DNA from: an uncultured Gammaproteobacteria bacterium
GTDB taxonomy: Bacteria > Patescibacteriota > Microgenomatia > UBA12405 > JAHJSD01
Direction: 5' to 3'
Assembly: GCA_964536585.1 (NCBI GenBank)
Contig: CAZHXO010000001.1
Coordinates: forward strand, 1-38,028
DNA: 38,028 nucleotides
Shown here: positions 1-38,028 of the stretch, piece by piece
How positions within the stretch are numbered: position 1 is the stretch's first letter
Layout: the number at the start of each line of letters is the position of its first letter
The notes under the pieces: model-generated
The model's input: the letters and a program-made list of their open reading frames with translations, nothing else
Told to the model about the DNA's origin: nothing
The model's database searches: none
Made by a program: the position numbers and the translations under genes

Positions 1-1
1 C

Positions 2-487
2 ATTCGCACTGGTCGGGCTAACCCTTCTTTAGTTGAGGATATTAAAATTGAAGCTTATCCTGGCCAGGATAAATTAGCCCTAAAGGAGCTGGGTTCAATT
101 GCTGTTGAAGAAGCAAGAAGCCTTGTCTTTCAGCCTTGGGACAAATCAATTATTAAACGCGTTAAAAATGAGATTCTAGCTCAGGATTTAGGGGTTCAAG
201 CAACAGTTAGTGGAGAAGTAATTAGAATAAAGTTGCCCCAGTTATCTACACAACAGCGTGAAGCCTATTTAGAATTGCTTGATAAAAAGTTAGAAGCGGC
301 TCGGGTGATGGTTAGGAACATTCGGAGTGAGCACCGTTATACTCTTCAAGAACAGGAACAAGAAGGGGAAATAAGCAAAGATGACTTTTACCGTATGGAA
401 GAGAAATTACAAGGGTGGACTGATGAGTATATTGAGAAATTAGAAAAGTTAGCAGAGAAGAAGAGAAAAGAGATTAAAGGAGAATAG
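2..487 (+). CDS. frr: ribosome recycling factor, C-terminal part (5' end cut by window edge)
   Basis: Frame 2 is open from nt 2. The translation IRTGRANPSLVEDIKIEAY...IRIKLPQLSTQQREAY...RNIRSEHR fits the RRF pattern. TAG stop at 485-487. Confidence 0.85.
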   Translation: MRTGRANPSLVEDIKIEAYPGQDKLALKELGSIAVEEARSLVFQPWDKSIIKRVKNEILAQDLGVQATVSGEVIRIKLPQLSTQQREAYLELLDKKLEAARVMVRNIRSEHRYTLQEQEQEGEISKDDFYRMEEKLQGWTDEYIEKLEKLAEKKRKEIKGE

Positions 488-1545
488 TGTCTTTCTTAAT
501 ATTTTTTATTGCCATATCAAGCATGATTCTTATCCACGAGCTGGGCCATTTTTTAATGGCCAAGTTACATGGCCTTAGAGTGGAGGAGTTTGGTTTGGGT
601 TACCCGCCCCGTTTAGTTGGCAAGAAGTTCAAAGAAACAATTTATTCCTTGAACTTGATTCCCATGGGCGGCTTTGTTCGTATTTGGGGAATGGAGAGTC
701 GGGTGGATGAAGACAAAAACAGGGCCTTTTATACCCAGTCCAAAAAAGTTCAATTTTTAATTTTAGCCGCCGGGGTGGTAATGAACTTTCTTTTGGCAAT
801 TGGCGTTTTTAGTGTTGTTTATGGTATTCAGGGCGTTCCGCAAGAAATTGGGGCAGTAAAGATTGTTCAAATTGCTTCTGATTCTCCGGCTGGTAAGTCT
901 GACTTAGAAATAGATACTAAGGTTGTAGCTATAAAAATAGGTGATCAAGAGTTTGAAACTAATAATATGCAGCAGTTTACAGAGATTATTAATCAGCATT
1001 TAGGCGAGGAAGTTATTTTAGTTTCCTTGGAAGGAGAAGAATATAAATTAACTCCTCGAGAAAATCCTCCGGAAGACCAAGGGGCATTGGGGGTAATTAT
1101 CACTGACAAGAAATTGGTAAAAATATCTTTAATCAAAAGGATTCCCCTTGGCATTTGGTATGGATTGAAAGAAGGAATTTTATGGGGCGTGGAAATTTTT
1201 CAAAGCATAATTGGCATATTCACAACCCTTTTTCAAGGTAAAGTACCTAAGCAAGTGACCGGTCCGATTGGTATTTACTCAGCTTCCCGGGAAATTTTTA
1301 AAGCTCAGGGCTTATTATCCTTAATCCATTTTTTTGCGGTTGTTTCGGTGAACTTAGCTATAGTTAATGTTATTCCTATCCCCGGAACAGACGGCTGGCA
1401 TGCGAGTATTTTGGGGTTTGAAACAATTCGGGGTAGAAAACTGACCGAAAAAACAAAGACGCGAATTAACCAACTGGCAATGATTTTTATTTTGCTTTTA
1501 TCGGTTTTGGTTATTGCCGCAGATATTAAGCGGTTTTTACTCTAG
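487..1545 (+). CDS. rseP: site-2 (M50) zinc metalloprotease with PDZ-like insert, RseP/RasP type
   Basis: HELGH zinc motif at the N-terminus, multiple TM segments, central PDZ-like stretch, C-terminal NLAIVNVIPIPGTDG motif. The GTG start overlaps the frr stop. Confidence 0.85.
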   Translation: MSFLIFFIAISSMILIHELGHFLMAKLHGLRVEEFGLGYPPRLVGKKFKETIYSLNLIPMGGFVRIWGMESRVDEDKNRAFYTQSKKVQFLILAAGVVMNFLLAIGVFSVVYGIQGVPQEIGAVKIVQIASDSPAGKSDLEIDTKVVAIKIGDQEFETNNMQQFTEIINQHLGEEVILVSLEGEEYKLTPRENPPEDQGALGVIITDKKLVKISLIKRIPLGIWYGLKEGILWGVEIFQSIIGIFTTLFQGKVPKQVTGPIGIYSASREIFKAQGLLSLIHFFAVVSVNLAIVNVIPIPGTDGWHASILGFETIRGRKLTEKTKTRINQLAMIFILLLSVLVIAADIKRFLL

Positions 1546-2919
1546 TCTTTCCCATTCTAATAAAACCGCAGAGTTGGGCTGAAGAATAATCTTTTTGGTA
1601 ATTTGTTTTGATTGAACTTCTTCTCGATTGGTTTGACTTGGTCCTTGGAAATATTGTTGACTGTACTGATAGGTGCCGGGTTGAATATTTTTAAGAGTAA
1701 TCGGGGTTGATTCATAGTGACGGTTTAAGGGATCATAGTTGACTACTAAAACCTGTATCTTATTTGCTTCTTGCGTGGCAATTGCTTTAACCCAACTGCC
1801 TTCTTTGGAAAGAGAAACCCTTTGGCCATTTAGTTGGTTTAGAAAACTGTAAGCATGATAGCGTGGTTTTTTGGACGATACCCCGTGATTTTTATGGGTC
1901 AAAAGCCCCCAACGCCCCCAGTATTTTTTAGGTCCTGGCCCGTCAATAATTTCAAAAGTAAATACTCGATGAACCTTGCCCATTAATTGGGTCATACAGG
2001 CCATAGAATGAATTGCGGATATTTTATTATCGTACCAAGCCGAATTTTCTGAGTGGGGTCCGAATTCTGTAATTAAACGTTCTAAGGTAAAGTATTTAGG
2101 GTAATTGGTTAAAATTGCATTAAGTTTTTCAAAATCTCGGTTATAACTTTCCAAGTTCTTAGCGTAACGGTGCCAAGAAATAAAATCAATTCTTAAATCA
2201 TTGTCCTGACAATAATTTAAGAGTGCTTTAATCCAGTTAGGGTAAAAGCCGGTAGTTGCTGGCCCACCAATTTTAAATGCGTTGACATTAGTTGCCTTTT
2301 GGGCGGCTTTAACTGTGTGATAGTAAAGAGTTAAATAATTAGGTTGTTTGCCATAATGCCAGTTGCCGAACAAATCCGGTTCGTTCCAAACTTCATAATA
2401 AAGATTGTCTAAATTATATCCATCTTTGCCGCTGTATCTGCTTACTGTTGCTTTAACCAAATTCTGCCATTCAAGCCAATTATTGGGAACAGAAACATTT
2501 TTACCATCTAGGGACAGGGAAGGTGGCATATAAGAAAAAACTAACATTGGTTTAGCACCGCTTTTTAGAATAGTCTTGACAATATCATCAAGTTGTGAAA
2601 AATCATATTTCGCTTGCCCGTCAGCCGACGGGTTAATTTTGACATGGTGGTCGAACAAATGGTCAATTCTGATTAACTGCGGATTAAGTTGAGTAGTTTC
2701 ACTAACTACTGGCTGAAGCATATTATTAGCTTCCTCGCCGCCCTGAGCGTAATTTTGCCACAGCCGCTTGGGAAGTGGACCACTGGTTTGGGCAAGGTCA
2801 ATTTCAATATTGGCTTTAGTACCAAAAGCAACTCGGCGAAGGTCTTGGTTTTGAAAAACTGCCCACAAAGTGATGGGGATGAGGAGAAGGATAGCTAGAA
2901 TAGTTGGTATTTTGCCCAT
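1537..2919 (-). CDS. membrane-anchored or secreted clan GH-A glycoside hydrolase (GH39-like)
   Basis: N-terminal hydrophobic anchor. YYEVWNEPDLFGNW (acid/base NEP motif) and LITEFGP (nucleophile Glu) are typical of GH39/GH5-type TIM-barrel hydrolases. The 3' end overlaps the rseP 3' end by 9 nt. Confidence 0.65.
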   Translation of the reverse strand: MGKIPTILAILLLIPITLWAVFQNQDLRRVAFGTKANIEIDLAQTSGPLPKRLWQNYAQGGEEANNMLQPVVSETTQLNPQLIRIDHLFDHHVKINPSADGQAKYDFSQLDDIVKTILKSGAKPMLVFSYMPPSLSLDGKNVSVPNNWLEWQNLVKATVSRYSGKDGYNLDNLYYEVWNEPDLFGNWHYGKQPNYLTLYYHTVKAAQKATNVNAFKIGGPATTGFYPNWIKALLNYCQDNDLRIDFISWHRYAKNLESYNRDFEKLNAILTNYPKYFTLERLITEFGPHSENSAWYDNKISAIHSMACMTQLMGKVHRVFTFEIIDGPGPKKYWGRWGLLTHKNHGVSSKKPRYHAYSFLNQLNGQRVSLSKEGSWVKAIATQEANKIQVLVVNYDPLNRHYESTPITLKNIQPGTYQYSQQYFQGPSQTNREEVQSKQITKKIILQPNSAVLLEWERLE

Positions 2920-2948
2920 TAATATAATAGTAGCTTATTAATAAATCC

Positions 2949-2978
2949 TTGACAAATGGTTTTTAATAATGCTTTAAT
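2949..2978 (+). promoter_or_regulatory. candidate sigma70-type promoter for the surface-protein operon
   Basis: TTGACA at 2949-2954, 18-nt spacer, TTTAAT at 2973-2978, 27 nt upstream of the ATG at 3006. Confidence 0.4.
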
Positions 2979-3005
2979 GGAGTTAATAAGGGATTCCTTA
3001 ATCTT

Positions 3006-5258
3006 ATGAAAAAGAAGAAACGACATTTACAACGCGGTGCCGTCCAAGCACCGCTTATTATTGGTTTATTGCTTATTGGTTTAGCCCTTCCGGCTGCACT
3101 TCAATTAGTCCAGCAAAGACAGGAAACCAGGAAAGCAGCAATAGATAATCAAGAAGAATGTGAAGCTGTGGGGCACACCTGGTGCGGTAGTGGTACTTGC
3201 CCTGATGGTTGGTCTTATGGTCCTGGCTGTTGGACGGGTGGGAGTTGTGAAGCTAGACACGAGGAAGCTTGTGCTGATCACCAAGGAGGCGGAGACGGTG
3301 ATACGGGCGGTACTGATTGTAGTGATGTTTATAATAGAGACCTAAGCGGATATTCTTGTGAGAATGGAGTGTTAGTTGATGCCAATGGGAATAGGGCGGA
3401 TAAACAGAAATGGTGTGGGACTGGATGCCCTTCTACAGTAGAAACAAACAGCGACTGTTGTGATGGACAGGATATATGCCAATGTGCTAGTGCGGAGATA
3501 GAACCGACTAGACCACCCCCAACAGCCACGCCAGTTCCTGATGATGTTGAATGTTATTGTTACGGAAGTTGTGACACAGCTAATTGTCAATGGAGTGAGG
3601 TGGATCCCTTTGGGAATATGGGAGCGCTTTGTGATGACAGCAAGTGTGAGGGTGAACCAACCGCAACTCCAATGCCGACAGAAAGTTATGTTCAATGTGA
3701 TGTTGCCCATGAAATATGCGTTTCATCAATCGGGGAATGCCAATCAGGCACAGTTGATTTTAACAGAAAGTGCGGCCAGGACAGCGGCGGATATAAATAT
3801 TGTTGTCAGCCAAAATCTGAGCCAACCGCGACTCCTACACCCGATTGCCGTCCAGACGGCTATAATTGTAGTATGCTGACCGCTGGTTCAACTCATTGTA
3901 GTTGGTGTTGTAATGGTTATCATTGGGCAGGAGCGTTGAGTGGTGGTTATATTTGTGGACCAGGGGAAGATGATACACCTGAATGTGGTTCCAATCAATG
4001 TTATTCAGGCCGCTATAGCACCTGCCGGGATAATTGTTTTACTGAAGGCAATCAGATTTGTTGTAATGGTGAGTGGAAGCTGGAATCAGAAGGCTGTGCC
4101 GCTTGTGAAGTAACTCCTACTCCCGGAATTGATACCTGTGGTTATGGCGGAGACCCAGATGCCGGGGTTTGTCGAGTAGGGGGTTGTGAAGCTGGGGAAA
4201 AAGCAGTAGATCCGACAGATTGTGCTGGGTATAATGAAGTGTGTTGTGTACCTGAAGTTGACTCTGATGTTGAATGTTATTGTTACGGAAGTTGTGACAC
4301 AGCTAATTGTCAATGGAGTGAGGTGGATCCCTTTGGGAATATGGGAGCGCTTTGTGATGACAGCAAGTGTGAGGGTGAACCAACCGCAACTCCAATGCCG
4401 ACAGAAAGTTATGTTCAATGTGATGTTGCCCATGAAATATGCGTTTCATCAATCGGGGAATGCCAATCAGGCACAGTTGATTTTAACAGAAAGTGCGGCC
4501 AGGACAGCGGCGGATATAAATATTGTTGTCAGCCAAAATCTGAGCCAACCGCGACTCCTCAACCAACCGCGACTCCTCAACCAACTGCGACCCCAACTGA
4601 GTCTGAAGGCGAGCCAGGACCGGGGCCAGGAGAACCGACAGCTACCCCGCCAGCAAATCCGACTGAGTCTCCTACTGAGCCGGGCGAGGAATGTCCTTAT
4701 GATTCTTTACAATCCCGGATTCAAGTCAACGCTCAAACTAATTGGCAAAAAGAACTGGATGTTGAAGTGGGCGATACCATCAATTTAGGCTGTATGCATG
4801 ATGGAAGTGGTAGTTTAGCCAGCAATGTAGTTTTGGTTGCTGACGGGCCAATTAAGAAAGAATGGAATAGAAATAATCAGGATAGTGGAACTGAAGGAAG
4901 AGTTACCGGGTGGGAGGTTCCCCAATCTGGTAGTTATCGTATTTATTGTTATTCAACCGATGATAACTGCAGTGGAATGAATTCCGGTGCTGACAGTTCA
5001 GTTTTGGATGCTGCACCCACTGGCTGTAAACCTTGTCCAGATGGTAGTTACGTAGCCTTGGGAGCCACCAGTTATAGTTGTCAGACTGATGGAACCTCTT
5101 TGGATGACTTTATTGGCTGGAAAGAACAATACATAAAGGTTTTTTATCACAACCAACAGATCCCAGCTAGTCAATTATATGCTGATTACGATTGTGACGG
5201 CACGATTGGTGTAAATGACATAATATTATGGAAAGAGAAATATTTAGAAACTCTTTGA
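3006..5258 (+). CDS. secreted cysteine-rich modular protein with Pro/Thr linkers, a duplicated module pair and a C-terminal dockerin-like segment
   Basis: N-terminal KKKKR plus hydrophobic signal/anchor. About 66 Cys in 750 aa by my count. Cys-rich modules of about 40 aa end in CC(Q/V)P and are separated by EPTATP linkers. The C-terminus TDGTSLDDFIGWKEQY...DYDCDGTIGVNDIILWKEKY looks like a two-segment dockerin. TGA stop. Confidence 0.8.
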   Translation: MKKKKRHLQRGAVQAPLIIGLLLIGLALPAALQLVQQRQETRKAAIDNQEECEAVGHTWCGSGTCPDGWSYGPGCWTGGSCEARHEEACADHQGGGDGDTGGTDCSDVYNRDLSGYSCENGVLVDANGNRADKQKWCGTGCPSTVETNSDCCDGQDICQCASAEIEPTRPPPTATPVPDDVECYCYGSCDTANCQWSEVDPFGNMGALCDDSKCEGEPTATPMPTESYVQCDVAHEICVSSIGECQSGTVDFNRKCGQDSGGYKYCCQPKSEPTATPTPDCRPDGYNCSMLTAGSTHCSWCCNGYHWAGALSGGYICGPGEDDTPECGSNQCYSGRYSTCRDNCFTEGNQICCNGEWKLESEGCAACEVTPTPGIDTCGYGGDPDAGVCRVGGCEAGEKAVDPTDCAGYNEVCCVPEVDSDVECYCYGSCDTANCQWSEVDPFGNMGALCDDSKCEGEPTATPMPTESYVQCDVAHEICVSSIGECQSGTVDFNRKCGQDSGGYKYCCQPKSEPTATPQPTATPQPTATPTESEGEPGPGPGEPTATPPANPTESPTEPGEECPYDSLQSRIQVNAQTNWQKELDVEVGDTINLGCMHDGSGSLASNVVLVADGPIKKEWNRNNQDSGTEGRVTGWEVPQSGSYRIYCYSTDDNCSGMNSGADSSVLDAAPTGCKPCPDGSYVALGATSYSCQTDGTSLDDFIGWKEQYIKVFYHNQQIPASQLYADYDCDGTIGVNDIILWKEKYLETL
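3542..3836 (+). repeat. copy 1 of a 295-bp perfect direct repeat inside the Cys-rich CDS
   Basis: Base-for-base identical by eye to 4265-4559. The 723-nt offset equals 241 codons, so it is in frame. Confidence 0.9.
4265..4559 (+). repeat. copy 2 of the 295-bp perfect direct repeat inside the Cys-rich CDS
   Basis: Identical to 3542-3836. Both encode DVECYCYGSCDTANCQW...GGYKYCCQPKSEPTATP. Confidence 0.9.
4545..4598 (+). repeat. 18-bp tandem repeat x3 (two perfect, one diverged) encoding the PTATPQ linker
   Basis: ccaaccgcgactcctcaa at 4545-4562 and 4563-4580, then ccaactgcgaccccaact at 4581-4598. Confidence 0.85.
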
Positions 5259-5285
5259 TTATTTAATTATGAGGAAAAAGAATAA

Positions 5286-6425
5286 ATGAACGACCAAAGA
5301 AAGCAAGCATTAAGCTTAGTTGCAATTTTGATGGCTGCTGCTGGCTTATTAGCAGGAGGAATTTTATTGCAACGCCGAACCGAGCTCAGGCGAAAAGCAG
5401 TTTATAGTAATATTGATGTGAGCTTACATCCACAACCGTTGGAGGTCTGTAAAGGCGACCAAGCTAAACTTTTGGTTAAGGTTGACCCCAGCCCTGAAAA
5501 CGCAGCTGAAACAGCTGAGATACATGCGGCTGAAATAAGGTTGAATTTTGATAATGAAATAGCAGCAGTTAGTAAGGTAACTTTTCATGACGATTACGGG
5601 GCGAGTATTTGGAACGAAGATAAAGCAAACAATTCGGGTGTGCTAAAAATGGCGGCGTTAACAATGGCACAAAGTGTTCCTACAGAAGTTTTTGATTTGG
5701 TTGAAGTTGAATTTAGCGGAGAAAAAGAAGGAGAGTTTGAGCTTCGCTTGGATAGTGATTATGAAATCCGCGGAGTTCGCGGCCAAACAGATGCTGATGT
5801 TGATCGGGAGCTGGAAATAAATAATGTTGATCAAATTGTTACTCAGGTTAAAGTGGTTGATTGTGATGGAGAGGGAGAGGCTGATTGGCCTAAGATGACT
5901 TTTAAAATTCGATTTGTAGGAACAGAGTATGAAGCTAGTGGTAAAGAGATTGTGGTGAGTAATATTCCTGACCAGAAAGTAGATATAGTAATTAAAGGTC
6001 AAGGACAACGCAAGGTTTTTGAGAATGTTAATGTTTCTTTTGATGAGCAGGCAATCGGAACTGGTAGTTTAGAGTTGGTTGGAGTCACCCCGGGAAGTGG
6101 ATATACGATTTTAATTAAGGGGCCGGTTCATTTAGCTCGCCGCTTTTGTGAGGATGAACAGGTTGACCGCTGTTGGTTAGGCCAAGGTAATTTAACAATT
6201 ACCAGTGGTGAAAATGTTTTTGATTGGACTGCGCTAGCTCTTGAACCCGGAGATATTAATAGAGACGGAATAGTCGATGCGACTGATTATACAAAATTAA
6301 AAGCAGCCTTGGGGCAATCAGGTGAGGCTGTCCAAGAAGATCTTAACAGGAACGGAACCGTTACTGGTCAGGATGTAGTCTTTTTCCTAGAAACGCTGAG
6401 TAAGCGATACGAAGAAGAAATTTAG
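5286..6425 (+). CDS. membrane-anchored protein with a cohesin-like domain, an Ig-like middle domain and a C-terminal type-I-like dockerin
   Basis: N-terminal TM. The stretch IDVSLHPQPLEVCKGDQAKLLVKVD...AAEIRLNFDNEIAAVSKV...FDLVEVEFSGEKEGEFEL fits the cohesin pattern. The C-terminus GDINRDGIVDATDYTKLKAAL...EDLNRNGTVTGQDVVFFLETL is a duplicated Ca-binding dockerin motif. Confidence 0.65.
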   Translation: MNDQRKQALSLVAILMAAAGLLAGGILLQRRTELRRKAVYSNIDVSLHPQPLEVCKGDQAKLLVKVDPSPENAAETAEIHAAEIRLNFDNEIAAVSKVTFHDDYGASIWNEDKANNSGVLKMAALTMAQSVPTEVFDLVEVEFSGEKEGEFELRLDSDYEIRGVRGQTDADVDRELEINNVDQIVTQVKVVDCDGEGEADWPKMTFKIRFVGTEYEASGKEIVVSNIPDQKVDIVIKGQGQRKVFENVNVSFDEQAIGTGSLELVGVTPGSGYTILIKGPVHLARRFCEDEQVDRCWLGQGNLTITSGENVFDWTALALEPGDINRDGIVDATDYTKLKAALGQSGEAVQEDLNRNGTVTGQDVVFFLETLSKRYEEEI

Positions 6426-6428
6426 TCC

Positions 6429-6456
6429 TTGCAAAAGAAAGCGGTTTGATTATATA
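6429..6456 (+). promoter_or_regulatory. candidate internal promoter
   Basis: TTGCAA at 6429-6434, 16-nt spacer, TATATA at 6451-6456. An AAGGAG RBS at 6471-6476 precedes the ATG at 6483. Confidence 0.35.
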
Positions 6457-6482
6457 GTTGAATAGTTAACAAGGAGTTTAAA

Positions 6483-7070
6483 ATGGATTTAAAAAAATTA
6501 GACACTGCAAAATGGCTGGTCCCAGTTTTAGCATTTTTAGTCATTATAGAAAGTGTTTTCATTGTTCAAAAATTATCTCAGCAACAAATCGGAGACTGGG
6601 AAGAAGAAAACAAAAGTTTACCAGCTAGTTTACAACCCGGAAAGAAGCAGCAAACAGTTCTTGCCTTAAAAGGAGAAGATAATATTGAGGTCGAAAGTCA
6701 GGGACAGGTAAGGGTAGTTATGACCCCCTTTGAACAATTATCCTTGGATGGAGTTGATATTTTAATTGAGTATAACCCTGATTATATTGATATTTTAGGG
6801 ACAGACCCGTCTGACCGCTTTTCCCGGGTGGGCCGGAATTGGATTGAACCCCAAAAAAATCGGGTTGTAGTTACTTTGGTACAGCTGGATCAAGCCGTTA
6901 ATTTTGAGGCTGGTCAAGAAGTAACTCTACTAACTTTAAGCTACAAAGCTCTAAAAAAAGGGGAAACAACCTTAAAATTAAAGCAAGCTGAGGCCGGCGG
7001 GACAAATTTGGCTGGTTTGGGAAAGGAATATCCATTTCAAACTGAAGATTTGAGTTTAACAGTAAAATGA
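6483..7070 (+). CDS. membrane-anchored cohesin-like domain protein
   Basis: N-terminal TM. The stretch VRVVMTPFEQLSLDGVDILIEYNPDYIDILG...EVTLLTLSYKALKKGETTLKL fits the cohesin beta-sandwich pattern. Confidence 0.55.
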   Translation: MDLKKLDTAKWLVPVLAFLVIIESVFIVQKLSQQQIGDWEEENKSLPASLQPGKKQQTVLALKGEDNIEVESQGQVRVVMTPFEQLSLDGVDILIEYNPDYIDILGTDPSDRFSRVGRNWIEPQKNRVVVTLVQLDQAVNFEAGQEVTLLTLSYKALKKGETTLKLKQAEAGGTNLAGLGKEYPFQTEDLSLTVK

Positions 7071-7747
7071 AGAAAATATTAATTTTTCTGGGTTTGGTTA
7101 GTAGCTTTTTTATAATTTCAGTTGCTACTGCTTATGCTGCGCCGCGATTGTATTTTGCCCCGGCGAGCGGTGATCAAGCGGTTGGTGAAACCTTTCAAGT
7201 AATAGTTAAGGTGGATACTGGAGAACAAGAAGTCGCAGCTGCTGACGCGATAATAAGTTTTGACTCGACTAAGCTAAAAGTGAATCAAGTTAGCAAAGGA
7301 GATTTTTTCCCGGAATTTAGTTATGATCTTGAAAATTCAGAAGGCGAACTTTCAATATGGGGAATGGTAGAAACAACTTTGGAATTAGTTTCGGGTGAAG
7401 GTGATTTAGCAACGATAACTTTTGAAGCGGAAAGCAATGGGGAAGCAGCAGTTTCTTTTTTATGTGAAGAGGGTAATGACACTGATTCTGCTATCTGGGA
7501 CAGTTCAGGCAATGATTTGATTGATTGTGCCTCCAACGGCAGTGGTTCATATACAATTGGGGGGACAGGGGCGACTTCTTCTCCTACTTCCACTTCCACT
7601 TCCACTCCCACTCCCACAAGTACTGCTTCAGCAGAGGCTACTGCTACACCTAGTGAATTGCCGGAAACAGGAATAGAAACCCCGTTGATTATTATGGGCT
7701 TAGGAGGAGTAATTGTGTTATTATTATCAACAGTGATGGCGATTTAA
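7067..7747 (+). CDS. secreted cohesin-like domain protein with Ser/Thr/Pro linker and LPXTG-type cell-wall sorting signal
   Basis: Signal peptide ending AYA-AP. Cohesin pattern GETFQVIVKVDTGEQEVAAADAIISFDSTKLKVNQVSKGDFF...GDLATITFEAESNGEAAVSF. C-terminal LPETG followed by a hydrophobic tail. ATGA start/stop overlap with the previous ORF. Confidence 0.7.
   Translation: MKKILIFLGLVSSFFIISVATAYAAPRLYFAPASGDQAVGETFQVIVKVDTGEQEVAAADAIISFDSTKLKVNQVSKGDFFPEFSYDLENSEGELSIWGMVETTLELVSGEGDLATITFEAESNGEAAVSFLCEEGNDTDSAIWDSSGNDLIDCASNGSGSYTIGGTGATSSPTSTSTSTPTPTSTASAEATATPSELPETGIETPLIIMGLGGVIVLLLSTVMAI
7586..7615 (+). repeat. hexanucleotide tandem repeat (acttcc x3, actccc x2) encoding a TS/TP linker
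   Basis: Read directly from the sequence. In frame within CDS 7067-7747. Confidence 0.85.
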
Positions 7748-7748
7748 A

Positions 7749-8348
7749 ATGAAGGGGAATATAAAGAAGATAATTATTGTTGTTATCTTATTACTAACCG
7801 GAGTGTTGGCTGTTTTTGGTATTCGAGCGGCTAAGACCTATTTAAGTGGGGCAGCTGGGGGGGCAGAGCCTGAAAATGTGCAAGTTCAAGCGGAATCAAA
7901 ATCAGCGACTATTAGTTGGCAATCAGAAAAAGAGAGTCAAGCAACAGTAGAGTATGGGACAACACCAGCCAGTTTGCTACTTCGCGCTCCTGAACAACAA
8001 GCGGCTACAACTCACCGGGTTGATCTATCTCCTTTAAGGTCGGGAACAACTTATTATTTCCGGATTCGGGTTGGTGACAAAATTTTTGACAATGACGGAA
8101 TCCCCTTTTCCTTTAAAACAAAGGCGGAAGAAACTGAGGAGGCTTTGTCTCCAACACCAACTCAGCGGGCTTTGCCAACCAGTGCACAACCAACGACTAC
8201 AACCGCTACTGATAGTGCTAAAGTGACTCAATGTGTTAAATCAGAATTTAAGGAGAAGTTCGGGACAAGCAATTCCAGCTATGATTTGGATGATAATGGA
8301 GTAGTCAATACTCGTGATTGGATAATGTGTTTGAATGAAAACCAATAA
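7749..8348 (+). CDS. membrane-anchored FN3-like domain protein with a C-terminal single dockerin-like segment
   Basis: N-terminal TM. ATISWQSEKESQATVEYGTTP...THRVDLSPLRSGTTYYFRIRV is an FN3/PAP-N-like signature. The C-terminus is YDLDDNGVVNTRDWIMCL. Confidence 0.55.
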   Translation: MKGNIKKIIIVVILLLTGVLAVFGIRAAKTYLSGAAGGAEPENVQVQAESKSATISWQSEKESQATVEYGTTPASLLLRAPEQQAATTHRVDLSPLRSGTTYYFRIRVGDKIFDNDGIPFSFKTKAEETEEALSPTPTQRALPTSAQPTTTTATDSAKVTQCVKSEFKEKFGTSNSSYDLDDNGVVNTRDWIMCLNENQ

Positions 8349-8473
8349 ATCCTTCTCTTTGCTTGTTGTTCTTAAACTTTTTCTTTGTTAAACTTTATTT
8401 AGTGCAGTAAGGCAGTAGGGCTTTAAAGCTTTACAGCATTAATACTTTATACTTGAGGGGAGGTGCTTTATGA

Positions 8474-8662
8474 ATGCCGATAGTGATCAAAAAAAGAAAA
8501 GACAAAAAGGAAACCAATGCCGATTTGCTAGCTCGTTTTCGACGAGCAACTATGGATATTGTTGATGAAATTAAAGAGAACATGGTTTATAAAAGTGGAG
8601 CGGAGGAGCGAAAGGAAAAGAAAAAGAGAAAAGAAAGGTTACAAAAGAAAGGAGGAAGATAA
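8474..8662 (+). CDS. rpsU: 30S ribosomal protein S21
   Basis: 62 aa and basic. LLARFRRATMDIVDEIKENMVYKSGAEERKEKKKR fits S21. GGGGAGGTG RBS upstream. Confidence 0.75.
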   Translation: MPIVIKKRKDKKETNADLLARFRRATMDIVDEIKENMVYKSGAEERKEKKKRKERLQKKGGR

Positions 8663-9115
8663 ATGAGTAAACTTCTAGACCGAATCAAGCAAGATGCTAA
8701 GCAAGCCTTAAAAAAAGGGCAAAAAGAAAAAGCCGAAATGTTGAGATATTTGGCTTCTCTTATTCAAACTCGGATGGTAGAGCTTGGTCCAAAGTTTAGC
8801 CAGCAGGATACGCTTGAAGTTTTGCAAAAAGAACTAAAACAAAAAAAGGAGTCATTGGAAGCGTTTAAAAAAGCAGGCAGAGAGGATTTAATTAGGCAAG
8901 AAAAAAAAGAGATTGCCTTATTGAAAAATTATTTGCCAAAAATGATGAGTGAGGAAGAAATTAAACAAACAGTCAAGCAAGTGGTTGAAAAGGAAGAGAT
9001 AAAAGATTTTGGTCAGGTAATGGGAAAGGTTATGGCTCAAGTAAAGGGTAGGGCGGAAGGGAAAAAGGTGGCTGAGGTTGTTAAGCAAGTGCTGAATGAT
9101 GAAAATAGAGATTAA
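8663..9115 (+). CDS. yqeY: GatB/YqeY domain protein
   Basis: LKNYLPKMMSEEEIKQTVKQVV...DFGQVMGKVMAQVKGRAEGKKVAEVVKQVL is the typical YqeY C-terminal pattern. Confidence 0.75.
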   Translation: MSKLLDRIKQDAKQALKKGQKEKAEMLRYLASLIQTRMVELGPKFSQQDTLEVLQKELKQKKESLEAFKKAGREDLIRQEKKEIALLKNYLPKMMSEEEIKQTVKQVVEKEEIKDFGQVMGKVMAQVKGRAEGKKVAEVVKQVLNDENRD

Positions 9116-9455
9116 AAAAGACCCACGATACCCAATTGACGTTAAAAGGGTTCGTCAATTGACTAAGGAGGTATTAAAAGAAAATGATATTTCTGGCAGT
9201 GTAGAATTGAGTTTGAACTTCGTGGGCAAGCGTAAAGCTAAAAAATTAAACCGGGAGTATCGGGGTAAAGACTATATTCCGGGTGTTCTTACTTTCCCAA
9301 TGCATGAAAAAGGGCCTGATGGCCAATTACGGCTGGGCGATGTTATGATTTGTTTCCCGAAGGCACGAGCTGAGGCTAGAAAAAGAGAGCGTCTGGTAAT
9401 TGAAATTATTAGGGAGTGGTTGGAGCATGGAATAAGCAATTTAATTAATAATTAA
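9096..9455 (+). CDS. YbeY-like protein, short, lacking the H-x3-H-x5-H metal site
   Basis: LNREYRGKDYIPGVLTFP...LGDVMICFPKARAEA...EWLEHGISNL aligns with the YbeY core, but the protein ends at 119 aa with only one His of the triad. Confidence 0.6.
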   Translation: MMKIEIKKDPRYPIDVKRVRQLTKEVLKENDISGSVELSLNFVGKRKAKKLNREYRGKDYIPGVLTFPMHEKGPDGQLRLGDVMICFPKARAEARKRERLVIEIIREWLEHGISNLINN

Positions 9456-9552
9456 ATTGCAAACTCTAAATACGAAATACTAAATAATAAACAAATATGA
9501 ACATTTTAATTTTTTTGAAATTAGAAATTAGAATTTAGGACTTGAACTAATT

Positions 9553-11019
9553 ATGTATTTTTTAAAATATCGGCCGCAAACTGTTGAGGAACTGGATTTA
9601 GAAAATGTTCGTCAAAAACTGACTAAAATATTGAAGAGCGATCAAATCCCTCATGCTTTTCTGTTTGCGGGCCCCAAAGGTGCTGGCAAGACTTCTGCGG
9701 CTAGGATTTTAGCTAAAGCAATCAATTGCCGGGCAGAGAAAAAACCTAAAGGCTTTGAACCGTGTAATCAGTGTGAAATCTGCAAGGCAATTACACGGGG
9801 AACAAGTTTAGATGTGGTTGAAATTGACGCCGCATCTAATCGCGGTATCGATGACATACGGCAACTTAAAGAAAAAATTGCTTTAGCTCCGGTTAGTGCT
9901 GACTATAAAGTTTATATTATTGATGAGGTGCATATGCTTACTAAACCTGCTTTTAATGCTTTGCTGAAAACGCTAGAGGAGCCTCCGTCGCACGTTGTTT
10001 TTGTTTTATGCACTACTAATCCTGAAAAAATTATCCCCACTGTTTTATCAAGACTATTAAGAATTGATTTTAGTCGGGGCACCAGACAGGAGGTTAGACG
10101 AAGTTTGCAAAAAGTAATTAAAGGAGAAAATTTAAAGGTGGAAAAAAAAGTAATTGAGACGATTATTGATTTGGCTGATGGCGGTTTTCGCGATGCCCAG
10201 AAGATGCTTGAAAGTTTGGTTTTAAGTTTAGGTAAAGAAATTAGCTGGGATAAAGCCCAACCTGAGCTTATTCATTGGCAAAAGCAGAAACCGAGCAAAG
10301 TGCTTCAGCTTCTGGCTGATGGTGAACAAGAAGAGCTCCTGCGAGTTGGGGAACAGTTGCAGGCAGACGGAGCTGAAATGAACGACTATTTGCAGCGGCT
10401 GCTGAATTTAGTGCAAAAACTGATTTTAGTGAGAACAGAGGTTGACAAGGGGCAAGCTGAAGAACGTCGGTTAGCTGAACAATTTAGTTTATCGCAATTG
10501 AGTCGTTTGTCAAAGATTTTAATCCAAGCAATGTATGAACAAAAGAATGCTGTTTTGCCCCAACTGCCGCTGCAATTGGCGGTAATAGAGTTTTTAAAGG
10601 GTAAAAAAAAAGGAATGACTAAGGGGAATAAAGCCCAAAAAAAGGAAAAGGTGGGAGAGGGGACAAAGAAAGCCGGGAAAAGGGTTGGTTTGAATTTGGA
10701 TACAGTGAAAAATAAATGGCGGGATTTATTGGAAGCAGTTAAGCCAATGAACCATTCGGTAGCCGCTTTTTTAAGGGCGGCAAAACCTAAAAAATTTAAA
10801 AACAATCAATTAGTACTTGAGGTTTTTTATCGATTTCATAAAGATAAGTTGGAAGAAAATCGGAATCGTCGGATTGTTGAGACTGGGTTAAAGAAAATTT
10901 GTCATTCAGATGTTAAAATAAAGTGTGTTTTGGCAAAGAAAAAGAAGACGAAGAAAAAAAATAAAAAGATAAAAGAGGACATTTCAAAGGTAGCAGAGGA
11001 GATATTTGGGGGGAGGTGA
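9553..11019 (+). CDS. dnaX: DNA polymerase III subunit gamma/tau
   Basis: Walker A GPKGAGKTS, Zn module CNQCEICKAI, DEVHML, SRLL sensor motif. TGA stop. Confidence 0.9.
   Translation: MYFLKYRPQTVEELDLENVRQKLTKILKSDQIPHAFLFAGPKGAGKTSAARILAKAINCRAEKKPKGFEPCNQCEICKAITRGTSLDVVEIDAASNRGIDDIRQLKEKIALAPVSADYKVYIIDEVHMLTKPAFNALLKTLEEPPSHVVFVLCTTNPEKIIPTVLSRLLRIDFSRGTRQEVRRSLQKVIKGENLKVEKKVIETIIDLADGGFRDAQKMLESLVLSLGKEISWDKAQPELIHWQKQKPSKVLQLLADGEQEELLRVGEQLQADGAEMNDYLQRLLNLVQKLILVRTEVDKGQAEERRLAEQFSLSQLSRLSKILIQAMYEQKNAVLPQLPLQLAVIEFLKGKKKGMTKGNKAQKKEKVGEGTKKAGKRVGLNLDTVKNKWRDLLEAVKPMNHSVAAFLRAAKPKKFKNNQLVLEVFYRFHKDKLEENRNRRIVETGLKKICHSDVKIKCVLAKKKKTKKKNKKIKEDISKVAEEIFGGR
10603..10611 (+). promoter_or_regulatory. 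A9 homopolymer in dnaX: candidate slippage or frameshift site producing a short gamma form
   Basis: AAA AAA AAA GGA ATG ACT AAG in frame 0. With one extra A the reading is AGG AAT GAC TAA. With one fewer A it is AAG GAA TGA. So both alternative frames stop within 2-4 codons. Confidence 0.45.
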
Positions 11020-11023
11020 ACTT

Positions 11024-11296
11024 ATGTTGGACAAATTTAAAAAATTAGGCAAGCTAAAAAAGTTAAGAGATCAGGCTAATAAATTACAAGATGCTTTAGC
11101 TGATGAAGAGATTAGGGTGGAGATGGGGAATATAAAGGTGGTTATTGGAGGAGACCAAAAGTTAAAATCAGTTAAAATAGATGAACAGGAAAATAAAAAT
11201 TTAGTTAAAGCAATTAATAAAGCAATTAAAAAATCTCAAAAAGTTGCCGCTAAAAAAATGCAGGAATTGGGCGGACTAGATTCTTTTGGAGTTTAA
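11024..11296 (+). CDS. ybaB: YbaB/EbfC nucleoid-associated protein
   Basis: MLDKFKKLGKLKKLRDQANKLQDAL...IKVVIGGDQKLKSVKID fits YbaB. I chose the ATG at 11024 (GGGGGAGGTGA RBS 5-15 nt upstream) over the alternative start at 11006. Confidence 0.8.
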   Translation: MLDKFKKLGKLKKLRDQANKLQDALADEEIRVEMGNIKVVIGGDQKLKSVKIDEQENKNLVKAINKAIKKSQKVAAKKMQELGGLDSFGV

Positions 11297-11331
11297 AATA
11301 TAGTTATTAGGTGATTAGGAATCCTTGAATA

Positions 11332-11853
11332 ATGAATAACAAAAAAAGCATTGCCAAAAATGTTGCCAAAGGTTTAGCTAAAGTCGGAGAGGAAACAGCC
11401 AGAGAAGCAGGAGAGCAGACTGGTAAAGCAGCTGAGGAAGCAGCCTCAGAGTTAACCAAGGGAAGTAAATCCACTACCTCCCAGTCAAAGTCAAAAAAAT
11501 CAGCTGACAAGATAGGTTTCAAGTGGGAAAAGAAGCAGAAAGAAATTGATCAGATAAAAGAAGCAATTAAAACTGCAAAAGGCTCTTTAGACCAAGGTGG
11601 TCGGCCTGGAGCTCAAGATATGGAAAAGCAGGTTGAGGAAGTAAGAAAAGAAAAAAGGGAAGAAGAAGAGAAAAAGAAAGAAGACGAACAAATATTAAAA
11701 CAATTGGAAAAGCAGAGAAAGCAGGAAGAACAGGAAGCTCGGTCTGATGCCAATGATATTTTACCCGGCACCGATCGGCCTCAGCGCGGCTCAGCCTTAA
11801 AAAAGAGAAAGAAAAAAGGCGGAACTGGGGAGTTAAGTAAGCTTAAAAACTAA
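11332..11853 (+). CDS. hypothetical Lys/Glu-rich low-complexity protein
   Basis: ORF only, with no recognisable motif. It occupies the position where recR often follows dnaX-ybaB. Confidence 0.4.
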   Translation: MNNKKSIAKNVAKGLAKVGEETAREAGEQTGKAAEEAASELTKGSKSTTSQSKSKKSADKIGFKWEKKQKEIDQIKEAIKTAKGSLDQGGRPGAQDMEKQVEEVRKEKREEEEKKKEDEQILKQLEKQRKQEEQEARSDANDILPGTDRPQRGSALKKRKKKGGTGELSKLKN

Positions 11854-11861
11854 CCGAAGAC

Positions 11862-13271
11862 ATGGAATTGAAAATTTATAATTCACTGAGTCGAAAAAAA
11901 GAAAAATTTCAACCTTTTAATCCTCCTCAAGTTGGAATGTATACTTGCGGCCCGACAGTATATTCTTATGTTACTATTGGCAATTGGCGAACTTATATTT
12001 TAAGTGATTTAGTTTACCGGACGCTTAAAATGTTTGACTACCAAATTAAACATGTAATGAACATTACTGACGTTGGTCATTTAACTGATGATGCTGATAG
12101 TGGGGAAGATAAACTGGAACAAGCTGCTAAAAAGCAACGGAAAACAGCTTGGCAAATTGCCCAAGTTTACACTGAAGATTTTTTGTGCGGGTTGGAAGAA
12201 CTAAATATCAAAAAACCTGATGTTTTACCTCGGGCAACAAAGCACATTGACCAACAAATAAGTTTGATAAAAAAAATTGAACAGGCGGGTTTTACTTACC
12301 AAACTAGTGATGGATTATATTTTAATCTTCAAAAGTATGAAAAAACTGGCCATACTTATGGCCAACTCTCAAGTTTAGACGAGGTAAAAGCAGGGGCTAG
12401 GGTGGAGGAGAATCCTGAAAAAAAGGACCCCCGGGATTTTGCTTTGTGGAAGTTTTCGCCCAAAGATAAACAAAGAGATATGGAGTGGGATAGTCCATGG
12501 GGAAAAGGCTTTCCGGGTTGGCATATTGAGTGTTCGGCGATGAGCATGGCTTATTTAGGTGAGCAGTTTGACATCCATTTAGGTGGAGAGGATTTAAAAA
12601 GCACTCACCATCCTAATGAGATAGCACAGTCAGAGAGCGCGACTGGTAAATCACCATTTGTTAAATATTGGATACATGGTGCCTTTTTAACAGTTGATGG
12701 AGGCAAGATGAGTAAAAGCTTAGGCAATCAGTATACTTTGCATGATATTAAAGCTAAGGGGTTTGGCCCTTTGGATTTACGTTATTTTTATCTTACCGGC
12801 CATTACCGCAAGCAGTTAAACTTCACTTGGGAAGCATTAAAAAGTGCTCAACAGTCTCGCTTGAAATTAATGGCTTTGATCCCGGCTCAGCTTAAAAAAA
12901 AGAAAAGAAGTGACCAGGCTAAAGAATACAAAAAAGAGTTTATGCAAGCTCTGGCTGACGATTTAAATCTTCCTCAGGCATTGGCAATATTTTGGCGGGC
13001 AGTCAAAGACCCTTATCTTGTGGAGCAAGAAAAGAAATGGCTGGTTGAAGAGGCTGATCAAGTTTTGGGGCTGGATTTATTAACAAAAACAGAAATTCCC
13101 GAAAAAGTAGAAAAATTAGTTTTAAAAAGGGAAAAACTGAGACAGAATGAAGAGTGGGAACAAGCGGATAAAATAAGAAAGCAGATTGAAGATTTGGGCT
13201 ATCAAGTTGAGGATACTTCTGCAGGACCTAAAATTATTCCCCTTATAAAGACTAATGGTGTTGATGATTAA
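11862..13271 (+). CDS. cysS: cysteine--tRNA ligase
   Basis: MYTCGPTVYSYVTIGNWRTY, the class I HIGH-equivalent region, WHIECS and KMSKSLGN. Confidence 0.9.
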   Translation: MELKIYNSLSRKKEKFQPFNPPQVGMYTCGPTVYSYVTIGNWRTYILSDLVYRTLKMFDYQIKHVMNITDVGHLTDDADSGEDKLEQAAKKQRKTAWQIAQVYTEDFLCGLEELNIKKPDVLPRATKHIDQQISLIKKIEQAGFTYQTSDGLYFNLQKYEKTGHTYGQLSSLDEVKAGARVEENPEKKDPRDFALWKFSPKDKQRDMEWDSPWGKGFPGWHIECSAMSMAYLGEQFDIHLGGEDLKSTHHPNEIAQSESATGKSPFVKYWIHGAFLTVDGGKMSKSLGNQYTLHDIKAKGFGPLDLRYFYLTGHYRKQLNFTWEALKSAQQSRLKLMALIPAQLKKKKRSDQAKEYKKEFMQALADDLNLPQALAIFWRAVKDPYLVEQEKKWLVEEADQVLGLDLLTKTEIPEKVEKLVLKREKLRQNEEWEQADKIRKQIEDLGYQVEDTSAGPKIIPLIKTNGVDD

Positions 13272-13297
13272 TGTATTTAAGGACGCCAAAGAGGTGG

Positions 13298-13327
13298 TTG
13301 ACGGAGGAAGAGGAGGATAGGTATAAT
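13298..13327 (+). promoter_or_regulatory. sigma70-type promoter placed for a leaderless rpsF transcript
   Basis: TTGACG at 13298-13303, 18-nt spacer, TATAAT at 13322-13327, then 6 nt to the ATG at 13334. Confidence 0.5.
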
Positions 13328-13333
13328 TAGTTT

Positions 13334-13636
13334 ATGGCTGGAAAATACGAATTTGTTTTTTTGACTGCTCCGGATATGAAAAAGGAACGGCGCGAGGAAA
13401 TGTTTGAACAGCTTGAGGAGAGGCTAAAAAAAGCAAAAACTAAAATAACCGACAAGGAAGATTGGGGCGAAAAAAAATTGGCGTACCCGATAAAAGATAA
13501 TAAAAGTGCTTCTTTTTGGATTTGGCATTTAAATTCAAAAGATACGAATTTTGACTTCTCTCCACTAACAACTTACTTAAATCGGCAGGATGGTCTATTA
13601 CGTTATTTATTATTAACTAAGAAAAGGGAGGAATAA
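13334..13636 (+). CDS. rpsF: 30S ribosomal protein S6
   Basis: YEFVFLTAPDM...EDWGEKKLAYPI signature, and its position before ssb-rpsR. Confidence 0.85.
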   Translation: MAGKYEFVFLTAPDMKKERREEMFEQLEERLKKAKTKITDKEDWGEKKLAYPIKDNKSASFWIWHLNSKDTNFDFSPLTTYLNRQDGLLRYLLLTKKREE

Positions 13637-13640
13637 TTTA

Positions 13641-14111
13641 ATGTCAACTCGTTGTTTAAACCGGATAATGTTAATTGGCAATTTAACTCGCGACCCTGAA
13701 TTGAGGTATACTCCTGGGGGAACAGCCGTCTGTAATTTTGGTTTAGCCACTAACCGTCGTTGGACAACTAGCGAAGGAGAACAAAAAGAGGCAGCCCAAT
13801 TTCACCGGATTGTTGCCTGGGCACAATTGGCTGAACTGTGTGCACAGCTGTTGTCTAAGGGAGATAAAGTATTTGTTTCTGGACGAATTCAGTACAGAAA
13901 ATGGGAGGATTCTGATGAAGTTCAAAGGGAGAGTGCTGAAGTAGTTATTAACGACATGATTTTATTGCGTCAGATAGAGCCTTCAAGGAAGCAGTCATCA
14001 GATGTAGAAGAGGAATTTGAACGTTCTCAAGAAACTGGTGAAGAGGAAGAAGAAGCCAAAGAAAAAGCTGAGCAGCAAGAAGTTGACAAGGATGGGGAAG
14101 TCCCTTTTTAA
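13641..14111 (+). CDS. ssb: single-stranded DNA-binding protein
   Basis: LNRIMLIGNLTRDPELRYTPGGTAVCNFGLATNRRW OB-fold signature, acidic tail ending DGEVPF. Confidence 0.9.
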   Translation: MSTRCLNRIMLIGNLTRDPELRYTPGGTAVCNFGLATNRRWTTSEGEQKEAAQFHRIVAWAQLAELCAQLLSKGDKVFVSGRIQYRKWEDSDEVQRESAEVVINDMILLRQIEPSRKQSSDVEEEFERSQETGEEEEEAKEKAEQQEVDKDGEVPF

Positions 14112-14131
14112 AAATTATAGATTTCAAATTC

Positions 14132-14365
14132 ATGGCCAGAAAAAGAAGACAAACAGAAACCAGAAGAGATTGTTATTTTTGTAAAACAGAAACCAAGCCC
14201 TATTGGCGTGAGTCTAGCCAGTTGAAGAATTATTTGTCTGGTCGCTCTCGGATTTTATCTCGTTCCAAAACCGGCCTTTGTGCCCGACATCAGCGTCAAT
14301 TAGCACAAGCGATTAAAAGAGCACGACATCTGGGCTTGCTTCCTTACGTTACCAAGGTAAAATAG
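14132..14365 (+). CDS. rpsR: 30S ribosomal protein S18
   Basis: CYFC...LKNYLSGRSRILSRSKTGLCARHQRQLAQAIKRARHLGLLPY. Confidence 0.9.
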   Translation: MARKRRQTETRRDCYFCKTETKPYWRESSQLKNYLSGRSRILSRSKTGLCARHQRQLAQAIKRARHLGLLPYVTKVK

Positions 14366-14369
14366 ACTA

Positions 14370-14879
14370 ATGAGCAGCACAGTATGGGTACTTCATTTAC
14401 CTGATAATGCCAAGATAAAGGTAAAATCGGGTCAACAGGTTGAACAAAAAGAAATCCTAGCCCAAGCTAAGGATAAGGAGTTTGAATCTCCTACTCAAGC
14501 TAGAATTTCGGAAATTAAAGATAATAAAATAAAATTAAAATTTTCGACCTTGAAAATTCAAGGCAAGGGCTATGGACAAAATACCGCTTGGGGCGAATTA
14601 GCAATTTATGACCAATTAGGCTTAACTGATATAAATTGTGATTTAGCCGGGGAGTTGGTTTTTGTACCTAAGTTAACCAATCTTCTTTTGAAAAAAGGTT
14701 CTGTGCTTGGAATAGCCGGGTTTGTAACTTACGAACGTGAAAAAAAAGTTAATGACCTAGAGGTACCTGTTTTGGTAATTGCTGAAAAAGATAAGAGGAA
14801 GTTGGTTAAACATGAGGGTAAAAATTGTTTGTTGCATGCGAGTAAAAATTGTTTGTTAATCCCTAAAGATGAGGATTAA
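14370..14879 (+). CDS. hypothetical protein (possible barrel-sandwich-like N-terminus)
   Basis: ORF in the slot where rplI usually sits, with no L9 signature. KVKSGQQVEQKEILAQ resembles hybrid-barrel motifs only loosely. Confidence 0.45.
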   Translation: MSSTVWVLHLPDNAKIKVKSGQQVEQKEILAQAKDKEFESPTQARISEIKDNKIKLKFSTLKIQGKGYGQNTAWGELAIYDQLGLTDINCDLAGELVFVPKLTNLLLKKGSVLGIAGFVTYEREKKVNDLEVPVLVIAEKDKRKLVKHEGKNCLLHASKNCLLIPKDED

Positions 14880-16071
14880 ACTTAAAAAAGTACGCCAGAT
14901 TGTTATTGTTCTTTGTTTGATAGTTTTAGCTGCTTATGGAGGTTATCGTTATGGACGACGTGAGCAGGTATTAAGTGAAGCAAAGGCAGACATGAGCTTG
15001 TTTTGGGAAGTTTGGGAGCGGCTGGAGAGAAAGTACATTGATCAGGCTGATCTTCAGAAAAAACAGATGGTCGATGGTGCGATTTCTGGTATGGTCCGTT
15101 CACTAGGGGATCCCTACACTATGTATTTACCTGCTGAGGAGAACAAGATTAGTCAGCAGAATTTAAGTGGATCCTTTGGCGGAGTCGGCATTCGGTTGGG
15201 TTATAAAAACGGTCAATTGGCAGTGATATCACCCTTAAAAGACACTCCAGCAGAAAAAGCCGGTGTGCAAGCGGGGGATTTAATTTTAAGAATAGTTGAC
15301 GAAAAAAAAGATTTAGACAGAGAAACGACTAATATTACTTTGGATCAGGCAGTGAAAGATATTCGGGGGCCCAAAGGCACTGATATTAGTTTAACCCTAG
15401 CTAGAGAAGGCAAGCAAGAAACCTTTGAAATAACTATCACTCGGGGAGAAATAACCATTCCTGCTTTAGAGGAAGAGTGGTTAGAGAAGGAGGGTAAACA
15501 GTTTGCTTATATTCACTTGCTGCACTTCAGTGAAAATACCCCTTGGGAATGGGATCAATGGGTAGATAGTGTTATGTCTAATCAAAAAAAAGAACTTGGA
15601 GGAGTTATATTGGATTTGAGAAACAATCCGGGCGGATATTTACAAGGAGGGATTTACGTCGGCGAGGAGTTTTTACCTTCAGGAAAAGTTGTTGTTAAAC
15701 AAGAAGATTACCAAAATCGAGTTACTGAGTTTAAAGTAGATCGACAAGGTAAATTGCAATCAACCCCTTTGGTTGTTTTAATTAATCAGGGCTCGGCTTC
15801 AGCAGCAGAGATTTTAGCGGGAGCTTTGCAAGTTCATGAGCGAGCACTTGTCGTTGGTCGACAAAGTTTTGGCAAAGGGACGATTCAAGAGCCTCAAGAA
15901 TTAAGAAATAAAGCCGGGCTGCATATTACTATTGCTCAATGGCTTTTACCAAATGGAGATTCTATCCATGAACAAGGAGTCAGTCCGGATGTAGAAGTTA
16001 AGCAGGAGGAAATGGAGCAGGCTGAAGAAGAAGATGTAATTTTAGAAAAAGGAATTGAGCAGTTGCTATGA
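14869..16071 (+). CDS. ctpA: carboxy-terminal processing protease (S41) with PDZ domain
   Basis: GGVGIRL, PAEKAGVQAGDLIL (PDZ), LDLRNNPGGYL, NQGSASAAEILAGAL, FGKGTIQ. N-terminal TM. Confidence 0.88.
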   Translation: MRIKLKKVRQIVIVLCLIVLAAYGGYRYGRREQVLSEAKADMSLFWEVWERLERKYIDQADLQKKQMVDGAISGMVRSLGDPYTMYLPAEENKISQQNLSGSFGGVGIRLGYKNGQLAVISPLKDTPAEKAGVQAGDLILRIVDEKKDLDRETTNITLDQAVKDIRGPKGTDISLTLAREGKQETFEITITRGEITIPALEEEWLEKEGKQFAYIHLLHFSENTPWEWDQWVDSVMSNQKKELGGVILDLRNNPGGYLQGGIYVGEEFLPSGKVVVKQEDYQNRVTEFKVDRQGKLQSTPLVVLINQGSASAAEILAGALQVHERALVVGRQSFGKGTIQEPQELRNKAGLHITIAQWLLPNGDSIHEQGVSPDVEVKQEEMEQAEEEDVILEKGIEQLL

Positions 16072-17195
16072 AAAAAATTAAATATTTTTTAGCCGGATTA
16101 GGGGTTGGCTTAATAACCATTACTGCTTTGTTAGTAGGAGGAGCCTTAAGTCGATTAGGCTATCTGTCTTTTTTGGACCAGTTAATTGCTCCCTCTGATC
16201 AAAGAACAACCAAATATATTGAAAAAAAGGTTTTAAAAGAAGAGTCAGTAGTTATTGAAGTGGCAGAACAGACTTCTTCTTCAGTAGTAACGGTTTCTAT
16301 TTCCAAAACTGAACAAATACCGTTATTTGGATTTTTTGGCTTGAGAACTGAAGAGAGGCAAATTGAACAAAACATTGGGAGTGGATTTGTGGTTGAGAAA
16401 GGTTTAGTGGTAACCAATAAACACGTTGTTTCTGATCAAGCAGCAGACTACCGGGTTTTAACTAAAGAAGATCAAGTATATGAAGTAAAAGATATTTACC
16501 GGGATCCAGTAAATGATCTAGCAATATTAAAAGTTGATGCGGATATTGAACCCCTAACCTTAGGTGACTCTGATCAATTGAAAGTTGGTCAGTTGGCAAT
16601 TGCAATTGGAACAGCTTTGGGTGAATATCGACATACAGTTACTACGGGAGTAATTTCCGGGTTGGGCCGGGGCGTGACTGCCGGCTCCCCCTTACAGGGT
16701 TATATCGAGGAACTGGATAATGTTATTCAAACTGATGCCGCAATTAATCCGGGTAATTCCGGCGGTCCGTTACTTAATTCGGCTGGTCAAGTAGTTGGGG
16801 TTAACGTTGCTGTTGCCGGAGGAGCAGAAAATATTGGTTTTGCTTTACCGATCAATGTTGTTAAAGAAAGCCTGCGAAATTTTGAAGAAACGGGTGAATT
16901 TGACCGACCCTTTTTGGGTGTTGAATATCAAGTGATATCTGAGAAATCGGCTCTTTTGAACGAAGTTCCTCAGGGGGCGTATATTAGGGGAGTGGTTTCT
17001 GGCTCAAGTGCTGATCGAGCCGGTTTACAAGAGGGCGATATTATCACTCATCTGGATGGTCAAAGAATAACTGAACAAGGTAAAAGTATTGCTGAAATTA
17101 TTAACCAGAAAAGAGTAGGGGAGCAGATAGAGATTGAATACTGGCGCGATGGGAAGACTAAGAAAGTTACCGCTAGATTGGGTCAAAGAGAATAG
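16068..17195 (+). CDS. htrA: HtrA/DegP-family serine protease (S1C) with one PDZ domain
   Basis: Catalytic context TNKHVV, NDLAILKV, TDAAINPGNSGGPLLN. C-terminal PDZ ADRAGLQEGDIITHLDG. ATGA overlap with ctpA. Confidence 0.9.
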   Translation: MKKIKYFLAGLGVGLITITALLVGGALSRLGYLSFLDQLIAPSDQRTTKYIEKKVLKEESVVIEVAEQTSSSVVTVSISKTEQIPLFGFFGLRTEERQIEQNIGSGFVVEKGLVVTNKHVVSDQAADYRVLTKEDQVYEVKDIYRDPVNDLAILKVDADIEPLTLGDSDQLKVGQLAIAIGTALGEYRHTVTTGVISGLGRGVTAGSPLQGYIEELDNVIQTDAAINPGNSGGPLLNSAGQVVGVNVAVAGGAENIGFALPINVVKESLRNFEETGEFDRPFLGVEYQVISEKSALLNEVPQGAYIRGVVSGSSADRAGLQEGDIITHLDGQRITEQGKSIAEIINQKRVGEQIEIEYWRDGKTKKVTARLGQRE

Positions 17196-17214
17196 TATGT
17201 TATAATAGACAGCG

Positions 17215-17451
17215 ATGAAACAAGGAATACATCCAAAGTATTATCATCAAACAAAAGTAGTTTGCTCTTGTGGTAATACTTTTACAACTGGTTCAACTAA
17301 AAAGAAAATAGAAGTTGAGATTTGTGCGGCCTGCCATCCTTTTTATACTGGAAAAACTAAATATATTGATACCGAAGGAAGAATTGAAAAGTTTGAGCGC
17401 AAAAGAAAAGCAGCTGAGAAAAAAGACAAGAAGACTTCGAAAAAAAAATAA
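17215..17451 (+). CDS. rpmE: 50S ribosomal protein L31
   Basis: [10 protein letters not shown]...CSCGNTF...[11 protein letters not shown]. Confidence 0.9.
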
Positions 17452-17453
17452 CT

Positions 17454-18134
17454 ATGAAGATTAACCCTCATGTCGCCATTGTTGAGATACAGCCCGGGGC
17501 TGGTGGAACAGAAGCCAAAATTTGGACGAAGGATTTGTTTCGGATGTATTTAAGATATGCTGAGAATAAAGGCTGGAAGGCAGCTAAAATTGATGAATCT
17601 AAGCTTAAAATAGTTGGCAAAAGAGCCTTTAAGGGGTTAAAGGGCGAGACAGGAACTCACCGCGTCCAACGGGTGCCGAAAACTGAAAAACATGGGCGAA
17701 TCCACACCTCAACAGCAGTAGTCATTGTTATGCCAAAAGTTATTGTTAAACAAGGTGAAATAAAAGAAGAAGATTTGGAGTGGGAATTTTTCCGTTCCGG
17801 AGGAGCCGGTGGTCAAAATGTCAACAAAGTTTCTACTGCCGTTCGGTTAAGACATAAACCAACTGGGATTACGGTTGAATGTCAGCAAGAAAGAAGCCAG
17901 CAAAAAAATAGGATGATCGCTCTACAGCTGTTAGCAAGTAAAATGTGGGAGAGGAGACAAGCAAAGAAAAAGGGTTATATTGGTAATATTAGGCAGAAAG
18001 CCGGAAGTGGTAGAAGGTCAGATAAAATTAGGACTTACAACTTTCAACAAAATCGAGTAACTGACCACCGAACCAATAAAAAAACAAGGCAATTAGAAGA
18101 AGTTTTAGACGGCAATTTGGATTTAATTAAGTAA
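17454..18134 (+). CDS. prfA: class I peptide chain release factor, RF1-like, lacking N-terminal domain 1 (226 aa)
   Basis: Starts at [12 protein letters not shown] (start of domain 2). [18 protein letters not shown] carries a PxT-type tripeptide. [13 protein letters not shown] carries [13 protein letters not shown] is present. Only 2 nt separate it from the rpmE stop. Confidence 0.8.
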
Positions 18135-18137
18135 ACA

Positions 18138-18171
18138 CAAATTTAACTCAGCGATCGCCGAACTAAATTTT
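18138..18171. repeat. 34-bp CGATCG-centred imperfect palindrome, family A copy 1
   Basis: caaatttaactcag-CGATCG-ccgaactaaatttt, identical to 18874-18907. It overlaps the stop codon of CDS 18163-18840 and follows the prfA stop by 3 nt. A T-run follows on the + strand. Confidence 0.9.
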
Positions 18172-18840
18172 TAATTTTTTCTGGGCGAAAAGCTTGAAAA
18201 TTGTTTTTAATGGCCAGGTTGACGGGAGTAAATCTAAAGGAACTTTTGGATGTTGGGAAACTAAATCCCAGAATTGAAGTTGTAATTCTTCAGATAGTTT
18301 CCTTTCTTTTTTAAGTTTTTGCTTCCAGCTATTTGCTTTATTTTTCCATTGATGAACTTCCCATTTTTCCTCGATAATTTTCCGGGGATCACAACGTAAT
18401 ATTTTACCCTCAATAACACCTAGGTAATTAGTATCATCAATTTGTTTATCCAGTTGTCTAATTTTGTCAGTTAAGGGAAGAGGGGAGAACCAAACCGAGC
18501 GTTGAAAGAATTTAAAATCCCATTCTTTTAGTCGCCGTCGAATTAAATCCCGGGCAGTTTTATTTTTTTGCGGGATATCGAAAACCACGAATCGCCATTT
18601 TTTATCCCAAGGCTTTTTTATTAATTTCAAAATTGACTCAGGTTTTTGTTTAAAGGTTAAATCGGGATTCAAAACACCCTTTTTAATGAAATAGTTTTTT
18701 GTGCTTCTTACTCCTGCGCACAACCAATCGTCAAGGGTTGGTATTTTTCTTGTATCGGTATGAAAGTAATCGTAAAACAAAATCATTAAGTCTTCAGCAG
18801 TTCTAAGGGTTTGAAGTAATTTTGACTTTCTTTTTTGCAC
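18163..18840 (-). CDS. PaaX-like protein with Cas2-like central domain (paralog 1)
   Basis: KKWRFVVFDIPQKNKTARDLIRRRLKEWDFKFFQRSVWFSPLP is the PaaX-middle/Cas2-like motif. It is homologous along its length to CDS 29744-30409. The ORF is open to a TTG at 18876, but alignment with the paralog and the promoter layout favour the GTG at 18838-18840. Confidence 0.7.
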   Translation of the reverse strand: MQKRKSKLLQTLRTAEDLMILFYDYFHTDTRKIPTLDDWLCAGVRSTKNYFIKKGVLNPDLTFKQKPESILKLIKKPWDKKWRFVVFDIPQKNKTARDLIRRRLKEWDFKFFQRSVWFSPLPLTDKIRQLDKQIDDTNYLGVIEGKILRCDPRKIIEEKWEVHQWKNKANSWKQKLKKERKLSEELQLQFWDLVSQHPKVPLDLLPSTWPLKTIFKLFAQKKLKI

Positions 18841-18846
18841 ACTTAA

Positions 18847-18876
18847 TTTATACCCCTTTTTAAGAGTGAAAGTCAA
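18847..18876 (-). promoter_or_regulatory. promoter of PaaX-like paralog 1, abutting the upstream palindrome
   Basis: On the minus strand: TTGACT (18876-18871), 18-nt spacer, TATAAA (18852-18847), 6 nt, GTG. The -35 box overlaps the end of repeat A2 by 3 nt. Confidence 0.5.
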
Positions 18877-18907
18877 ATTTAACTCAGCGATCGCCGAACT
18901 AAATTTT
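18874..18907. repeat. 34-bp CGATCG-centred imperfect palindrome, family A copy 2
   Basis: Identical to 18138-18171. It lies between the hisS stop (18913) and the promoter of the PaaX-like gene. Confidence 0.9.
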
Positions 18908-18912
18908 AAAAA

Positions 18913-20175
18913 TTAGGTTAATTTTGTTATGGTCTCTTTTAAGGAGAGAGTGTTTTGTTTTCCACTGCGCATATTTTTGAGAGTAATGCTTTTATTCTTT
19001 ATTTCTTCCGGTCCGATAATTACAACGTAGGAAATACTTTTCTTATTAGCATAGTCTAGCTGGTCGCTTAAGTTGTCTTCAGGGTTGAGGTATAATTCTG
19101 TGTTGATTCCTGCTTGGCGCAGCTTCTGAGCAGTTTTAAGCGCCTCTGTCTGCATTTCTGGGGAAAAGATAGTCACTAAGACTTCAGTTGGGTTGGTTTT
19201 TAGTTTGGGCAATTTTTTCTTTTCTCTAAGGAGTTCGTAAAGAGGTATATCGCCGATGGCAAATCCAACCCCAGGGATTTTTTTCTTTCCGCCAACTTGT
19301 TGAGTCAAGTTGTCATAACGCCCGCCGCCGAAAAGCGCTCGATTTATTGAAGAGTTAATGCTCCAAGCTTCAAAAACGGTTTTGGTGTAATACTGGAATC
19401 CTCTAACCAGACTTTTATTAACAACAATATAGTCTTCAAGTGAATATTCTTTAATTTTTGCCATAATTTTATTTAACCAAGGGGAAAAGTTTTTGTTATC
19501 GTCTTCTAAAGCCAAAATTAGTTTGTTTACCTCATCTGTTTTAAGACCTTCGTCTTTTAACCAGGCTAGCCATTCTTTTTTCGGCATTTTATCCAGTTTG
19601 TCAATGTACTTAAAAAGTTTTCTTGCTTCTTCTCTAGAAATATTTAAGTTTTGTGAAATGATATTTTCTAATGCTTGGCGGTCATTAAGTTTGATTTGAA
19701 CCTCTTTTGGTGTTAGGCCAAGTTTTTTTAAAGATAAACAGGCAAGTGCAATAATTTCGCTCTCTGCTTCAACTTCTTCTGATCCGAGTAAATCAATATT
19801 CCATTGAAAAAAAGAGCGCCCTCGCCCTTTCTGGGGTTGCTCATAGCGAAAAAAACGTCCCCAAGATTGCCATCTAGCTGGAAGTTTTATCCTAAACTGT
19901 TTTTGAGCAATCATCCGGGCTAGAGTAGGGGTTAGTTCCGGTCGCAAGACGTAGTTTTTATCTTTATCTGTAAACCTAAAAGTTTGTTCTTCAACTATTT
20001 CCTGACTAGTTTTAGACAAATACAAATCAATTGGTTCCATTAAAGGGCCTTCATACTCTTGATAACCAAAAGACTTACCAAGTTCAATCCAGTTGTTCTT
20101 AAGCCAATTTTGGAATGCCCATTCTTCGGGGTAAAAATCCCTAAACCCCTTAATTGGCTTGAGCATATTAGTCAT
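18913..20175 (-). CDS. hisS: histidine--tRNA ligase
   Basis: PIKGFRDFYPEE, LRPELTPTLARM, RYEQPQKGRGRSFFQWNIDLLG and GGGRYDNL motifs, with a C-terminal anticodon-binding domain. Confidence 0.9.
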   Translation of the reverse strand: MTNMLKPIKGFRDFYPEEWAFQNWLKNNWIELGKSFGYQEYEGPLMEPIDLYLSKTSQEIVEEQTFRFTDKDKNYVLRPELTPTLARMIAQKQFRIKLPARWQSWGRFFRYEQPQKGRGRSFFQWNIDLLGSEEVEAESEIIALACLSLKKLGLTPKEVQIKLNDRQALENIISQNLNISREEARKLFKYIDKLDKMPKKEWLAWLKDEGLKTDEVNKLILALEDDNKNFSPWLNKIMAKIKEYSLEDYIVVNKSLVRGFQYYTKTVFEAWSINSSINRALFGGGRYDNLTQQVGGKKKIPGVGFAIGDIPLYELLREKKKLPKLKTNPTEVLVTIFSPEMQTEALKTAQKLRQAGINTELYLNPEDNLSDQLDYANKKSISYVVIIGPEEIKNKSITLKNMRSGKQNTLSLKETITKLT

Positions 20176-20197
20176 GGTTTTATTTTAACACATTAGT

Positions 20198-20905
20198 TTA
20201 TTCTGTTTCTGCCTCGGTTGGGCTTGGAGATTCTCGGGGAGTGATTACGAGGATTTCTATTGCATTAAAACTGTTAGTTTCGCCGTCTGCCGGTTCAATA
20301 ACAGCAATGATTTCCTGGTCGGTAGTTAAGTTTTGGTAGTCAATTTCTTCAATGTCAGATTCAGTCCTTTGGTTAATTTCCGTATCAGAATCAAAAATTA
20401 ATTCATATTCTTGTTCTGAGTTTTGAATTAAAATAATTTCTTCGCCGTTGGCTTTATTTACTATTTTGCCGTGGACAGAAGTCTTCTTTCTTGGCTGATA
20501 TGCTTCGCTGACGACAATGCGGCGGGCATTTAAGGTGTTATCAATTTTCTCGTAACCCATGGCTAGAACGTATTGTTCTTCTTCCAAGTCTTCAAAGCTT
20601 ATTTCTTCTCGGTTTTGATTAATAATTTTTATTTCCTCGTTTAAAGTTACTGTTCGGCTTTGTTCTCCTTGAGAAATTTCAAAATTAGTATTGTTGACAG
20701 ATGTGATTGTCCCGGCCCAACCTTTTTTTTGGTCCTCGGTAACAATGCTTTCTATTTTTTCTTGAACCTTTTCCTGAACCTTGTCTCTAACACCCTGTAT
20801 TTTTTCATTAGGAGTTGGGCTGGGGGAAGTTTGGGCTTTAATTTTAAGGCTAATAAGAAAACTGCTCATTATAAGTGTAGTTAGTAAAATGATTATTTTT
20901 TTCAT
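20198..20905 (-). CDS. secreted hypothetical protein (signal peptide, repeated beta-rich modules)
   Basis: N-terminal signal peptide MKKIIILLTTLIMSSFLISLKIKA, SPSPTP at both ends, no catalytic motif recognised. Confidence 0.5.
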   Translation of the reverse strand: MKKIIILLTTLIMSSFLISLKIKAQTSPSPTPNEKIQGVRDKVQEKVQEKIESIVTEDQKKGWAGTITSVNNTNFEISQGEQSRTVTLNEEIKIINQNREEISFEDLEEEQYVLAMGYEKIDNTLNARRIVVSEAYQPRKKTSVHGKIVNKANGEEIILIQNSEQEYELIFDSDTEINQRTESDIEEIDYQNLTTDQEIIAVIEPADGETNSFNAIEILVITPRESPSPTEAETE

Positions 20906-20913
20906 GGGAGAAT

Positions 20914-21366
20914 TTAAAAATCAGCAGTTGAATAAGTAACCGTTAATGTCTGACTGGTTTTAGTTCCGTCATCAGCATAAGCACTGACATCAATTCTGTT
21001 TTCTCCACCGATCAAGGTAATTTCAGTTTCAAATTCCCCTTGGTCATTAGCAACTAAAATCTCTTCCCCCTCTTCCCAAATAATAACCACAGTCGCGTTG
21101 GCAAGAGTTTCACCGCTTAGGGTTAAATTTTCCTCCGGGTGTACAATTTCATTATTCGGTTGGGTTATGTTTAATGGAATTTCTTCAATTTTTTCATCCG
21201 TAGACTCTGGGGCAGGGCTCGGAGTTTCAAGTTGGGATTTCTGGCTTTGCCGCCTTAAAGAACTAAGATCTAAGGAGCCGGATTGAGTTCTTGACCAAAA
21301 TACTGCTGCTATTCCAAAACCAAACACTAAGCCTATAAAGATTGCAATTACTAATTCTTTTCTCAT
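20914..21366 (-). CDS. membrane-anchored protein with bacterial Ig-like domain
   Basis: N-terminal TM. LTLSGETLANATVVIIWEEGEEILVANDQGEFETEITLIGGENRIDVSA is a typical Ig-like (BIg) pattern. Confidence 0.55.
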   Translation of the reverse strand: MRKELVIAIFIGLVFGFGIAAVFWSRTQSGSLDLSSLRRQSQKSQLETPSPAPESTDEKIEEIPLNITQPNNEIVHPEENLTLSGETLANATVVIIWEEGEEILVANDQGEFETEITLIGGENRIDVSAYADDGTKTSQTLTVTYSTADF

Positions 21367-21515
21367 TAATCTTATGATATAGAACCCGGTTAACCTCTGT
21401 CAATAATGAATTTGAGTCTGAGTATAACATTTGCTCCTTTAATAATTAACAAGTGACAAAAAAATAATAATTTTTAACTTGTTTTAAAATAGGTCGAGTG
21501 TTATTATTAAATGTA

Positions 21516-22097
21516 ATGTTAATCGCTAAATATCACGGTGGTAATTGTTTCCGGCTTAGGGAAGGGGACTCTTTTTTATTGTTAGGAAATCCTAATAATA
21601 AGGCAAAAGCCGACATCGTTATCCCTAATTATGACGAAAAAATTAAAAAAAATAAGGTTGAGCCCATAAAAAGGGATGAAGTTTTTTGGACTCCCGGCCC
21701 TGGGGAGTTTGAGGTCCGCGGAGTGGAGTTGGAAAGCGTTGGAGATGGATACTGGACAATTATTTTTGACGGTTGGCGGGTAGTTTGGGCAATGGATGAT
21801 TGGCAGGTGCCTGATAAAAAAAAGGTTGAGAAATTAGGCCAAGCTGATGTTATTTTTTTAGTTTTAAATAAAAATAAAAAGAGAGCTGAAGAAGCTTCAG
21901 AATTAGTTAAACGGACCTCTCCTTATGTTATTGTCCCGGGAATAAATTGGGATGATTATCAAGAGTTGGGCGAGGGTTGGGCAAATAAATTTTTAGACGA
22001 GATGGATCGGGAAGATTTAAAGCCTGTTGATAAACTTAAATTAAAACGTAGCGATATTAATGAAGAAGCTACAGAAATACACCTGCTAACCGCATAA
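21516..22097 (+). CDS. hypothetical protein, possibly a degenerate metallo-beta-lactamase-fold protein
   Basis: MLIAKYHGGNCFRLREGDSFLLLGNP...KADIVIPNYDE resembles the N-terminus of UPF0173-type MBL-fold proteins but lacks the HxHxDH histidines. I chose the ATG at 21516 over the GTG at 21498. Confidence 0.4.
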   Translation: MLIAKYHGGNCFRLREGDSFLLLGNPNNKAKADIVIPNYDEKIKKNKVEPIKRDEVFWTPGPGEFEVRGVELESVGDGYWTIIFDGWRVVWAMDDWQVPDKKKVEKLGQADVIFLVLNKNKKRAEEASELVKRTSPYVIVPGINWDDYQELGEGWANKFLDEMDREDLKPVDKLKLKRSDINEEATEIHLLTA

Positions 22098-22098
22098 T

Positions 22099-23421
22099 AT
22101 GGCCCAGACAAGTTCTAAACGAGATTTAAAAATCCCGCCCCACTCAAAAGAAGCCGAACTTTCAGTGCTCGGTTCGGTTTTAATTGACAAAGATGCAATT
22201 GTTGACATTGCTGATATTTTGTTCCCAGACTGTTTTTATGAAAGCGGGCATTCTGAGATTTTTGAAGCCGCCATAGAGCTGTTTGAAGAACGAGTGCCGA
22301 TAGATTTGGTAACTATGGCTGAACGGTTAAAACAGAAAAAGGTATTAGGAAAGATTGGCGGTCGAGCTTATTTGACTGAATTGGCTAATTCTGTTCCCAC
22401 TTCAGCTCATGCCCTTTCTTATGCCAAAATAGTTAAAGATTTATATACTAAACGCCAACTTATTTCTGCTTCTAACCAGATTAGCCAAGCTGCCTTTGAT
22501 GAGGGAAAAGAAGTGAGTGAAATTTTAAATTTGGCAGAAAGCAAAATTTTTCAGTTGAGTCAAGGACATCTGAGGAATAAACCAACTTCTTTAAGAGAGG
22601 CATTGGCAGAAAGCTTTGACCGTTTGGATGAGTTGCAAAAGAGCTCAGATGGCTTGCGTGGCGTTCCTAGTGGATTTAAAGATTTAGATGATTATTTAGC
22701 TGGTTTTCAAGAGAGTAATTTAATTATTTTAGCTGCTCGGCCCGGAGTTGGTAAAACGGCTTTAGCCTTAAATATTGCCCGAAATGTTGCAGTTGAAGAA
22801 AATATGCCGGTTTGCTTTTTCTCTTTAGAAATGAGTAAGGAAGAGTTGGTTGATCGTTTATTGGTTCGACAAGCAAACATTGATTCTTGGAAAATGAAGA
22901 CCGGCCGCTTAGAAGATAAAGATTTGTCTCAGTTGTCAGAAGCAATGGGAGTATTAGCCGAGGCACCGCTTTTTATTGATGACACTCCTGCAATGTCGAT
23001 GATGGAAATGAGAACTAAAGCGCGTCGCTTGCAAATAGAGCAGGGATTAAAGCTAGTTATTGTCGATTATTTGCAGTTAATGCGGCCGTCTCGTCGTTGG
23101 GATAGCCGAGTGCAGGAAGTGTCAGATATTTCTCAAGGACTTAAAAATTTATCCCGGGAACTGAAAGTGCCGCTTTTATCTCTTTCTCAGCTTTCTCGGG
23201 CAGTTGAAAAACGAGGCGGGTCGCGGCCGAAACTGGCTGACTTAAGAGAGAGTGGCAGTATTGAGCAAGATTCGGATGTAGTTGCTTTTTTATATCGTGA
23301 TGACGAAGAGAATAGGGAACTGGTTAATTGTGAGATCGCTAAACACCGTAATGGTCCGGTTGGCGGGTTTGAGCTTTATTTTAATCCTCAAAAGATTAGC
23401 TTTTTTGGAGTTTCAGAATAG
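22099..23421 (+). CDS. dnaB: replicative DNA helicase
   Basis: PHSKEAELSVLGSVL, GVPSGFKDLD, Walker A ARPGVGKTALALNIA, IVDYLQLM, SQLSRAVE, LRESGSIEQDSD. Confidence 0.92.
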   Translation: MAQTSSKRDLKIPPHSKEAELSVLGSVLIDKDAIVDIADILFPDCFYESGHSEIFEAAIELFEERVPIDLVTMAERLKQKKVLGKIGGRAYLTELANSVPTSAHALSYAKIVKDLYTKRQLISASNQISQAAFDEGKEVSEILNLAESKIFQLSQGHLRNKPTSLREALAESFDRLDELQKSSDGLRGVPSGFKDLDDYLAGFQESNLIILAARPGVGKTALALNIARNVAVEENMPVCFFSLEMSKEELVDRLLVRQANIDSWKMKTGRLEDKDLSQLSEAMGVLAEAPLFIDDTPAMSMMEMRTKARRLQIEQGLKLVIVDYLQLMRPSRRWDSRVQEVSDISQGLKNLSRELKVPLLSLSQLSRAVEKRGGSRPKLADLRESGSIEQDSDVVAFLYRDDEENRELVNCEIAKHRNGPVGGFELYFNPQKISFFGVSE

Positions 23422-23438
23422 TTTCCAAGAATTATTCG

Positions 23439-23526
23439 TGGTGCCGCGGGACGGATTTGAACCGTCACGGTGTAAAACACCACTGGTTTTTGAGACCAGC
23501 CTGTCTGCCAATTTCAGCACCGCGGC
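23439..23526 (-). tRNA. tRNA-Leu (anticodon CAA), type II with long variable arm, CCA encoded
   Basis: The minus-strand sequence GCCGCGGTGCTGAAATTGGCAGACAGGCTGGTCTCAAAAACCAGTGGTGTTTTACACCGTGACGGTTCAAATCCGTCCCGCGGCACCA has a 7-bp acceptor stem GCCGCGG/CCGCGGC, anticodon stem CTGGT/ACCAG with loop CTCAAAA, a GGTTCAAATCC T-arm and a long variable arm. Confidence 0.88.
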
Positions 23527-23620
23527 TATTACCTTAGTATATAATATTTATTCCTTATAATCCACAATCTAATCTCTATAATTTAGCCACCCTTCTTAGG
23601 TTTGCGGTTTATGGTAAGAT

Positions 23621-24202
23621 ATGGCAATGCAGGAAGCGTTTCCTTTAATTCAAACAATCTTGAAACCAGTAGGATTATTCTATTTTTTGTTCGTCGCTTT
23701 TGGGCGATTAAAAGAAGATTATCCTCAACAGGAAGTAGTTAAGATGAGTTTACTTTCACTGGTTTTATCAGGTTTTTTTCTTTATTTAGTTTCCCGGGTT
23801 TCTTTAGAGTTGTCTTTTTCGGCTGTTTTGCTTGGTTTGATTTTAGTAGTTTATTTTTTTACTCGGCAAAAAAATTGGCGATTTTGGGCGGTGATGGAAC
23901 ATTTAACGGTTCCTGGGCTGATTACTTGGCTAATTGTTTCTTTTGGGGATTGGTATCAAATGAGTGCAGCACTGGTGGTGCTTTTTTCCAATTTATACTG
24001 GCAAAACTATCGTTGTTTTTCTTGGTATCCGAGTGGCAAAATAGGCTTTTTGTTTTTAATTGACTTGGTTTTGTTTTCAGTAATTCGGATTGGACTTGAT
24101 TTTTGGCAAAACAGGTTGATAGAATTAGCCAGTTGGGTTGTTGTTTTCTGGTTAACTATCGCTGGAATTATTTTTAGAGCAGGAAAAGCTACAGAAACTT
24201 AA
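23621..24202 (+). CDS. hypothetical integral membrane protein
   Basis: About 6 hydrophobic segments, no recognised motif. Confidence 0.5.
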   Translation: MAMQEAFPLIQTILKPVGLFYFLFVAFGRLKEDYPQQEVVKMSLLSLVLSGFFLYLVSRVSLELSFSAVLLGLILVVYFFTRQKNWRFWAVMEHLTVPGLITWLIVSFGDWYQMSAALVVLFSNLYWQNYRCFSWYPSGKIGFLFLIDLVLFSVIRIGLDFWQNRLIELASWVVVFWLTIAGIIFRAGKATET

Positions 24203-24222
24203 TTTTTATTAGAAAGGATAAA

Positions 24223-24621
24223 ATGGCTGAAGTAGAAGATAGACAAAGTAACGGCTTTAAATTTCCGCAAGATGTTCTGGAGCCGGTCAAGGATTTTTTG
24301 ACGGCAGAATTAAATAAATTGAAAAAGCGACAAGAAGTTGTGGACGAGGAAGACCCTTTTGCAAATGAAGACCGGGTCAATGATAATGCTGCTTTGGATA
24401 TTGAGGTTGATGAGCAGTTTGGTCATGCTCGGGCAAGAGCAGTATCCGATCAGCTGAATAAACGGATTATTCAGATAAAAAAAGCTTTAGCGCGGATTAA
24501 AATTGGTCAGTATGGTATTTGTGAAGAATGCGGTAAATTTATTAATACTAAACGTTTGATGGTTCACCCTGAGACTACTGTCTGTGTTAAGTGTCGCGAA
24601 AAACAAAAGGATAAAAAATAA
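24223..24621 (+). CDS. DksA/TraR-family C4 zinc-finger protein
   Basis: C-terminal CEECGKFINTKRL...TTVCVKC four-Cys finger after a coiled-coil region. Confidence 0.75.
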   Translation: MAEVEDRQSNGFKFPQDVLEPVKDFLTAELNKLKKRQEVVDEEDPFANEDRVNDNAALDIEVDEQFGHARARAVSDQLNKRIIQIKKALARIKIGQYGICEECGKFINTKRLMVHPETTVCVKCREKQKDKK

Positions 24622-25324
24622 TCTTTTGGAACCCCAAGTTGTTTTTGAGGACCAGTTTCTTCTTGTGCTGAATAAGCCTTCTGGGCTGGTGACATTAAAT
24701 GTTTCTAGTTTTTCTGGACTGACTCTGCAAACTTGGCTAAACAAGAAATTTGAGATTAGTAGCTGGCAGTTAGGGGAAAACACGGCAGCTAAAAGGCGTT
24801 CTGGGATTGCTCATCGGTTGGATAAAGATACCTGGGGGTTATTGTTAATTGCTAAATCTGCTTGGGTATTTAATCATTTGCAATCACAGTTTAAAAGAAG
24901 AGAAGTTAAAAAAATATACTTGGCCTTAGTACGTGGCAGGTTAAAAGGAAAGGGCGAGATTGTTGCTCCAATTGGGCGTTCCCCCTCTGACCGGACCCAG
25001 TTTAGTGTTGTTCCAGGAGGAAAATCTGCTCGGACAATTTTTAAAGTGAAAAAGCACTATCAAATTCAAGATAGAACTTACAGTTTAGTTGAAGTTGAGC
25101 TGAAAACAGGACGGACACATCAAATTAGAGTGCACTTTAAATATTTAGGCCATCCTTTATTTGGGGATCCAATATATGGTAAAAATGAAGGGGTGATGTT
25201 TTTGATTGCTAAAAAAATTAGCTTTAATCATCCAGCTAAAAACAAGAAAATGTCTTTTAAGATTAAGTTGCCTGGTCAGCTTCAAAAGATTTTAAAAAAA
25301 GCAGATGAAAAAACAAAGGTCTAA
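24584..25324 (+). CDS. RluA-family pseudouridine synthase (no S4 domain)
   Basis: LLVLNKPSGLV, HRLDKDTWGLLLIAKS (catalytic Asp), Y.ALVRG, GRTHQIRVH. The start is uncertain, either the GTG at 24584 (overlapping the previous CDS) or the TTG at 24626. Confidence 0.8.
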   Translation: MLSVAKNKRIKNNLLEPQVVFEDQFLLVLNKPSGLVTLNVSSFSGLTLQTWLNKKFEISSWQLGENTAAKRRSGIAHRLDKDTWGLLLIAKSAWVFNHLQSQFKRREVKKIYLALVRGRLKGKGEIVAPIGRSPSDRTQFSVVPGGKSARTIFKVKKHYQIQDRTYSLVEVELKTGRTHQIRVHFKYLGHPLFGDPIYGKNEGVMFLIAKKISFNHPAKNKKMSFKIKLPGQLQKILKKADEKTKV

Positions 25325-26210
25325 AAAAATAATAAATTTTTTTCCATTATTATTAGGGTTTTTATTACTCGGGTTAATTATTTATGGGGGGATAAAAGTT
25401 TGGTCTTGGCTCAACCGACAGTGGCAGTTAAATTGGCGGGGTGAATCTGGTTATAGCTTGGCTCTGGAAACTAAAGAAAAAGATGTTTTAATTCTTTCTT
25501 TAATTCCTTCTAAAAAAACAGCGACGGTAATTGAAGTTCCTGGCAATACCCAAATTGAAACACCATGGTTTGGCCAATATTTGGCACAAAAGCTTTCTTT
25601 ATTGTCCGAACAAGAAAAAAGCCCTTTTGTTTTCAGCAGAAGCTTAAGTTATTCTTTAGGAATTCCGATAGACAGGGGAAAAGCAAAAACAAACTTATCT
25701 AGAAAAGGAGAAAAATGGGCCTCAGTGGTTTCTAGTTATTTTCGGCCTTGGTGGGGAGTAGAGGAGTATTATTTGTGGCGCTATCTAAGTCAACGGGATC
25801 TAGTTTGGCAAGAGTATAGTTTAAAAAAGTGGTCGAAAAAAAAAGAATTACCTGATGGTCGAGAATTTTATAATCTTAATAGAGAACTATTTTTAGAAGA
25901 GATTGAGGGGCGATTTAGTGATTCTATTGTGCGACGTGAGGAATTACCAGTAAGCGTTTTTAATATTGGCCAGAAGGAAAATCTTGCTGATCAAACAGCC
26001 GATATTATTCAGCAGATGGGAATAAGAGTAGTTGAGATAGGCGATCGTGACAGAGAATTAAACCAAGGGTGTTTGATTGTGTCAGATGAAAGAAATCGGC
26101 CAAGCTTTACGGTTCGACGCTTAAAAAAGGTTTTTGGCTGTGATTTTCAGGCTGAAAATCTAGATAGTTTGGGAGAAATAAACCTTTTCATTAAAAATGT
26201 TAAAATATAG
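25305..26210 (+). CDS. membrane-anchored LytR/CpsA/Psr-like protein with LytR_C-like C-terminus
   Basis: N-terminal TM. LILSLIPSKKTATVIEVPGNTQIE resembles the LCP core. The C-terminus VSVFNIGQKENLADQTADIIQQMGIRVVEIGD resembles LytR_C. This is a weak-to-moderate call. Confidence 0.5.
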   Translation: MKKQRSKKIINFFPLLLGFLLLGLIIYGGIKVWSWLNRQWQLNWRGESGYSLALETKEKDVLILSLIPSKKTATVIEVPGNTQIETPWFGQYLAQKLSLLSEQEKSPFVFSRSLSYSLGIPIDRGKAKTNLSRKGEKWASVVSSYFRPWWGVEEYYLWRYLSQRDLVWQEYSLKKWSKKKELPDGREFYNLNRELFLEEIEGRFSDSIVRREELPVSVFNIGQKENLADQTADIIQQMGIRVVEIGDRDRELNQGCLIVSDERNRPSFTVRRLKKVFGCDFQAENLDSLGEINLFIKNVKI

Positions 26211-26213
26211 AAG

Positions 26214-26228
26214 CCAGGCAAAGCCTGG
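26214..26228 (+). terminator. short GC hairpin after CDS 25305-26210 (weak terminator candidate)
   Basis: ccaggc-aaa-gcctgg. No T-tract follows on the + strand, so support is weak. Confidence 0.25.
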
Positions 26229-26322
26229 AAATAATAAATTCTAATATTTAAATTCTAAAAAATTAAAAATTAATATGAATAAATTTAGAGATTAAGTTAA
26301 TTAGAAATTTGGAATTGGAGAT

Positions 26323-27042
26323 ATGTCAGGACATTCAAAGTGGGAAAACATTAAGCGGCAAAAGAAAGCCGAAGACAGAAAGAGGGCAAAAATATTTGGC
26401 AAGTTATCCAAATTGATTACTACTGCTGTTTCTGAAGGAAAATCTGATGATCCGAAGACTAATGTTCGTTTACGTCAGGCAATCGAACGAGCTAAAGAGC
26501 AGGATATGCCAAAAGAAAACATTCAACGGGCAATTGAGAGCGCCTCGAAGGGTTTAGAGGCGGCAGAAGAGGTTTTTCTTGAGGCTTATGGGCCTGCGGG
26601 GGTGGCAATTTTAATTCGAGGGCTTACTGATAATCGTCGACGGACAGTTCAAGAAATAAAAAGCTTAATTGATCGTTATGATGGTTCATTAGCAGAACCC
26701 GGGGCAGTTGGTTATCAGTTTAAGAAAGTGGGGAAAATTGTTGTGAAAAATCCAAATGAGGATGAAGACCGATTATTGTCTTTATTAGATATTGAAGGGA
26801 TACTAAATTTTGAGGAGGGAACTGAGCAAATTGTGTTAACAGTTAAAGCTGATAGTTTAAGCGGAATAGTTCAGCGGATCGGTAATCAGGGATTAAGGGT
26901 GATTAAGTCTGAGCTAGATTGGCAAGCAGATAATAAACTTCAAGTGAGTGATAAGCATGATTGTCAAAATTTAGAAAAATTGATTTCCAACTTGGAGAAT
27001 CGAATTGATGTTAAAAGGGTTTTTACTAATTGGGAAAAGTAG
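26323..27042 (+). CDS. yebC: YebC/PmpR-family transcriptional regulator
   Basis: MSGHSKWENIKRQKKAEDRKRAKIFGKLSKLI N-terminal signature. GGAG RBS. Confidence 0.9.
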   Translation: MSGHSKWENIKRQKKAEDRKRAKIFGKLSKLITTAVSEGKSDDPKTNVRLRQAIERAKEQDMPKENIQRAIESASKGLEAAEEVFLEAYGPAGVAILIRGLTDNRRRTVQEIKSLIDRYDGSLAEPGAVGYQFKKVGKIVVKNPNEDEDRLLSLLDIEGILNFEEGTEQIVLTVKADSLSGIVQRIGNQGLRVIKSELDWQADNKLQVSDKHDCQNLEKLISNLENRIDVKRVFTNWEK

Positions 27043-27053
27043 GCAAGAAGTAA

Positions 27054-27830
27054 ATGGATAAAAGATTACAATTTGTTATTGGGACAATTGGCTTTAGTAT
27101 TATCTTTTTTTTAATCCGCTTTGTTCCCTTTGAGTGGAAATATCAGGTAATTGGGGCCCTTTCTTTTATTTTAGGCCTTTTTTTCTTTTTTATTTCTCGT
27201 CAAACTACAAAGCAGGCAAAAGATTTATTAATTGCCAGTTCTTTTCCAGTTTATTTTACTGCCATTGTTGCTATTTTTAGGTTTCTTTTTTCGCAAAACA
27301 TTTTTTGGGAAATTGGGATAATGCTTCTTTTTGTTGTTGGACTCTACTCGCTTTTTTTGCTTGAAAATGTTTTTTTAGTTACCTTAACTCATAAAACAGT
27401 TCCACTTTATCGGGCAGCAGTTACTGTTGGCTTTTTACTTACCTTAGTTTCTGCTTTTTTAGCCTATGATATTGTCTTTTCATTTCGTATGGGTCCTTGG
27501 CTGAATAGCGCCTGGATTTTAATAACCAGTTTTCCATTACTATTTCACTTTTTTTGGTTTGTTAATTTATCTCCTAGCGAACAGAAAAAATACTGGCCTT
27601 CATCTGTTATTTTTTCCTTTATATTGGGACAAGTTGGCGTTTCAATGTCATTTTGGCCGGCTAATACGGCAAAAACTGCCTTATATTTGGCAAGTCTATT
27701 TTATGTTTTTGGTGGTTTAGCCCAAGCAAAAGCTCATGAAAAACTGTTTAAAAACACAATTCGCGAATTTATTTGGGTTGGTTTGGGAATTTTTGTAGCT
27801 TTGATTTTAGTTACTCGATGGGCTGGATAA
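27054..27830 (+). CDS. hypothetical polytopic membrane protein
   Basis: Seven to eight hydrophobic segments, no motif recognised. Confidence 0.5.
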   Translation: MDKRLQFVIGTIGFSIIFFLIRFVPFEWKYQVIGALSFILGLFFFFISRQTTKQAKDLLIASSFPVYFTAIVAIFRFLFSQNIFWEIGIMLLFVVGLYSLFLLENVFLVTLTHKTVPLYRAAVTVGFLLTLVSAFLAYDIVFSFRMGPWLNSAWILITSFPLLFHFFWFVNLSPSEQKKYWPSSVIFSFILGQVGVSMSFWPANTAKTALYLASLFYVFGGLAQAKAHEKLFKNTIREFIWVGLGIFVALILVTRWAG

Positions 27831-27965
27831 GGAAGAGGGGAGAGGTAGTTATCCTATAACAGTAATCCCATAATATTTATAATTATTATCCTATAATATT
27901 AAATCCCAATTGTGAAAATTATAGGACTATTTTCATGTTTAGCAGCTAATTATTTAAAGTGCTAG

Positions 27966-27988
27966 AAGCACCTATCTAAGTGCTTTTT
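27966..27988 (+). terminator. candidate intrinsic terminator with a competing upstream hairpin
   Basis: aagcac-ctatctaa-gtgctt followed by TTT. GTGCT at 27959-27963 can pair with AGCAC at 27967-27971 instead. Confidence 0.35.
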
Positions 27989-28271
27989 GGGCATAGACAG
28001 GAAAAAGTAGCAGTTAATTTGTGGAAAACTATTATCGTTTGGGGAAGGGGTGTTTTAGATTCTTTTACCAAGATAGCACAGGAAGAAAGTAACTCTAAAC
28101 TTTTTTGAATATCCTGCAAATAAAATAAATAAACTTTAAAAAGCTTACTTCTTCAAAAACCATCTGTTTAATAAAAGGATATTTCATAGAGAGCAAAATT
28201 ATTATATGTCGTACAATGTTTCTTTTGCGACGCGCTAATTATTGTGAAGGCGAGGAGGGTGTAAAATTCAC

Positions 28272-28295
28272 AATTTTCAAATTTTCAAATTTTCC
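28272..28295. repeat. 8-bp tandem repeat aattttca x3 (last copy aattttcc)
   Basis: Read directly. Phased A/T tracts. Confidence 0.8.
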
Positions 28296-28684
28296 AAAAT
28301 AAAAAATTAAACTCCTATTTTATTTGAACATTGAACTTTTAAACATTGATGTTTTTAGTTACTTTTATCTTAATTAAGCTTTATACTTAAAGCTTTTATC
28401 AGTCCTCTATTTTAAAAAATTATCTTAGAGAAACATTAAATCTTATTTGTGGCCGTTAGCAAAAGGGTAATTGTATAGACATGCTTGCAAAAACCGCTTA
28501 GAATGGCTCTCATAACTTTACCCCTAATAACAGGCAGAAACTCAATTATAGTCTTTCAAAATGGTTAATTTTTATTATTTTTTAGAAATTTAATTCTCTG
28601 TTTATAAAAAATTCTAAAAAATTTTAATAAAATTTTACTTTCTCATTTATTTACTTTTTATTTTTTTAATAACGTCGCACAATC

Positions 28685-28713
28685 TTGACGTTTTCTAGAC
28701 AATCTGTTATTCT
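28685..28713 (+). promoter_or_regulatory. candidate promoter of the recombinase gene
   Basis: TTGACG at 28685-28690, 17-nt spacer, TATTCT at 28708-28713, 10 nt to the ATG at 28724 with no SD sequence. Confidence 0.4.
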
Positions 28714-28723
28714 TCAATTAACA

Positions 28724-29674
28724 ATGGCAAAGAAAAAAAATCTCTGGGCTTTAATTAATGAATATTTGGAAAGTTTAGAAATTGAGCGCAACCTCTCCCC
28801 GCTTACTATTCGCAACTATCGTCATTATTTAAAACGGTTTTACCAGTTTTTAAAAAATAAACAAACTAAAGAAGGGGTCTCCCCTACTCTATCTGAGGTT
28901 AACAAAGAAAATATCCGTAAATATAGGAGATATTTGGCAAGATTAAAGACTAGGAAAGACACTTTTCTCAAGAAAAAAACCCAGGGGTATCATATTATTG
29001 CTCTTCGGTCATTTCTACGTTGGTTAGTAAAGAATGATTACCAGGTTTTGGCTCCGGAGAAAATTGAATTACCAAAAACTGGCGACCGAGAAGTAAAGTT
29101 CTTAACAATGAAACAATTAAACAAATTTTTAAACCAACCAACAGCTTCTAATATTATTGGCTTACGAGATAAAGCAATGTTGGAAACTTTGTATTCTACC
29201 GGTTTACGAGTAAGTGAGTTGGTTTCTTTGGATCGGGATCAAATTAATCTTAAAACAAAAGAGGTTGGCGTAGTCGGGAAAGGAAGTAAAACCAGAGTGG
29301 TTTTTTTATCTGATCGAGCGGCAAAATGGTTGGATCGCTATCTGGCTGCTCGAGACGATCATTATAAACCCTTATTTATCCGCTATTCAGGAAAAAAGGA
29401 TCCAACTATGTCTGATGAAGACCTGCGCTTGTCAGCACGATCAGTTCAGAGAGCAGTAGAAAAGTATCGCAAAAAAGCTAAGATTCCGATTAAAGTTACC
29501 CCCCATGTTTTACGCCATACTTTTGCGACTGATCTTTTAAGGCAAGGAGCAGATTTGCGCTCTGTTCAAGAATTATTAGGTCATGAGAACATTTCCACTA
29601 CTCAGATTTACACCCACGTAACTGATAGGAGATTGCAAGAAACACATGAAAAATATCATTCCGGCAATAAATAG
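28724..29674 (+). CDS. tyrosine site-specific recombinase, XerC/XerD-like
   Basis: N-terminal SAM-like domain LSPLTIRNYRHYLKRFYQFL. Catalytic domain GLRVSELVSLD, VVGKGSKTRVVFL, HVLRHTFATDLL, LLGHENISTTQIYTHV (R-K-H-R-H-Y set). The ATG at 28724 is preferred over the TTG at 28685, which reads as the -35 box. Confidence 0.85.
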   Translation: MAKKKNLWALINEYLESLEIERNLSPLTIRNYRHYLKRFYQFLKNKQTKEGVSPTLSEVNKENIRKYRRYLARLKTRKDTFLKKKTQGYHIIALRSFLRWLVKNDYQVLAPEKIELPKTGDREVKFLTMKQLNKFLNQPTASNIIGLRDKAMLETLYSTGLRVSELVSLDRDQINLKTKEVGVVGKGSKTRVVFLSDRAAKWLDRYLAARDDHYKPLFIRYSGKKDPTMSDEDLRLSARSVQRAVEKYRKKAKIPIKVTPHVLRHTFATDLLRQGADLRSVQELLGHENISTTQIYTHVTDRRLQETHEKYHSGNK

Positions 29675-29717
29675 TAAAATAAATAGTAATAAGTAACCTC
29701 TTAATAATAATAACTTT

Positions 29718-29751
29718 TCAACTATCCTTTACGATCGTAGGGTTTATTTGA
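29718..29751. repeat. 34-bp CGATCG-centred imperfect palindrome, family B copy 1
   Basis: tcaactatccttta-CGATCG-tagggtttatttga. 28/34 identical to 30444-30477. It overlaps the stop codon of CDS 29744-30409. Confidence 0.85.
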
Positions 29752-30409
29752 AGGGTGCATTTAATTTTGTAAATTGTTTAATTACCTTTTTTAGGGGCCA
29801 GTCTGGAGGTAAAAGTTCTAGTGGGATTTTAGGGTGGTTTAAAACTAAACCCCAAAATTTTTGGTTGTATTCATCCCTTTGTAGTTTGTTTTGGTTATTT
29901 AATAACGATTGAGCCTTTTCATTCCAGGATTCTATTTCCCATAAAGATTTAACGATTTTCTTTGATTCTTTAGGAGGTAGCTTACTGGTAAAAAGATAGA
30001 ATGCTTTATAGTCACTAACTTTTTGTTTTATTTGTTTGATCTTTTTATCAGTCGGTAAAGGGCTTATCCAAGCAGAACGTTGTAGGTTTTTGAATCCAAA
30101 TCGTTTTAAAGACTTTCTTAGTTTATCGCGTGTTAGGCGATTTTTTTCAGGAATGTCAAATAAAACTAGCCGCCATTTTTTATCCCATTTATTCAGGAGT
30201 TTAAATAAGTTAAATGATTTTTCCTTTAATTCAAGATTTTCTGTTATTAGTCCTTGCTCAATTGAATACCATTTGCTTTTTTGTAATTTTATTTTTGGGA
30301 AACCGATACTTTGAGTTATCCATAATGGATCTCGGAAGTAGCTGTCAAAGAGTATTAAAAAATCCTCGGCAACTCTTAATATTTCAACTAACCGATTTCT
30401 TCTAGGCAT
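29744..30409 (-). CDS. PaaX-like protein with Cas2-like central domain (paralog 2)
   Basis: KKWRLVLFDIPEKNRLTRDKLRKSLKRFGFKNLQRSAWISPLP. C-terminal FWGLVLNHPKIPLELLPPDWPLKK matches FWDLVSQHPKVPLDLLPSTWPLKT in paralog 1. Confidence 0.75.
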   Translation of the reverse strand: MPRRNRLVEILRVAEDFLILFDSYFRDPLWITQSIGFPKIKLQKSKWYSIEQGLITENLELKEKSFNLFKLLNKWDKKWRLVLFDIPEKNRLTRDKLRKSLKRFGFKNLQRSAWISPLPTDKKIKQIKQKVSDYKAFYLFTSKLPPKESKKIVKSLWEIESWNEKAQSLLNNQNKLQRDEYNQKFWGLVLNHPKIPLELLPPDWPLKKVIKQFTKLNAPFK

Positions 30410-30417
30410 CTATTATT

Positions 30418-30447
30418 AGATTAAAACATAAGTTTGGAAGAAGTCAA
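30418..30447 (-). promoter_or_regulatory. promoter of PaaX-like paralog 2, abutting the upstream palindrome
   Basis: On the minus strand: TTGACT (30447-30442), 18-nt spacer, TAATCT (30423-30418), 8 nt, ATG, with no SD. The -35 box overlaps the end of repeat B2 by 4 nt, the same layout as paralog 1. Confidence 0.45.
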
Positions 30448-30477
30448 CTATCCTCTGCGATCGTAGGAAATAGTTGA
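30444..30477. repeat. 34-bp CGATCG-centred imperfect palindrome, family B copy 2
   Basis: tcaactatcctctg-CGATCG-taggaaatagttga, with outer 8-bp arms tcaactat/atagttga perfectly complementary. It lies between the gyrA stop (30508) and the PaaX-like promoter. Confidence 0.85.
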
Positions 30478-30507
30478 TATGGGTTAGCTTGGAAGTGGAA
30501 GTTGGAG

Positions 30508-33138
30508 TTAATCTGAAGCTTCTTTTAATACGGTCATTGCGGCCACTTTATCGCTTTTATTTTTAAAACGCATCAAGATGACCCCCTGAGTATTTCGGCC
30601 CAAAACAGGAATATTCTTTATTGGTAATTTGATAACTTGAGCTTTTTCAGAGGTTACAACGATTTTTTCTGTATCTTCATCAACTATTTGAGCGCAAGCT
30701 ACCTTGCCAGTCTTTTTATTAATATTAGCTACTTTTACCCCCACCCCACCCCGTTTTTGGAGCGGGTATTTATAAGCATCAGTCCGTTTACCTAGCCCGT
30801 TTTTGCTGATTACTAGTAAGTGTCTAAATAATTTTCTACGCTTGTCTTTTGGAACAGGCTTTTCTTTAGGAATAGTGTCCATAGATATTACTTGGTCACC
30901 CCTTTTAAGGTCGATACCCTTTACTCCCATTGCCGTCCTTCCCATTGGCCGGACATCCTGTTCTGAGAAGCGGATACTTTTGCCTTTGAAAGTGACCAGC
31001 ATGACATGTTTTTGTCCATCACTTAACTTGGCCTGGATTAACTCATCGTCATTTTTAAGATTAATCGCAATTATCCCGGATGATCTGATATTGGCAAAAT
31101 CTTTTAATCGGGTTTTTTTGATTTTCCCTTTTTGACTGGCCATCAAAATAAAGTGTTTTTCCGGGTCAATCTCTTTTGGTGAGTAATTAAGCACTGCCTC
31201 TACTTCTTCATCTTGGGCAATATCAATAAGGTTAATTATTGCTTGACCCTTAGATTTTCTTGAACCTTCCTCTATTTCCCAAGCTCGTTTTTGGTAAACT
31301 TTGCCCTTGTTAGTAAAGAAAAGTAAGTTATCGTGAGTAGTGCAACTGACTAATTTAAAAATTACGTCTTCTTCTTTGGTTGTCATCCCCATAACTCCCT
31401 TTCCCCCTCGGCGTTGACTACGATAGGTCCCTCTTGGAACCCGTTTGATATAACCGGTTTTGGTTAAGGAGACAATAACATCGTTTTTAGGAATTAAGTC
31501 CTGTTCGTCAAACTCGCCTAATTTTCTTTTGAACACTTTGGTCCGTCGTTTATCGCCATAGTCTCGTTTAATTTTTTTAATTTCCTCAGTTAAAACTTTA
31601 ACCATCTTTTTAGGTTTGGTTAATAATATTCTTAACTCATCCAATTTGGTCTTAATTTCTTTATATTCATCTTCAATCTTTTGCCTTTCTAGGGCGGCTA
31701 GGCGCTTGAGTTGCATATCCAAAATTGCCTGAGCTTGGATGTCAGTTAACTCGAATTTATCAATTAAATTTAATTTTGCTTTCTCGGCGCTTTTAGATTT
31801 CTTGATGGTTTCAATTACTTCGTCTAAGTTGTCAAGAGCGATTTTTAGTCCTTCTAAAACGTGCGCTCTGAATTTAGCTTCTCTAAACTCATAAATGGTC
31901 CGCCTTCTAACTACTTCATGCCGATGTCTTAAAAAGAGTAAAAGAATTTGTCTTAAAGTTAAAGTTTGAGGAATTCCATCTACTAAAGCGATTACGTTTG
32001 CCGCATAATTCTTTTGCAGATAGGTGTATTTATAAAGTTTATTGAGGACTGATTTGGGTCGTGCCGTTCTCTTTAATTCTATAACCACCCGAATTCCTCG
32101 TCGGTCAGATTCATCTCTTAAATCAGTTATTCCTTCGATTTTATCTTTCTTGACCAAGTTGGCGATTTTAGCAACGAGCTTGGCTTTATTTACTTGATAA
32201 GGTAGTTCACTAATAATAATGTTGTGTTTGCCGTGGTTGGTGGCTTCAATTTCAGCCACACCGCGCATTGGAACCTTGCCTTTACCAGTAGTGTAGACCT
32301 TTTCAATTACTTCCTGATTAAAAATCTGACCACCGGTTGGGAAATCCGGACCTTTAACAATTTCTATTAACTCATCAGTGCTGGTTTTGGTTTCAAACTC
32401 AAATTGGTAAGAAGCAAGCTGATCAACTTCACGCATAATAACTGCTTCGGCATTTTTTTTCTCATCAATACTTAATTTTTTAACCTTAAATTTCTTTTCA
32501 GGTTTTTCTGTTTGCTCCAGTCTTCCTTTGTCTAACATACTAATTAGAGCATTAGCTAGTTCGGTTAAGTTATGAGGTGGAATCTTAGTTGCCATGCCAA
32601 CCGCAATCCCATCAGCTCCGCTTAAAAGCAGATTGGGTATTCTTGCCGGCAGGACCATTGGTTCCTGAAGAGTACGATCAAAGTTATCAGTAAATTCAAC
32701 TGTTTCTTTTCTGATATCTTTTAGCATTTCTTTGGAGATTTTAGCCATTTTAGCTTCGGTGTAACGCATTGCTGCTGGTGGGTCGCCGTCGATTGAACCA
32801 AAGTTTCCTTGGCCGTTTACTAACGGGTAGCGTAAAGAAAACTTTTGAGCCATACGGACTAAGGCATCATAAACAGAAGTATCTCCATGGGGGTGGTATT
32901 TACCTAAAACTTCTCCGACAATTTTGGCGGATTTTGAATAGTTCGCTCCACTTTTTAAACCCATCTGATGCATAGCATAAAGGATTCTTCTTTGAACGGG
33001 TTTTAGGCCGTCTTTTACATCAGGTAAGGCCCGGGAGACGATAACACTCATTGCGTAGTCTAAATAGGCCTGCTGCATTTCTTGGGTAATATTTGCTGGT
33101 TTTACTTCTTCTGCTATTTGTTTTCCTTTTTTAGCCAT
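30508..33138 (-). CDS. gyrA: DNA gyrase subunit A
   Basis: [52 protein letters not shown] (active-site Tyr), C-terminal beta-pinwheel repeats. Confidence 0.95.
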
Positions 33139-33646
33139 TGCTTCTTCCCCGCTCTATTGCTTGGTTAATGATTTGGTAAGCTTCCTCTTTTTCAATCCAG
33201 TTGCCGATTTTAATTTCTTTATCCTTTTGTAACTTGGCATAATTTTCCCAGAAGTCAACGATTTCCTTTTTAAAATGGGGAGCTAAATCATCTAAGGTTT
33301 GTATATGTTCCATTCGGGGGTCATCGGGAGCAATACTAATAATTTTAGTATCTTTTTTCCCAGTGTCATTGATATTTAATGCGCCAACTACCCGAGCTTT
33401 GACCAGACAGCCAGGAAAGGTTGAAAAAGTAGAAATGACCATGATATCGAGAGGGTCGTTATCTTCGGCTAATGTTTGGGGGATAAAACCATATTCTGTT
33501 GGATAGAAAACGGTGCTGTGGAGAACCCGATCTAAAATAAAAACCTTATTCTTATGGTCAAACTCATACTTATTAGTTCCACCACGAGGGATTTCAACCT
33601 GGCAATAAACTGTTTCCGGTGGATTAGGCCCTGTTGGTATTGTCAT
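33131..33646 (-). CDS. ppa: inorganic pyrophosphatase (family I)
   Basis: [37 protein letters not shown]. Overlaps the gyrA start by 8 nt and starts 1 nt after the gyrB stop. Confidence 0.9.
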
Positions 33647-33647
33647 G

Positions 33648-35594
33648 TTAAATATCTAACTCTGCCATTTTAGCATGGGTTTGTATAAAGTGTCTTCTTG
33701 GTGATACTTTTTTGCCCATTAAAATTCTAAAAGTCTCATCAGCTTTTTCTGCATCTTCAATAGTGACTTGTTTAAGAATCCTCTTTTCGGGTTTCATCGT
33801 TGTGTCCCAAAGCTGGTTTGGGTTCATTTCACCTAAACCCTTATATCTTTGAATACTTATATTCTTGTAATTTTTATTGAATTTTTCAATTAGTTTATCT
33901 TTTTCTGCTTCAGTGTATGCATATTCAGATTTTTTGCCGGCACTGACTTTGTATAATGGTGGTTGAGCAATATATAGATAGCCCCCTTTAATAATTTCCG
34001 GTAAATATCTAAAAAAGAAAGTCAGAAGCAGAGTATCAATATGAGCACCGTCAACATCAGCGTCAGTCATAATAATTACCCGGTGGTATCTAAGCTTTTC
34101 AATCTCAGTGTTTTCTCCAATACCCATACCTAAGGCGACAATTAAATCTTTTAACTCTTCAAATTCAACAATTTTATCCAAATGTGCTTTTTCAGTGTTT
34201 AATATTTTACCTCTCAGGGGTAAAATTGCTTGAAATTTTCGATCTCGACCCTGTTTAGCTGAGCCACCGGCTGAATCTCCTTCGACAATAAAAAGTTCTG
34301 ATTTTTCCGGCTTTTTAGATTGACAATCAGCTAATTTACCTGGCAATCCCAAGGAGTCAAAAACTCCTTTTCTGCTAATTGCATCCCGAGCAGCCTTAGC
34401 AGCCTTTCGCGCCCGGATGGTCAAAAATATTTTTTCCAGGATTGTTTTAGCAGTGCCTGGGTGTTCTTCTAAGTAAGTTTCTAATCCTTCCCGAACTACT
34501 TTAGCAATAAAAGGCCGAATTTCACTGTTACCTAACTTTGCTTTAGTTTGGCCTTCAAACTCTAGATCTTTGGATGGCATTTTAATTGAAATTACTGCCG
34601 TCAGCCCTTCACGGGTGTCTCTTCCTCTAATCCGACCGTTTTTAAGCTTTTTAGCCAGCCCGTTTTCTTTAGCATATTTCTTGATTACTCGAGTGAGAGC
34701 ACTTTTAAATCCGGTTTCATGGCTCCCCCCTTCTGTTGTATTAATAACGTTTACAAAAGAAGCCATTTTTTGCCGGTTGGAATCGGTATATTGAATAGCA
34801 ATTTCTGCTTTGAACTCTCCTTCTTCTCCTTCAATATAGATTGGTTCGTGCAAAACCTCTTGGCTCTTATTTAGTCTTTTTATTAATGAGCGAATTCCCC
34901 CCTCAAAATAAAAGTGCGTTTCTTGGCCACCTCTTAAATTGTAAAAATGGAAGAAAAGTTTCGGAATTAAAAATGCCCTGTTCCTCAAGGAGTCTTTTAT
35001 TGTTTTGGGATTAAATTCTGTGGTTTGGGTAAAAATTTTGGGATCGGGATAAAAAGTGACCATTGTCCCGCTTTCTCTTTTGGGAATTTTTTTATTAATA
35101 CTGGGTTTTCTGGTTTTTTTTATTGATTTGACGTTTGTTTTTGGGTTGCCGCGAGTGTAACTTTGAAAGTAGATTTTTTTGCCACGCAAGACTTCAACTT
35201 CCATCTCAGTTGATAGAGCATTTACTACACTTGAACCAACACCGTGGAGCCCGCCTGAAATTTTATAAGCTTCTCCGTCAAATTTTCCTCCGGCATGGAG
35301 TTTGGTCATGACAATTTCTAAAGCGGATTTGTTGTATTTCTTGATTTTGTCAACTGGAATTCCTCGGCCGTCGTCAACTACAGTAATTGAGCCATCTTCG
35401 TTTAAAAAAACCCAAACATTGTCAGCAAATCCAGCTAAAGCTTCATCAATAGCATTGTCAATAATTTCATTAACGCACTGATGCAACCCAGTTACATCAG
35501 TGGAGCCAATATACATTGCTGGCCGTTTGCGAACAGGGGCAAGCCCTTCTAAAACGACAATTTGTTCTCCGGTATATCTATTTTTGTTAGCCAT
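33648..35594 (-). CDS. gyrB: DNA gyrase subunit B
   Basis: YIGSTDVTGLHQCVNEIIDNAIDE, GGLHGVGSSVVNALS, LFIVEGDSAGGSAKQGRDR, PLRGKILN, IMTDADVDGAHI. Confidence 0.95.
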   Translation of the reverse strand: MANKNRYTGEQIVVLEGLAPVRKRPAMYIGSTDVTGLHQCVNEIIDNAIDEALAGFADNVWVFLNEDGSITVVDDGRGIPVDKIKKYNKSALEIVMTKLHAGGKFDGEAYKISGGLHGVGSSVVNALSTEMEVEVLRGKKIYFQSYTRGNPKTNVKSIKKTRKPSINKKIPKRESGTMVTFYPDPKIFTQTTEFNPKTIKDSLRNRAFLIPKLFFHFYNLRGGQETHFYFEGGIRSLIKRLNKSQEVLHEPIYIEGEEGEFKAEIAIQYTDSNRQKMASFVNVINTTEGGSHETGFKSALTRVIKKYAKENGLAKKLKNGRIRGRDTREGLTAVISIKMPSKDLEFEGQTKAKLGNSEIRPFIAKVVREGLETYLEEHPGTAKTILEKIFLTIRARKAAKAARDAISRKGVFDSLGLPGKLADCQSKKPEKSELFIVEGDSAGGSAKQGRDRKFQAILPLRGKILNTEKAHLDKIVEFEELKDLIVALGMGIGENTEIEKLRYHRVIIMTDADVDGAHIDTLLLTFFFRYLPEIIKGGYLYIAQPPLYKVSAGKKSEYAYTEAEKDKLIEKFNKNYKNISIQRYKGLGEMNPNQLWDTTMKPEKRILKQVTIEDAEKADETFRILMGKKVSPRRHFIQTHAKMAELDI

Positions 35595-35672
35595 AAATTT
35601 TCTTGGAGCAAAAAAAATGTGCGGATTTCTCCGCCGTCAACTCCAGCAGATAATTTTAGTTCCCACTACTTA

Positions 35673-35701
35673 ATTATAGAATATTAATTTGCAAGCTGCA
35701 A
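35673..35701 (-). promoter_or_regulatory. candidate gyrB operon promoter
   Basis: On the minus strand: TTGCAG (35701-35696), 17-nt spacer, TATAAT (35678-35673). The leader of about 70 nt contains a GCGGA-gaaa-TCCGC hairpin. Confidence 0.45.
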
Positions 35702-35718
35702 GTGCACAAAATAGCCGA

Positions 35719-35907
35719 TTAATCGAGTTTTTCTATTGCCTCGACAGGGCAACCATTGATCGCTCTGTCAAGCTTATCACTCCCCTTTTTAGGTTGCTTG
35801 ATAACTTGGGCCTTGTTTGTTTTTGGATCAAGCTGAAAGATTTCTGGAGCAATGGTTGTGCATAATCCGCAGCTGATGCATTTACTTTGATCTATCCTAA
35901 TTTTCAT
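35719..35907 (-). CDS. small ferredoxin (single [4Fe-4S]/[3Fe-4S]-type cluster)
   Basis: 62 aa. CISCGLC...CP motif (KCISCGLCTTIAPEIF...GCPVEAIE). Confidence 0.8.
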   Translation of the reverse strand: MKIRIDQSKCISCGLCTTIAPEIFQLDPKTNKAQVIKQPKKGSDKLDRAINGCPVEAIEKLD

Positions 35908-36220
35908 GCTTTTTTCTCATCTGGTTAATAATTAATCTTAAATTAAAAAAAACAATAACTCCTTTTCCCAGCATTCCAGAGGTCGAGGTGAGAATAAAAA
36001 AAGTTAAAGGCAAAAGAATCACTGGTAGAATGTGAAGAATTTCCTTTTTAGGAAACAAAATTTCAATTTCCAGGATCATGTAGCCTATAAAAGCGCCGGC
36101 AGGGAGTAAGATTAACTGTGTCCAATGGGTTGATCTGAAAATTAAAATGAGTTCCCAAGTAATTAATAAACCTAAGCTGTATACAATAACAGTTGGAAGA
36201 TTTCTAAGTTTGTCAATCAT
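35897..36220 (-). CDS. hypothetical small membrane protein
   Basis: Three to four hydrophobic segments. The ORF is open to a TTG at 36238, but the ATG at 36220 sits 6 nt downstream of TATAAT (36232-36227). Confidence 0.45.
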   Translation of the reverse strand: MIDKLRNLPTVIVYSLGLLITWELILIFRSTHWTQLILLPAGAFIGYMILEIEILFPKKEILHILPVILLPLTFFILTSTSGMLGKGVIVFFNLRLIINQMRKKHEN

Positions 36221-36242
36221 TAATTCATTATATAACAAAAAC

Positions 36243-36277
36243 CTAGTTATAAGTTATGAGTTATTAGTTATAACTAG
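36243..36277 (-). terminator. intrinsic terminator after tyrS
   Basis: 10-bp stem ctagttataa/ttataactag with a 15-nt loop. On the minus strand it is followed by GTTTTTGTT. Confidence 0.55.
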
Positions 36278-36306
36278 ATAATAAATAAAAAATTGCTAAT
36301 TACTTT

Positions 36307-37431
36307 TTATATTTTTTTAATTAATTCTAATCCTTGTTTAGCTTTGCTCGATTTGAAGTGTTTTCTGGCTGGCTCAAGCTTTTTAATTAAGCGGTCAGCA
36401 AGGGCATTTTTTAGATCCAGTGGATGTAACTCTCCTTGCTGATAATCTTGTTTTAACTGGTCAATCTCCTTATAAACTATATTGCCCCCGTGTTCTTCTT
36501 TTCGAATTATTTCTAACCCCTTCTCTAGTCTATTTTTACCCCAGAAAATAAGTCTTTCTGTCCAGTCAATGATTGGATTGTAATCAACTTCTTGCGGAGG
36601 AGCAAAAGCAATTTTAATTTTTTCTCTTATTTCTTCAGGTGAATCATGAATAAAAATACATGATTTAGGATTGGATTTGCTCATTTTTATATCAATCAAA
36701 GTCTCCCTGGAAAGTTCCTTTACCGGCCATTCTGGCGGTTTTTCTAATCCGGCCAGCATTGGGTGGTGAATACACACAGGAGCAATTTTTTCACCTTTTT
36801 TGTTTTTAAGTGGTGAAATTTCCAATTTATCGGCTACTTCACGGGCAATAACATGGGCTTTTCTCTGGTCCATGCCAGCATGGGCAATATTTGCTCCTAA
36901 AGTAAAAATGTCAGCCACTTGCAGTGGCGGATAAATCAATTTGGCAAAGTCAACTCCTTCTTCGGCCTGTCTGCCAGCAATGTCCAAAGATCTTTGAACT
37001 CGGGATAAAGTAGTGTTTTGTGACACTTCCATTAAGGTTTGCCAGTGTTTTGAATCTTGATACAAATCACTAGCCAAAACAAAGTTTACTTTTTGCCAGT
37101 CAGCATCAAAGCATTTAAGCGAGGCGATTAGAGCCTCTTTAAAATAGTCGATAGCAACTTTTTTAGTGGTTGACCATTTTCCGTCTAATTTCTCGTTAAT
37201 AAAAGTGTGCCAGTCGGCTAAAAACACAGTACAGTCAACGCCGACGTTTAAAAAATCAGCTACCTTACCCATAGAAATTAGACCGGTGCCCAGATGGACC
37301 ATACCGGATATTTCAAAGCCAATGTAGTGTTTAAGTGGGGTTTCGGATTTAATTAATTTTTTTAAATCTTTGTCAGTTAAAACTTCTTCTGTGTTTCGGG
37401 TAATTAAATCTATTTTTTCATTGATGTTCAT
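36307..37431 (-). CDS. tyrS: tyrosine--tRNA ligase, archaeal/eukaryotic type
   Basis: Collinear by eye with Methanocaldococcus-type TyrRS: ITRNTEEVLTDKDL, HYIGFEISGMVHLG, IYPPLQVADI, GMDQRKAHVIARE, KMSKSNP, FIHDSPEEIREKIKIAF, ELHPLDLKNALADRLIKKLEPARKHF. Confidence 0.8.
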   Translation of the reverse strand: MNINEKIDLITRNTEEVLTDKDLKKLIKSETPLKHYIGFEISGMVHLGTGLISMGKVADFLNVGVDCTVFLADWHTFINEKLDGKWSTTKKVAIDYFKEALIASLKCFDADWQKVNFVLASDLYQDSKHWQTLMEVSQNTTLSRVQRSLDIAGRQAEEGVDFAKLIYPPLQVADIFTLGANIAHAGMDQRKAHVIAREVADKLEISPLKNKKGEKIAPVCIHHPMLAGLEKPPEWPVKELSRETLIDIKMSKSNPKSCIFIHDSPEEIREKIKIAFAPPQEVDYNPIIDWTERLIFWGKNRLEKGLEIIRKEEHGGNIVYKEIDQLKQDYQQGELHPLDLKNALADRLIKKLEPARKHFKSSKAKQGLELIKKI

Positions 37432-37473
37432 AGTTTTAATTTTAGCACTTCCCCACCCTATTTCAAAAATACA

Positions 37474-37503
37474 CCACTTAAGCGACGATCGTCTTTTAAG
37501 TGG
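37474..37503 (-). terminator. CGATCG-centred palindrome (family C), likely terminator of the upstream GH130-like gene
   Basis: ccacttaagcga-CGATCG-tcttttaagtgg, with outer 8 bp perfectly complementary. On the minus strand it is followed by TGTATTTTT. Confidence 0.55.
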
Positions 37504-37518
37504 CTCGGAAAGGATATT

Positions 37519-38028
37519 TTATTCATTTTGGCTGGTTAAATCATACAGAAGTTTATTTAAATTAACTGCGGCGACACCGACTACCTTATCTCCTCCGCCG
37601 TAATAAACATAAATATCTCCATTCAAAATTACTGCTCCGCAGGGATAAACAACATTGTTAACTTCACCTTCCAGTTCATACTTTAATCTCGGCTCGAGTA
37701 GAGGTTCATTTGACCGGGCAATAACTTGTCTTGGGTCATTTTTTTTAAGAAGCATTGCCCCCACCCGATAATGTTTATCTGCTTCAGAAATTGCGTGATA
37801 TAAAAGTAGCCAGCCGACATCGGTTTTAAACGGGGGAGCGGCAATGCCAATTTTGCGACTGTCCCAACTATCTGTTCGGGGTTTAAACCAGGCACTACCT
37901 TTAACCCATTTTTTATCTTTAAAATCAAGATTATCAACAAAATCAATCCAAATACACGGGTAAATACGGTGAAAAATAGCATATTTACCGTCTTTCATAT
38001 TGGGGACAATACAGGAGTTTTTATCGTC
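37519..38028 (-). CDS. GH130-like (DUF377) glycoside phosphorylase/hydrolase, C-terminal part (5' end beyond window)
   Basis: The frame stays open past the Met at 37998 to the window edge (DDKNSCIVPNMKDGKYAIFHR). WDSRKIGIAAPP, GWLLLYH, YRVGAMLL and VVYPCGAVILNGDIYVYYGGGDKVVGVA fit the five-bladed GH130 pattern. Confidence 0.7.
   Translation of the reverse strand, partial: DDKNSCIVPNMKDGKYAIFHRIYPCIWIDFVDNLDFKDKKWVKGSAWFKPRTDSWDSRKIGIAAPPFKTDVGWLLLYHAISEADKHYRVGAMLLKKNDPRQVIARSNEPLLEPRLKYELEGEVNNVVYPCGAVILNGDIYVYYGGGDKVVGVAAVNLNKLLYDLTSQNE

What the first reader, a model, noticed from the sequence alone, without database searches (positions are those of the whole stretch)
1537..8348. Cohesin-dockerin style surface-assembly locus in a CPR-like genome
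Seen: five co-directional ORFs (3006-8348) are packed with overlaps or 1-60 nt gaps, and each begins with a signal peptide or TM anchor. Three carry cohesin-like beta-sandwich patterns (5286, 6483, 7067). Three carry dockerin-like Ca-binding segments. These are 3006 (DGTSLDDFIGWKEQY / DCDGTIGVNDIILWKEKY), 5286 (DINRDGIVDATDYTKLKAAL / DLNRNGTVTGQDVVFFLETL) and 7749 (DLDDNGVVNTRDWIMCL). ORF 5286 has both module types, and ORF 7067 ends in LPETG plus a hydrophobic tail. A GH39-like hydrolase is transcribed divergently. Established: cohesin-dockerin pairs build cellulosomes, and LPXTG is the sortase substrate motif. Inference: this is a self-assembling scaffold made of an anchored cohesin, an adaptor with both modules, and dockerin cargo. 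The cargo here is a Cys-rich protein and an FN3 protein rather than classical cellulases. That could serve attachment to a host cell or a polymer by an episymbiotic bacterium.
Basis: partly seen in the sequence, partly recalled or inferred. Interest (0 to 1): 0.7.

Follow-up and report, generated by a model that had tools for sequence, protein, structure and literature searches.

The report
Cohesin-dockerin surface operon in Patescibacteria
A small, probably episymbiotic (Patescibacteria/CPR-type) bacterium carries a conserved operon of membrane- and wall-anchored proteins built from cohesin and dockerin modules, the 'plug and socket' parts known from cellulosomes, but here with non-enzymatic, adhesin-like cargo, so it most likely builds a surface attachment scaffold and not a cellulose-degrading machine.

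Summary
Five tightly packed co-directional ORFs (3006-8348) each start with a signal peptide or TM segment.

Three proteins carry cohesins:
- ORF5: Pfam Cohesin, 50 bits.
- ORF3: cohesin fold, and 13 of 19 family members hit Cohesin.
- ORF4: invisible to Pfam, but its AF2 model's top 44 PDB matches are all cohesins, and distant relatives hit Cohesin.

ORF3 also has an Ig-like X module and a canonical type I dockerin, the same layout as the CipA Coh-X-Doc fragment. ORF5 ends in LPETG plus a TM segment. That ending is conserved in 11 homologs, but there is no charged tail and no sortase gene in the window.

ORF2's C-terminus is a divergent, Cys-containing dockerin-like module, supported only at profile level. 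ORF6's is a single disulfide-flanked loop. It is weakly dockerin-like, and a distant homolog has lost the loop.

The four-gene core (ORF3-6) is syntenic in at least 10 related MAG contigs. The upstream cargo slot varies. The GH39 is only a sporadic neighbour with no dockerin.

Binding pairs, sortase anchoring and function are inferred, not shown. It is a new variant of a known kind, closest to the R. flavefaciens ScaE/ScaC/CttA arrangement.

The parts
3006..5258 (+). ORF2, the variable 'cargo' protein (750 aa, 66 Cys). It has an N-terminal hydrophobic segment (nt 3048-3110) followed by QETRKAA, Cys-rich modules separated by Pro/Thr linkers, a beta-rich region and a C-terminal docking module.
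   Evidence: No Pfam or NCBIfam family. Proteins in this slot in related loci have unrelated bodies (some with CARDB) but share the last ~77 aa.
3542..4564 (+). Internal duplication in ORF2: two 300-nt copies (3542-3841 and 4265-4564) at 99-100% identity, each encoding the same ~100-aa Cys-rich module.
5025..5255 (+). ORF2 C-terminal module: CKPCPDG motif, a degenerate first loop (SYSCQTDGTSLDD, nt 5070-5108) and a canonical second Ca-type loop (DYDCDGTIGVND, nt 5184-5219), each followed by a Trp-containing helix segment. It is a divergent, Cys-containing dockerin-like module.
   Evidence: The family profile A3 has dockerins as best PDB hits (5lxv_B at 2.1e-4; 5nrm_B at 3.6e-3 over both repeats). 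hhalign places it on the ORF3-family dockerin with P=1.5e-4. A paralog in L009 gets Pfam Dockerin_1 at E=0.016. The window protein itself has no Pfam hit.
5286..6425 (+). ORF3, the adaptor-type protein: TM segment (nt 5310-5369), cohesin (nt 5409-5858), Ig-like X module (nt 5883-6245) and type I dockerin (nt 6246-6422; loops DINRDGIVDATD and DLNRNGTVTGQD).
   Evidence: Pfam Dockerin_1 at 30.6 bits, above the cutoff of 22.9; Cohesin at 16.1 bits, below the cutoff. In the family, 19/19 hit Dockerin_1 and 13/19 hit Cohesin. AF2 model with Foldseek: best matches are the CipA Coh-X-Doc fragment 4fl4_C/3kcp_A (E=3.5e-13), and single cohesins match with TM-score 0.70-0.75. The dockerin part of the model has low confidence.
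6483..7070 (+). ORF4, a membrane-anchored single cohesin: a highly conserved TM helix with an invariant Glu (nt 6507-6566), a linker, and a divergent cohesin domain (nt 6651-7067).
   Evidence: No Pfam or PDB sequence hit. In the AF2 model, residues ~57-195 mostly have pLDDT above 90 (10-residue block means 79-97), and the top 44 PDB fold matches are all cohesins. The family profile finds 171 representative clusters, nearly all ~200 aa, and distant members hit Pfam Cohesin. The TM has 14/20 invariant columns, against 40/139 in the ectodomain.
7067..7747 (+). ORF5, the anchoring cohesin: cleavable-type signal peptide (nt 7067-7138, ...AYA/APRLYF), cohesin (nt 7139-7561), Ser/Thr/Pro stalk, LPETG (nt 7658-7672) and a C-terminal hydrophobic segment (nt 7673-7744).
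   Evidence: Pfam Cohesin at 3.8e-13, 50.2 bits. Weak NCBIfam LPXTG-subfamily hit at 25 bits, below the cutoff of 47. LP[ED][TA]G plus TM is conserved in 11 homologs, and LPQSG in distant L016.
7749..8348 (+). ORF6: conserved TM segment (nt 7770-7823), FN3 domain (nt 7872-8123), Pro/Thr linker and a C-terminal 42-aa module (nt 8220-8345) with one EF-hand-type loop (DLDDNGVVNTRD) between two invariant Cys.
   Evidence: Pfam Pur_ac_phosph_N at 1.4e-9 and fn3 at 1.2e-4. The C-terminal profile aligns to helix 1, linker, loop 2 and helix of the ORF3 dockerin with P=6.9e-5 but is not significant against PDB (E=0.066). The distant ortholog in L016 has a 4-Cys module without the loop.
1537..2919 (-). 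GH39-family glycoside hydrolase with an N-terminal TM segment, divergent from ORF2. It is a neighbour and probably not part of the assembly.
   Evidence: Pfam GH39 at 1.8e-33. Best PDB relatives are GH39 beta-xylosidases at ~1e-22. It has no dockerin or EF loop. It is present next to the cassette only in L008 (81% identity) and, further away, in L014 (64%).

Best explanation
The locus encodes a non-cellulosomal cohesin-dockerin assembly on the cell surface of a Patescibacteria-type bacterium.

Shown:
- Three single-cohesin proteins. ORF5 has a signal peptide, a stalk and an LPETG+TM end. ORF4 has a conserved TM helix. ORF3 has a TM segment and also carries an X module and a canonical dockerin.
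- Two further proteins end in dockerin-related modules: ORF2 with a Cys-containing double-loop module, and ORF6 with a single disulfide-flanked loop.
- The ORF3-ORF4-ORF5-ORF6 core is syntenic in many relatives. The upstream cargo slot changes its protein body but keeps the C-terminal module.

Inferred mechanism:
- ORF5 is the envelope-anchored base, sortase-linked or simply C-terminally membrane-anchored.
- The conserved X-Doc of ORF3 (and possibly the ORF6 C-terminus) plugs into a conserved cohesin, with ORF5 the best candidate.
- The fast-evolving cohesins of ORF3 and/or ORF4 capture the equally fast-evolving dockerin-like module of the interchangeable Cys-rich or CARDB cargo proteins, which are thereby displayed on the cell.
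- Because the cargo is non-catalytic and adhesin-like, the likely role is attachment (to a host cell, polymer or the cell's own envelope layer), not polysaccharide breakdown.
For: Module identities:
- Pfam Cohesin for ORF5 and Dockerin_1 for ORF3 are above the curated cutoffs.
- ORF3 family: 19/19 Dockerin_1, 13/19 Cohesin.
- ORF4 and ORF3 models match PDB cohesins. ORF3 as a whole matches the CipA Coh-X-Doc fragment.
- Distant ORF4 relatives hit Cohesin.
- The ORF2-type module profile has dockerins as best PDB hits and aligns over both dockerin repeats.

Belonging together:
- Gaps are 27, 57, -4 and 1 nt.
- The same gene order occurs in at least 10 loci, and a rearranged version in a distant lineage in a different neighbourhood.
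- All four EF loops in the window sit at cassette C-termini.

Cargo logic:
- Only the last ~77 aa are shared among slot proteins.
- One contig has three cargo genes and a duplicated ORF2-ORF3-ORF4 unit.

Rate matching over 9 loci (mean pairwise identity):
- Fast class: ORF3 cohesin 0.35, ORF2 module 0.44, ORF4 cohesin 0.49.
- Slow class: ORF3 dockerin 0.66, ORF5 cohesin 0.65, ORF6 C-terminus 0.68.

Precedent: the R. flavefaciens sca cluster, with a sortase-anchored single-cohesin ScaE, an adaptor ScaC and a non-enzymatic XDoc cargo CttA (PMC5301203).
Against:
- The window's ORF2 gets no Pfam dockerin hit, and its first loop is degenerate.
- The ORF6 module has one loop, is not significant against PDB dockerins, and the loop is missing in L016.
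- The AF2 model of the ORF3 dockerin has low confidence.
- ORF3, ORF4 and ORF6 all have their own N-terminal anchors, so docking is not needed simply to hold them on the cell.
- The LPETG signal lacks a positively charged tail, and no sortase gene is in the window or fetched loci.
- The rate matching is confounded by shared phylogeny and rests on 6-9 loci.
Confidence: 0.6

Rival explanations
1. These are independent surface proteins. The cohesin-fold and EF-hand or dockerin-like modules act on their own (Ig-like spacers, Ca-stabilised domains, or glycan or host-protein binders) and do not bind each other. The operon only co-expresses envelope proteins.
For: Three of the five proteins have their own TM anchors. 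The ORF2 and ORF6 modules are only weakly dockerin-like. From general knowledge, most non-cellulosomal cohesins and dockerins have no known partner. The essential dockerin-domain protein of Southlakia was discussed only as a possible glycan binder (PMC10633639).
Against: Three cohesins and three dockerin-type modules co-occur strictly in one conserved, translationally tight cassette across lineages. The cargo slot keeps only its C-terminal module. The ORF3 X-Doc half is much more conserved than its cohesin half, which fits a conserved partner.
Confidence: 0.2
2. It is a true minimal cellulosome. The scaffold recruits dockerin-bearing glycoside hydrolases encoded elsewhere in the genome to degrade plant or host polysaccharide, and the neighbouring GH39 is part of that function.
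For: The cohesin, dockerin and LPXTG parts are the same as in cellulosome anchoring systems. A GH39 is adjacent and divergent, and this is conserved in the closest relative L008. There is a GH130 fragment at the window end.
Against: The GH39 has no dockerin or EF loop and is absent next to most related cassettes. Those sit beside envelope-polysaccharide synthesis genes (Wzy_C, glycosyltransferases, Bac_transf) instead. No multi-cohesin scaffoldin or CBM is present. All dockerin-bearing proteins seen in 15 loci are non-catalytic.
Confidence: 0.07
3. It is a self-polymerising fibre or envelope tether. ORF3, which has both a cohesin and a dockerin, binds itself head-to-tail (or binds ORF4 in the membrane) to form a filament or a membrane-to-wall strut. 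ORF5 is the wall end, and the conserved TM helices of ORF4 and ORF6 form the membrane base.
For: More distant relatives (L012, L013) have an ORF3-like Coh-X-Doc protein with no ORF4-6 downstream. A dockerin recognising its own protein's cohesin is documented for ScaH (PMC5301203). The ORF4 TM helix is its most conserved part and has an invariant Glu. The ORF3 middle domain also resembles Gram-positive pilin Ig domains.
Against: The ORF3 cohesin evolves much faster than its own dockerin (0.35 against 0.66 identity), which is not expected for a self-pair. There are no pilin-type sorting signals or isopeptide motifs. Only ORF5 has LPXTG.
Confidence: 0.13

Closest known systems
Ruminococcus flavefaciens sca gene cluster (ScaC-ScaA-ScaB-CttA-ScaE) and its ScaE-based cell-surface attachment (PMC5301203)
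   Same: It is a gene cluster encoding a single-cohesin protein with a signal peptide and a C-terminal LPXTG signal (ScaE, matching ORF5). It also encodes an adaptor with one cohesin and one dockerin (ScaC, matching ORF3), X-module-dockerin dyads (ScaB and CttA, matching the ORF3 X-Doc), and a non-enzymatic adhesive cargo docked to the anchor (CttA, matching ORF2-type proteins).
   Different: Here there is no multi-cohesin scaffoldin, no CBM and no dockerin-bearing enzymes in the locus. Three components have N-terminal TM anchors. The cargo module is a Cys-containing dockerin variant that Pfam does not recognise. The LPETG signal lacks a charged tail. The organism is a small-genome Patescibacteria-type MAG, not a cellulolytic Firmicute. 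No binding has been shown.
Clostridium thermocellum CipA C-terminal CohI9-X-DocII fragment with SdbA (PDB 3kcp, 4fl4)
   Same: This is the best structural match to the whole ORF3 model (E=3.5e-13). It has the same order of cohesin, Ig-like X module and dockerin, with the X-Doc used for anchoring and the cohesin for capturing cargo.
   Different: The ORF3 dockerin matches the type I HMM, not type II. Sequence identity is about 13%. ORF3 has one cohesin and its own TM anchor. The Foldseek superposition is poor globally (rmsd ~18 A) because the domain orientations differ.
Non-cellulosomal cohesin and dockerin modules (e.g. Archaeoglobus fulgidus cohesin 2xdh; Clostridium perfringens GH84/GH33 cohesin-like modules 2jh2, 2vo8, 2w1n)
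   Same: These are single cohesins outside cellulose degradation that are used, or presumed to be used, for protein-protein assembly. They are among the best fold matches for ORF3 and ORF4.
   Different: Those examples are appended to enzymes or toxins, or are isolated genes. Here a complete anchor, adaptor and cargo set is encoded as one conserved operon with non-enzymatic cargo.
Essential dockerin-domain envelope protein SEML1_0315 of the Saccharibacterium Southlakia epibionticum (PMC10633639)
   Same: It is a dockerin-bearing cell-envelope protein in Patescibacteria, proposed to act in host-cell interaction.
   Different: No cohesin partner or operon was described there. Homology to the present proteins was not tested here.

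Membership tests
Cohesin (Pfam PF00963) | Significant match to the Cohesin profile | tested here: met
   ORF5 scores 50.2 bits against a cutoff of 24.1. ORF3 itself scores 16.1 bits, below the cutoff, but 13/19 family members score E<=0.01, with the best at 6.9e-8. ORF4 has no hit itself, but distant family members P0060, P0100, P0053, P0172 and P0176 hit Cohesin over the homologous region.
Cohesin (Pfam PF00963) | Nine-stranded flattened beta-sandwich (jelly-roll) fold | tested here: met
   ORF4 AF2 model: residues ~57-195 mostly have pLDDT above 90, the top 44 PDB matches are all cohesins, and TM-score normalised to the target reaches 0.81. ORF3 residues 42-191 match single cohesins with TM-score 0.70-0.75.
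Cohesin (Pfam PF00963) | Binds a cognate dockerin | not testable with these tools
   No complex prediction or experiment was available.
Dockerin type I (Pfam PF00404) | Significant match to the Dockerin_1 profile | tested here: met
   This is met for ORF3 only: 30.6 bits against a cutoff of 22.9, and 19/19 family members. It is not met for ORF2 or ORF6 in the window. An ORF2-type paralog in L009 scores E=0.016, below the cutoff.
Dockerin type I (Pfam PF00404) | Two duplicated segments, each a 12-residue Ca-binding loop (Asp/Asn at positions 1, 3, 5 and Asp/Glu at 12) followed by a helix | tested here: inconclusive
   ORF3 has two canonical loops 29 residues apart, so the feature is met. ORF2 has a canonical second loop, but its first loop has a 2-residue insertion and lacks Asp1. 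Paralogs in other loci have both loops canonical. ORF6 has one loop only, so the feature is not met.
Dockerin type I (Pfam PF00404) | Three-helix, two-calcium dockerin fold | tested here: inconclusive
   The ORF3 model shows helices at 332-345 and 361-370 after the two loops, but pLDDT is 34-56 in this region.
Sortase substrate (LPXTG cell-wall sorting signal) | LPXTG motif followed by a hydrophobic segment near the C-terminus | tested here: met
   LPETG lies at aa 198-202, followed by 24 mostly hydrophobic residues. LP[ED][TA]G is conserved in 11 homologs.
Sortase substrate (LPXTG cell-wall sorting signal) | Positively charged tail after the hydrophobic segment | tested here: not met
   ORF5 ends ...LLLSTVMAI. 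No homolog has Lys or Arg at the extreme C-terminus. There is no Pfam Gram_pos_anchor hit, and the NCBIfam LPXTG subfamily scores 25 bits against a cutoff of 47.
Sortase substrate (LPXTG cell-wall sorting signal) | A sortase encoded in the genome | not testable with these tools
   None was found in the 38-kb window or the fetched loci (Pfam scan; TLxTC motif scan). The rest of the genome is not available.
Cellulosome | Scaffoldin with multiple cohesins, a CBM, and dockerin-bearing glycoside hydrolases | tested here: not met
   All cohesin proteins here have one cohesin. No CBM was found. The only hydrolase (GH39) has no dockerin. All dockerin-type proteins in the loci are non-catalytic. Enzymes elsewhere in the genome cannot be excluded.
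Patescibacteria / CPR origin | Relatives assigned to Patescibacteria; features incompatible with the 'Gammaproteobacteria' record titles | tested here: inconclusive
   All named members of the ORF3 family cluster are 'Patescibacteria group bacterium' (MFH1705439.1, MBU2592685.1, MFH1705574.1), as is the L012 record title. Nine TPA MAG titles say 'uncultured Gammaproteobacteria'. However, GyrB is 648 aa and lacks the insertion of E. coli GyrB. By general knowledge, an LPXTG signal is a monoderm-type feature. No phylogenetic placement was possible.

The most novel reading that the evidence does not exclude
This is a lineage-wide, minimal 'adhesosome' of Patescibacteria. It would be a membrane-to-surface scaffold built from a previously unrecognised family of TM-anchored mini-cohesins (the ORF4 family, 171 representative clusters, invisible to Pfam). 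It would also use a new Cys-containing dockerin subclass on swappable adhesin cargo, and a disulfide-stapled half-dockerin. The scaffold would mediate attachment of the episymbiont to its host, and specificity would evolve by exchanging the cargo gene and co-evolving the ORF3/ORF4 cohesin.
Probability: 0.25. Interest if true: 0.75.

Novelty: new variant of a known kind. Interest (0 to 1): 0.55.

Why it matters
Cohesin-dockerin pairs are well understood as the glue of cellulosomes. Their many non-cellulosomal occurrences mostly lack known partners or functions.

Here a complete, compact set of anchor, adaptor, second receptor and interchangeable non-enzymatic cargo is encoded in one conserved operon of an uncultivated small-genome lineage. 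Members of such lineages are thought to live attached to other cells. That gives a directly testable system: five small ectodomains, and three candidate sockets against three candidate plugs. It can address how such bacteria build their surface and possibly how they attach to hosts.

It also shows that a sizeable family of ~200-aa TM-anchored cohesins, and a Cys-containing dockerin variant, escape current profile annotation.

Tried and rejected
1. Pfam and NCBIfam on all six proteins gave no hit for ORF4 and no dockerin hit for ORF2 or ORF6.
2. PDB sequence searches with ORF4 alone and with its family profile gave only chance hits. Only the fold search identified ORF4.
3. The third homolog search, with the ORF2 C-terminal 189 aa, returned nothing, not even ORF2 itself, because that exact protein is not in the collection. 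That prevented an alignment-based model of the ORF2 module.
The ORF2 and ORF6 modules were therefore never modelled.
5. Complex prediction of cohesin-dockerin pairs is not possible with the tools.
6. The sortase hunt (Pfam on the remaining unknown ORFs; TLxTC motif over window and loci) found none.
7. The promoter/terminator scan gave counts at the shuffled expectation.
8. I considered that the GH39 could be a PslG-like exopolysaccharide hydrolase. The best PDB relatives are beta-xylosidases and PslG did not appear, so this was not pursued.
9. The 'Gammaproteobacteria' record titles were considered and judged unreliable.
10. Literature searches for cohesin or dockerin with CPR, Patescibacteria or Saccharibacteria found no description of such an operon in the held library.

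Full report
**1. Observation**

The intergenic gaps are 27, 57, -4 and 1 nt. A GH39-family gene at 1537-2919 on the minus strand is divergent from ORF2 (Pfam 1.8e-33).

Every protein begins with a hydrophobic segment:
- ORF5 has a classical cleavable-type signal (…ATAYA/APRLYF).
- ORF3, ORF4 and ORF6 have TM-length helices. AF2 places them at residues 3-34 in ORF3 and 5-38 in ORF4.

The dockerin/EF-hand loop pattern D.[DN].[DN]G.{5}[DE] occurs four times in all six-frame ORFs of the 38-kb window. All four are at the C-termini of ORF2, ORF3 (two) and ORF6. Shuffled cassette proteins give 0.02 on average.

**2. The modules**

*ORF5.* It matches Pfam Cohesin above the curated cutoff (50.2 bits against 24.1).

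*ORF3.*
- It matches Dockerin_1 above the cutoff (30.6 against 22.9) and Cohesin below it (16.1).
- In an alignment of 19 homologs, all 19 hit Dockerin_1 and 13 hit Cohesin at E<=0.01.
- An AF2 model built from that alignment (mean pLDDT 71) has a confident beta-sandwich at residues 42-191. This matches single cohesins with target-normalised TM-scores of 0.70-0.75.
- As a whole chain, the model's best matches are the C. thermocellum CipA cohesin-X-dockerin fragment (4fl4_C, 3kcp_A; E=3.5e-13).
- ORF3 is therefore TM, cohesin, Ig-like X module and type I dockerin.
- The dockerin part is modelled with low confidence, but it shows a helix after each of the two canonical loops (DINRDGIVDATD and DLNRNGTVTGQD).

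*ORF4.*
- It has no Pfam, NCBIfam or PDB sequence match, alone or as a family profile.
- In its AF2 model, residues ~57-195 mostly have pLDDT above 90. The top 44 PDB fold matches are all cohesin modules, with TM-scores up to 0.81.
- A profile search of 1.84 billion representatives found 171 clusters, nearly all ~200-aa proteins of the same layout. Several distant members hit Pfam Cohesin over the homologous region.
- ORF4 is thus a divergent, membrane-anchored cohesin that current annotation misses.

**3. The two other 'dockerin-like' ends are weaker**

*ORF2.*
- The window protein gets no dockerin hit.
- Its second loop (DYDCDGTIGVND) is canonical. Its first (SYSCQTDGTSLDD) has an insertion and lacks the first Asp.
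- Proteins in the same gene slot in related loci end in the same ~77-aa module: CKPCPDG, then two D[YF][DN]C[DN]G loops about 29 residues apart, each followed by DFxxWY.
- A profile of these ends has dockerins as its best PDB hits (5lxv_B at 2.1e-4; 5nrm_B at 3.6e-3, aligned across both repeats), followed by EF-hand proteins.
- The profile aligns on the ORF3-family dockerin with P=1.5e-4. One paralog gets Dockerin_1 at E=0.016.
- I call it a divergent, Cys-containing dockerin-like module. Homology is likely but not proven.

*ORF6.*
- Its 42-aa end has one loop (DLDDNGVVNTRD) between two invariant Cys.
- It aligns with helix 1, the linker, loop 2 and the following helix of the ORF3 dockerin (P=6.9e-5 over 37 columns). 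It is not significant against PDB dockerins (E=0.066).
- In a distant ortholog (L016) the loop is replaced by a four-Cys mini-module.
- It is at most a half-dockerin derivative.

**4. The genes belong together**

Look-ups of homologs and a scan of one genome per species gave 15 related loci.

In at least 10 loci the order is the same:
- an ORF3-like protein (365-396 aa);
- an ORF4-like protein (193-195 aa);
- a cohesin protein ending in LP[ED][TA]G plus TM (218-252 aa);
- an FN3 protein ending in the Cys-loop-Cys module (199-237 aa);
- then yqeY-ybeY-dnaX-ybaB…cysS-rpsF-ssb, as in the window.

A more distant lineage (L016, 32% identity) has the same set in a slightly different order and a different neighbourhood. 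Its sorting motif is LPQSG.

The gene in the ORF2 slot is variable:
- Its length is 434-833 aa.
- Its body is Cys-rich or carries CARDB.
- There are one to three copies.
- Only the C-terminal module is shared: 65% and 43% identity over 77 aa, with nothing alignable elsewhere.

One contig duplicates the unit ORF2-like, ORF3-like, ORF4-like without ORF5 or ORF6.

The GH39 is adjacent only in the closest relative (L008, 81%) and lies 3 kb away in L014 (64%). Other loci have Wzy_C, glycosyltransferase and Bac_transf genes there instead. The GH39 has no dockerin and is closest to beta-xylosidases. I treat it as a neighbour, not as a part of the system.

**5. Clues to who binds whom (inference only)**

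Mean pairwise identity over nine syntenic loci falls into two classes:
- Fast: ORF3 cohesin 0.35, ORF2 module 0.44, ORF4 cohesin 0.49.
- Slow: ORF3 dockerin 0.66, ORF5 cohesin 0.65, ORF6 C-terminus 0.68, ORF6 FN3 0.77.

This fits two pairings. The conserved X-Doc (and perhaps the ORF6 end) would plug into the conserved anchor cohesin ORF5. The variable cargo module would be captured by the variable cohesins of ORF3 and/or ORF4. The duplication unit agrees with this. The test is confounded by phylogeny and rests on few loci.

ORF4's TM helix is its most conserved part: 14 of 20 columns are invariant, including a Glu, against 29% of columns in the ectodomain. It is therefore probably a functional membrane helix and not a cleaved signal.

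**6. Anchoring**

LPETG followed by a hydrophobic segment is conserved. However, the canonical positively charged tail is absent in all homologs, and the curated LPXTG models do not reach threshold. No sortase is encoded in the window or the fetched loci. Sortase anchoring is plausible but not shown. A simple C-terminal membrane anchor is the alternative.

**7. Organism**

All named members of the ORF3 family cluster are 'Patescibacteria group bacterium', as is one genome record (L012). Nine TPA MAG records are titled 'uncultured Gammaproteobacteria'. Two points argue against that title:
- The 648-aa GyrB aligns end-to-end with Gram-positive-type proteins and lacks the insertion of E. coli GyrB.
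- From general knowledge, an LPXTG signal is a monoderm-type feature.

'CPR-like' is likely but was not tested phylogenetically.

**8. Comparison with known systems**

The closest described arrangement is the R. flavefaciens sca cluster (PMC5301203):
- ScaE has a single cohesin and is anchored by sortase through LPXTG.
- ScaC is an adaptor with one cohesin and one dockerin.
- ScaB and CttA carry X-Doc dyads.
- CttA is a non-enzymatic adhesive cargo docked on ScaE.

The present locus works like a stripped-down version of that, but it is not a cellulosome. It has no multi-cohesin scaffoldin, no CBM and no dockerin-bearing enzyme in any locus.

Non-cellulosomal cohesins (A. fulgidus 2xdh, C. perfringens 2jh2 and 2vo8) are among the fold matches.

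A dockerin-domain envelope protein is essential in the Saccharibacterium Southlakia, without a described cohesin partner (PMC10633639).

Searches of the held literature found no description of a cohesin-dockerin operon in CPR or Patescibacteria. That library is incomplete.

**9. Verdict**

The binding pairs, sortase anchoring, the role of the GH39 and the host-attachment function are all untested.

It is a new variant of a known kind. Interest is moderate (0.55): it offers a compact, testable non-cellulosomal cohesin-dockerin system in an uncultivated lineage, together with two module families that annotation currently misses.

Noticed in passing
window 3542-3841 and 4265-4564: There is a 300-nt direct repeat (99-100% identical, 723 nt apart) inside ORF2. 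It duplicates a ~100-aa Cys-rich module exactly, so it is either a very recent duplication or an assembly effect. ORF2's exact protein is absent from the 15-billion-protein collection although its neighbours are present.
   Followed up: partly
window 3120-3140 (ORF2), 5370-5408 (ORF3); L002:6703-8028, L014:6694-7998: A conserved motif Q-E-[TV]-R-[RK]-x-A-A sits directly after the N-terminal hydrophobic segment in ORF2, the ORF3 family (LVQxxQEVRRxAAYG) and short ORF2-slot paralogs. It may be a shared processing or sorting signal. ORF6 has a different conserved post-TM motif (R[AT]AKTYLSGA[AS]GG).
   Followed up: no
window 3006-3110; L001:6359-, L002:3596-, L005:5414-, L008:6700-, L014:4682-: The long ORF2-slot proteins share an N-terminus, QRGAxQxPLIIGLLLIGxALPAAL, although their bodies are unrelated. 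It loosely resembles a class III (prepilin-like) signal (R-G then a hydrophobic stretch) but has no Glu at +5. No family hit was found.
   Followed up: no
window 6507-6566: The TM helix of ORF4 (AKWLVPVLAFLVIIESVFIV) is more conserved than its cohesin domain and contains an invariant Glu. This suggests an intramembrane interaction partner.
   Followed up: partly
window 18163-18876 (-) and 29744-30409 (-): Two paralogous proteins (237 and 221 aa) have a PaaX central Cas2-like domain (PF20803, 1e-17 and 2e-21). No CRISPR array was noticed.
   Followed up: no
window 37519-37998 (-): This is a GH130 (beta-1,4-mannooligosaccharide phosphorylase family) C-terminal part. The 159-aa ORF matches profile positions 166-315 only, so it is either truncated or uses an upstream start beyond the window end.
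   Followed up: no
window 20198-21366 (-): Two adjacent N-terminally anchored small surface proteins are unrelated to the cassette. One has DUF5666 (weak). The other has a Glucodextran_B/Big_6 Ig-like domain (1.8e-9).
   Followed up: no
L002:1485-3264 / L009:785-4614 (contig CAZCGQ010000002.1): A second, partial copy of the system (ORF2-like 688 aa with CARDB, ORF3-like 412 aa, ORF4-like 193 aa) lies upstream of the full cassette. Two more cargo genes (833 and 441 aa) and a 163-aa weak-cohesin ORF lie between them.
   Followed up: partly
L016:6201-6848 (-): In the distant lineage the cassette lies about 2 kb from a DsbB gene. This may be relevant because the ORF2 and ORF6 modules rely on conserved Cys pairs.
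   Followed up: no
record titles of L005-L011, L013, L014: Nine TPA_asm MAG records holding this cassette are titled 'uncultured Gammaproteobacteria bacterium'. This conflicts with the Patescibacteria names of related proteins and with the Gram-positive-type GyrB length. The titles look like placeholders.
   Followed up: partly

Follow-up and report, generated by a model that had tools for sequence, protein, structure and literature searches.

A cysteine-rich mosaic protein encoded beside cohesin genes in a Patescibacteria bacterium: a candidate surface-displayed binding array

Large extracellular Cys-rich proteins, proposed to serve in attachment, have been described in CPR Peribacteria (PMC4736985), and a "secreted cysteine-rich protein" in Roizmanbacteria (PMC6509639). 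Among disulfide-rich folds, trans-defensins have been described only from animals, the bacterial defensins reported so far being cis-defensins (PMC11561630). The gene considered here lies in a 38,028-nt stretch of DNA (the window; contig CAZHXO010000001.1), and it belongs to a tiny, probably symbiotic bacterium. Taking into account the two CPR precedents and about 50 relatives of its product with at least 5% Cys, the preliminary description went too far in calling a Cys-rich extracellular array unusual.

The encoded 750-aa protein contains exactly 66 Cys (8.8%), very close to the earlier estimate of about 66, or about 9%. For comparison, the window's remaining 34 ORFs with 120 aa or more together hold 55 Cys in 10,245 aa (0.54%); the resulting enrichment, approximately 16-fold, is not attributable to chance. 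From the N-terminus onward, the protein consists of a signal or anchor segment, nine Cys modules joined by Pro/Thr linkers, an Ig-like domain and, last, a dockerin of divergent type. The Cys counts of the individual modules are all even (6, 8, 6, 6, 6, 8, 6, 6, 6, 4, 4), which fits 33 disulfides, and the mature protein is very acidic, with a net charge of -78. The modules represent at least six unrelated framework types; the CC(Q/V)P ending, from which the whole array had been thought to be built, is present in three of the nine, and the protein is a mosaic. The two modules quoted as examples are found, one at aa 231-269 and again at aa 472-510, the other at aa 378-416, as are the EPTATP-type linkers. 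Neither Pfam, even at E <= 10, nor NCBIfam, at E <= 0.1, returns a family, whether the query is the whole protein or one of its modules, in line with the earlier statement that the modules belong to no named family. The gene is separated from a divergent GH39 gene by an 86-nt intergenic region holding a possible sigma-70-type promoter (Table 1), a call based on resemblance to the consensus and omitted by the consensus scanner because of its rule on position 2 of the -10 hexamer.

The predicted N-terminal signal or anchor suggests an extracellular location, as previously proposed. Its motif is conserved in the relatives P0002-P0005 and P0008, and akin motifs, in which a hydrophobic stretch is followed by Q..(E/D)LRR.A, occur at the N-termini of the CohDoc and GH39 proteins. 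The hydrophobic anchor could also stay uncleaved, leaving the protein membrane-tethered instead of, or besides, cohesin-docked. The adjoining 6-Cys domain gives no match in a Pfam search and is approximately 50% identical in P0002, P0013, P0017, P0020, P0021 and P0033. Further along the chain, the pattern of module type B recurs 20 times in 12 family proteins and that of type D 12 times in nine proteins, the type C module scores 33.3 bits against the CC-P profile (A1), and module type F is 81% identical to one module of P0001. The knottin framework C-C-CC-C-C is absent from all modules of the window and present, as C6C5CC3C9C modules, in P0001, P0008 and P0056.

An exhaustive search retrieved 108 relatives at E <= 1e-3, 47 at E <= 1e-10 and six at E <= 1e-30, with homologues scoring down to E 3e-66; about half of the relatives, 51 proteins when the window's own is counted, have at least 5% Cys. 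Within the window protein, a 98-aa segment is duplicated exactly (aa 180-277 and aa 421-518), comprising a two-module cassette of types B and C with its linkers. At the DNA level it corresponds to a 300-nt direct repeat with a spacing of 723, whose arms differ only at positions 296-297. Near-identical tandem modules are likewise seen in P0005, P0023 and P0056 and, together with the exact cassette, they indicate that module duplication is ongoing; in principle, the cassette could be an assembly artefact.

The preliminary description had also named an Ig-like region, and the structure prediction bears it out. The AlphaFold2 model of aa 563-670 (pLDDT 93.9) is predicted as an eight-stranded, two-sheet beta-sandwich, for which Foldseek returns Ig V-type (VNAR) and PKD domains (E 2e-4, probability 1.0), and no Pfam family matches the segment. 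The same "CPYxSLQxRxQ" type of domain is carried in tandem arrays by many low-Cys proteins.

The dockerin-like character of the tail, likewise proposed earlier, is supported by its profile (A3), whose best matches among sequences of solved structures are mostly dockerins (approximately 18 of the top 31), led by 5lxv_B at E 8.9e-4 and CelS (1daq) at 2.5e-3. This assignment is borderline, with E-values around 1e-3 and only one loop-helix, the second, to rely on. In type I dockerins a Ca-binding loop (D-x-N/D-x-D-G-x-x-x-x-x-D) and its helix occur twice. The tail runs from a GCKPCPDG knuckle through a degenerate first loop-helix (CQTDGTSLDDFIGW), canonical in the relatives P0003 and P0005, to a canonical-looking second one (YADYDCDGTIGVNDIILW), and its predicted model contains two helices. 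It gives no match to Pfam Dockerin_1 (PF00404) even at E <= 10, and so does not reach the curated threshold, while the relative P0002 has a true PF00404 dockerin at the matching position. Furthermore, the same tail is found on low-Cys cohesin-bearing proteins of the same locus in related genomes, so that it behaves as a portable docking module.

The Cys-rich gene lies directly upstream of the cohesin genes, an arrangement kept in seven related genomes (L004, L005, L006, L009, L010, L011 and L012; L006 is identical to L001 where the two overlap). The conserved order is M50, GH39, variable cargo, CohDoc, orf195, Coh-LPETG, fn3, YqeY and DnaX, and the divergent GH39 gene is syntenic in L001, L004, L005, L006 and L012. 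No other dockerin-bearing product of the locus in the window is as large as the 750-aa protein, in agreement with the preliminary description, which named it the largest apparent cargo. In the CohDoc adaptor, the dockerin is above the Pfam cut-off (Dockerin_1, 4e-7) and the cohesin below it (0.014); the gene is kept in seven related loci. The anchoring protein is ordered as signal peptide, cohesin, Ser/Thr/Pro linker, LPETG sortase motif and hydrophobic tail, the LPETG being read in the translation and the NCBIfam LPXTG-protein match being weak. For orf195, neither Pfam nor NCBIfam gives a family. Across the related loci, the flanking orthologues are 40-81% identical, and the Cys-rich cargo is alignable only at its N-terminus and tail, with differing module content.

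Table 1. Positions of the Cys-rich gene, its parts and its neighbours in the window.
Feature	Position	Strand	Basis and remarks
GH39-family glycoside hydrolase, N-terminal anchor	1537..2919	-	Pfam PF01229, E 1.8e-33
Possible sigma-70-type promoter, TTGACA-18 nt-TTTAAT	2949..2978	+	read from sequence; consensus resemblance only
Cys-rich gene	3006..5258	+	translated ORF; 750 aa + stop codon; 66 Cys
Export signal or signal-anchor, aa 1-45: MKKKKRHLQRG, hydrophobic stretch, then LVQQRQETRKAA	3006..3140	+	sequence; predicted
N-terminal 6-Cys domain, aa 50-92: CEAVGHTWCGSGTCPDGWSYGPGCWTGGSCEARHEEAC	3153..3281	+	~50% identity to relatives
8-Cys module, aa 103-162	3312..3491	+	counterparts in P0017 and P0038
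Direct repeat arm 1, B + C cassette with linkers	3542..3841	+	repeat family D1
Module type B copy 1, aa 183-214: CYCYGSCDTANCQWSEVDPFGNMGALCDDSKC	3552..3647	+	family-wide pattern
CC-P module type C copy 1, aa 231-269	3696..3812	+	C-x6-C-x6-C-x10-C-x9-CC; beta-defensin-like framework
Module type D, aa 281-319	3846..3962	+	framework C..C..C-xx-CC..C-G-P
8-Cys module type E, aa 327-367	3984..4106	+	Cys pattern
CC-P module type F, aa 378-416	4137..4253	+	C-x10-C-x4-C-x11-C-x6-CC; module modelled
Direct repeat arm 2	4265..4564	+	repeat family D1
Module type B copy 2, aa 424-455	4275..4370	+	same sequence as copy 1
CC-P module type C copy 2, aa 472-510	4419..4535	+	same sequence as copy 1
Long Pro/Thr/Glu linker, aa 509-562, PTATPQ repeats	4530..4691	+	repeat family D2
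Ig-like beta-sandwich, aa 563-670, "CPYxSLQxRxQ" type, 4 Cys	4692..5015	+	AlphaFold2 model; Foldseek
Divergent Cys-containing dockerin tail, aa 671-750	5016..5255	+	tail profile A3; model
Adaptor-like protein (CohDoc): signal-anchor, cohesin-like domain, C-terminal type I dockerin	5286..6425	+	Pfam
Membrane-anchored 195-aa protein (orf195)	6483..7070	+	no family match; kept in six loci
Anchoring cohesin protein	7067..7747	+	Pfam Cohesin, 3.8e-13; kept in six loci
fn3-type protein with one dockerin-like loop at its end (YDLDDNGVVNTRDW)	7749..8348	+	Pfam PF16656, fn3; six loci

We consider the chances about even that the product is an exported, disulfide-stabilised, hypervariable binding or adhesion array displayed through cohesin-dockerin contacts by a member of the Patescibacteria (CPR). 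The protein would be exported by the Sec route and then fold oxidatively outside the cytoplasm, with approximately 33 cystines. Its dockerin would bind a cohesin of the neighbouring adaptor or anchor proteins: the cargo dockerin would pair with the adaptor cohesin, the dockerin of the adaptor would bind the cohesin-LPETG protein, and the LPETG motif would link the assembly to the cell wall. Held off the cell surface on flexible linkers, the mini-domains may form a multivalent adhesin-like array, the likely target being the envelope of a host or partner cell, or a polysaccharide. Such an array would diversify quickly by duplication, loss and shuffling of modules, with the N-terminal signal and the docking tail remaining fixed.

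A second explanation, which we regard as clearly less probable, is that the protein is the carbohydrate-targeting part of a cellulosome-like glycan-degrading complex, its mini-domains being novel small CBM-like modules that hold the cell or the GH39 enzyme on a polysaccharide, for instance a plant, algal or host cell-wall glycan. Cohesin-dockerin organisation combined with Pro/Thr linkers is the typical architecture of cellulosomes and cellulases and is found here as well, GH39 is a conserved divergent neighbour, the modules contain on average 2.5 aromatic residues each, and the window closes with a GH130 fragment. However, down to E <= 10 the modules are without a match to the CBM families of Pfam; the profiles for CBM1, CBM10, CBM14 and CBM18, as well as that of the Myxococcus cysteine-rich repeat, find nothing at E <= 10 in Pfam or E <= 0.1 in NCBIfam. 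The GH39 protein, moreover, has no dockerin recognisable by Pfam, and the modules are hypervariable where GH39 is 58-81% identical, which would be unexpected for binding to an invariant polysaccharide.

The modules ending in CC-P deserve separate consideration, as their unfamiliarity, claimed in the preliminary description, is only partial: they belong to no named family, but possess the six-Cys framework of beta-defensins and show a weak but consistent similarity to trans-defensins in both sequence and fold. The alignment of 34 CC-P modules contains six invariant Cys, spaced C-x(3-12)-C-x(3-7)-C-x(8-17)-C-x(4-11)-CC. This agrees with the beta-defensin framework, defined here as C-x(4-8)-C-x(3-5)-C-x(9-13)-C-x(4-7)-CC, the loop ranges being somewhat wider than in vertebrate beta-defensins. 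The best match of the A1 profile among PDB sequences is human beta-defensin 1, with all six Cys aligned (E 0.23, non-significant). Defensin_beta (PF00711) is the Pfam family most often matched by CC-P modules, in three of the 34, with full-length alignments in two; these two score 14.1 and 10.4 bits, below the cut-off of 21, and the window's own CC-P modules give no match to this family. The AlphaFold2 model of module type F (pLDDT 81.7) is all-beta, and its Foldseek matches in the PDB are, in 15 cases out of 15, peptides of the trans-defensin fold (TM 0.43-0.58, query-normalised; E 2.5-9.3, non-significant); for this module, AlphaFold2 may reproduce a fold learned for that Cys spacing. In hhalign, the CC-P profile aligns to beta-defensins with a probability of 58% (P 1e-4), a score above those of 98 of 100 loop-permuted controls and of the alpha-versus-beta-defensin positive control, while module types B and D remain under 1%. 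Taken singly, the lines of evidence for a defensin fold are non-significant (Foldseek E 2.5-9, HMM E 0.23, Pfam below cut-off).

The likeness to beta-defensins and the trans-defensin fold (PF00711) extends to the six-Cys framework, a length of approximately 34-40 aa and the all-beta prediction, and many CC-P copies share with beta-defensins the "GG-x-C" before C2 and the Gly before C4; sea-anemone type 1 Na-channel toxins, coral SCRiPs and alpha-defensins belong to the wider trans-defensin fold. In contrast to beta-defensins, the CC-P modules have longer loops and are acidic or neutral, with a mean net charge of -0.7 and positive values in only nine of the 34, versus +3 to +6 in the eight beta-defensins compared. 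Beta-defensins are small cationic secreted peptides with a pro-piece, whereas CC-P modules occur as repeats within a bacterial surface protein of 750 aa. The near-neutral or acidic modules, together with the charge of the whole protein, favour a role in binding or as a scaffold over antimicrobial action. The CC-P modules would probably adopt a beta-defensin-like beta fold with three disulfides; their role would be that of a stable scaffold for binding and not that of a membrane-active cationic peptide. We put forward only tentatively, as a possibility, that they are genuine bacterial trans-defensins with the connectivity C1-C5, C2-C4, C3-C6, used in Patescibacteria as a repeated, non-cationic binding domain displayed by cohesin-dockerin contacts, the locus being a hypervariable, lineage-specific "adhesosome" through which an episymbiont recognises its partner.

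A protective or structural coat, or an array of inhibitors against host or environmental proteases, is unlikely; in this view, stable domains stapled by cystines would shield the surface of the cell or block the proteases. Tandem small disulfide-rich domains are usual in multi-headed protease inhibitors, among them multi-domain Kazal/WAP proteins and a tick carboxypeptidase inhibitor with two beta-defensin-like domains, and one module matches WAP weakly (E 0.15) and another Lustrin_cystein (E 0.0056). These matches, however, are single, sub-threshold and inconsistent, no inhibitor family is significant, and hypervariable modules fit recognition better than a generic coat. It is very unlikely that the protein is a polyprotein precursor whose linkers are proteolysed to free defensin-like antimicrobial or toxin peptides directed against host or competitor cells. 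The likeness of CC-P, in predicted fold as in Cys framework, to beta-defensins and sea-anemone toxins, the knottin-like modules of relatives and the S41 and HtrA proteases encoded in the window would agree with such a precursor; yet these proteases are common housekeeping types, neither dibasic motifs nor processing sites of another kind flank the modules, the linkers have the usual character of structural PT sequences, the scarcity of positively charged modules is at odds with beta-defensins, and the C-terminal Ig-like domain and dockerin suggest an intact displayed protein.

Metallothioneins contain approximately 30% Cys and few aromatics, are unfolded without metal and are usually cytoplasmic. 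An extracellular metal-binding or redox-active protein with free Cys, acting as a metallothionein-like chelator or thiol buffer, is highly improbable for the present sequence, in spite of the high Cys content, the CxxC, CC and CxC motifs, the absence of a Dsb- or VKOR-type gene for disulfide formation within the window and a probably anoxic habitat (inferred from CPR affiliation, with a small 4Fe-4S-type ferredoxin ORF at 35719-35907 in keeping), because its Cys share is far lower, its Cys are even in number in each module and invariantly spaced across divergent copies in frameworks that match known disulfide folds, and its modules, apparently exported, are rich in aromatics and Gly with beta structure predicted in good confidence; the metal-binding option of the preliminary description is thereby disfavoured.

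Much of bacterial diversity belongs to the Patescibacteria (CPR), a group believed to live attached to other cells; to our knowledge, almost nothing is known about the molecules of this attachment. The present locus is a tangible candidate, conserved and open to testing: a sortase-anchored cohesin scaffold with a variable slot, occupied by disulfide-rich mosaics that keep only the export signal and the docking tail. With the Cys-rich family come several mini-domain families that are described in no database. Extensive extracytoplasmic disulfides in a small-genome, presumably anaerobic bacterium raise the question of how the bonds are formed. Until now the beta-defensin fold has been seen as an innovation of animals; Shafee et al. 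in 2016 reportedly placed trans-defensins in animals only and the reported bacterial defensins among the cis-defensins. A confirmed bacterial beta-defensin fold would have implications for the old controversy over where defensins came from: as a trans-defensin-type domain, CC-P would be without precedent outside animals, and the question whether the trans-defensin fold is of bacterial origin or convergent would be reopened.

Among known systems, small CBMs (CBM1, CBM10, CBM14/peritrophin-A, CBM18/hevein) resemble the modules in length (30-45 aa), in their four to eight Cys and aromatics, and in being carried on Pro/Thr/Ser linkers, often in tandem; CBM1, CBM10, CBM14 and CBM18 differ from them in Cys framework and give no sequence match. 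The locus as a whole is comparable to the cellulosome assemblies of Clostridia and Ruminococcus, with an LPETG-anchored cohesin, an adaptor combining cohesin and dockerin, a dockerin-tailed cargo, Pro/Thr linkers and an adjoining glycoside hydrolase. Unlike in cellulosomes, the proposed cargo of the present locus is an array of Cys-rich mini-domains and not an enzyme, and the host is a small-genome Patescibacteria bacterium. The cargo tail also departs from cellulosomal dockerins, with its CKPCPDG knuckle, degenerate first repeat, Cys inside the loops and score below the Pfam threshold. With the CPR Cys-rich proteins (PMC4736985, PMC6509639), compared by description, the family shares export, lack of functional annotation, strain-level variability and a proposed attachment role. 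Those proteins were described only in bulk, with approximately 7% Cys, an average length of approximately 1,650 aa and a weak likeness to Myxococcus Cys-rich repeats; the present family is set apart from them by its signal motif, PT linkers, mini-domain types, dockerin tail and cohesin locus.

The open reading frame at 3006..5258 on the plus strand encodes a protein of 750 aa that contains exactly 66 cysteines (8.8%), as counted in the preliminary description. Because the rest of the window, counted over its 34 other ORFs of 120 aa or more, has only 55 Cys in 10,245 residues (0.54%), this roughly 16-fold enrichment cannot be ascribed to compositional chance. Cutting the sequence at its Pro/Thr-rich linkers gives the units listed in the table; the number of Cys is even in every one of them, as predicted for all-disulfide domains, and the mature protein carries a net charge of -78. 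The earlier view of the protein as an array of CC(Q/V)P-terminated modules holds for modules C (two copies) and F, which end in CC-x-P and are called CC-P below, but the remaining modules follow other Cys frameworks. Upstream of the gene, TTGACA-18 nt-TTTAAT represents a putative promoter, recognised by consensus match only.

Coordinates of the Cys-rich protein, its neighbours and other features of the window (aa, residues of the Cys-rich protein)
Feature	Position	Strand	Remarks
GH39 glycosidase	1537-2919	minus	divergent from the Cys-rich gene
N-terminus	aa 1-45		basic and hydrophobic
6-Cys domain	aa 50-92 (3153-3281)
8-Cys module	aa 103-162
Module B	aa 183-214		6 Cys
Module C	aa 231-269		6 Cys, CCQP ending
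Module D	aa 281-319		6 Cys
Module E	aa 327-367		8 Cys
Module F	aa 378-416		6 Cys, CCVP ending
Second B and C copies	after module F, before the long linker
PTATPQ-type linker	between second C copy and aa 563-670		54 aa
4-Cys region (Ig-like)	aa 563-670 (4692-5015)
4-Cys tail	aa 671-750
Cohesin/dockerin protein	5286-6425		cohesin-like domain and bona fide type I dockerin
orf195	6483-7070		conserved 195-aa protein
Cohesin anchor protein	7067-7747		cohesin, C-terminal LPETG and hydrophobic tail (sortase substrate)
fn3-type protein	7749-8348		single dockerin-like loop at its end
PF20803 paralogue	18163-18876	minus
ORF-poor stretch	27831-28684		850 nt
XerC-type tyrosine recombinase	28685-29674
PF20803 paralogue	29744-30409	minus
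Ferredoxin-like ORF	35719-35907	minus	62 aa
GH130 fragment	37519-37998	minus	window edge

Residues 180-277 are identical to residues 421-518, and the corresponding 300-nt direct repeat (3542-3841 vs 4265-4564) differs at its last bases only; judged from the sequence, the duplication of the B-C cassette is very recent. So exact a copy could be an assembly artefact, but near-identical tandem modules are also present in the homologues P0005, P0023 and P0056, so the family does duplicate modules. The first 6-Cys domain, with the pattern CEAxGHTWCGSGxCPDGWSYGPGCWxGGxC, is about 50% identical in P0002, P0013, P0017, P0020, P0021, P0033 and P0038, proteins of otherwise unrelated architecture, one of them a 1,056-aa low-Cys protein; its conservation is far above that of the other modules.

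Placement of the modules outside named families, as first proposed, is borne out by profile scans, run both on the full protein and on single modules. Against Pfam, the whole protein gives a single chance-level match (FlgE_D3, E 0.18), ten segments submitted one by one give nothing even at E <= 10, and no NCBIfam model matches the protein or three of its homologues. Knottin, alpha-defensin and carbohydrate-binding-module readings of the window modules are rejected on account of different frameworks, hhalign probabilities below 1% and the lack of a Pfam match. An exhaustive HMMER search of 1.84 billion representative sequences retrieves 108 relatives at E <= 1e-3, 47 at <= 1e-10 and 6 at <= 1e-30, whose matches lie in three regions: the N-terminal signal together with the first Cys domain, the domain at aa 560-650, which also forms tandem arrays in many low-Cys proteins, and the tail. 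In 51 proteins of this set, the window protein included, Cys accounts for at least 5% of residues, and all are mosaics of a conserved signal (...GLLLIGLALPAA..LVQQRQETR...), PT linkers, assorted mini-domains and a GCKPCPDG... tail. Within this set, the CC-P module, counted by local HMM, occurs in 38 copies in 20 proteins, module B in 20 copies in 12 proteins and module D in 12 copies in 9 proteins. The window protein lacks a further, knottin-like type (C6C5CC3C9C), of which 3 relatives carry 4 copies between them.

The model of aa 556-750, based on 32 homologous C-terminal sequences, has a mean pLDDT of 93.9 and combines an eight-stranded beta-sandwich with a short CKPCPDG hairpin and two helices. 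Foldseek matches it in the PDB to Ig V-type (shark VNAR) and PKD domains (E 2e-4, probability 1.0), confirming the Ig-like region recognised earlier. This domain, with the motif C-P-Y-S-S-L-Q-A-R-V-Q-P-N, has no Pfam family and is apparently both widespread and undescribed: many low-Cys proteins from other bacteria carry 3-6 copies of it in tandem (P0007, P0009-P0011, P0016, P0018, P0019, P0022 and P0030 were noted), fused to an HExxH zinc-metalloprotease-like region in P0016 and to other large unannotated regions in P0010 and P0022. Because the Ig-like domain dominates the Foldseek results, the tail was tested by sequence profile. Against all PDB sequences, the profile of 11 tails places dockerins at the top, about 18 dockerin chains in all, led by Ruminococcus flavefaciens 5lxv_B (8.9e-4) and Clostridium thermocellum CelS (1daq and 2mte, about 2.5e-3), which align to the YADYNCDGxVDxxDxxLW loop-helix. 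Of the two dockerin repeats, the window protein has a degenerate first one, which is canonical in relatives such as P0003 and P0005 (DYNCDGVIGIEDF ... DFSCDGTVGLEDF), and P0002 carries a Pfam-recognised dockerin at the equivalent position. The dockerin-like character noted for the tail is thus upheld by its best PDB matches, although the window sequence itself stays below the Pfam dockerin threshold, and on sequence grounds we read the tail as a putative dockerin of divergent type.

The surrounding window is ordinary bacterial chromosome, with genes for an M50 protease, DnaX, CysRS, SSB, CtpA-like and HtrA-like proteases, a release factor, HisRS, DnaB, a XerC-like recombinase, GyrA, GyrB, a Trp/Tyr-family class I tRNA synthetase and one tRNA-Leu. 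Scanning for the locus with the tail alignment, one genome per species, yields ten loci, including one Oscillospiraceae dockerin protein. According to tblastn and ORF maps, the order M50, GH39(-), cargo, cohesin/dockerin protein, orf195, cohesin anchor protein, fn3-type protein, YqeY, DnaX, CysRS, SSB is shared by the related contigs L004, L006, L009, L010, L011 and L012 and partly by L005; the contig L001, which carries the homologue P0001, shows M50/GH39(-)/Cys-rich protein and is identical to L006 over their overlap. Flanking orthologues are 40-81% identical to those of the window. The Cys-rich protein aligns at its ends only, its module content being different in every genome, and the number of proteins in its slot varies from one to four, each having both the QETR signal and the Cys-dockerin tail. 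Low-Cys cohesin proteins bearing the same tail also occupy this slot (434 aa in L006, 441 aa in L009; also in L007 and L008), so the slot is variable in content and the tail behaves as a portable module. In L005, P0004 (6436-9561, 1,041 aa) combines Cys-rich modules, an Ig-like domain and a dockerin with a cohesin behind the Cys-dockerin tail, so that a single chain can unite the functions of cargo and scaffold. The record titles of L005 and L012 read "Patescibacteria group bacterium" and those of several TPA MAGs among L004 and L006-L011 "uncultured Gammaproteobacteria bacterium"; the latter label is probably wrong, since these MAGs share the locus and its flanking genes with the MAGs titled Patescibacteria group bacterium.

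Further observations concern the neighbours and the rest of the window. The fn3/purple-acid-phosphatase-N-type protein ends in one dockerin-like loop, YDLDDNGVVNTRDW, followed by Cys, and this half-dockerin is kept in six related loci. A specific role for the adjacent M50 protease is rejected, as in L001 its gene sits in the housekeeping cluster rpsB-tsf-frr-M50. In L004, the closest related genome, N runs at about 9880-9980 and 7443-7550 (and at about 3300-3400 in L011) break the Cys-rich gene and two neighbouring genes, leaving the orthologue of the window protein readable in part only. Two paralogues with the PaaX central, Cas2-like domain (Pfam PF20803) are encoded in the window, one adjoining the recombinase gene, and in the stretch directly upstream of that gene ORFs do not exceed 47 aa and no Rfam model reaches its gathering score. 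The 62-aa ORF, whose Cys motif resembles that of 4Fe-4S ferredoxins, and the GH130 mannoside phosphorylase, present with its C-terminal part, would both fit the life of a sugar-scavenging anaerobe.

Throughout the locus, every exported protein begins with a hydrophobic helix followed by L-V/L-Q-Q/E-R/T-Q-E-T/V/L-R-R/K-x-A-A, as in the Cys-rich protein (LVQQRQETRKAA, 3006-3140), the cohesin/dockerin protein (LLQRRTELRRKA, 5286-5400) and GH39 (FQNQDLRRVAFG, 2800-2919, minus strand), as well as in L004-L012. This pattern, matched by no NCBIfam model, suggests a sorting or processing signal specific to this lineage. The Cys-rich protein might stay tethered to the membrane if its signal is not cleaved. 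A type IV pilin-like signal is rejected: the N-terminus has neither a G-F-T-L-I-E-type motif nor Glu at +5.

The CC-P module, whose six Cys are invariant across 34 aligned instances, has the beta-defensin framework C-x(3-12)-C-x(3-7)-C-x(8-17)-C-x(4-11)-CC. Searched against 177,635 PDB sequences, its profile ranks human beta-defensin 1 first, at a non-significant E of 0.23, in a full-length alignment with all six Cys and 'SSGG-x-C' in common. In a Pfam scan of the 34 members, Defensin_beta is the sole family matched repeatedly (three members, best E 0.05); two matching members align to nearly the whole profile at 14.1 and 10.4 bits, short of the cut-off of 21. The AlphaFold2 model of module F, computed from the same alignment, is a four-strand all-beta structure (pLDDT 81.7), for which Foldseek returns 15 PDB matches, all of them trans-defensin-fold peptides (the sea-anemone toxins CgNa and ShI, coral SCRiP1, hBD-2 and human alpha-defensins), with query-normalised TM-scores of 0.43-0.58 and E of 2.5-9.3, none significant; a viral library gives chance-level matches only. 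The predicted fold may be an echo of the Cys framework. By hhalign, CC-P matches a set of eight beta-defensins with a probability of 58% (P 9.8e-5). When loop columns are permuted with the Cys framework retained (n=100), the mean score is 11.4 (sd 3.4) vs 19.0 for the real alignment, a score reached by 2 of the 100 controls. Modules B and D against beta-defensins, and CC-P against alpha-defensins, all remain below 1%, and the positive control, alpha- against beta-defensins as accepted homologues, reaches only 26% (score 17.8). Collectively, the signal is consistent, specific to CC-P and somewhat in excess of the Cys framework alone, although each single test is non-significant. In contrast to beta-defensins, with charges of +3 to +6, CC-P modules have a mean net charge of -0.7, and 9 of the 34 are positive. 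Trans-defensins are regarded as animal-restricted, and no description of bacterial ones was found in the literature. In the literature covered, the bacterial defensins described are of the cis (CS-alpha-beta) type only (PMC11561630). The beta-defensin-like reading of CC-P is the most novel lead of this analysis.

The Cys-rich protein combines an export signal, even and invariant Cys frameworks, PT linkers, an Ig-like domain and a dockerin-like tail, and it lies beside cohesins, one of them with a sortase signal, in a locus whose order is conserved around a hypervariable cargo. It would be exported and then oxidatively folded, its tail docking onto the neighbouring cohesin scaffold, itself predicted to be covalently anchored to the wall through LPETG, so as to present the mini-domains as a multivalent binding array. 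Within the window no Dsb, VKOR or thioredoxin-type genes are found, and no description of CPR disulfide machinery was found in the literature. Conserved ends combined with shuffled modules fit recognition of a variable ligand, for example on the surface of a host or partner cell. A polysaccharide is also in play as the target of such an array, as suggested by the GH39 neighbour. Readings of the protein as an antimicrobial polyprotein, as a metal binder or as a protease-inhibitor coat are disfavoured.

In the literature, no description was found of a Patescibacteria cohesin-dockerin locus, of the module families, of a Cys-containing dockerin variant or of a conserved locus with a variable cargo slot; the gene is real and unusual, and its family undescribed. 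The general kind to which it belongs is already known, both as cohesin-dockerin-displayed surface proteins and as CPR Cys-rich exoproteins, and recognition of a host or partner surface agrees with the proposal made for other CPR Cys-rich proteins (PMC4736985).

What the first reader, a model, noticed from the sequence alone, without database searches (positions are those of the whole stretch)
18138..18907. 770-bp cassette: PaaX-like gene bracketed by identical 34-bp CGATCG-centred palindromes between convergent prfA and hisS
Seen: caaatttaactcagCGATCGccgaactaaatttt occurs at 18138-18171 and again, identical, at 18874-18907. The copies are in direct orientation and 736 bp apart, and they enclose only the PaaX-like CDS. 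The downstream copy contains the gene's stop codon. The upstream copy abuts its TTGACT -35 box. Each copy is an imperfect palindrome. On the minus (gene-sense) strand the 12-bp arms pair completely if three G-U pairs are allowed. On the plus strand those positions are A-C mismatches. Removing one repeat plus the gene would leave a single hairpin between the convergent prfA and hisS ends. Inference: this is the pattern expected of an insertion that duplicated (or recombined at) a hairpin site. The strand asymmetry hints that the hairpin also acts as RNA or single-stranded DNA.
Basis: partly seen in the sequence, partly recalled or inferred. Interest (0 to 1): 0.75.

Follow-up and report, generated by a model that had tools for sequence, protein, structure and literature searches.

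The report
Repressor gene bracketed by own palindromes
A small PaaX/Cas2-like regulator gene in a Patescibacteria genome sits between two identical 34-bp palindromes that probably serve as its own binding sites, and the same gene-plus-two-palindromes unit recurs across the gene family and is present or absent between close relatives.

Summary
It is also not a one-off. The window holds a second, 40%-identical paralogue (29744-30409) bracketed in the same way. In 19 of 23 family members from 9 genomes, the gene lies between two near-identical 34-bp palindromes: a 14-nt arm, a 6-bp core (mostly CGATCG) and a 14-nt arm.

The palindromes differ between paralogues but match within each cassette, so they travel with the gene. 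They are neither duplicated target hairpins nor general terminators. The upstream copy always supplies the TTGAC -35 box. The stop codon usually lies in or next to the downstream copy.

The protein is a miniature PaaX-family repressor with a strongly Cas2-like core. Genuine PaaX binds widely spaced inverted repeats and represses its own promoter. The best reading is therefore a self-contained, autoregulated repressor flanked by its own operators.

The whole palindrome-gene-palindrome unit is an accessory cassette. The closest relatives have an empty prfA-hisS junction. Other relatives carry a lone palindrome or a vapBC pair there. The xerC-gyrA slot holds different paralogues in opposite orientations.

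The two copies evolve in concert. How the cassette moves is unknown.

The parts
18874..18907 (-). Cassette 1, upstream 34-bp palindrome. Gene-sense sequence AAAATTTAGTTCGG CGATCG CTGAGTTAAATTTG. Putative operator. It begins 5 nt after the hisS stop codon.
   Evidence: Exact repeat. Dyad and hairpin. Same position in 19 family members.
18871..18876 (-). -35 box TTGACT of the cassette-1 promoter. Its first 3 nt are the last 3 nt of the upstream palindrome.
   Evidence: Read from the sequence. TTGAC-like sequence sits at this place in nearly all family members.
18847..18852 (-). -10 box TATAAA, 18 nt after the -35 box and 6 nt before the GTG start. The mRNA is leaderless or nearly so.
   Evidence: sequence inspection; inferred, no transcript data.
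18163..18840 (-). Mini-PaaX gene, 225 aa. Short N-terminal two-helix-plus-hairpin domain, Cas2-like central domain (FDIP...QRSVW) and PaaX_C-like helical C-terminus. The TAG stop lies inside the downstream palindrome.
   Evidence: Pfam PaaX_M 1.2e-17. PDB 3kfw 1.4e-7 and E. coli PaaX 8a39 6.8e-5. AF2 model pLDDT 84; Foldseek aligns 219 columns to 8a39. dN/dS 0.07-0.12 against orthologues.
18138..18171 (-). Cassette 1, downstream 34-bp palindrome, identical to the upstream copy. It contains the stop codon and ends 3 nt from the prfA-like stop.
   Evidence: The only terminator-like hit of the consensus scan in this region that coincides with a palindrome.
30444..30477 (-). Cassette 2, upstream palindrome. 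Gene-sense sequence TCAACTATTTCCTA CGATCG CAGAGGATAGTTGA. Its TTGA end starts the -35 box TTGACT (30442-30447).
   Evidence: (D18).
29744..30409 (-). Cassette 2 gene, a 221-aa paralogue (40% identical to cassette 1). Its central domain passes NCBIfam's cas2 cutoff.
   Evidence: BLASTP 2e-46. TIGR01573 30.0 bits against a cutoff of 24.5, and TIGR02277 PaaX 2.3e-12.
29718..29751 (-). Cassette 2, downstream palindrome. It shares 28 of 34 positions with its upstream partner and contains the TAA stop.
37472..37505 (.). Lone CGATCG-centred palindrome caccacttaagcga CGATCG tcttttaagtggct with no PaaX-like gene. It lies between the stop of gene 37519-37998(-) and the promoter of the tyrS-like gene 36307-37431(-).
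   Evidence: DNA hairpin z-score -4.3. Its arms match no cassette seen. Candidate target site or scar (inferred).
17454..18134 (+). Flank of slot A: a 226-aa RF1-like release factor lacking the N-terminal domain, convergent with the cassette.
   Evidence: Pfam PCRF and RF-1. NCBIfam prfA match covers model positions 114-342 of 361.
18913..20175 (-). Flank of slot A: hisS, upstream of cassette 1 and co-directional with it.
   Evidence: Pfam tRNA-synt_His and HGTP_anticodon.
28685..29674 (+). Flank of slot B: Xer-type tyrosine recombinase, convergent with cassette 2. Probably a housekeeping gene; no link to the palindromes was shown.
   Evidence: NCBIfam XerD/XerC 2e-77; XerA_Arch 235 bits against a cutoff of 220. 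77-87% identical in relatives.
30508..33138 (-). Flank of slot B: gyrA-like gene (named from the translated sequence; no family search was run), upstream of cassette 2 and co-directional with it.
   Evidence: ORF translation. Synteny in L015, L022 and L027.

Best explanation
The 770-bp unit is a self-contained, autoregulated repressor cassette. The gene encodes a miniature PaaX-family protein. A Cas2-like central domain is expected to make the dimer, with a small DNA-binding domain on each side.

The 34-bp palindromes are the operators for this particular paralogue. The two outer arms (AAATTTA...TAAATTT, 18 bp apart) are the half-sites read by the two N-terminal domains. The CGATCG core sits under the dimer axis.

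Bound to the upstream copy, which contains the first bases of the -35 box, the protein blocks RNA polymerase at its own promoter. Bound to the downstream copy at the stop codon, it forms a second operator. That operator could close a ~740-bp repression loop, or block transcription running in from or out to the convergent essential neighbour.

The whole palindrome-gene-palindrome unit behaves as an accessory cassette. It is gained, lost and replaced in gaps between the 3' ends of housekeeping genes, the same kind of slot that vapBC toxin-antitoxin pairs occupy. The two copies are kept alike by gene conversion or recombination between them, together with selection to fit one fast-evolving protein.

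Shown: the architecture and its recurrence; the dyad covariation; the concerted evolution; the promoter overlap; PaaX-family membership; purifying selection; presence/absence and slot replacement.

Inferred: DNA binding by the protein; autorepression; the role of the downstream copy; the homogenising mechanism.
For: 1. Recurrence. 19 of 23 family members (window plus 8 MAGs and metagenome contigs) have a matching palindrome about 33 nt before the start codon and another in or next to the stop codon. The 4 exceptions each keep at least one copy. Two more distant relatives (47% and 34% identity) show it too.

2. Specific association. In about 125 kb of flanking sequence, palindromes with CGATCG, GGATCC or CATATG cores occur only next to these genes. 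The window holds no further site of either cassette's type.

3. The arms follow the protein, not the location. Group G1 keeps AAATTTA arms in two different slots. W2 and group G3 are only 36-42% identical but share both the QKSxWYxIE helix and TCAACTAT arms.

4. Dyad symmetry is maintained while the sequence changes. 87.8% of cells are paired against 55.5% in shuffles, with 170 double-sided changes and 0 of 500 shuffles as high. The inner arms alone give 81.5% against 45.3%. The symmetry is strand-neutral (20 G-T against 18 A-C), as expected for duplex DNA read by a symmetric dimer.

5. Promoter overlap. The 3' end of the upstream copy is TTGAC(A/T) in most members, with a -10 box about 17 nt later. 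Where the two copies differ, the upstream one departs from symmetry to keep TTGA (L015, L027, L008, L009, L025).

6. The downstream copy is not decaying. It forms 217 Watson-Crick arm pairs against 207 in the upstream copies.

7. The protein. PaaX_M 1.2e-17; profile hits to Rv0674 and E. coli PaaX; full-length fold match to PaaX. E. coli PaaX binds TGATTC(N27)GAATCA and represses its own promoter by blocking RNA polymerase (PMC9493321).

8. The gene is functional: dN/dS 0.07-0.16.

9. Cassette dynamics. See for slot A, and for slot B.
Against: No binding data exist. The N-terminal domain has no Pfam match and only moderate model confidence (pLDDT about 50-79).

A repressor with no detected target other than itself, in 2-4 or more orthogonal copies per reduced genome, lacks an obvious benefit.

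A dimer reading only the outer half-sites does not explain why the spacer positions next to the core stay complementary. Nor does it explain why they flip compensatorily in all copies between orthologues that are 84% identical.

Six of 19 cassettes have copies identical at 34 of 34 positions, although synonymous sites are saturated (dS 1.4-2.4). Selection for binding alone does not predict this. It needs an added homogenising process.

The family keeps the Cas2 aspartate motif (FDIPE) that E. coli PaaX and Rv0674 lack. The domain may therefore do more than dimerise.
Confidence: 0.55

Rival explanations
1. Self-mobilising cassette. The wHTH/Cas2-like protein is a site-specific nuclease or recombinase. 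Its DNA-binding domains dock on the outer arms, and the Cas2-like dimer cuts and rejoins at the restriction-site-like 6-bp core. Cutting at both copies releases the gene with one palindrome and leaves one palindrome behind. Re-insertion at a cognate lone palindrome regenerates both copies, in either orientation.
For: - The core is a conserved palindromic hexamer (CGATCG, GGATCC, CATATG, TATATA) at the dyad centre.
- The Cas2 catalytic-type Asp in FDIPE is at least 90% conserved across the broad family but absent from E. coli PaaX and Rv0674. W2 passes NCBIfam's cas2 cutoff.
- Lone palindromes sit in slots that hold cassettes elsewhere (L112; window 37472-37505). L029 and L111 carry a lone palindrome whose only lesion is a ~24-nt insert exactly inside the core, in opposite orientations.
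- Slot B holds two different paralogue types in opposite orientations.
- Occupancy of slot A is patchy among close relatives.
- The two copies and all four arms evolve in concert.
Against: - No known recombinase or transposase fold is present. PaaX relatives are repressors, and Cas2 alone is not an integrase.
- Paralogues within a genome are 36-68% identical, and orthologues stay in conserved slots with neighbours 73-91% identical. Movement is therefore rare, with no recent bursts.
- The nearest empty sites (L118, L113) carry no landing palindrome.
- No circular or junction forms were seen; reads could not be searched.
- The family was absent from plasmid and phage collections, apart from one 122-aa fragment on an IMG/VR contig.
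Confidence: 0.15
2. The palindromes act only as RNA or DNA hairpins (terminators or insulators) that shield the gene from read-through. The protein does not bind them. Their likeness is a by-product of duplication.
For: - Each copy lies at a 3' end. The upstream copy directly follows the upstream gene's stop in most loci, and the downstream copy holds the cassette's stop.
- There is a strong 14-15-bp stem.
- The downstream copy of cassette 1 meets a terminator consensus.
- The spacer positions keep complementarity.
Against: - There is no consistent U-tract after the stems.
- Only 1 of 4 copies in the window is called terminator-like.
- There is no sense-strand G-U bias in the inner arms (20 against 18).
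- Relatives lacking the cassette have convergent prfA and hisS 3 nt apart or overlapping, with no hairpin. These genomes therefore do not need one there.
- The hairpins occur only beside this gene family.
- The outer arms are conserved by protein subgroup, and the upstream copy is built into the -35 box. A mere terminator explains none of this.
Confidence: 0.1
3. One reading: the gene inserted at a pre-existing intergenic hairpin, which was duplicated as a long target-site duplication.
For: - The copies are identical and direct, and their edges are sharp.
- Removing the gene plus one copy would leave one hairpin.
- Lone palindromes exist in L112 and in the window at 37472-37505.
Against: - The arms correlate with the protein's lineage across different slots, not with the slot.
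- The upstream copy is part of the gene's promoter in every member.
- Empty alleles in the closest relatives have no hairpin. The L001/L113 indel includes both copies.
- Orthologous, syntenic cassettes with saturated dS still have near-identical copies. Identity therefore does not date an insertion.
Confidence: 0.05
4. Modules moved by a host recombinase (like pdif/Xer modules or integron cassettes). The palindromes would be recombination sites for the neighbouring Xer-type tyrosine recombinase or another host enzyme, and the PaaX-like gene would be cargo.
For: - The 14+6+14 layout resembles a tyrosine-recombinase core site with a 6-bp crossover region.
- A Xer-type gene adjoins slot B in four genomes.
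- The cassette in that slot has been replaced and inverted.
Against: - The arms differ completely between cassettes in one genome, so a single recombinase could not recognise them.
- The cargo is always the same gene family.
- The Xer protein is conserved like a housekeeping gene and falls far below the integron-integrase cutoff (116 against 265 bits).
- Most cassettes are nowhere near it.
- The cassettes carry their own promoter and are not in arrays.
Confidence: 0.05

Closest known systems
PaaX, the phenylacetyl-CoA-responsive repressor of E. coli and Pseudomonas (PDB 8a39, 3L09; Rv0674, 3kfw)
   Same: - The three-part fold: N-terminal DNA-binding domain, Cas2-like central domain, helical C-terminus with the DPxLPxxLLPxxW motif.
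- PaaX binds inverted half-sites far apart (TGATTC-N27-GAATCA) and represses its own promoter by occluding RNA polymerase (PMC9493321). This matches the conserved outer arms 18 bp apart and the overlap with the -35 box seen here.
   Different: - About 90 residues shorter (225 aa against 316 for E. coli PaaX), with a reduced N-terminal domain.
- Far below the PaaX equivalog cutoff (34-47 against 264 bits).
- No paa genes nearby.
- Keeps Cas2's FDIPE...QxSVW motif.
- Has a second operator-like copy at the stop codon.
- Occurs in several orthogonal paralogues per genome.
- Behaves as a gain/loss cassette.
Immunity regions of temperate phages (lambda CI with OR and OL; phage 186 CI with flanking FL/FR sites)
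   Same: Known from the literature: a repressor gene lies between operator sets on both sides and is autoregulated through a DNA loop between them. Related elements carry divergent, non-cross-reacting repressor/operator pairs.
   Different: - No phage genes are present.
- Each side has one palindrome rather than operator triplets.
- The protein fold is unrelated.
- Looping here is only inferred.
Type II toxin-antitoxin modules (for example vapBC)
   Same: Small, self-regulated accessory units controlled through palindromic operators at their own promoter. They sit in gaps between housekeeping genes. A vapBC pair occupies this same prfA-hisS slot in two relatives. The Cas2-like domain is related to the VapD toxin fold (Foldseek hits).
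   Different: A single gene. No toxin activity or partner has been shown. The flanking repeat pair is not a toxin-antitoxin feature.
Integron gene cassettes (attC) and Acinetobacter pdif modules
   Same: One gene bracketed by imperfect palindromes whose sequence varies while the symmetry is kept. The gene-sized unit can be gained, lost or swapped.
   Different: - The site is 34 bp, not 57-141 bp (attC) or 28 bp (pdif).
- No strand bias.
- Arms are specific to each cassette.
- The cargo is always the same gene family, with its own promoter.
- No arrays, and no integron integrase.
A CRISPR repeat-spacer-repeat unit with Cas2
   Same: Direct repeats of about 34 bp with internal dyad symmetry, kept identical within a locus, next to a protein with a Cas2 domain. 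W2 passes TIGR01573.
   Different: Only two repeats, about 700 bp apart, and the 'spacer' is the gene itself. The window has no cas1, no array and no leader. The repeats overlap a promoter and a stop codon.

Membership tests
PaaX-family transcriptional repressors | Central Cas2-like domain (Pfam PF20803, PaaX_M) | tested here: met
   64.2 bits against gathering score 24, E 1.2e-17. All 19 homologues carry PF20803.
PaaX-family transcriptional repressors | C-terminal helical PaaX_C domain with the DPxLPxxLLPxxW motif | tested here: met
   The profile aligns through HPKVPLDLLPxxWP to 3kfw and 8a39. Fold match to 8a39 over 219 columns. Pfam PaaX_C itself hits only the distant member P0019.
PaaX-family transcriptional repressors | N-terminal winged-helix DNA-binding domain (Pfam PF07848) | tested here: inconclusive
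   No Pfam hit. The AF2 model shows two helices plus a beta-hairpin at pLDDT about 50-79. The Foldseek match to PaaX spans 219 alignment columns.
PaaX-family transcriptional repressors | Orthology to PaaX proper (TIGR02277 equivalog; control of paa genes; phenylacetyl-CoA as inducer) | tested here: not met
   33.6 and 47.1 bits against a cutoff of 264.55. No paa genes in the window or in related loci. Ligand not testable.
PaaX-family transcriptional repressors | Binds an inverted repeat at its own promoter and represses it | not testable with these tools
   Consistent in silico: the palindrome overlaps the -35 box in nearly all members. Needs EMSA or a reporter assay.
CRISPR-Cas adaptation module (Cas2) | Cas2 sequence signature | tested here: inconclusive
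   W2 gives 30.0 bits against the TIGR01573 cutoff of 24.5 (met). W1 gives 19.8 bits against the Pfam gathering score of 23.8 (not met). PaaX_M scores far higher for W1, and TIGR02277 PaaX gives W2 the better E-value (2.3e-12 against 4.5e-07).
CRISPR-Cas adaptation module (Cas2) | Adjacent cas1 and a repeat array with 25-50-bp spacers | tested here: not met
   Two repeats 726-736 bp apart. Pfam scans of 36 of the 39 predicted ORFs of 90 aa or more found no cas1.
Integron gene cassette / attC | attC of 57-141 bp, folded strand-specifically, beside an integron integrase or in an array; cassette without its own promoter | tested here: not met
   The site is 34 bp with no strand bias. The neighbouring recombinase scores 116 against the 265 cutoff for integron integrase. 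The cassette has its own -35/-10 and there are no arrays.
Xer/dif (pdif-type) modules | Flanking sites share conserved arms that bind the host Xer recombinase | tested here: not met
   The arms differ between cassettes of the same genome (TCAACTAT, AAATTTA, GCGAGAATAG and others).
Insertion sequences / MITE-like transposons | Transposase gene; terminal inverted repeats with target-site duplication; several near-identical copies | tested here: not met
   No transposase family hit. Sequence just outside the repeats differs, with no duplication (D12). Paralogues are only 36-68% identical.
Intrinsic (Rho-independent) terminators | GC-rich stem followed by a U-tract at gene ends generally | tested here: not met
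   Only one of four copies in the window fits the consensus. The tails are heterogeneous. These palindromes are restricted to this gene family. Empty alleles have no hairpin.

The most novel reading that the evidence does not exclude
The cassettes would be a new, minimal (~0.75 kb) class of mobile element. In this reading the single wHTH/Cas2-like protein recognises its own flanking palindromes and cuts and rejoins DNA at the central restriction-site-like hexamer. It would excise with one palindrome and re-enter at cognate lone palindromes in either orientation. A Cas2-type domain acting on ~34-bp palindromic direct repeats without Cas1 would also bear on how Cas2 and CRISPR repeats came together.
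Probability: 0.13. Interest if true: 0.9.

Novelty: new variant of a known kind. Interest (0 to 1): 0.6.

Why it matters
1. It defines a recurrent architecture that the full-text searches run here did not find described: a regulator gene enclosed by two copies of its own palindrome. A reduced-genome bacterial lineage carries several mutually distinct versions of it.

2. The paired palindromes show strong compensatory and concerted evolution. Protein and site appear to diversify together. This makes a natural set of probably orthogonal repressor/operator pairs, useful for studying specificity evolution and as synthetic-biology parts.

3. The unit is gained, lost and replaced between housekeeping genes by an unknown route. 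If the protein itself does the chemistry, this is a new kind of mobile element built on a Cas2 fold.

4. There is a practical annotation point. One paralogue passes NCBI's cas2 model, and the 34-bp repeats look like CRISPR repeats. 'Orphan Cas2' calls in Patescibacteria may in fact be these regulators.

Tried and rejected
- Exact-protein look-up of hisS found nothing on record.
- A metagenome scan with prfA returned mostly distant relatives (40-53% identity). Only L029 was informative.
- A viral-contig scan gave one 122-aa Cas2-like fragment with no palindromes. The plasmid collection gave only a weak Streptomyces hit. PHROGs gave nothing, and PADLOC gave only weak Cas2 hits.
- Rfam found only a tRNA in the window, so no known RNA family covers the palindromes.
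- The ubiquitous-terminator idea was rejected.
- Strand-specific hairpin: the pooled G-T excess (42 against 19) comes from the outer arms, partly from the TTTG end that makes the -35 box. The inner arms give 20 against 18, so the idea was dropped.
- Similarity to HIP1 (the cyanobacterial GCGATCGC repeat) was considered and dropped. GCGATCGC occurs only in these two copies, and other cassettes have ACGATCGT, CCGATCGG or other cores.
- Protelomerase or hairpin-telomere origin was rejected because the palindromes are imperfect.
- The first AF2 model (16 sequences, pLDDT 63) was too poor in the N-terminus. It was repeated with 43 sequences (pLDDT 84).
- Two literature searches for Cas2+PaaX, and for palindrome-flanked regulators in Patescibacteria, found nothing.
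- L028, a GC-rich genome with 65-nt direct repeats around a Cas2-like fragment, is a different arrangement and was not pursued.
Full report
**1. The observation**

The 34-mer CAAATTTAACTCAGCGATCGCCGAACTAAATTTT occurs exactly twice, at 18138-18171 and 18874-18907. No other match exists at up to 3 mismatches, and none is expected by chance. Identity ends sharply at the edges of the 34-mer (D12).

Between the copies lies one minus-strand gene of 225 aa (18163-18840, GTG start). Its TAG stop is inside the downstream copy. Its -35 box TTGACT (18871-18876) begins with the last three bases of the upstream copy. TATAAA follows after 18 nt, and the start codon lies 6 nt beyond that.

Folded as gene-sense RNA, each copy gives a 14-pair stem with three G-U pairs, at about -11.8 kcal/mol. 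The other strand gives -4.8 kcal/mol. The prfA-like gene and hisS converge on the cassette, and hisS lies upstream of it on the same strand.

**2. It is not unique**

The window contains a second cassette. A 221-aa paralogue (29744-30409, 40% identical) lies between two CGATCG-centred 34-bp palindromes, at 29718-29751 and 30444-30477. These share 28 of 34 positions with each other. Apart from the core they are unrelated to the first pair. This cassette sits between a Xer-type recombinase gene and gyrA.

A third, lone CGATCG palindrome lies at 37472-37505, between two co-directional genes. Five of the seven CGATCG hexamers in the window are palindrome centres.

**3. The family**

Word-based and profile searches found a small, tight family. 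There are 19 hits, and 29 clusters at E<1e-30. It sits inside a large PaaX-like superfamily of 2681 clusters at E<1e-10.

A scan of one genome per species returned 21 loci in 8 Patescibacteria MAGs, with up to 4 paralogues per MAG. Some of these records are titled 'uncultured Gammaproteobacteria'.

Of 23 distinct cassettes, 19 have a 34-bp palindrome ending about 33 nt before the start codon and a near-identical one in or next to the stop codon. Each palindrome has a 14-nt arm, a 6-bp core and a 14-nt arm. The core is palindromic in nearly every case, mostly CGATCG, with CATATG and GGATCC variants and one non-palindromic CATATA. The four exceptions are:
- L010, where the contig ends at the gene.
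- L014, where the upstream copy is degenerate.
- L023 and L026, where both copies lie upstream, 66 nt apart.

Two more distant relatives (47% and 34% identity) show the same layout. In about 125 kb of flanks, palindromes with these cores occur only beside these genes. The window holds no further site of either type. This is therefore not a general terminator.

**4. The palindromes belong to the gene, not to the site**

The proteins fall into orthologue groups, each in a conserved slot. The arms follow the protein group. G1 members carry AAATTTA...TAAATTT arms both in the hisS/prfA slot and in a ManC/glycosyltransferase slot. Other groups carry TCAACTAT, CAAYATAACTG, TAAAGATAG and so on.

W2 and group G3 are only 36-42% identical overall. 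They share a basic helix, QKSxWYxIE, at about residues 42-60, and they share TCAACTAT arms. This is suggestive of direct readout, although shared ancestry could also explain it.

**5. Evolution of the sites**

Across 36 distinct copies the dyad is strongly maintained while the sequence changes. 87.8% of cells pair, against 55.5% in shuffles. All 15 pairs covary, with 170 double-sided changes, and 0 of 500 shuffles reach these values. Slid controls pair at 34-39%.

The six positions next to the core are the most variable and still pair at 81.5%, against 45.3% in shuffles. The symmetry is strand-neutral there, with 20 G-T against 18 A-C mismatches. The three sense-strand G-U pairs of cassette 1 are therefore not a family trait.

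The two copies of a cassette evolve in concert. Within a cassette, identity averages 29.5-32.5 of 34. Between orthologous cassettes in the same slot it is 11-29 of 34, in all seven groups. Six cassettes have copies identical at all 34 positions. Yet synonymous sites between orthologues are saturated (dS 1.4-2.4), and the genes are under purifying selection (dN/dS 0.07-0.16).

For example, the pair flanking the core is G-C in both copies of the window and of L009, and A-T in both copies of L001 and L008. L023 and L026 have proteins 84% identical, yet their inner arms changed from TTTAC/GTAAA to CCCTG/CGGGA in every copy. Some process copies sequence between arms and between copies. Gene conversion, quasi-palindrome template switching and repeated recombination are candidates. 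This step is inferred.

Where the copies differ, the upstream one departs from symmetry to keep TTGA for the -35 box. The downstream copy is at least as symmetric (217 against 207 Watson-Crick arm pairs). It is therefore under constraint and is not a decaying duplicate.

**6. The protein**

- Pfam PaaX_M scores 1.2e-17, while CRISPR_Cas2 falls just below threshold.
- A family profile hits Rv0674 (3kfw, 1.4e-7) and E. coli PaaX (8a39, 6.8e-5). The alignments run through the Cas2-like domain and the C-terminal HPKVPLDLLPxxWP motif.
- An AlphaFold model from 43 sequences has mean pLDDT 84. Foldseek aligns it to E. coli PaaX over 219 columns, followed by many Cas2 structures.
- The N-terminal 75 residues form two helices and a beta-hairpin at lower confidence.
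- The paralogue W2 passes NCBIfam's cas2 cutoff (30.0 against 24.5 bits). Both proteins fall far below the PaaX equivalog cutoff.
- The motif WDxxWRxVxFDIPE..R..R..L...GF..LQxSVWxSP is conserved across the broad family down to 19% identity. E. coli PaaX and Rv0674 lack the Asp.
- E. coli PaaX binds TGATTC(N27)GAATCA and represses its own promoter by blocking RNA polymerase (PMC9493321).

**7. Cassette dynamics**

*Slot A (prfA/hisS), with prfA identity to the window:*

| Locus | prfA identity | State of the slot |
|---|---|---|
| L118/L119 | 93% | Empty, spacer TAA-aat-TTA |
| L113 | 90% | Empty, the two genes overlap by 12 nt |
| L001 | 90% | Cassette |
| L008 | 87% | Cassette |
| L009 | 80% | Cassette |
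| L029 | 80% | Lone G1-type palindrome with a ~24-nt insert inside the core |
| L111 | 78% | vapBC pair plus the same interrupted palindrome, inverted |
| L110 | 79% | vapBC pair only |
| L112 | 78% | Lone degenerate TCAACTAT-type CGATCG palindrome |

Relative to L113, L001 has exactly palindrome-gene-palindrome inserted between the two stop codons. On a prfA tree, which is weakly supported, occupied and empty alleles are interleaved. hisS itself occurs as two alleles about 40% identical, and their distribution is incongruent with prfA. Homologous replacement clearly acts at this locus.

*Slot B (xerC/gyrA).* The window and L022 hold a G2 cassette co-directional with gyrA. L015 (a frameshifted pseudogene) and L027 hold a G1-type cassette co-directional with xerC. 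The unit is thus gained, lost and replaced. Orthologues usually stay put, however, and paralogues are old (36-68% identity), so movement is rare.

**8. Interpretation**

The best-supported reading is a self-contained autoregulated repressor whose operators bracket its gene. The outer arms are the half-sites for the two DNA-binding domains. The core lies on the dimer axis. The upstream site occludes the -35 box.

The downstream site is a second operator. It could close a loop, or block transcription passing between the cassette and a convergent essential gene. Relatives without the cassette have no hairpin at all between these genes, so insulation would have to be supplied by the cassette itself.

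Binding, repression, the role of the downstream copy and the homogenising mechanism are all inferences. I put this reading at 0.55.

The main rival (0.15) is that the protein itself cuts and rejoins at the core and so mobilises the cassette. It explains several things better:
- the conserved restriction-site-like core;
- the retained Cas2 aspartate;
- the lone palindromes;
- the core-interrupted relics in two orientations;
- the orientation flip in slot B;
- the concerted evolution.

It has no biochemical precedent, however, and the closest empty sites carry no landing palindrome. The remaining rivals each fail specific tests: pure RNA hairpin or terminator (0.10), target-hairpin duplication (0.05), and Xer- or integron-type modules (0.05).

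**9. Comparison with what is known, and novelty**

By sequence and fold the protein is a member of the PaaX superfamily. It is not an orthologue of PaaX, and there are no paa genes nearby. It is not a CRISPR component: Pfam scans of 36 of the window's 39 ORFs of 90 aa or more found no cas1, and there is no repeat array.

The palindrome-gene-palindrome architecture was not found in the searchable literature. That includes its several orthogonal versions per genome, its concerted and compensatory evolution, and its presence/absence dynamics. I rate it a new variant of a known kind (autoregulated repressor/operator units), with a modest chance of being a new type of mobile element.

Noticed in passing
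window 37472-37505: Lone CGATCG-centred palindrome (CCACTTAAGCGA CGATCG TCTTTTAAGTGG). It follows the stop of gene 37519-37998(-) and lies about 8 nt upstream of a TTGAAA -35 box for the tyrS-like gene. Its arms match no cassette seen. It could be a target of an unseen paralogue or an excision scar.
   Followed up: partly
window 17454-18134: The 'prfA' product is a 226-aa release-factor-like protein lacking the N-terminal domain. It aligns to positions 114-342 of the 361-position prfA model and scores below the equivalog cutoff. More than 2400 homologues were found; all 120 listed are of similar short length (226-296 aa), and the few that carry a source name are from Patescibacteria.
   Followed up: partly
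window 18913-20175; L001, L029, L112, L113 against L008, L009, L110, L111: hisS occurs as two allelic types only about 40% identical. Their distribution is incongruent with the adjacent prfA tree, which points to xenologous replacement by recombination at this locus.
   Followed up: partly
L110:3726-4362; L111:3515-4151: In two relatives the prfA-hisS slot holds a vapBC-like pair (86 aa plus a 127-aa PIN protein) instead of the PaaX-like cassette. The slot is therefore a general hot spot for small accessory modules.
   Followed up: partly
L029:3024-3079; L111:~4160-4320: A lone G1-type palindrome (arms like L009's) is interrupted inside its core by a conserved ~24-nt insert, CCCGTTTCGCCGAACCGAGGTGAA. 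The insert contains TCGCCGAAC, identical to half of the window's palindrome. The element lies in opposite orientations in the two genomes. In L111 it spans a run of N flanked by a duplicated TCTATGCGAT, probably a scaffolding join.
   Followed up: partly
L023:2860-2960; L026:1470-1570: In one orthologue group both palindrome copies lie upstream of the gene, 66 nt apart, one of them a half copy. There is none downstream. The inner arms differ compensatorily between the two genomes, although the proteins are 84% identical.
   Followed up: partly
L118:885-900 (empty slot A): The empty junction in the closest relative reads TAAAATTTA (stop, aat, stop). This contains the AAATTTA motif of the G1 outer arm. 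It could be chance in an AT-rich genome, or a hint of target preference.
   Followed up: no
window 3542-3841 and 4265-4564: Two 300-nt direct repeats, 99% identical and 723 nt apart, lie inside a 750-aa ORF (3006-5258) that has no Pfam match. Shorter Pro/Thr-rich repeats follow.
   Followed up: no
window 27831-28684: An AT-rich stretch of about 850 nt upstream of the Xer-type gene has no ORF of 60 aa or more and no Rfam match.
   Followed up: no
L001:1-794 against window 22099-23421: In L001, DnaB is an 874-aa protein with an intein (Intein_splicing plus LAGLIDADG). The window's DnaB (440 aa, 92% identical in the shared part) has none.
   Followed up: no
window 5286-7747: Adjacent genes encode dockerin-domain and cohesin-domain proteins, next to a GH39-like glycosidase. 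This is unusual equipment for a small Patescibacteria genome.
   Followed up: no
L028:2867-3329: In a GC-rich genome, a short Cas2-like fragment is flanked by 65-nt direct repeats (98% identical, 398 nt apart) of a different type.
   Followed up: no

What the first reader, a model, noticed from the sequence alone, without database searches (positions are those of the whole stretch)
29718..30477. Second 760-bp cassette of the same design, next to the tyrosine recombinase
Seen: a diverged paralog (roughly 40% identity by eye) of the PaaX-like gene is bracketed by tcaactatccttta-CGATCG-tagggtttatttga (29718-29751) and tcaactatcctctg-CGATCG-taggaaatagttga (30444-30477). The two copies are 28/34 identical, 726 bp apart and in direct orientation. 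The layout matches cassette 1. The stop codon lies inside the downstream repeat. A TTGACT -35 box overlaps the inner end of the upstream repeat with an 18-nt spacer. The location is between convergent genes (recombinase and gyrA). The arm sequences differ completely from family A, but the CGATCG core and the 14+6+14 geometry are the same. The XerC/D-like recombinase ends 44 nt from the cassette. Established: tyrosine recombinase sites are two inverted arms around a 6-8 bp central region. Xer-exploiting elements (IMEX such as CTX phage and the gonococcal island) and Acinetobacter pdif modules are bounded by dif-like sites. Inference: these may be small Xer- or tyrosine-recombinase-mobilised gene cassettes. 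Alternatively, they may be autoregulated units whose operator is copied at both ends.
Basis: partly seen in the sequence, partly recalled or inferred. Interest (0 to 1): 0.8.

Follow-up and report, generated by a model that had tools for sequence, protein, structure and literature searches.

The report
Regulator gene bracketed by matching palindromes
A small PaaX/Cas2-like DNA-binding protein gene sits between two copies of its own private palindrome, a layout that recurs across the tiny-genome Patescibacteria and looks like a self-contained regulatory unit, not a recombinase-moved cassette.

Summary
Two 34-nt imperfect palindromes (28/34 identical, 726 nt apart, CGATCG centre) bracket a 221-aa gene at 29744-30409(-). 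A 40%-identical paralogue at 18163-18876(-) has the same layout with different arms.

The protein has the three-domain PaaX repressor fold, but its Cas2-like domain keeps Cas2's own sequence motifs.

The layout is family-wide. In 80 mostly Patescibacteria loci, 42 of 69 scorable family genes have a matching repeat on both sides, against 3 of 266 neighbouring genes. Arms differ at every locus. The centre is usually CGATCG or another CGNNCG.

The upstream copy overlaps the promoter region and the downstream copy abuts or overlaps the stop codon. Symmetry is split between a core and outer arms.

Both window cassettes sit at the same positions in a related genome whose flanking genes are 71-87% identical, so they are old residents. 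A tyrosine recombinase lies nearby at only two independent loci. Here it is a conserved Xer-type gene that relatives keep without the cassette.

Best reading: an autoregulated repressor with its operator copied at both gene ends. I found no evidence for Xer mobilisation. A nuclease or recombination role for the Cas2-like domain is not excluded. I found no published description.

The parts
30444..30477 (.). Upstream (promoter-side) palindrome of cassette 2: TCAACTAT..CGATCG..ATAGTTGA. Proposed operator.
   Evidence: family D20; 13/17 arm pairs; 0/1000 shuffles. It is the more symmetric of the two copies.
30418..30447 (-). Promoter-like TTGACT-18 nt-TAATCT, 8 nt before the ATG (leaderless-like). 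The -35 overlaps the palindrome by 4 nt.
   Evidence: Read. The same TTGAC(A/T)-17/18-(-10-like) arrangement on the palindrome edge occurs in cassette 1, L001, L007, L008 and L037. It falls below the threshold of the consensus scan.
29744..30409 (-). Cassette-2 gene, 221 aa: winged-helix-like N domain, Cas2-like PaaX_M domain, helical C domain.
   Evidence: PF20803, 76 bits; AF2 pLDDT 91.5; Foldseek top hit E. coli PaaX 8a39, E=2.7e-7, TM 0.60.
29718..29751 (.). Downstream palindrome of cassette 2. It contains the gene's TAA stop. One arm is of the type seen in L001 and the other is of the window type.
   Evidence: The stop lies inside the arm at the same -9 offset as in L001, L007 and L008, and at -8 in cassette 1.
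18875..18906 (.). Upstream palindrome of cassette 1: AAATTTAACTCAG-CGATCG-CCGAACTAAATTT.
   Evidence: (D14).
18847..18876 (-). Promoter-like TTGACT-18 nt-TATAAA of cassette 1, 6 nt before a GTG.
   Evidence: Read. The geometry matches cassette 2.
18163..18840 (-). Cassette-1 gene. The mechanical ORF runs to a TTG at 18876 (237 aa). The probable start is the GTG at 18840 (225 aa, the same length as ortholog L008).
   Evidence: PF20803, 64 bits; L008 ortholog is 225 aa. The choice of start codon is an inference.
18139..18170 (.). Downstream palindrome of cassette 1. It overlaps the stop codon and lies 4 nt from the convergent prfB-like stop.
   Evidence: the only one of the four sites scored as terminator-like.
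37474..37503 (.). Solo palindrome of the same design (CCACTTAAGCGACGA|TCGTCTTTTAAGTGG, CGATCG centre) with no PaaX-like gene beside it. It lies between the GH130 gene stop and the Trp/Tyr-tRNA synthetase start.
   Evidence: Whether it belongs to the system (target of another paralogue, or scar of a lost cassette) is unknown.

Best explanation
Each cassette is a self-contained regulatory unit. It encodes a dimeric PaaX-type DNA-binding protein and carries that protein's private palindromic operator twice.

Proposed binding mode: the variable N-terminal winged-helix domains read the variable outer arms, about 10-16 bp either side of the dyad. The conserved Cas2-like dimer core sits over the conserved CG-NN-CG centre.

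The copy on the 5' side overlaps the gene's own promoter, which drives a leaderless or nearly leaderless mRNA. A bound dimer there would repress its own synthesis.

The copy on the 3' side abuts or overlaps the stop codon. It most likely cooperates with the upstream site by looping the roughly 600-750 bp gene. It may also act as a protein roadblock or insulator against the tightly packed neighbouring genes.

Protein and sites co-diverge quickly, which keeps paralogues in one genome from cross-talking.

The unit is chromosomal and vertically inherited. It is not moved by the neighbouring Xer recombinase.

Shown here: the fold, the family-wide gene-palindrome association, the site anatomy and positions, the synteny and the divergence pattern. 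Inferred: binding, repression, looping or roadblock, and the division of labour between domains.
For: Fold and family:
- PaaX_M hit at 76 bits.
- Confident model whose best PDB matches are the repressor PaaX 8a39 and Rv0674 3kfw. PaaX is a DNA-binding repressor (PMC4498308).

Specific association:
- A matching flanking repeat occurs in 42/69 family genes against 3/266 neighbouring ORFs, Fisher p=2e-31.
- Zero-spacer palindromes: 66 in 478 kb of loci, none in shuffled sequence; 48 lie within 400 nt of the matched part of a family gene, and several just beyond are upstream copies.
- Half-sites occur only at the gene flanks within each locus.
- Only 3 CGATCG-centred palindromes lie away from family genes in 640 kb.

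Operator-like position:
- The upstream palindrome ends 50 nt or less before the first in-frame ATG in 34 of 45 loci.
- In the long subfamily a TTGAC(A/T) -35 sits on the arm edge.

Dimer-like site anatomy:
- Symmetry is 0.9-1.0 at positions 1-4, 0.71-0.79 at 5-9, and mostly high again (0.71-1.0) at 10-16. It falls off from about 17 to background by 19-22. Both subfamilies show this.
- There is no G.U bias among mismatches: 25 GT, 20 AC, 59 other.
- The window's sites fold weakly as single strands.

Co-divergence:
- Arm similarity tracks protein similarity (Mantel rho 0.19; 0 of 2000 permutations reached it).
- Same-genome paralogues (L042/L053, L035/L041) keep the inner bases but differ in the outer arms.
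- The N-terminal domain is the most diverged domain between paralogues, 31% against 47%.
- Orthologues keep related arms while the protein is only 58-64% identical and the neighbours are 71-87% identical.

Stability:
- Both cassettes are syntenic in a second genome.
- Identical proteins always have the same context.
Against: - No binding or expression data exist, and no regulon is visible. Genes downstream of the cassettes are unrelated housekeeping genes. It is unclear why reduced genomes keep several regulators that seem to control only themselves.
- A second operator at the 3' end, facing convergent genes in 16 of 43 loci including both window cassettes, is not a standard feature of autoregulators.
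- Some sites are perfect palindromes of 38-52 bp whose two copies differ from each other (L033, L036, L016). That is longer and more exact than a dimer footprint needs.
- In L001 and L005 the copy identity runs 15-40 nt beyond the palindrome, which points to DNA-level copying.
- Unlike true PaaX and Rv0674, this family keeps Cas2's beta-1 Asp and QxS motif, so a catalytic role cannot be dismissed.
- About a quarter of family genes examined have no recognisable palindrome.
- The -10 elements in the window are weak.
Confidence: 0.55

Rival explanations
1. The protein acts on the palindromes as an enzyme, not as a repressor. A wHTH-guided Cas2-type nuclease or strand-transfer factor would cut or recombine at the conserved core. 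The unit would then be a selfish or domesticated DNA element, analogous to a RAYT gene flanked by its REP palindromes, or an excisable or invertible cassette.
For: - The Cas2 hallmark residues (beta-1 Asp in FDIPE, and LQRSxW) are kept, whereas PaaX and Rv0674 have lost them. The Cas2 models pass their cut-offs for cassette 2.
- The two copies evolve in concert, and in L001 and L005 their identity extends beyond the palindrome.
- Individual sites stay perfectly symmetric even when the two copies differ.
- In L050, L065 and L039 the asymmetric centre is flipped between the copies.
- Solo palindromes exist.
- The cassette fills whole intergenic gaps between unrelated housekeeping genes, and the rec-gyrA gap is a variable spot in relatives.
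- Several contigs break at the palindromes.
Against: - I saw no presence/absence polymorphism, no identical copies in different contexts and no inversions.
- Same-genome paralogues all carry distinct arms.
- Both window cassettes predate the split from a genome whose flanking genes are 71-87% identical.
- Palindromes are not dispersed: about 3 solos in 640 kb.
- Only 1 hit in 2.9 million viral contigs.
- The empty rec-gyrA sites carry no solo palindrome.
- Cas2's own nuclease role is disputed (my knowledge), so the motifs may be structural.
Confidence: 0.2
2. The palindromes are mainly hairpin terminators or insulators, in RNA or extruded DNA, that isolate the small gene from its neighbours. 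Their sameness at both ends comes from gene conversion, and the protein does not read them.
For: - The palindromes abut stop codons of the upstream gene, of the cassette gene and of convergent neighbours, at 4-43 nt in the window.
- The cassette-1 downstream site is scored terminator-like.
- Some sites elsewhere have A-tract/T-tract flanks, for example L054.
- Quasi-palindrome correction by template switching, a known mutational process (my knowledge), could explain the perfect symmetry.
Against: - Other genes in the same loci lack such palindromes (3/266).
- The association is specific to one protein family.
- The conserved CGNNCG centre and the split symmetry profile are not expected of terminators.
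- There is no G.U bias.
- Cassette-2 sites are weak hairpins and have no T-run.
- The upstream copy overlaps promoter elements.
Confidence: 0.1
3. The gene was inserted into a pre-existing palindrome, for example a terminator with a CGATCG centre. The whole target was duplicated, as a CRISPR repeat is duplicated when Cas1-Cas2 integrates a spacer. On this view the arms are host sequence, not operator.
For: - The insert is flanked by direct copies of a 32-53 nt palindrome, and the arms are unrelated between loci.
- A solo CGATCG palindrome in the window could be an unoccupied target.
- The protein has a Cas2-like domain.
Against: - After a single ancestral insertion, the two copies in syntenic orthologues have changed together: cassette 1 against L008, and also the non-syntenic relative L037, where the core became CATATG in both copies. 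This needs continuing constraint or conversion.
- Promoter elements and the stop codon sit at fixed offsets on the arms.
- Arms co-vary with the protein.
- No CRISPR-like array is present in the window, and I did not look for a Cas1-like partner.
- Empty sites in relatives carry no palindrome.
Confidence: 0.05
4. One reading: the palindromes are dif-like sites, and the cassette is moved by the adjacent Xer or another tyrosine recombinase, like an IMEX or a pdif module.
For: - A Xer-type recombinase gene ends 43 nt from the cassette.
- The sites have two arms around a 6-bp centre.
- Single-recombinase Xer systems use fairly symmetric dif sites (my knowledge).
Against: - A recombinase lies within 3 kb at only 2 independent loci of about 80.
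- The recombinase keeps its synteny in relatives that lack the cassette.
- The three sites in this genome share only the core.
- A symmetric core gives recombination no direction.
- The copies are in direct, not inverted, orientation.
- There is no sign of mobility.
Confidence: 0.04

Closest known systems
PaaX, the phenylacetyl-CoA-responsive repressor of E. coli (PDB 8a39), and Rv0674 of M. tuberculosis (PDB 3kfw)
   Same: Same three-domain fold: winged helix, Cas2-like dimerisation domain and helical C domain (Foldseek E=2.7e-7 and 5.3e-6). PF20803 hit. The shared C-terminal 'P.vP.eLLP..WP' stretch aligns. PaaX is a DNA-binding repressor.
   Different: - Far below the PaaX equivalog cut-off: 47 bits against 264.55.
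- No paa genes are nearby.
- It keeps the Cas2 Asp and QxS motifs that PaaX and Rv0674 lack.
- The gene is bracketed on both sides by its own long palindrome.
- There are many paralogues per genome, each with private arms, and the family is mostly in Patescibacteria.
Cas2 of CRISPR-Cas adaptation modules
   Same: The central domain matches Cas2 in sequence (PF09827 26.5 bits, TIGR01573 30 bits for cassette 2) and in fold, including the beta-1 Asp. The repeats are palindromic and of CRISPR-repeat length.
   Different: - The protein is 221 aa, with DNA-binding and C-terminal domains added.
- There is no repeat array, and I did not look for cas1.
- There are two repeats about 700 nt apart enclosing the gene itself, not spacers.
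REP palindromes with their RAYT (TnpA-REP) genes
   Same: A vertically inherited single gene is flanked by its cognate palindromes. A genome holds several paralogues, each with its own palindrome family. The palindromes sit just after stop codons.
   Different: - There is no HUH/Y1 transposase domain.
- The palindromes are not dispersed in the sequence available.
- The copies are mostly direct, not inverted.
- These are zero-spacer palindromes with a conserved centre, not stems with a conserved 5' tetranucleotide.
Xer-dependent elements: IMEX (CTX phage, gonococcal island) and Acinetobacter pdif modules
   Same: A small unit is bounded by two sites, each with two arms around a 6-bp centre. A Xer-type gene lies next to this copy.
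   Different: The arms differ between cassettes in one genome. The core is symmetric. The copies are in direct orientation. There is no mobility signal, and the recombinase adjacency is not general.
Repressors with operators on both sides of their gene that cooperate by looping (phage lambda CI at OR and OL; my knowledge)
   Same: Operators of the same type flank the repressor gene at a distance of kilobases or less. One overlaps the repressor's promoter.
   Different: Here there is a single palindrome on each side. The far site sits on the stop codon of a one-gene unit. The protein family is unrelated, and looping is untested.

Membership tests
PaaX family (Pfam PF20803 PaaX_M / NCBIfam TIGR02277) | Central Cas2-like PaaX_M domain above Pfam's gathering score | tested here: met
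   76.2 bits (cassette 2) and 64.2 bits (cassette 1) against a cut-off of 24.
PaaX family (Pfam PF20803 PaaX_M / NCBIfam TIGR02277) | Full-length match to the PaaX equivalog model, meaning the same function as PaaX | tested here: not met
   TIGR02277 gives 47.1 and 32.9 bits against a cut-off of 264.55.
PaaX family (Pfam PF20803 PaaX_M / NCBIfam TIGR02277) | Three-domain PaaX fold | tested here: met
   AF2 model with pLDDT 91.5. Foldseek top hits are 8a39 PaaX (E=2.7e-7, TMq 0.60) and 3kfw.
PaaX family (Pfam PF20803 PaaX_M / NCBIfam TIGR02277) | Sequence-detectable PaaX N-terminal and C-terminal Pfam domains | tested here: not met
   No other PaaX Pfam family is listed at E<=0.01. The C-terminal similarity shows up only in the profile and fold comparisons.
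PaaX family (Pfam PF20803 PaaX_M / NCBIfam TIGR02277) | Control of a phenylacetate (paa) operon and response to phenylacetyl-CoA | not testable with these tools
   The annotated neighbours are gyrA, Xer, hisS and prfB. No ligand data exist.
CRISPR Cas2 | Cas2 domain above the model cut-off | tested here: inconclusive
   Cassette 2 passes: PF09827 26.5 bits against 23.8, and TIGR01573 30 against 24.5. Cassette 1 does not: 19.8 bits.
CRISPR Cas2 | Small stand-alone protein encoded next to cas1 and a CRISPR array | tested here: not met
   The protein is 221 aa with extra domains. The window has no repeat array. I did not search for cas1 specifically.
Xer-mobilised elements (IMEX / pdif modules) | Flanking sites that one host Xer recombinase can read, meaning conserved arms | tested here: not met
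   Cassette 1, cassette 2 and the solo site share only CGATCG.
Xer-mobilised elements (IMEX / pdif modules) | The same module found in different genomic contexts, or empty-site alleles bearing one site | tested here: not met
   Identical proteins always have the same context. The empty rec-gyrA junctions in L093 and L096 carry no palindrome, though these are distant relatives.
Xer-mobilised elements (IMEX / pdif modules) | pdif modules: flanking sites in inverted orientation | tested here: not met
   Where the sites are asymmetric, the direct register fits better in the window cassette-1 copies (32 against 26 matches), L001, L005 and others. The cassette-2 copies are in direct register. The definition of pdif modules is from my own knowledge.
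REP-RAYT | HUH/Y1 transposase-like protein | tested here: not met
   Only PaaX_M and Cas2 hits.
REP-RAYT | Cognate palindromes dispersed in many copies through the genome | tested here: inconclusive
   There are no extra copies within +/-3 kb except in L054, L013, L039 and L051, and 3 CGATCG solos in 640 kb. Whole genomes could not be scanned.
Integron gene cassettes | attC sites, an adjacent intI gene and cassette arrays | tested here: not met
   These are single units at scattered loci. There is no integron integrase: the recombinase matches Xer models best. The sites are zero-spacer palindromes.

The most novel reading that the evidence does not exclude
These units could be a Patescibacteria-wide class of Cas2-derived DNA elements. 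A winged-helix-guided Cas2-type dimer, with Cas2's own active-site motifs still in place, would cut or exchange strands at the conserved CGNNCG centre of its private palindromes. That would produce the bracketing copies, their concerted evolution and occasional solo sites. It would be the first DNA-acting system built on a Cas2 fold alone, and a possible relative of the repeat-recognising core of CRISPR adaptation.
Probability: 0.15. Interest if true: 0.88.

Novelty: new variant of a known kind. Interest (0 to 1): 0.62.

Why it matters
Patescibacteria have very small genomes, few recognisable regulators and almost no experimental genetics. This is a large, fast-evolving protein family: 2905 clusters at 50% identity, and 403 hits among representative genomes of 185,579 species. 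Its likely DNA target can be read directly from the sequence beside each gene.

That yields dozens of natural protein-site pairs. They can be used to work out a recognition code, to build orthogonal repressors, and to ask why minimal genomes keep several regulators that seem to regulate only themselves.

The family also sits between PaaX repressors and Cas2 in sequence. It therefore bears on how the Cas2 fold was recruited to, or from, DNA-repeat recognition.

On the practical side, these long palindromes break metagenome assemblies (contigs L009 and L047). Their proteins are routinely mislabelled 'Cas2' or 'PaaX'.

Tried and rejected
- **RNA-hairpin selection.** Mismatches in the palindromes show no G.U bias on the sense strand: 25 GT, 20 AC, 59 other. 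The window's sites are weak hairpins.
- **Known RNA family.** Rfam finds only a tRNA in the window.
- **Ordinary terminators.** Neighbouring genes lack such palindromes. Only one of the four window sites is scored terminator-like.
- **Recombinase linkage.** tblastn of the window recombinase against all loci found it only at the window's own locus type and weakly in L014.
- **Phage carriage.** There is one hit in the viral collection, and it has no palindromes.
- **REP-like dispersal.** No extra half-sites within loci and few solos.
- **Large duplication or TSD signature.** Identity beyond the palindrome is at background (about 6-7 of 20) except in L001 and L005.
- **Common regulon.** Co-directional downstream genes are unrelated: CobS, FtsW/RodA, LepA, ArgRS, a histidine phosphatase and others.
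- **Defence-system models.** Only Cas2 models match.
- **Literature.** Seven searches on PaaX, Cas2 and Patescibacteria palindromes found no description of this arrangement. The library omits most subscription-journal papers, so this is not proof of absence.
- **First structure model.** The model from 12 sequences was poor in the N domain. A deeper alignment fixed it.
Full report
**1. Observation**

The two 34-nt sequences are at 29718-29751 and 30444-30477. They are 28/34 identical, 726 nt apart and in the same register. None of 1000 shuffles of the downstream region gave as good a flanking repeat.

They bracket ORF 29744..30409 on the minus strand, 221 aa. Its TAA stop lies inside the downstream copy. 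Its ATG lies 34 nt from the upstream copy.

On the minus strand, TTGACT (30447-30442) overlaps that copy by 4 nt. An 18-nt spacer, TAATCT and 8 nt then lead to the ATG. The -10 is weak, and the consensus scan does not list the site.

Cassette 1 (ORF 18163..18876, minus strand) has the same layout. Its repeat is 42 nt, 93% identical and 736 nt apart, with the arms AAATTTAACTCAG/CCGAACTAAATTT around CGATCG. It also has TTGACT-18-TATAAA followed 6 nt later by a GTG at 18840. I take that GTG as the real start, because it gives 225 aa, the length of the orthologue in L008.

The two proteins are 40% identical.

**2. The protein**

Both proteins hit Pfam PaaX_M, described by Pfam as 'PaaX protein central Cas2-like domain', at 76 and 64 bits. 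Both also hit Cas2 models weakly.

A model built from 18 full-length relatives is confident (pLDDT 91.5, pTM 0.86). Its best PDB matches are the E. coli repressor PaaX (8a39; E=2.7e-7, TM 0.60) and Rv0674 (3kfw). Cas2 proteins follow, matching the central domain only.

The proteins are not PaaX orthologues: they score 47 bits against the equivalog cut-off of 264.55.

A profile-to-PDB alignment shows a difference from the solved PaaX-type structures. This family keeps Cas2's beta-1 Asp ('FDIPE') and its 'LQRSxW' motif. PaaX has 'LSEGL'/'LAPSL' there, and Rv0674 has 'VTSIG'/'LREGVW'.

An exhaustive search found 2905 clusters (50% identity) at E<=1e-3. Only 11 reach E<=1e-30. The window's long subfamily is therefore a small branch of a large family.

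**3. Census**

A scan of one genome per species found 403 relatives carrying the WDKKWR motif. I fetched the best 80 loci. Nearly all come from Patescibacteria MAGs, some of them mislabelled.

For each family gene I scored the best ungapped repeat shared by its upstream and downstream flanks.
- 42 of 69 scorable genes reach a score of 16 or more, against 3 of 266 neighbouring ORFs. Fisher's exact test gives p=2e-31.
- The repeats are 24-68 nt long, and almost all are zero-spacer palindromes.
- The loci hold 66 such palindromes in 478 kb, while shuffled sequence holds none. 48 lie within 400 nt of the matched part of a family gene, and several just beyond that limit are upstream copies.
- By a separate palindrome criterion, 35 genes have one at both ends, 21 at one end and 20 at neither.
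- The arms are unrelated between loci. The central six bases near family genes are CGATCG (24), CGGCCG (8), CGACCG or CGGTCG (6), CATATG (3) and a few others.
- Within a locus the half-site occurs only at the gene's flanks. The exceptions with a third copy are L054, L013, L039 and L051. In L054 the third copy closes off an FtsW/RodA gene.
- Away from family genes I found only three CGATCG-centred palindromes in 640 kb. One is in the window at 37474-37503.

**4. Anatomy of the sites**

*Upstream copy.* It ends 50 nt or less before the first in-frame ATG in 34 of 45 loci. In the long subfamily (both window cassettes, L001, L007, L008, L037) a TTGAC(A/T) sits on the outer edge of the arm. A -10-like hexamer follows 17-18 nt later, and the start codon 6-13 nt after that.

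*Downstream copy.* It begins between -9 and +40 nt of the stop codon. In four long-subfamily members the stop lies inside the arm at the same -9 offset, and in cassette 1 at -8.

*Symmetry, measured outward from the dyad.* It is 0.9-1.0 at positions 1-4, drops to 0.71-0.79 at 5-9, and is mostly high again (0.71-1.0) at 10-16. It falls off from about position 17 and reaches background by 19-22. Both subfamilies show this. A split pattern like this is what a dimer would give if it contacts a core and two outer half-sites. A hairpin stem would not give it.

*Mismatches and folding.* Mismatches show no G.U bias on the sense strand. The window's sites fold weakly as single strands, and the cassette-2 downstream site folds no better than shuffles.

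**5. Evolution**

*Synteny.* A related genome (GCA_964505765.1) carries both cassettes at the same places: gyrA-cassette-Xer (L001) and hisS-cassette-prfB (L008). Between the two genomes the flanking proteins are 71-87% identical. The cassette proteins are only 58% and 64% identical.

*The palindromes across relatives.*
- L001 has GTCAAATAACCATTA-CGATCG-TAGGGGTTATTTGAC in two copies, 52/53 identical.
- In the window, three of the four half-sites have changed to TCAACTAT. The fourth, which overlaps the last codons of the gene, keeps the arm type seen in L001.
- The cassette-1 relatives keep the outer AAATTTA while the inner bases change in both copies. In L037 the core itself became CATATG in both copies.

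*Co-variation.* Arm similarity correlates with protein similarity across 42 loci (Mantel rho 0.19; 0 of 2000 permutations reached it). Recent paralogues within one genome share the inner bases but differ in the outer arms. The N-terminal domain is the most diverged part of the protein between paralogues.

**6. Mobility and the recombinase**

The neighbouring recombinase is Xer-type. More distant relatives, with 50-61% identical recombinases, mostly keep the YebC-DUF5656-Xer/gyrA arrangement. None has a PaaX-like gene between Xer and gyrA. That gap is 10 nt in L093 and 48 nt in L096, with no palindrome, or it holds unrelated genes.

The cassette was therefore gained in the window's lineage or lost in the others. 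Xer is simply the resident neighbour.

- Across the census, a recombinase lies within 3 kb only at this locus type and weakly in L014.
- Identical proteins from different samples always sit in the same context.
- In a complete genome the cassette sits between pilB and pilC.
- The viral collection holds a single relative, without palindromes.

I found no sign of recent movement.

**7. What does not fit neatly**

- Some sites are perfect palindromes of 38-52 bp whose two copies differ from each other (L033, L036, L016). Symmetry is thus maintained within each site separately.
- In L050, L065 and L039 the asymmetric centre is flipped between the copies.
- In L001 and L005 the copy identity extends 15-40 nt beyond the palindrome.
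- These features point to DNA-level copying on top of any selection for binding. Candidates are template switching within quasi-palindromes and conversion between the two copies.
- Co-directional genes downstream of the cassettes are unrelated housekeeping genes, so no regulon is visible.
- In 16 of 43 loci, including both window cassettes, the 3' copy faces a convergent gene.

**8. Most likely mechanism**

The unit is an autoregulated PaaX-type repressor with a private operator at its promoter and a second copy on its stop codon.

The fold, the promoter overlap, the split symmetry, the co-divergence of arms and N domain, and the long-term syntenic stability support this reading.

Binding, repression and the job of the 3' copy (looping, roadblock or insulation) are inferences. 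I put this at 0.55.

The main rival, at 0.20, is that the Cas2-like domain is catalytically active on the palindromes. The other rivals are terminator-only (0.10), target duplication on insertion (0.05) and Xer mobilisation (0.04).

**9. Comparison and novelty**

The protein belongs to the PaaX_M superfamily but is not PaaX. It resembles Cas2 in its motifs but is not a CRISPR component.

The arrangement resembles RAYT genes flanked by REPs and repressor genes flanked by looping operators. It fails the defining tests of Xer/pdif modules, integron cassettes and REP-RAYT.

Seven literature searches found no description of it.

I rate it a new variant of a known kind: a repressor-operator unit with an unusual, family-wide bracketing architecture.

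**10. Caveats**

- Whole genomes could not be scanned, so the number of solo sites and paralogues per genome is unknown.
- Gene starts in the short subfamily are approximate.
- The census was seeded with one conserved peptide, so it favours WDKKWR-bearing members.
- Everything about function is inferred from sequence.

Noticed in passing
window 37474-37503: A solo palindrome CCACTTAAGCGACGA|TCGTCTTTTAAGTGG with a CGATCG centre lies between the GH130 gene stop (37519) and the Trp/Tyr-tRNA synthetase start (37431). It has no PaaX-like gene beside it, and its arms are unrelated to cassettes 1 and 2. It could be the target of a third paralogue or the scar of a lost cassette.
   Followed up: partly
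window 3542-3841 and 4265-4564: A 300-nt direct repeat, 99% identical and 723 nt apart, lies inside the 750-aa ORF 3006..5258. Proline/threonine-rich 18-nt tandem repeats follow at 4545-4591. This looks like a recently duplicated internal domain of a large, probably surface, protein.
   Followed up: no
window 27831-28684; also L001 7671-8635, L002 4069-4922: An AT-rich stretch of about 850-960 nt (27% GC) with no ORF of 60 aa or more lies between the DUF5656 gene and the Xer gene. A gap of similar size is kept in relatives (about 730 nt in L084). Rfam found nothing there.
   Followed up: no
L098 1104-3287, L100 2-2026, L102 2-1822: In three metagenome contigs the Xer-type recombinase match is split. 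Residues up to 283 and residues 271-326 are separated by about 1.2 kb. This suggests an insertion, such as an intron or a mobile element, inside the recombinase gene.
   Followed up: no
L087 5913-6416, L089 4439-4948, L094 7359-7874: The Xer-gyrA gap is a variable spot in relatives. Three contigs carry a conserved gene of 167-171 aa there (MKTIILPGYSP...), others carry 1.5-3 kb of unrelated genes, and two (L093, L096) are empty.
   Followed up: partly
L054 2559-4571; L023 3142-4292: In L054 a third copy of the palindrome follows an FtsW/RodA gene, so that gene is bracketed as well (palindrome - PaaX-like gene - palindrome - ftsW/rodA - palindrome). L023 also has FtsW/RodA directly after its cassette.
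   Followed up: partly
L106 2963-3684 (complete genome CP066687.1): A family member with TTATAAAATGCGATCGC(T/C)TATTATA on both sides sits between the pilB-like (T2SSE) and pilC-like (T2SSF) genes of a type IV pilus cluster.
   Followed up: partly
L047 1-32; L009 3651-3659: The contig behind L047 begins inside the palindrome, and the contig behind L009 ends at the 3' end of the family gene. The long palindromes apparently break short-read assemblies. Several source MAGs are also labelled 'uncultured Gammaproteobacteria' although their relatives are Patescibacteria.
   Followed up: no
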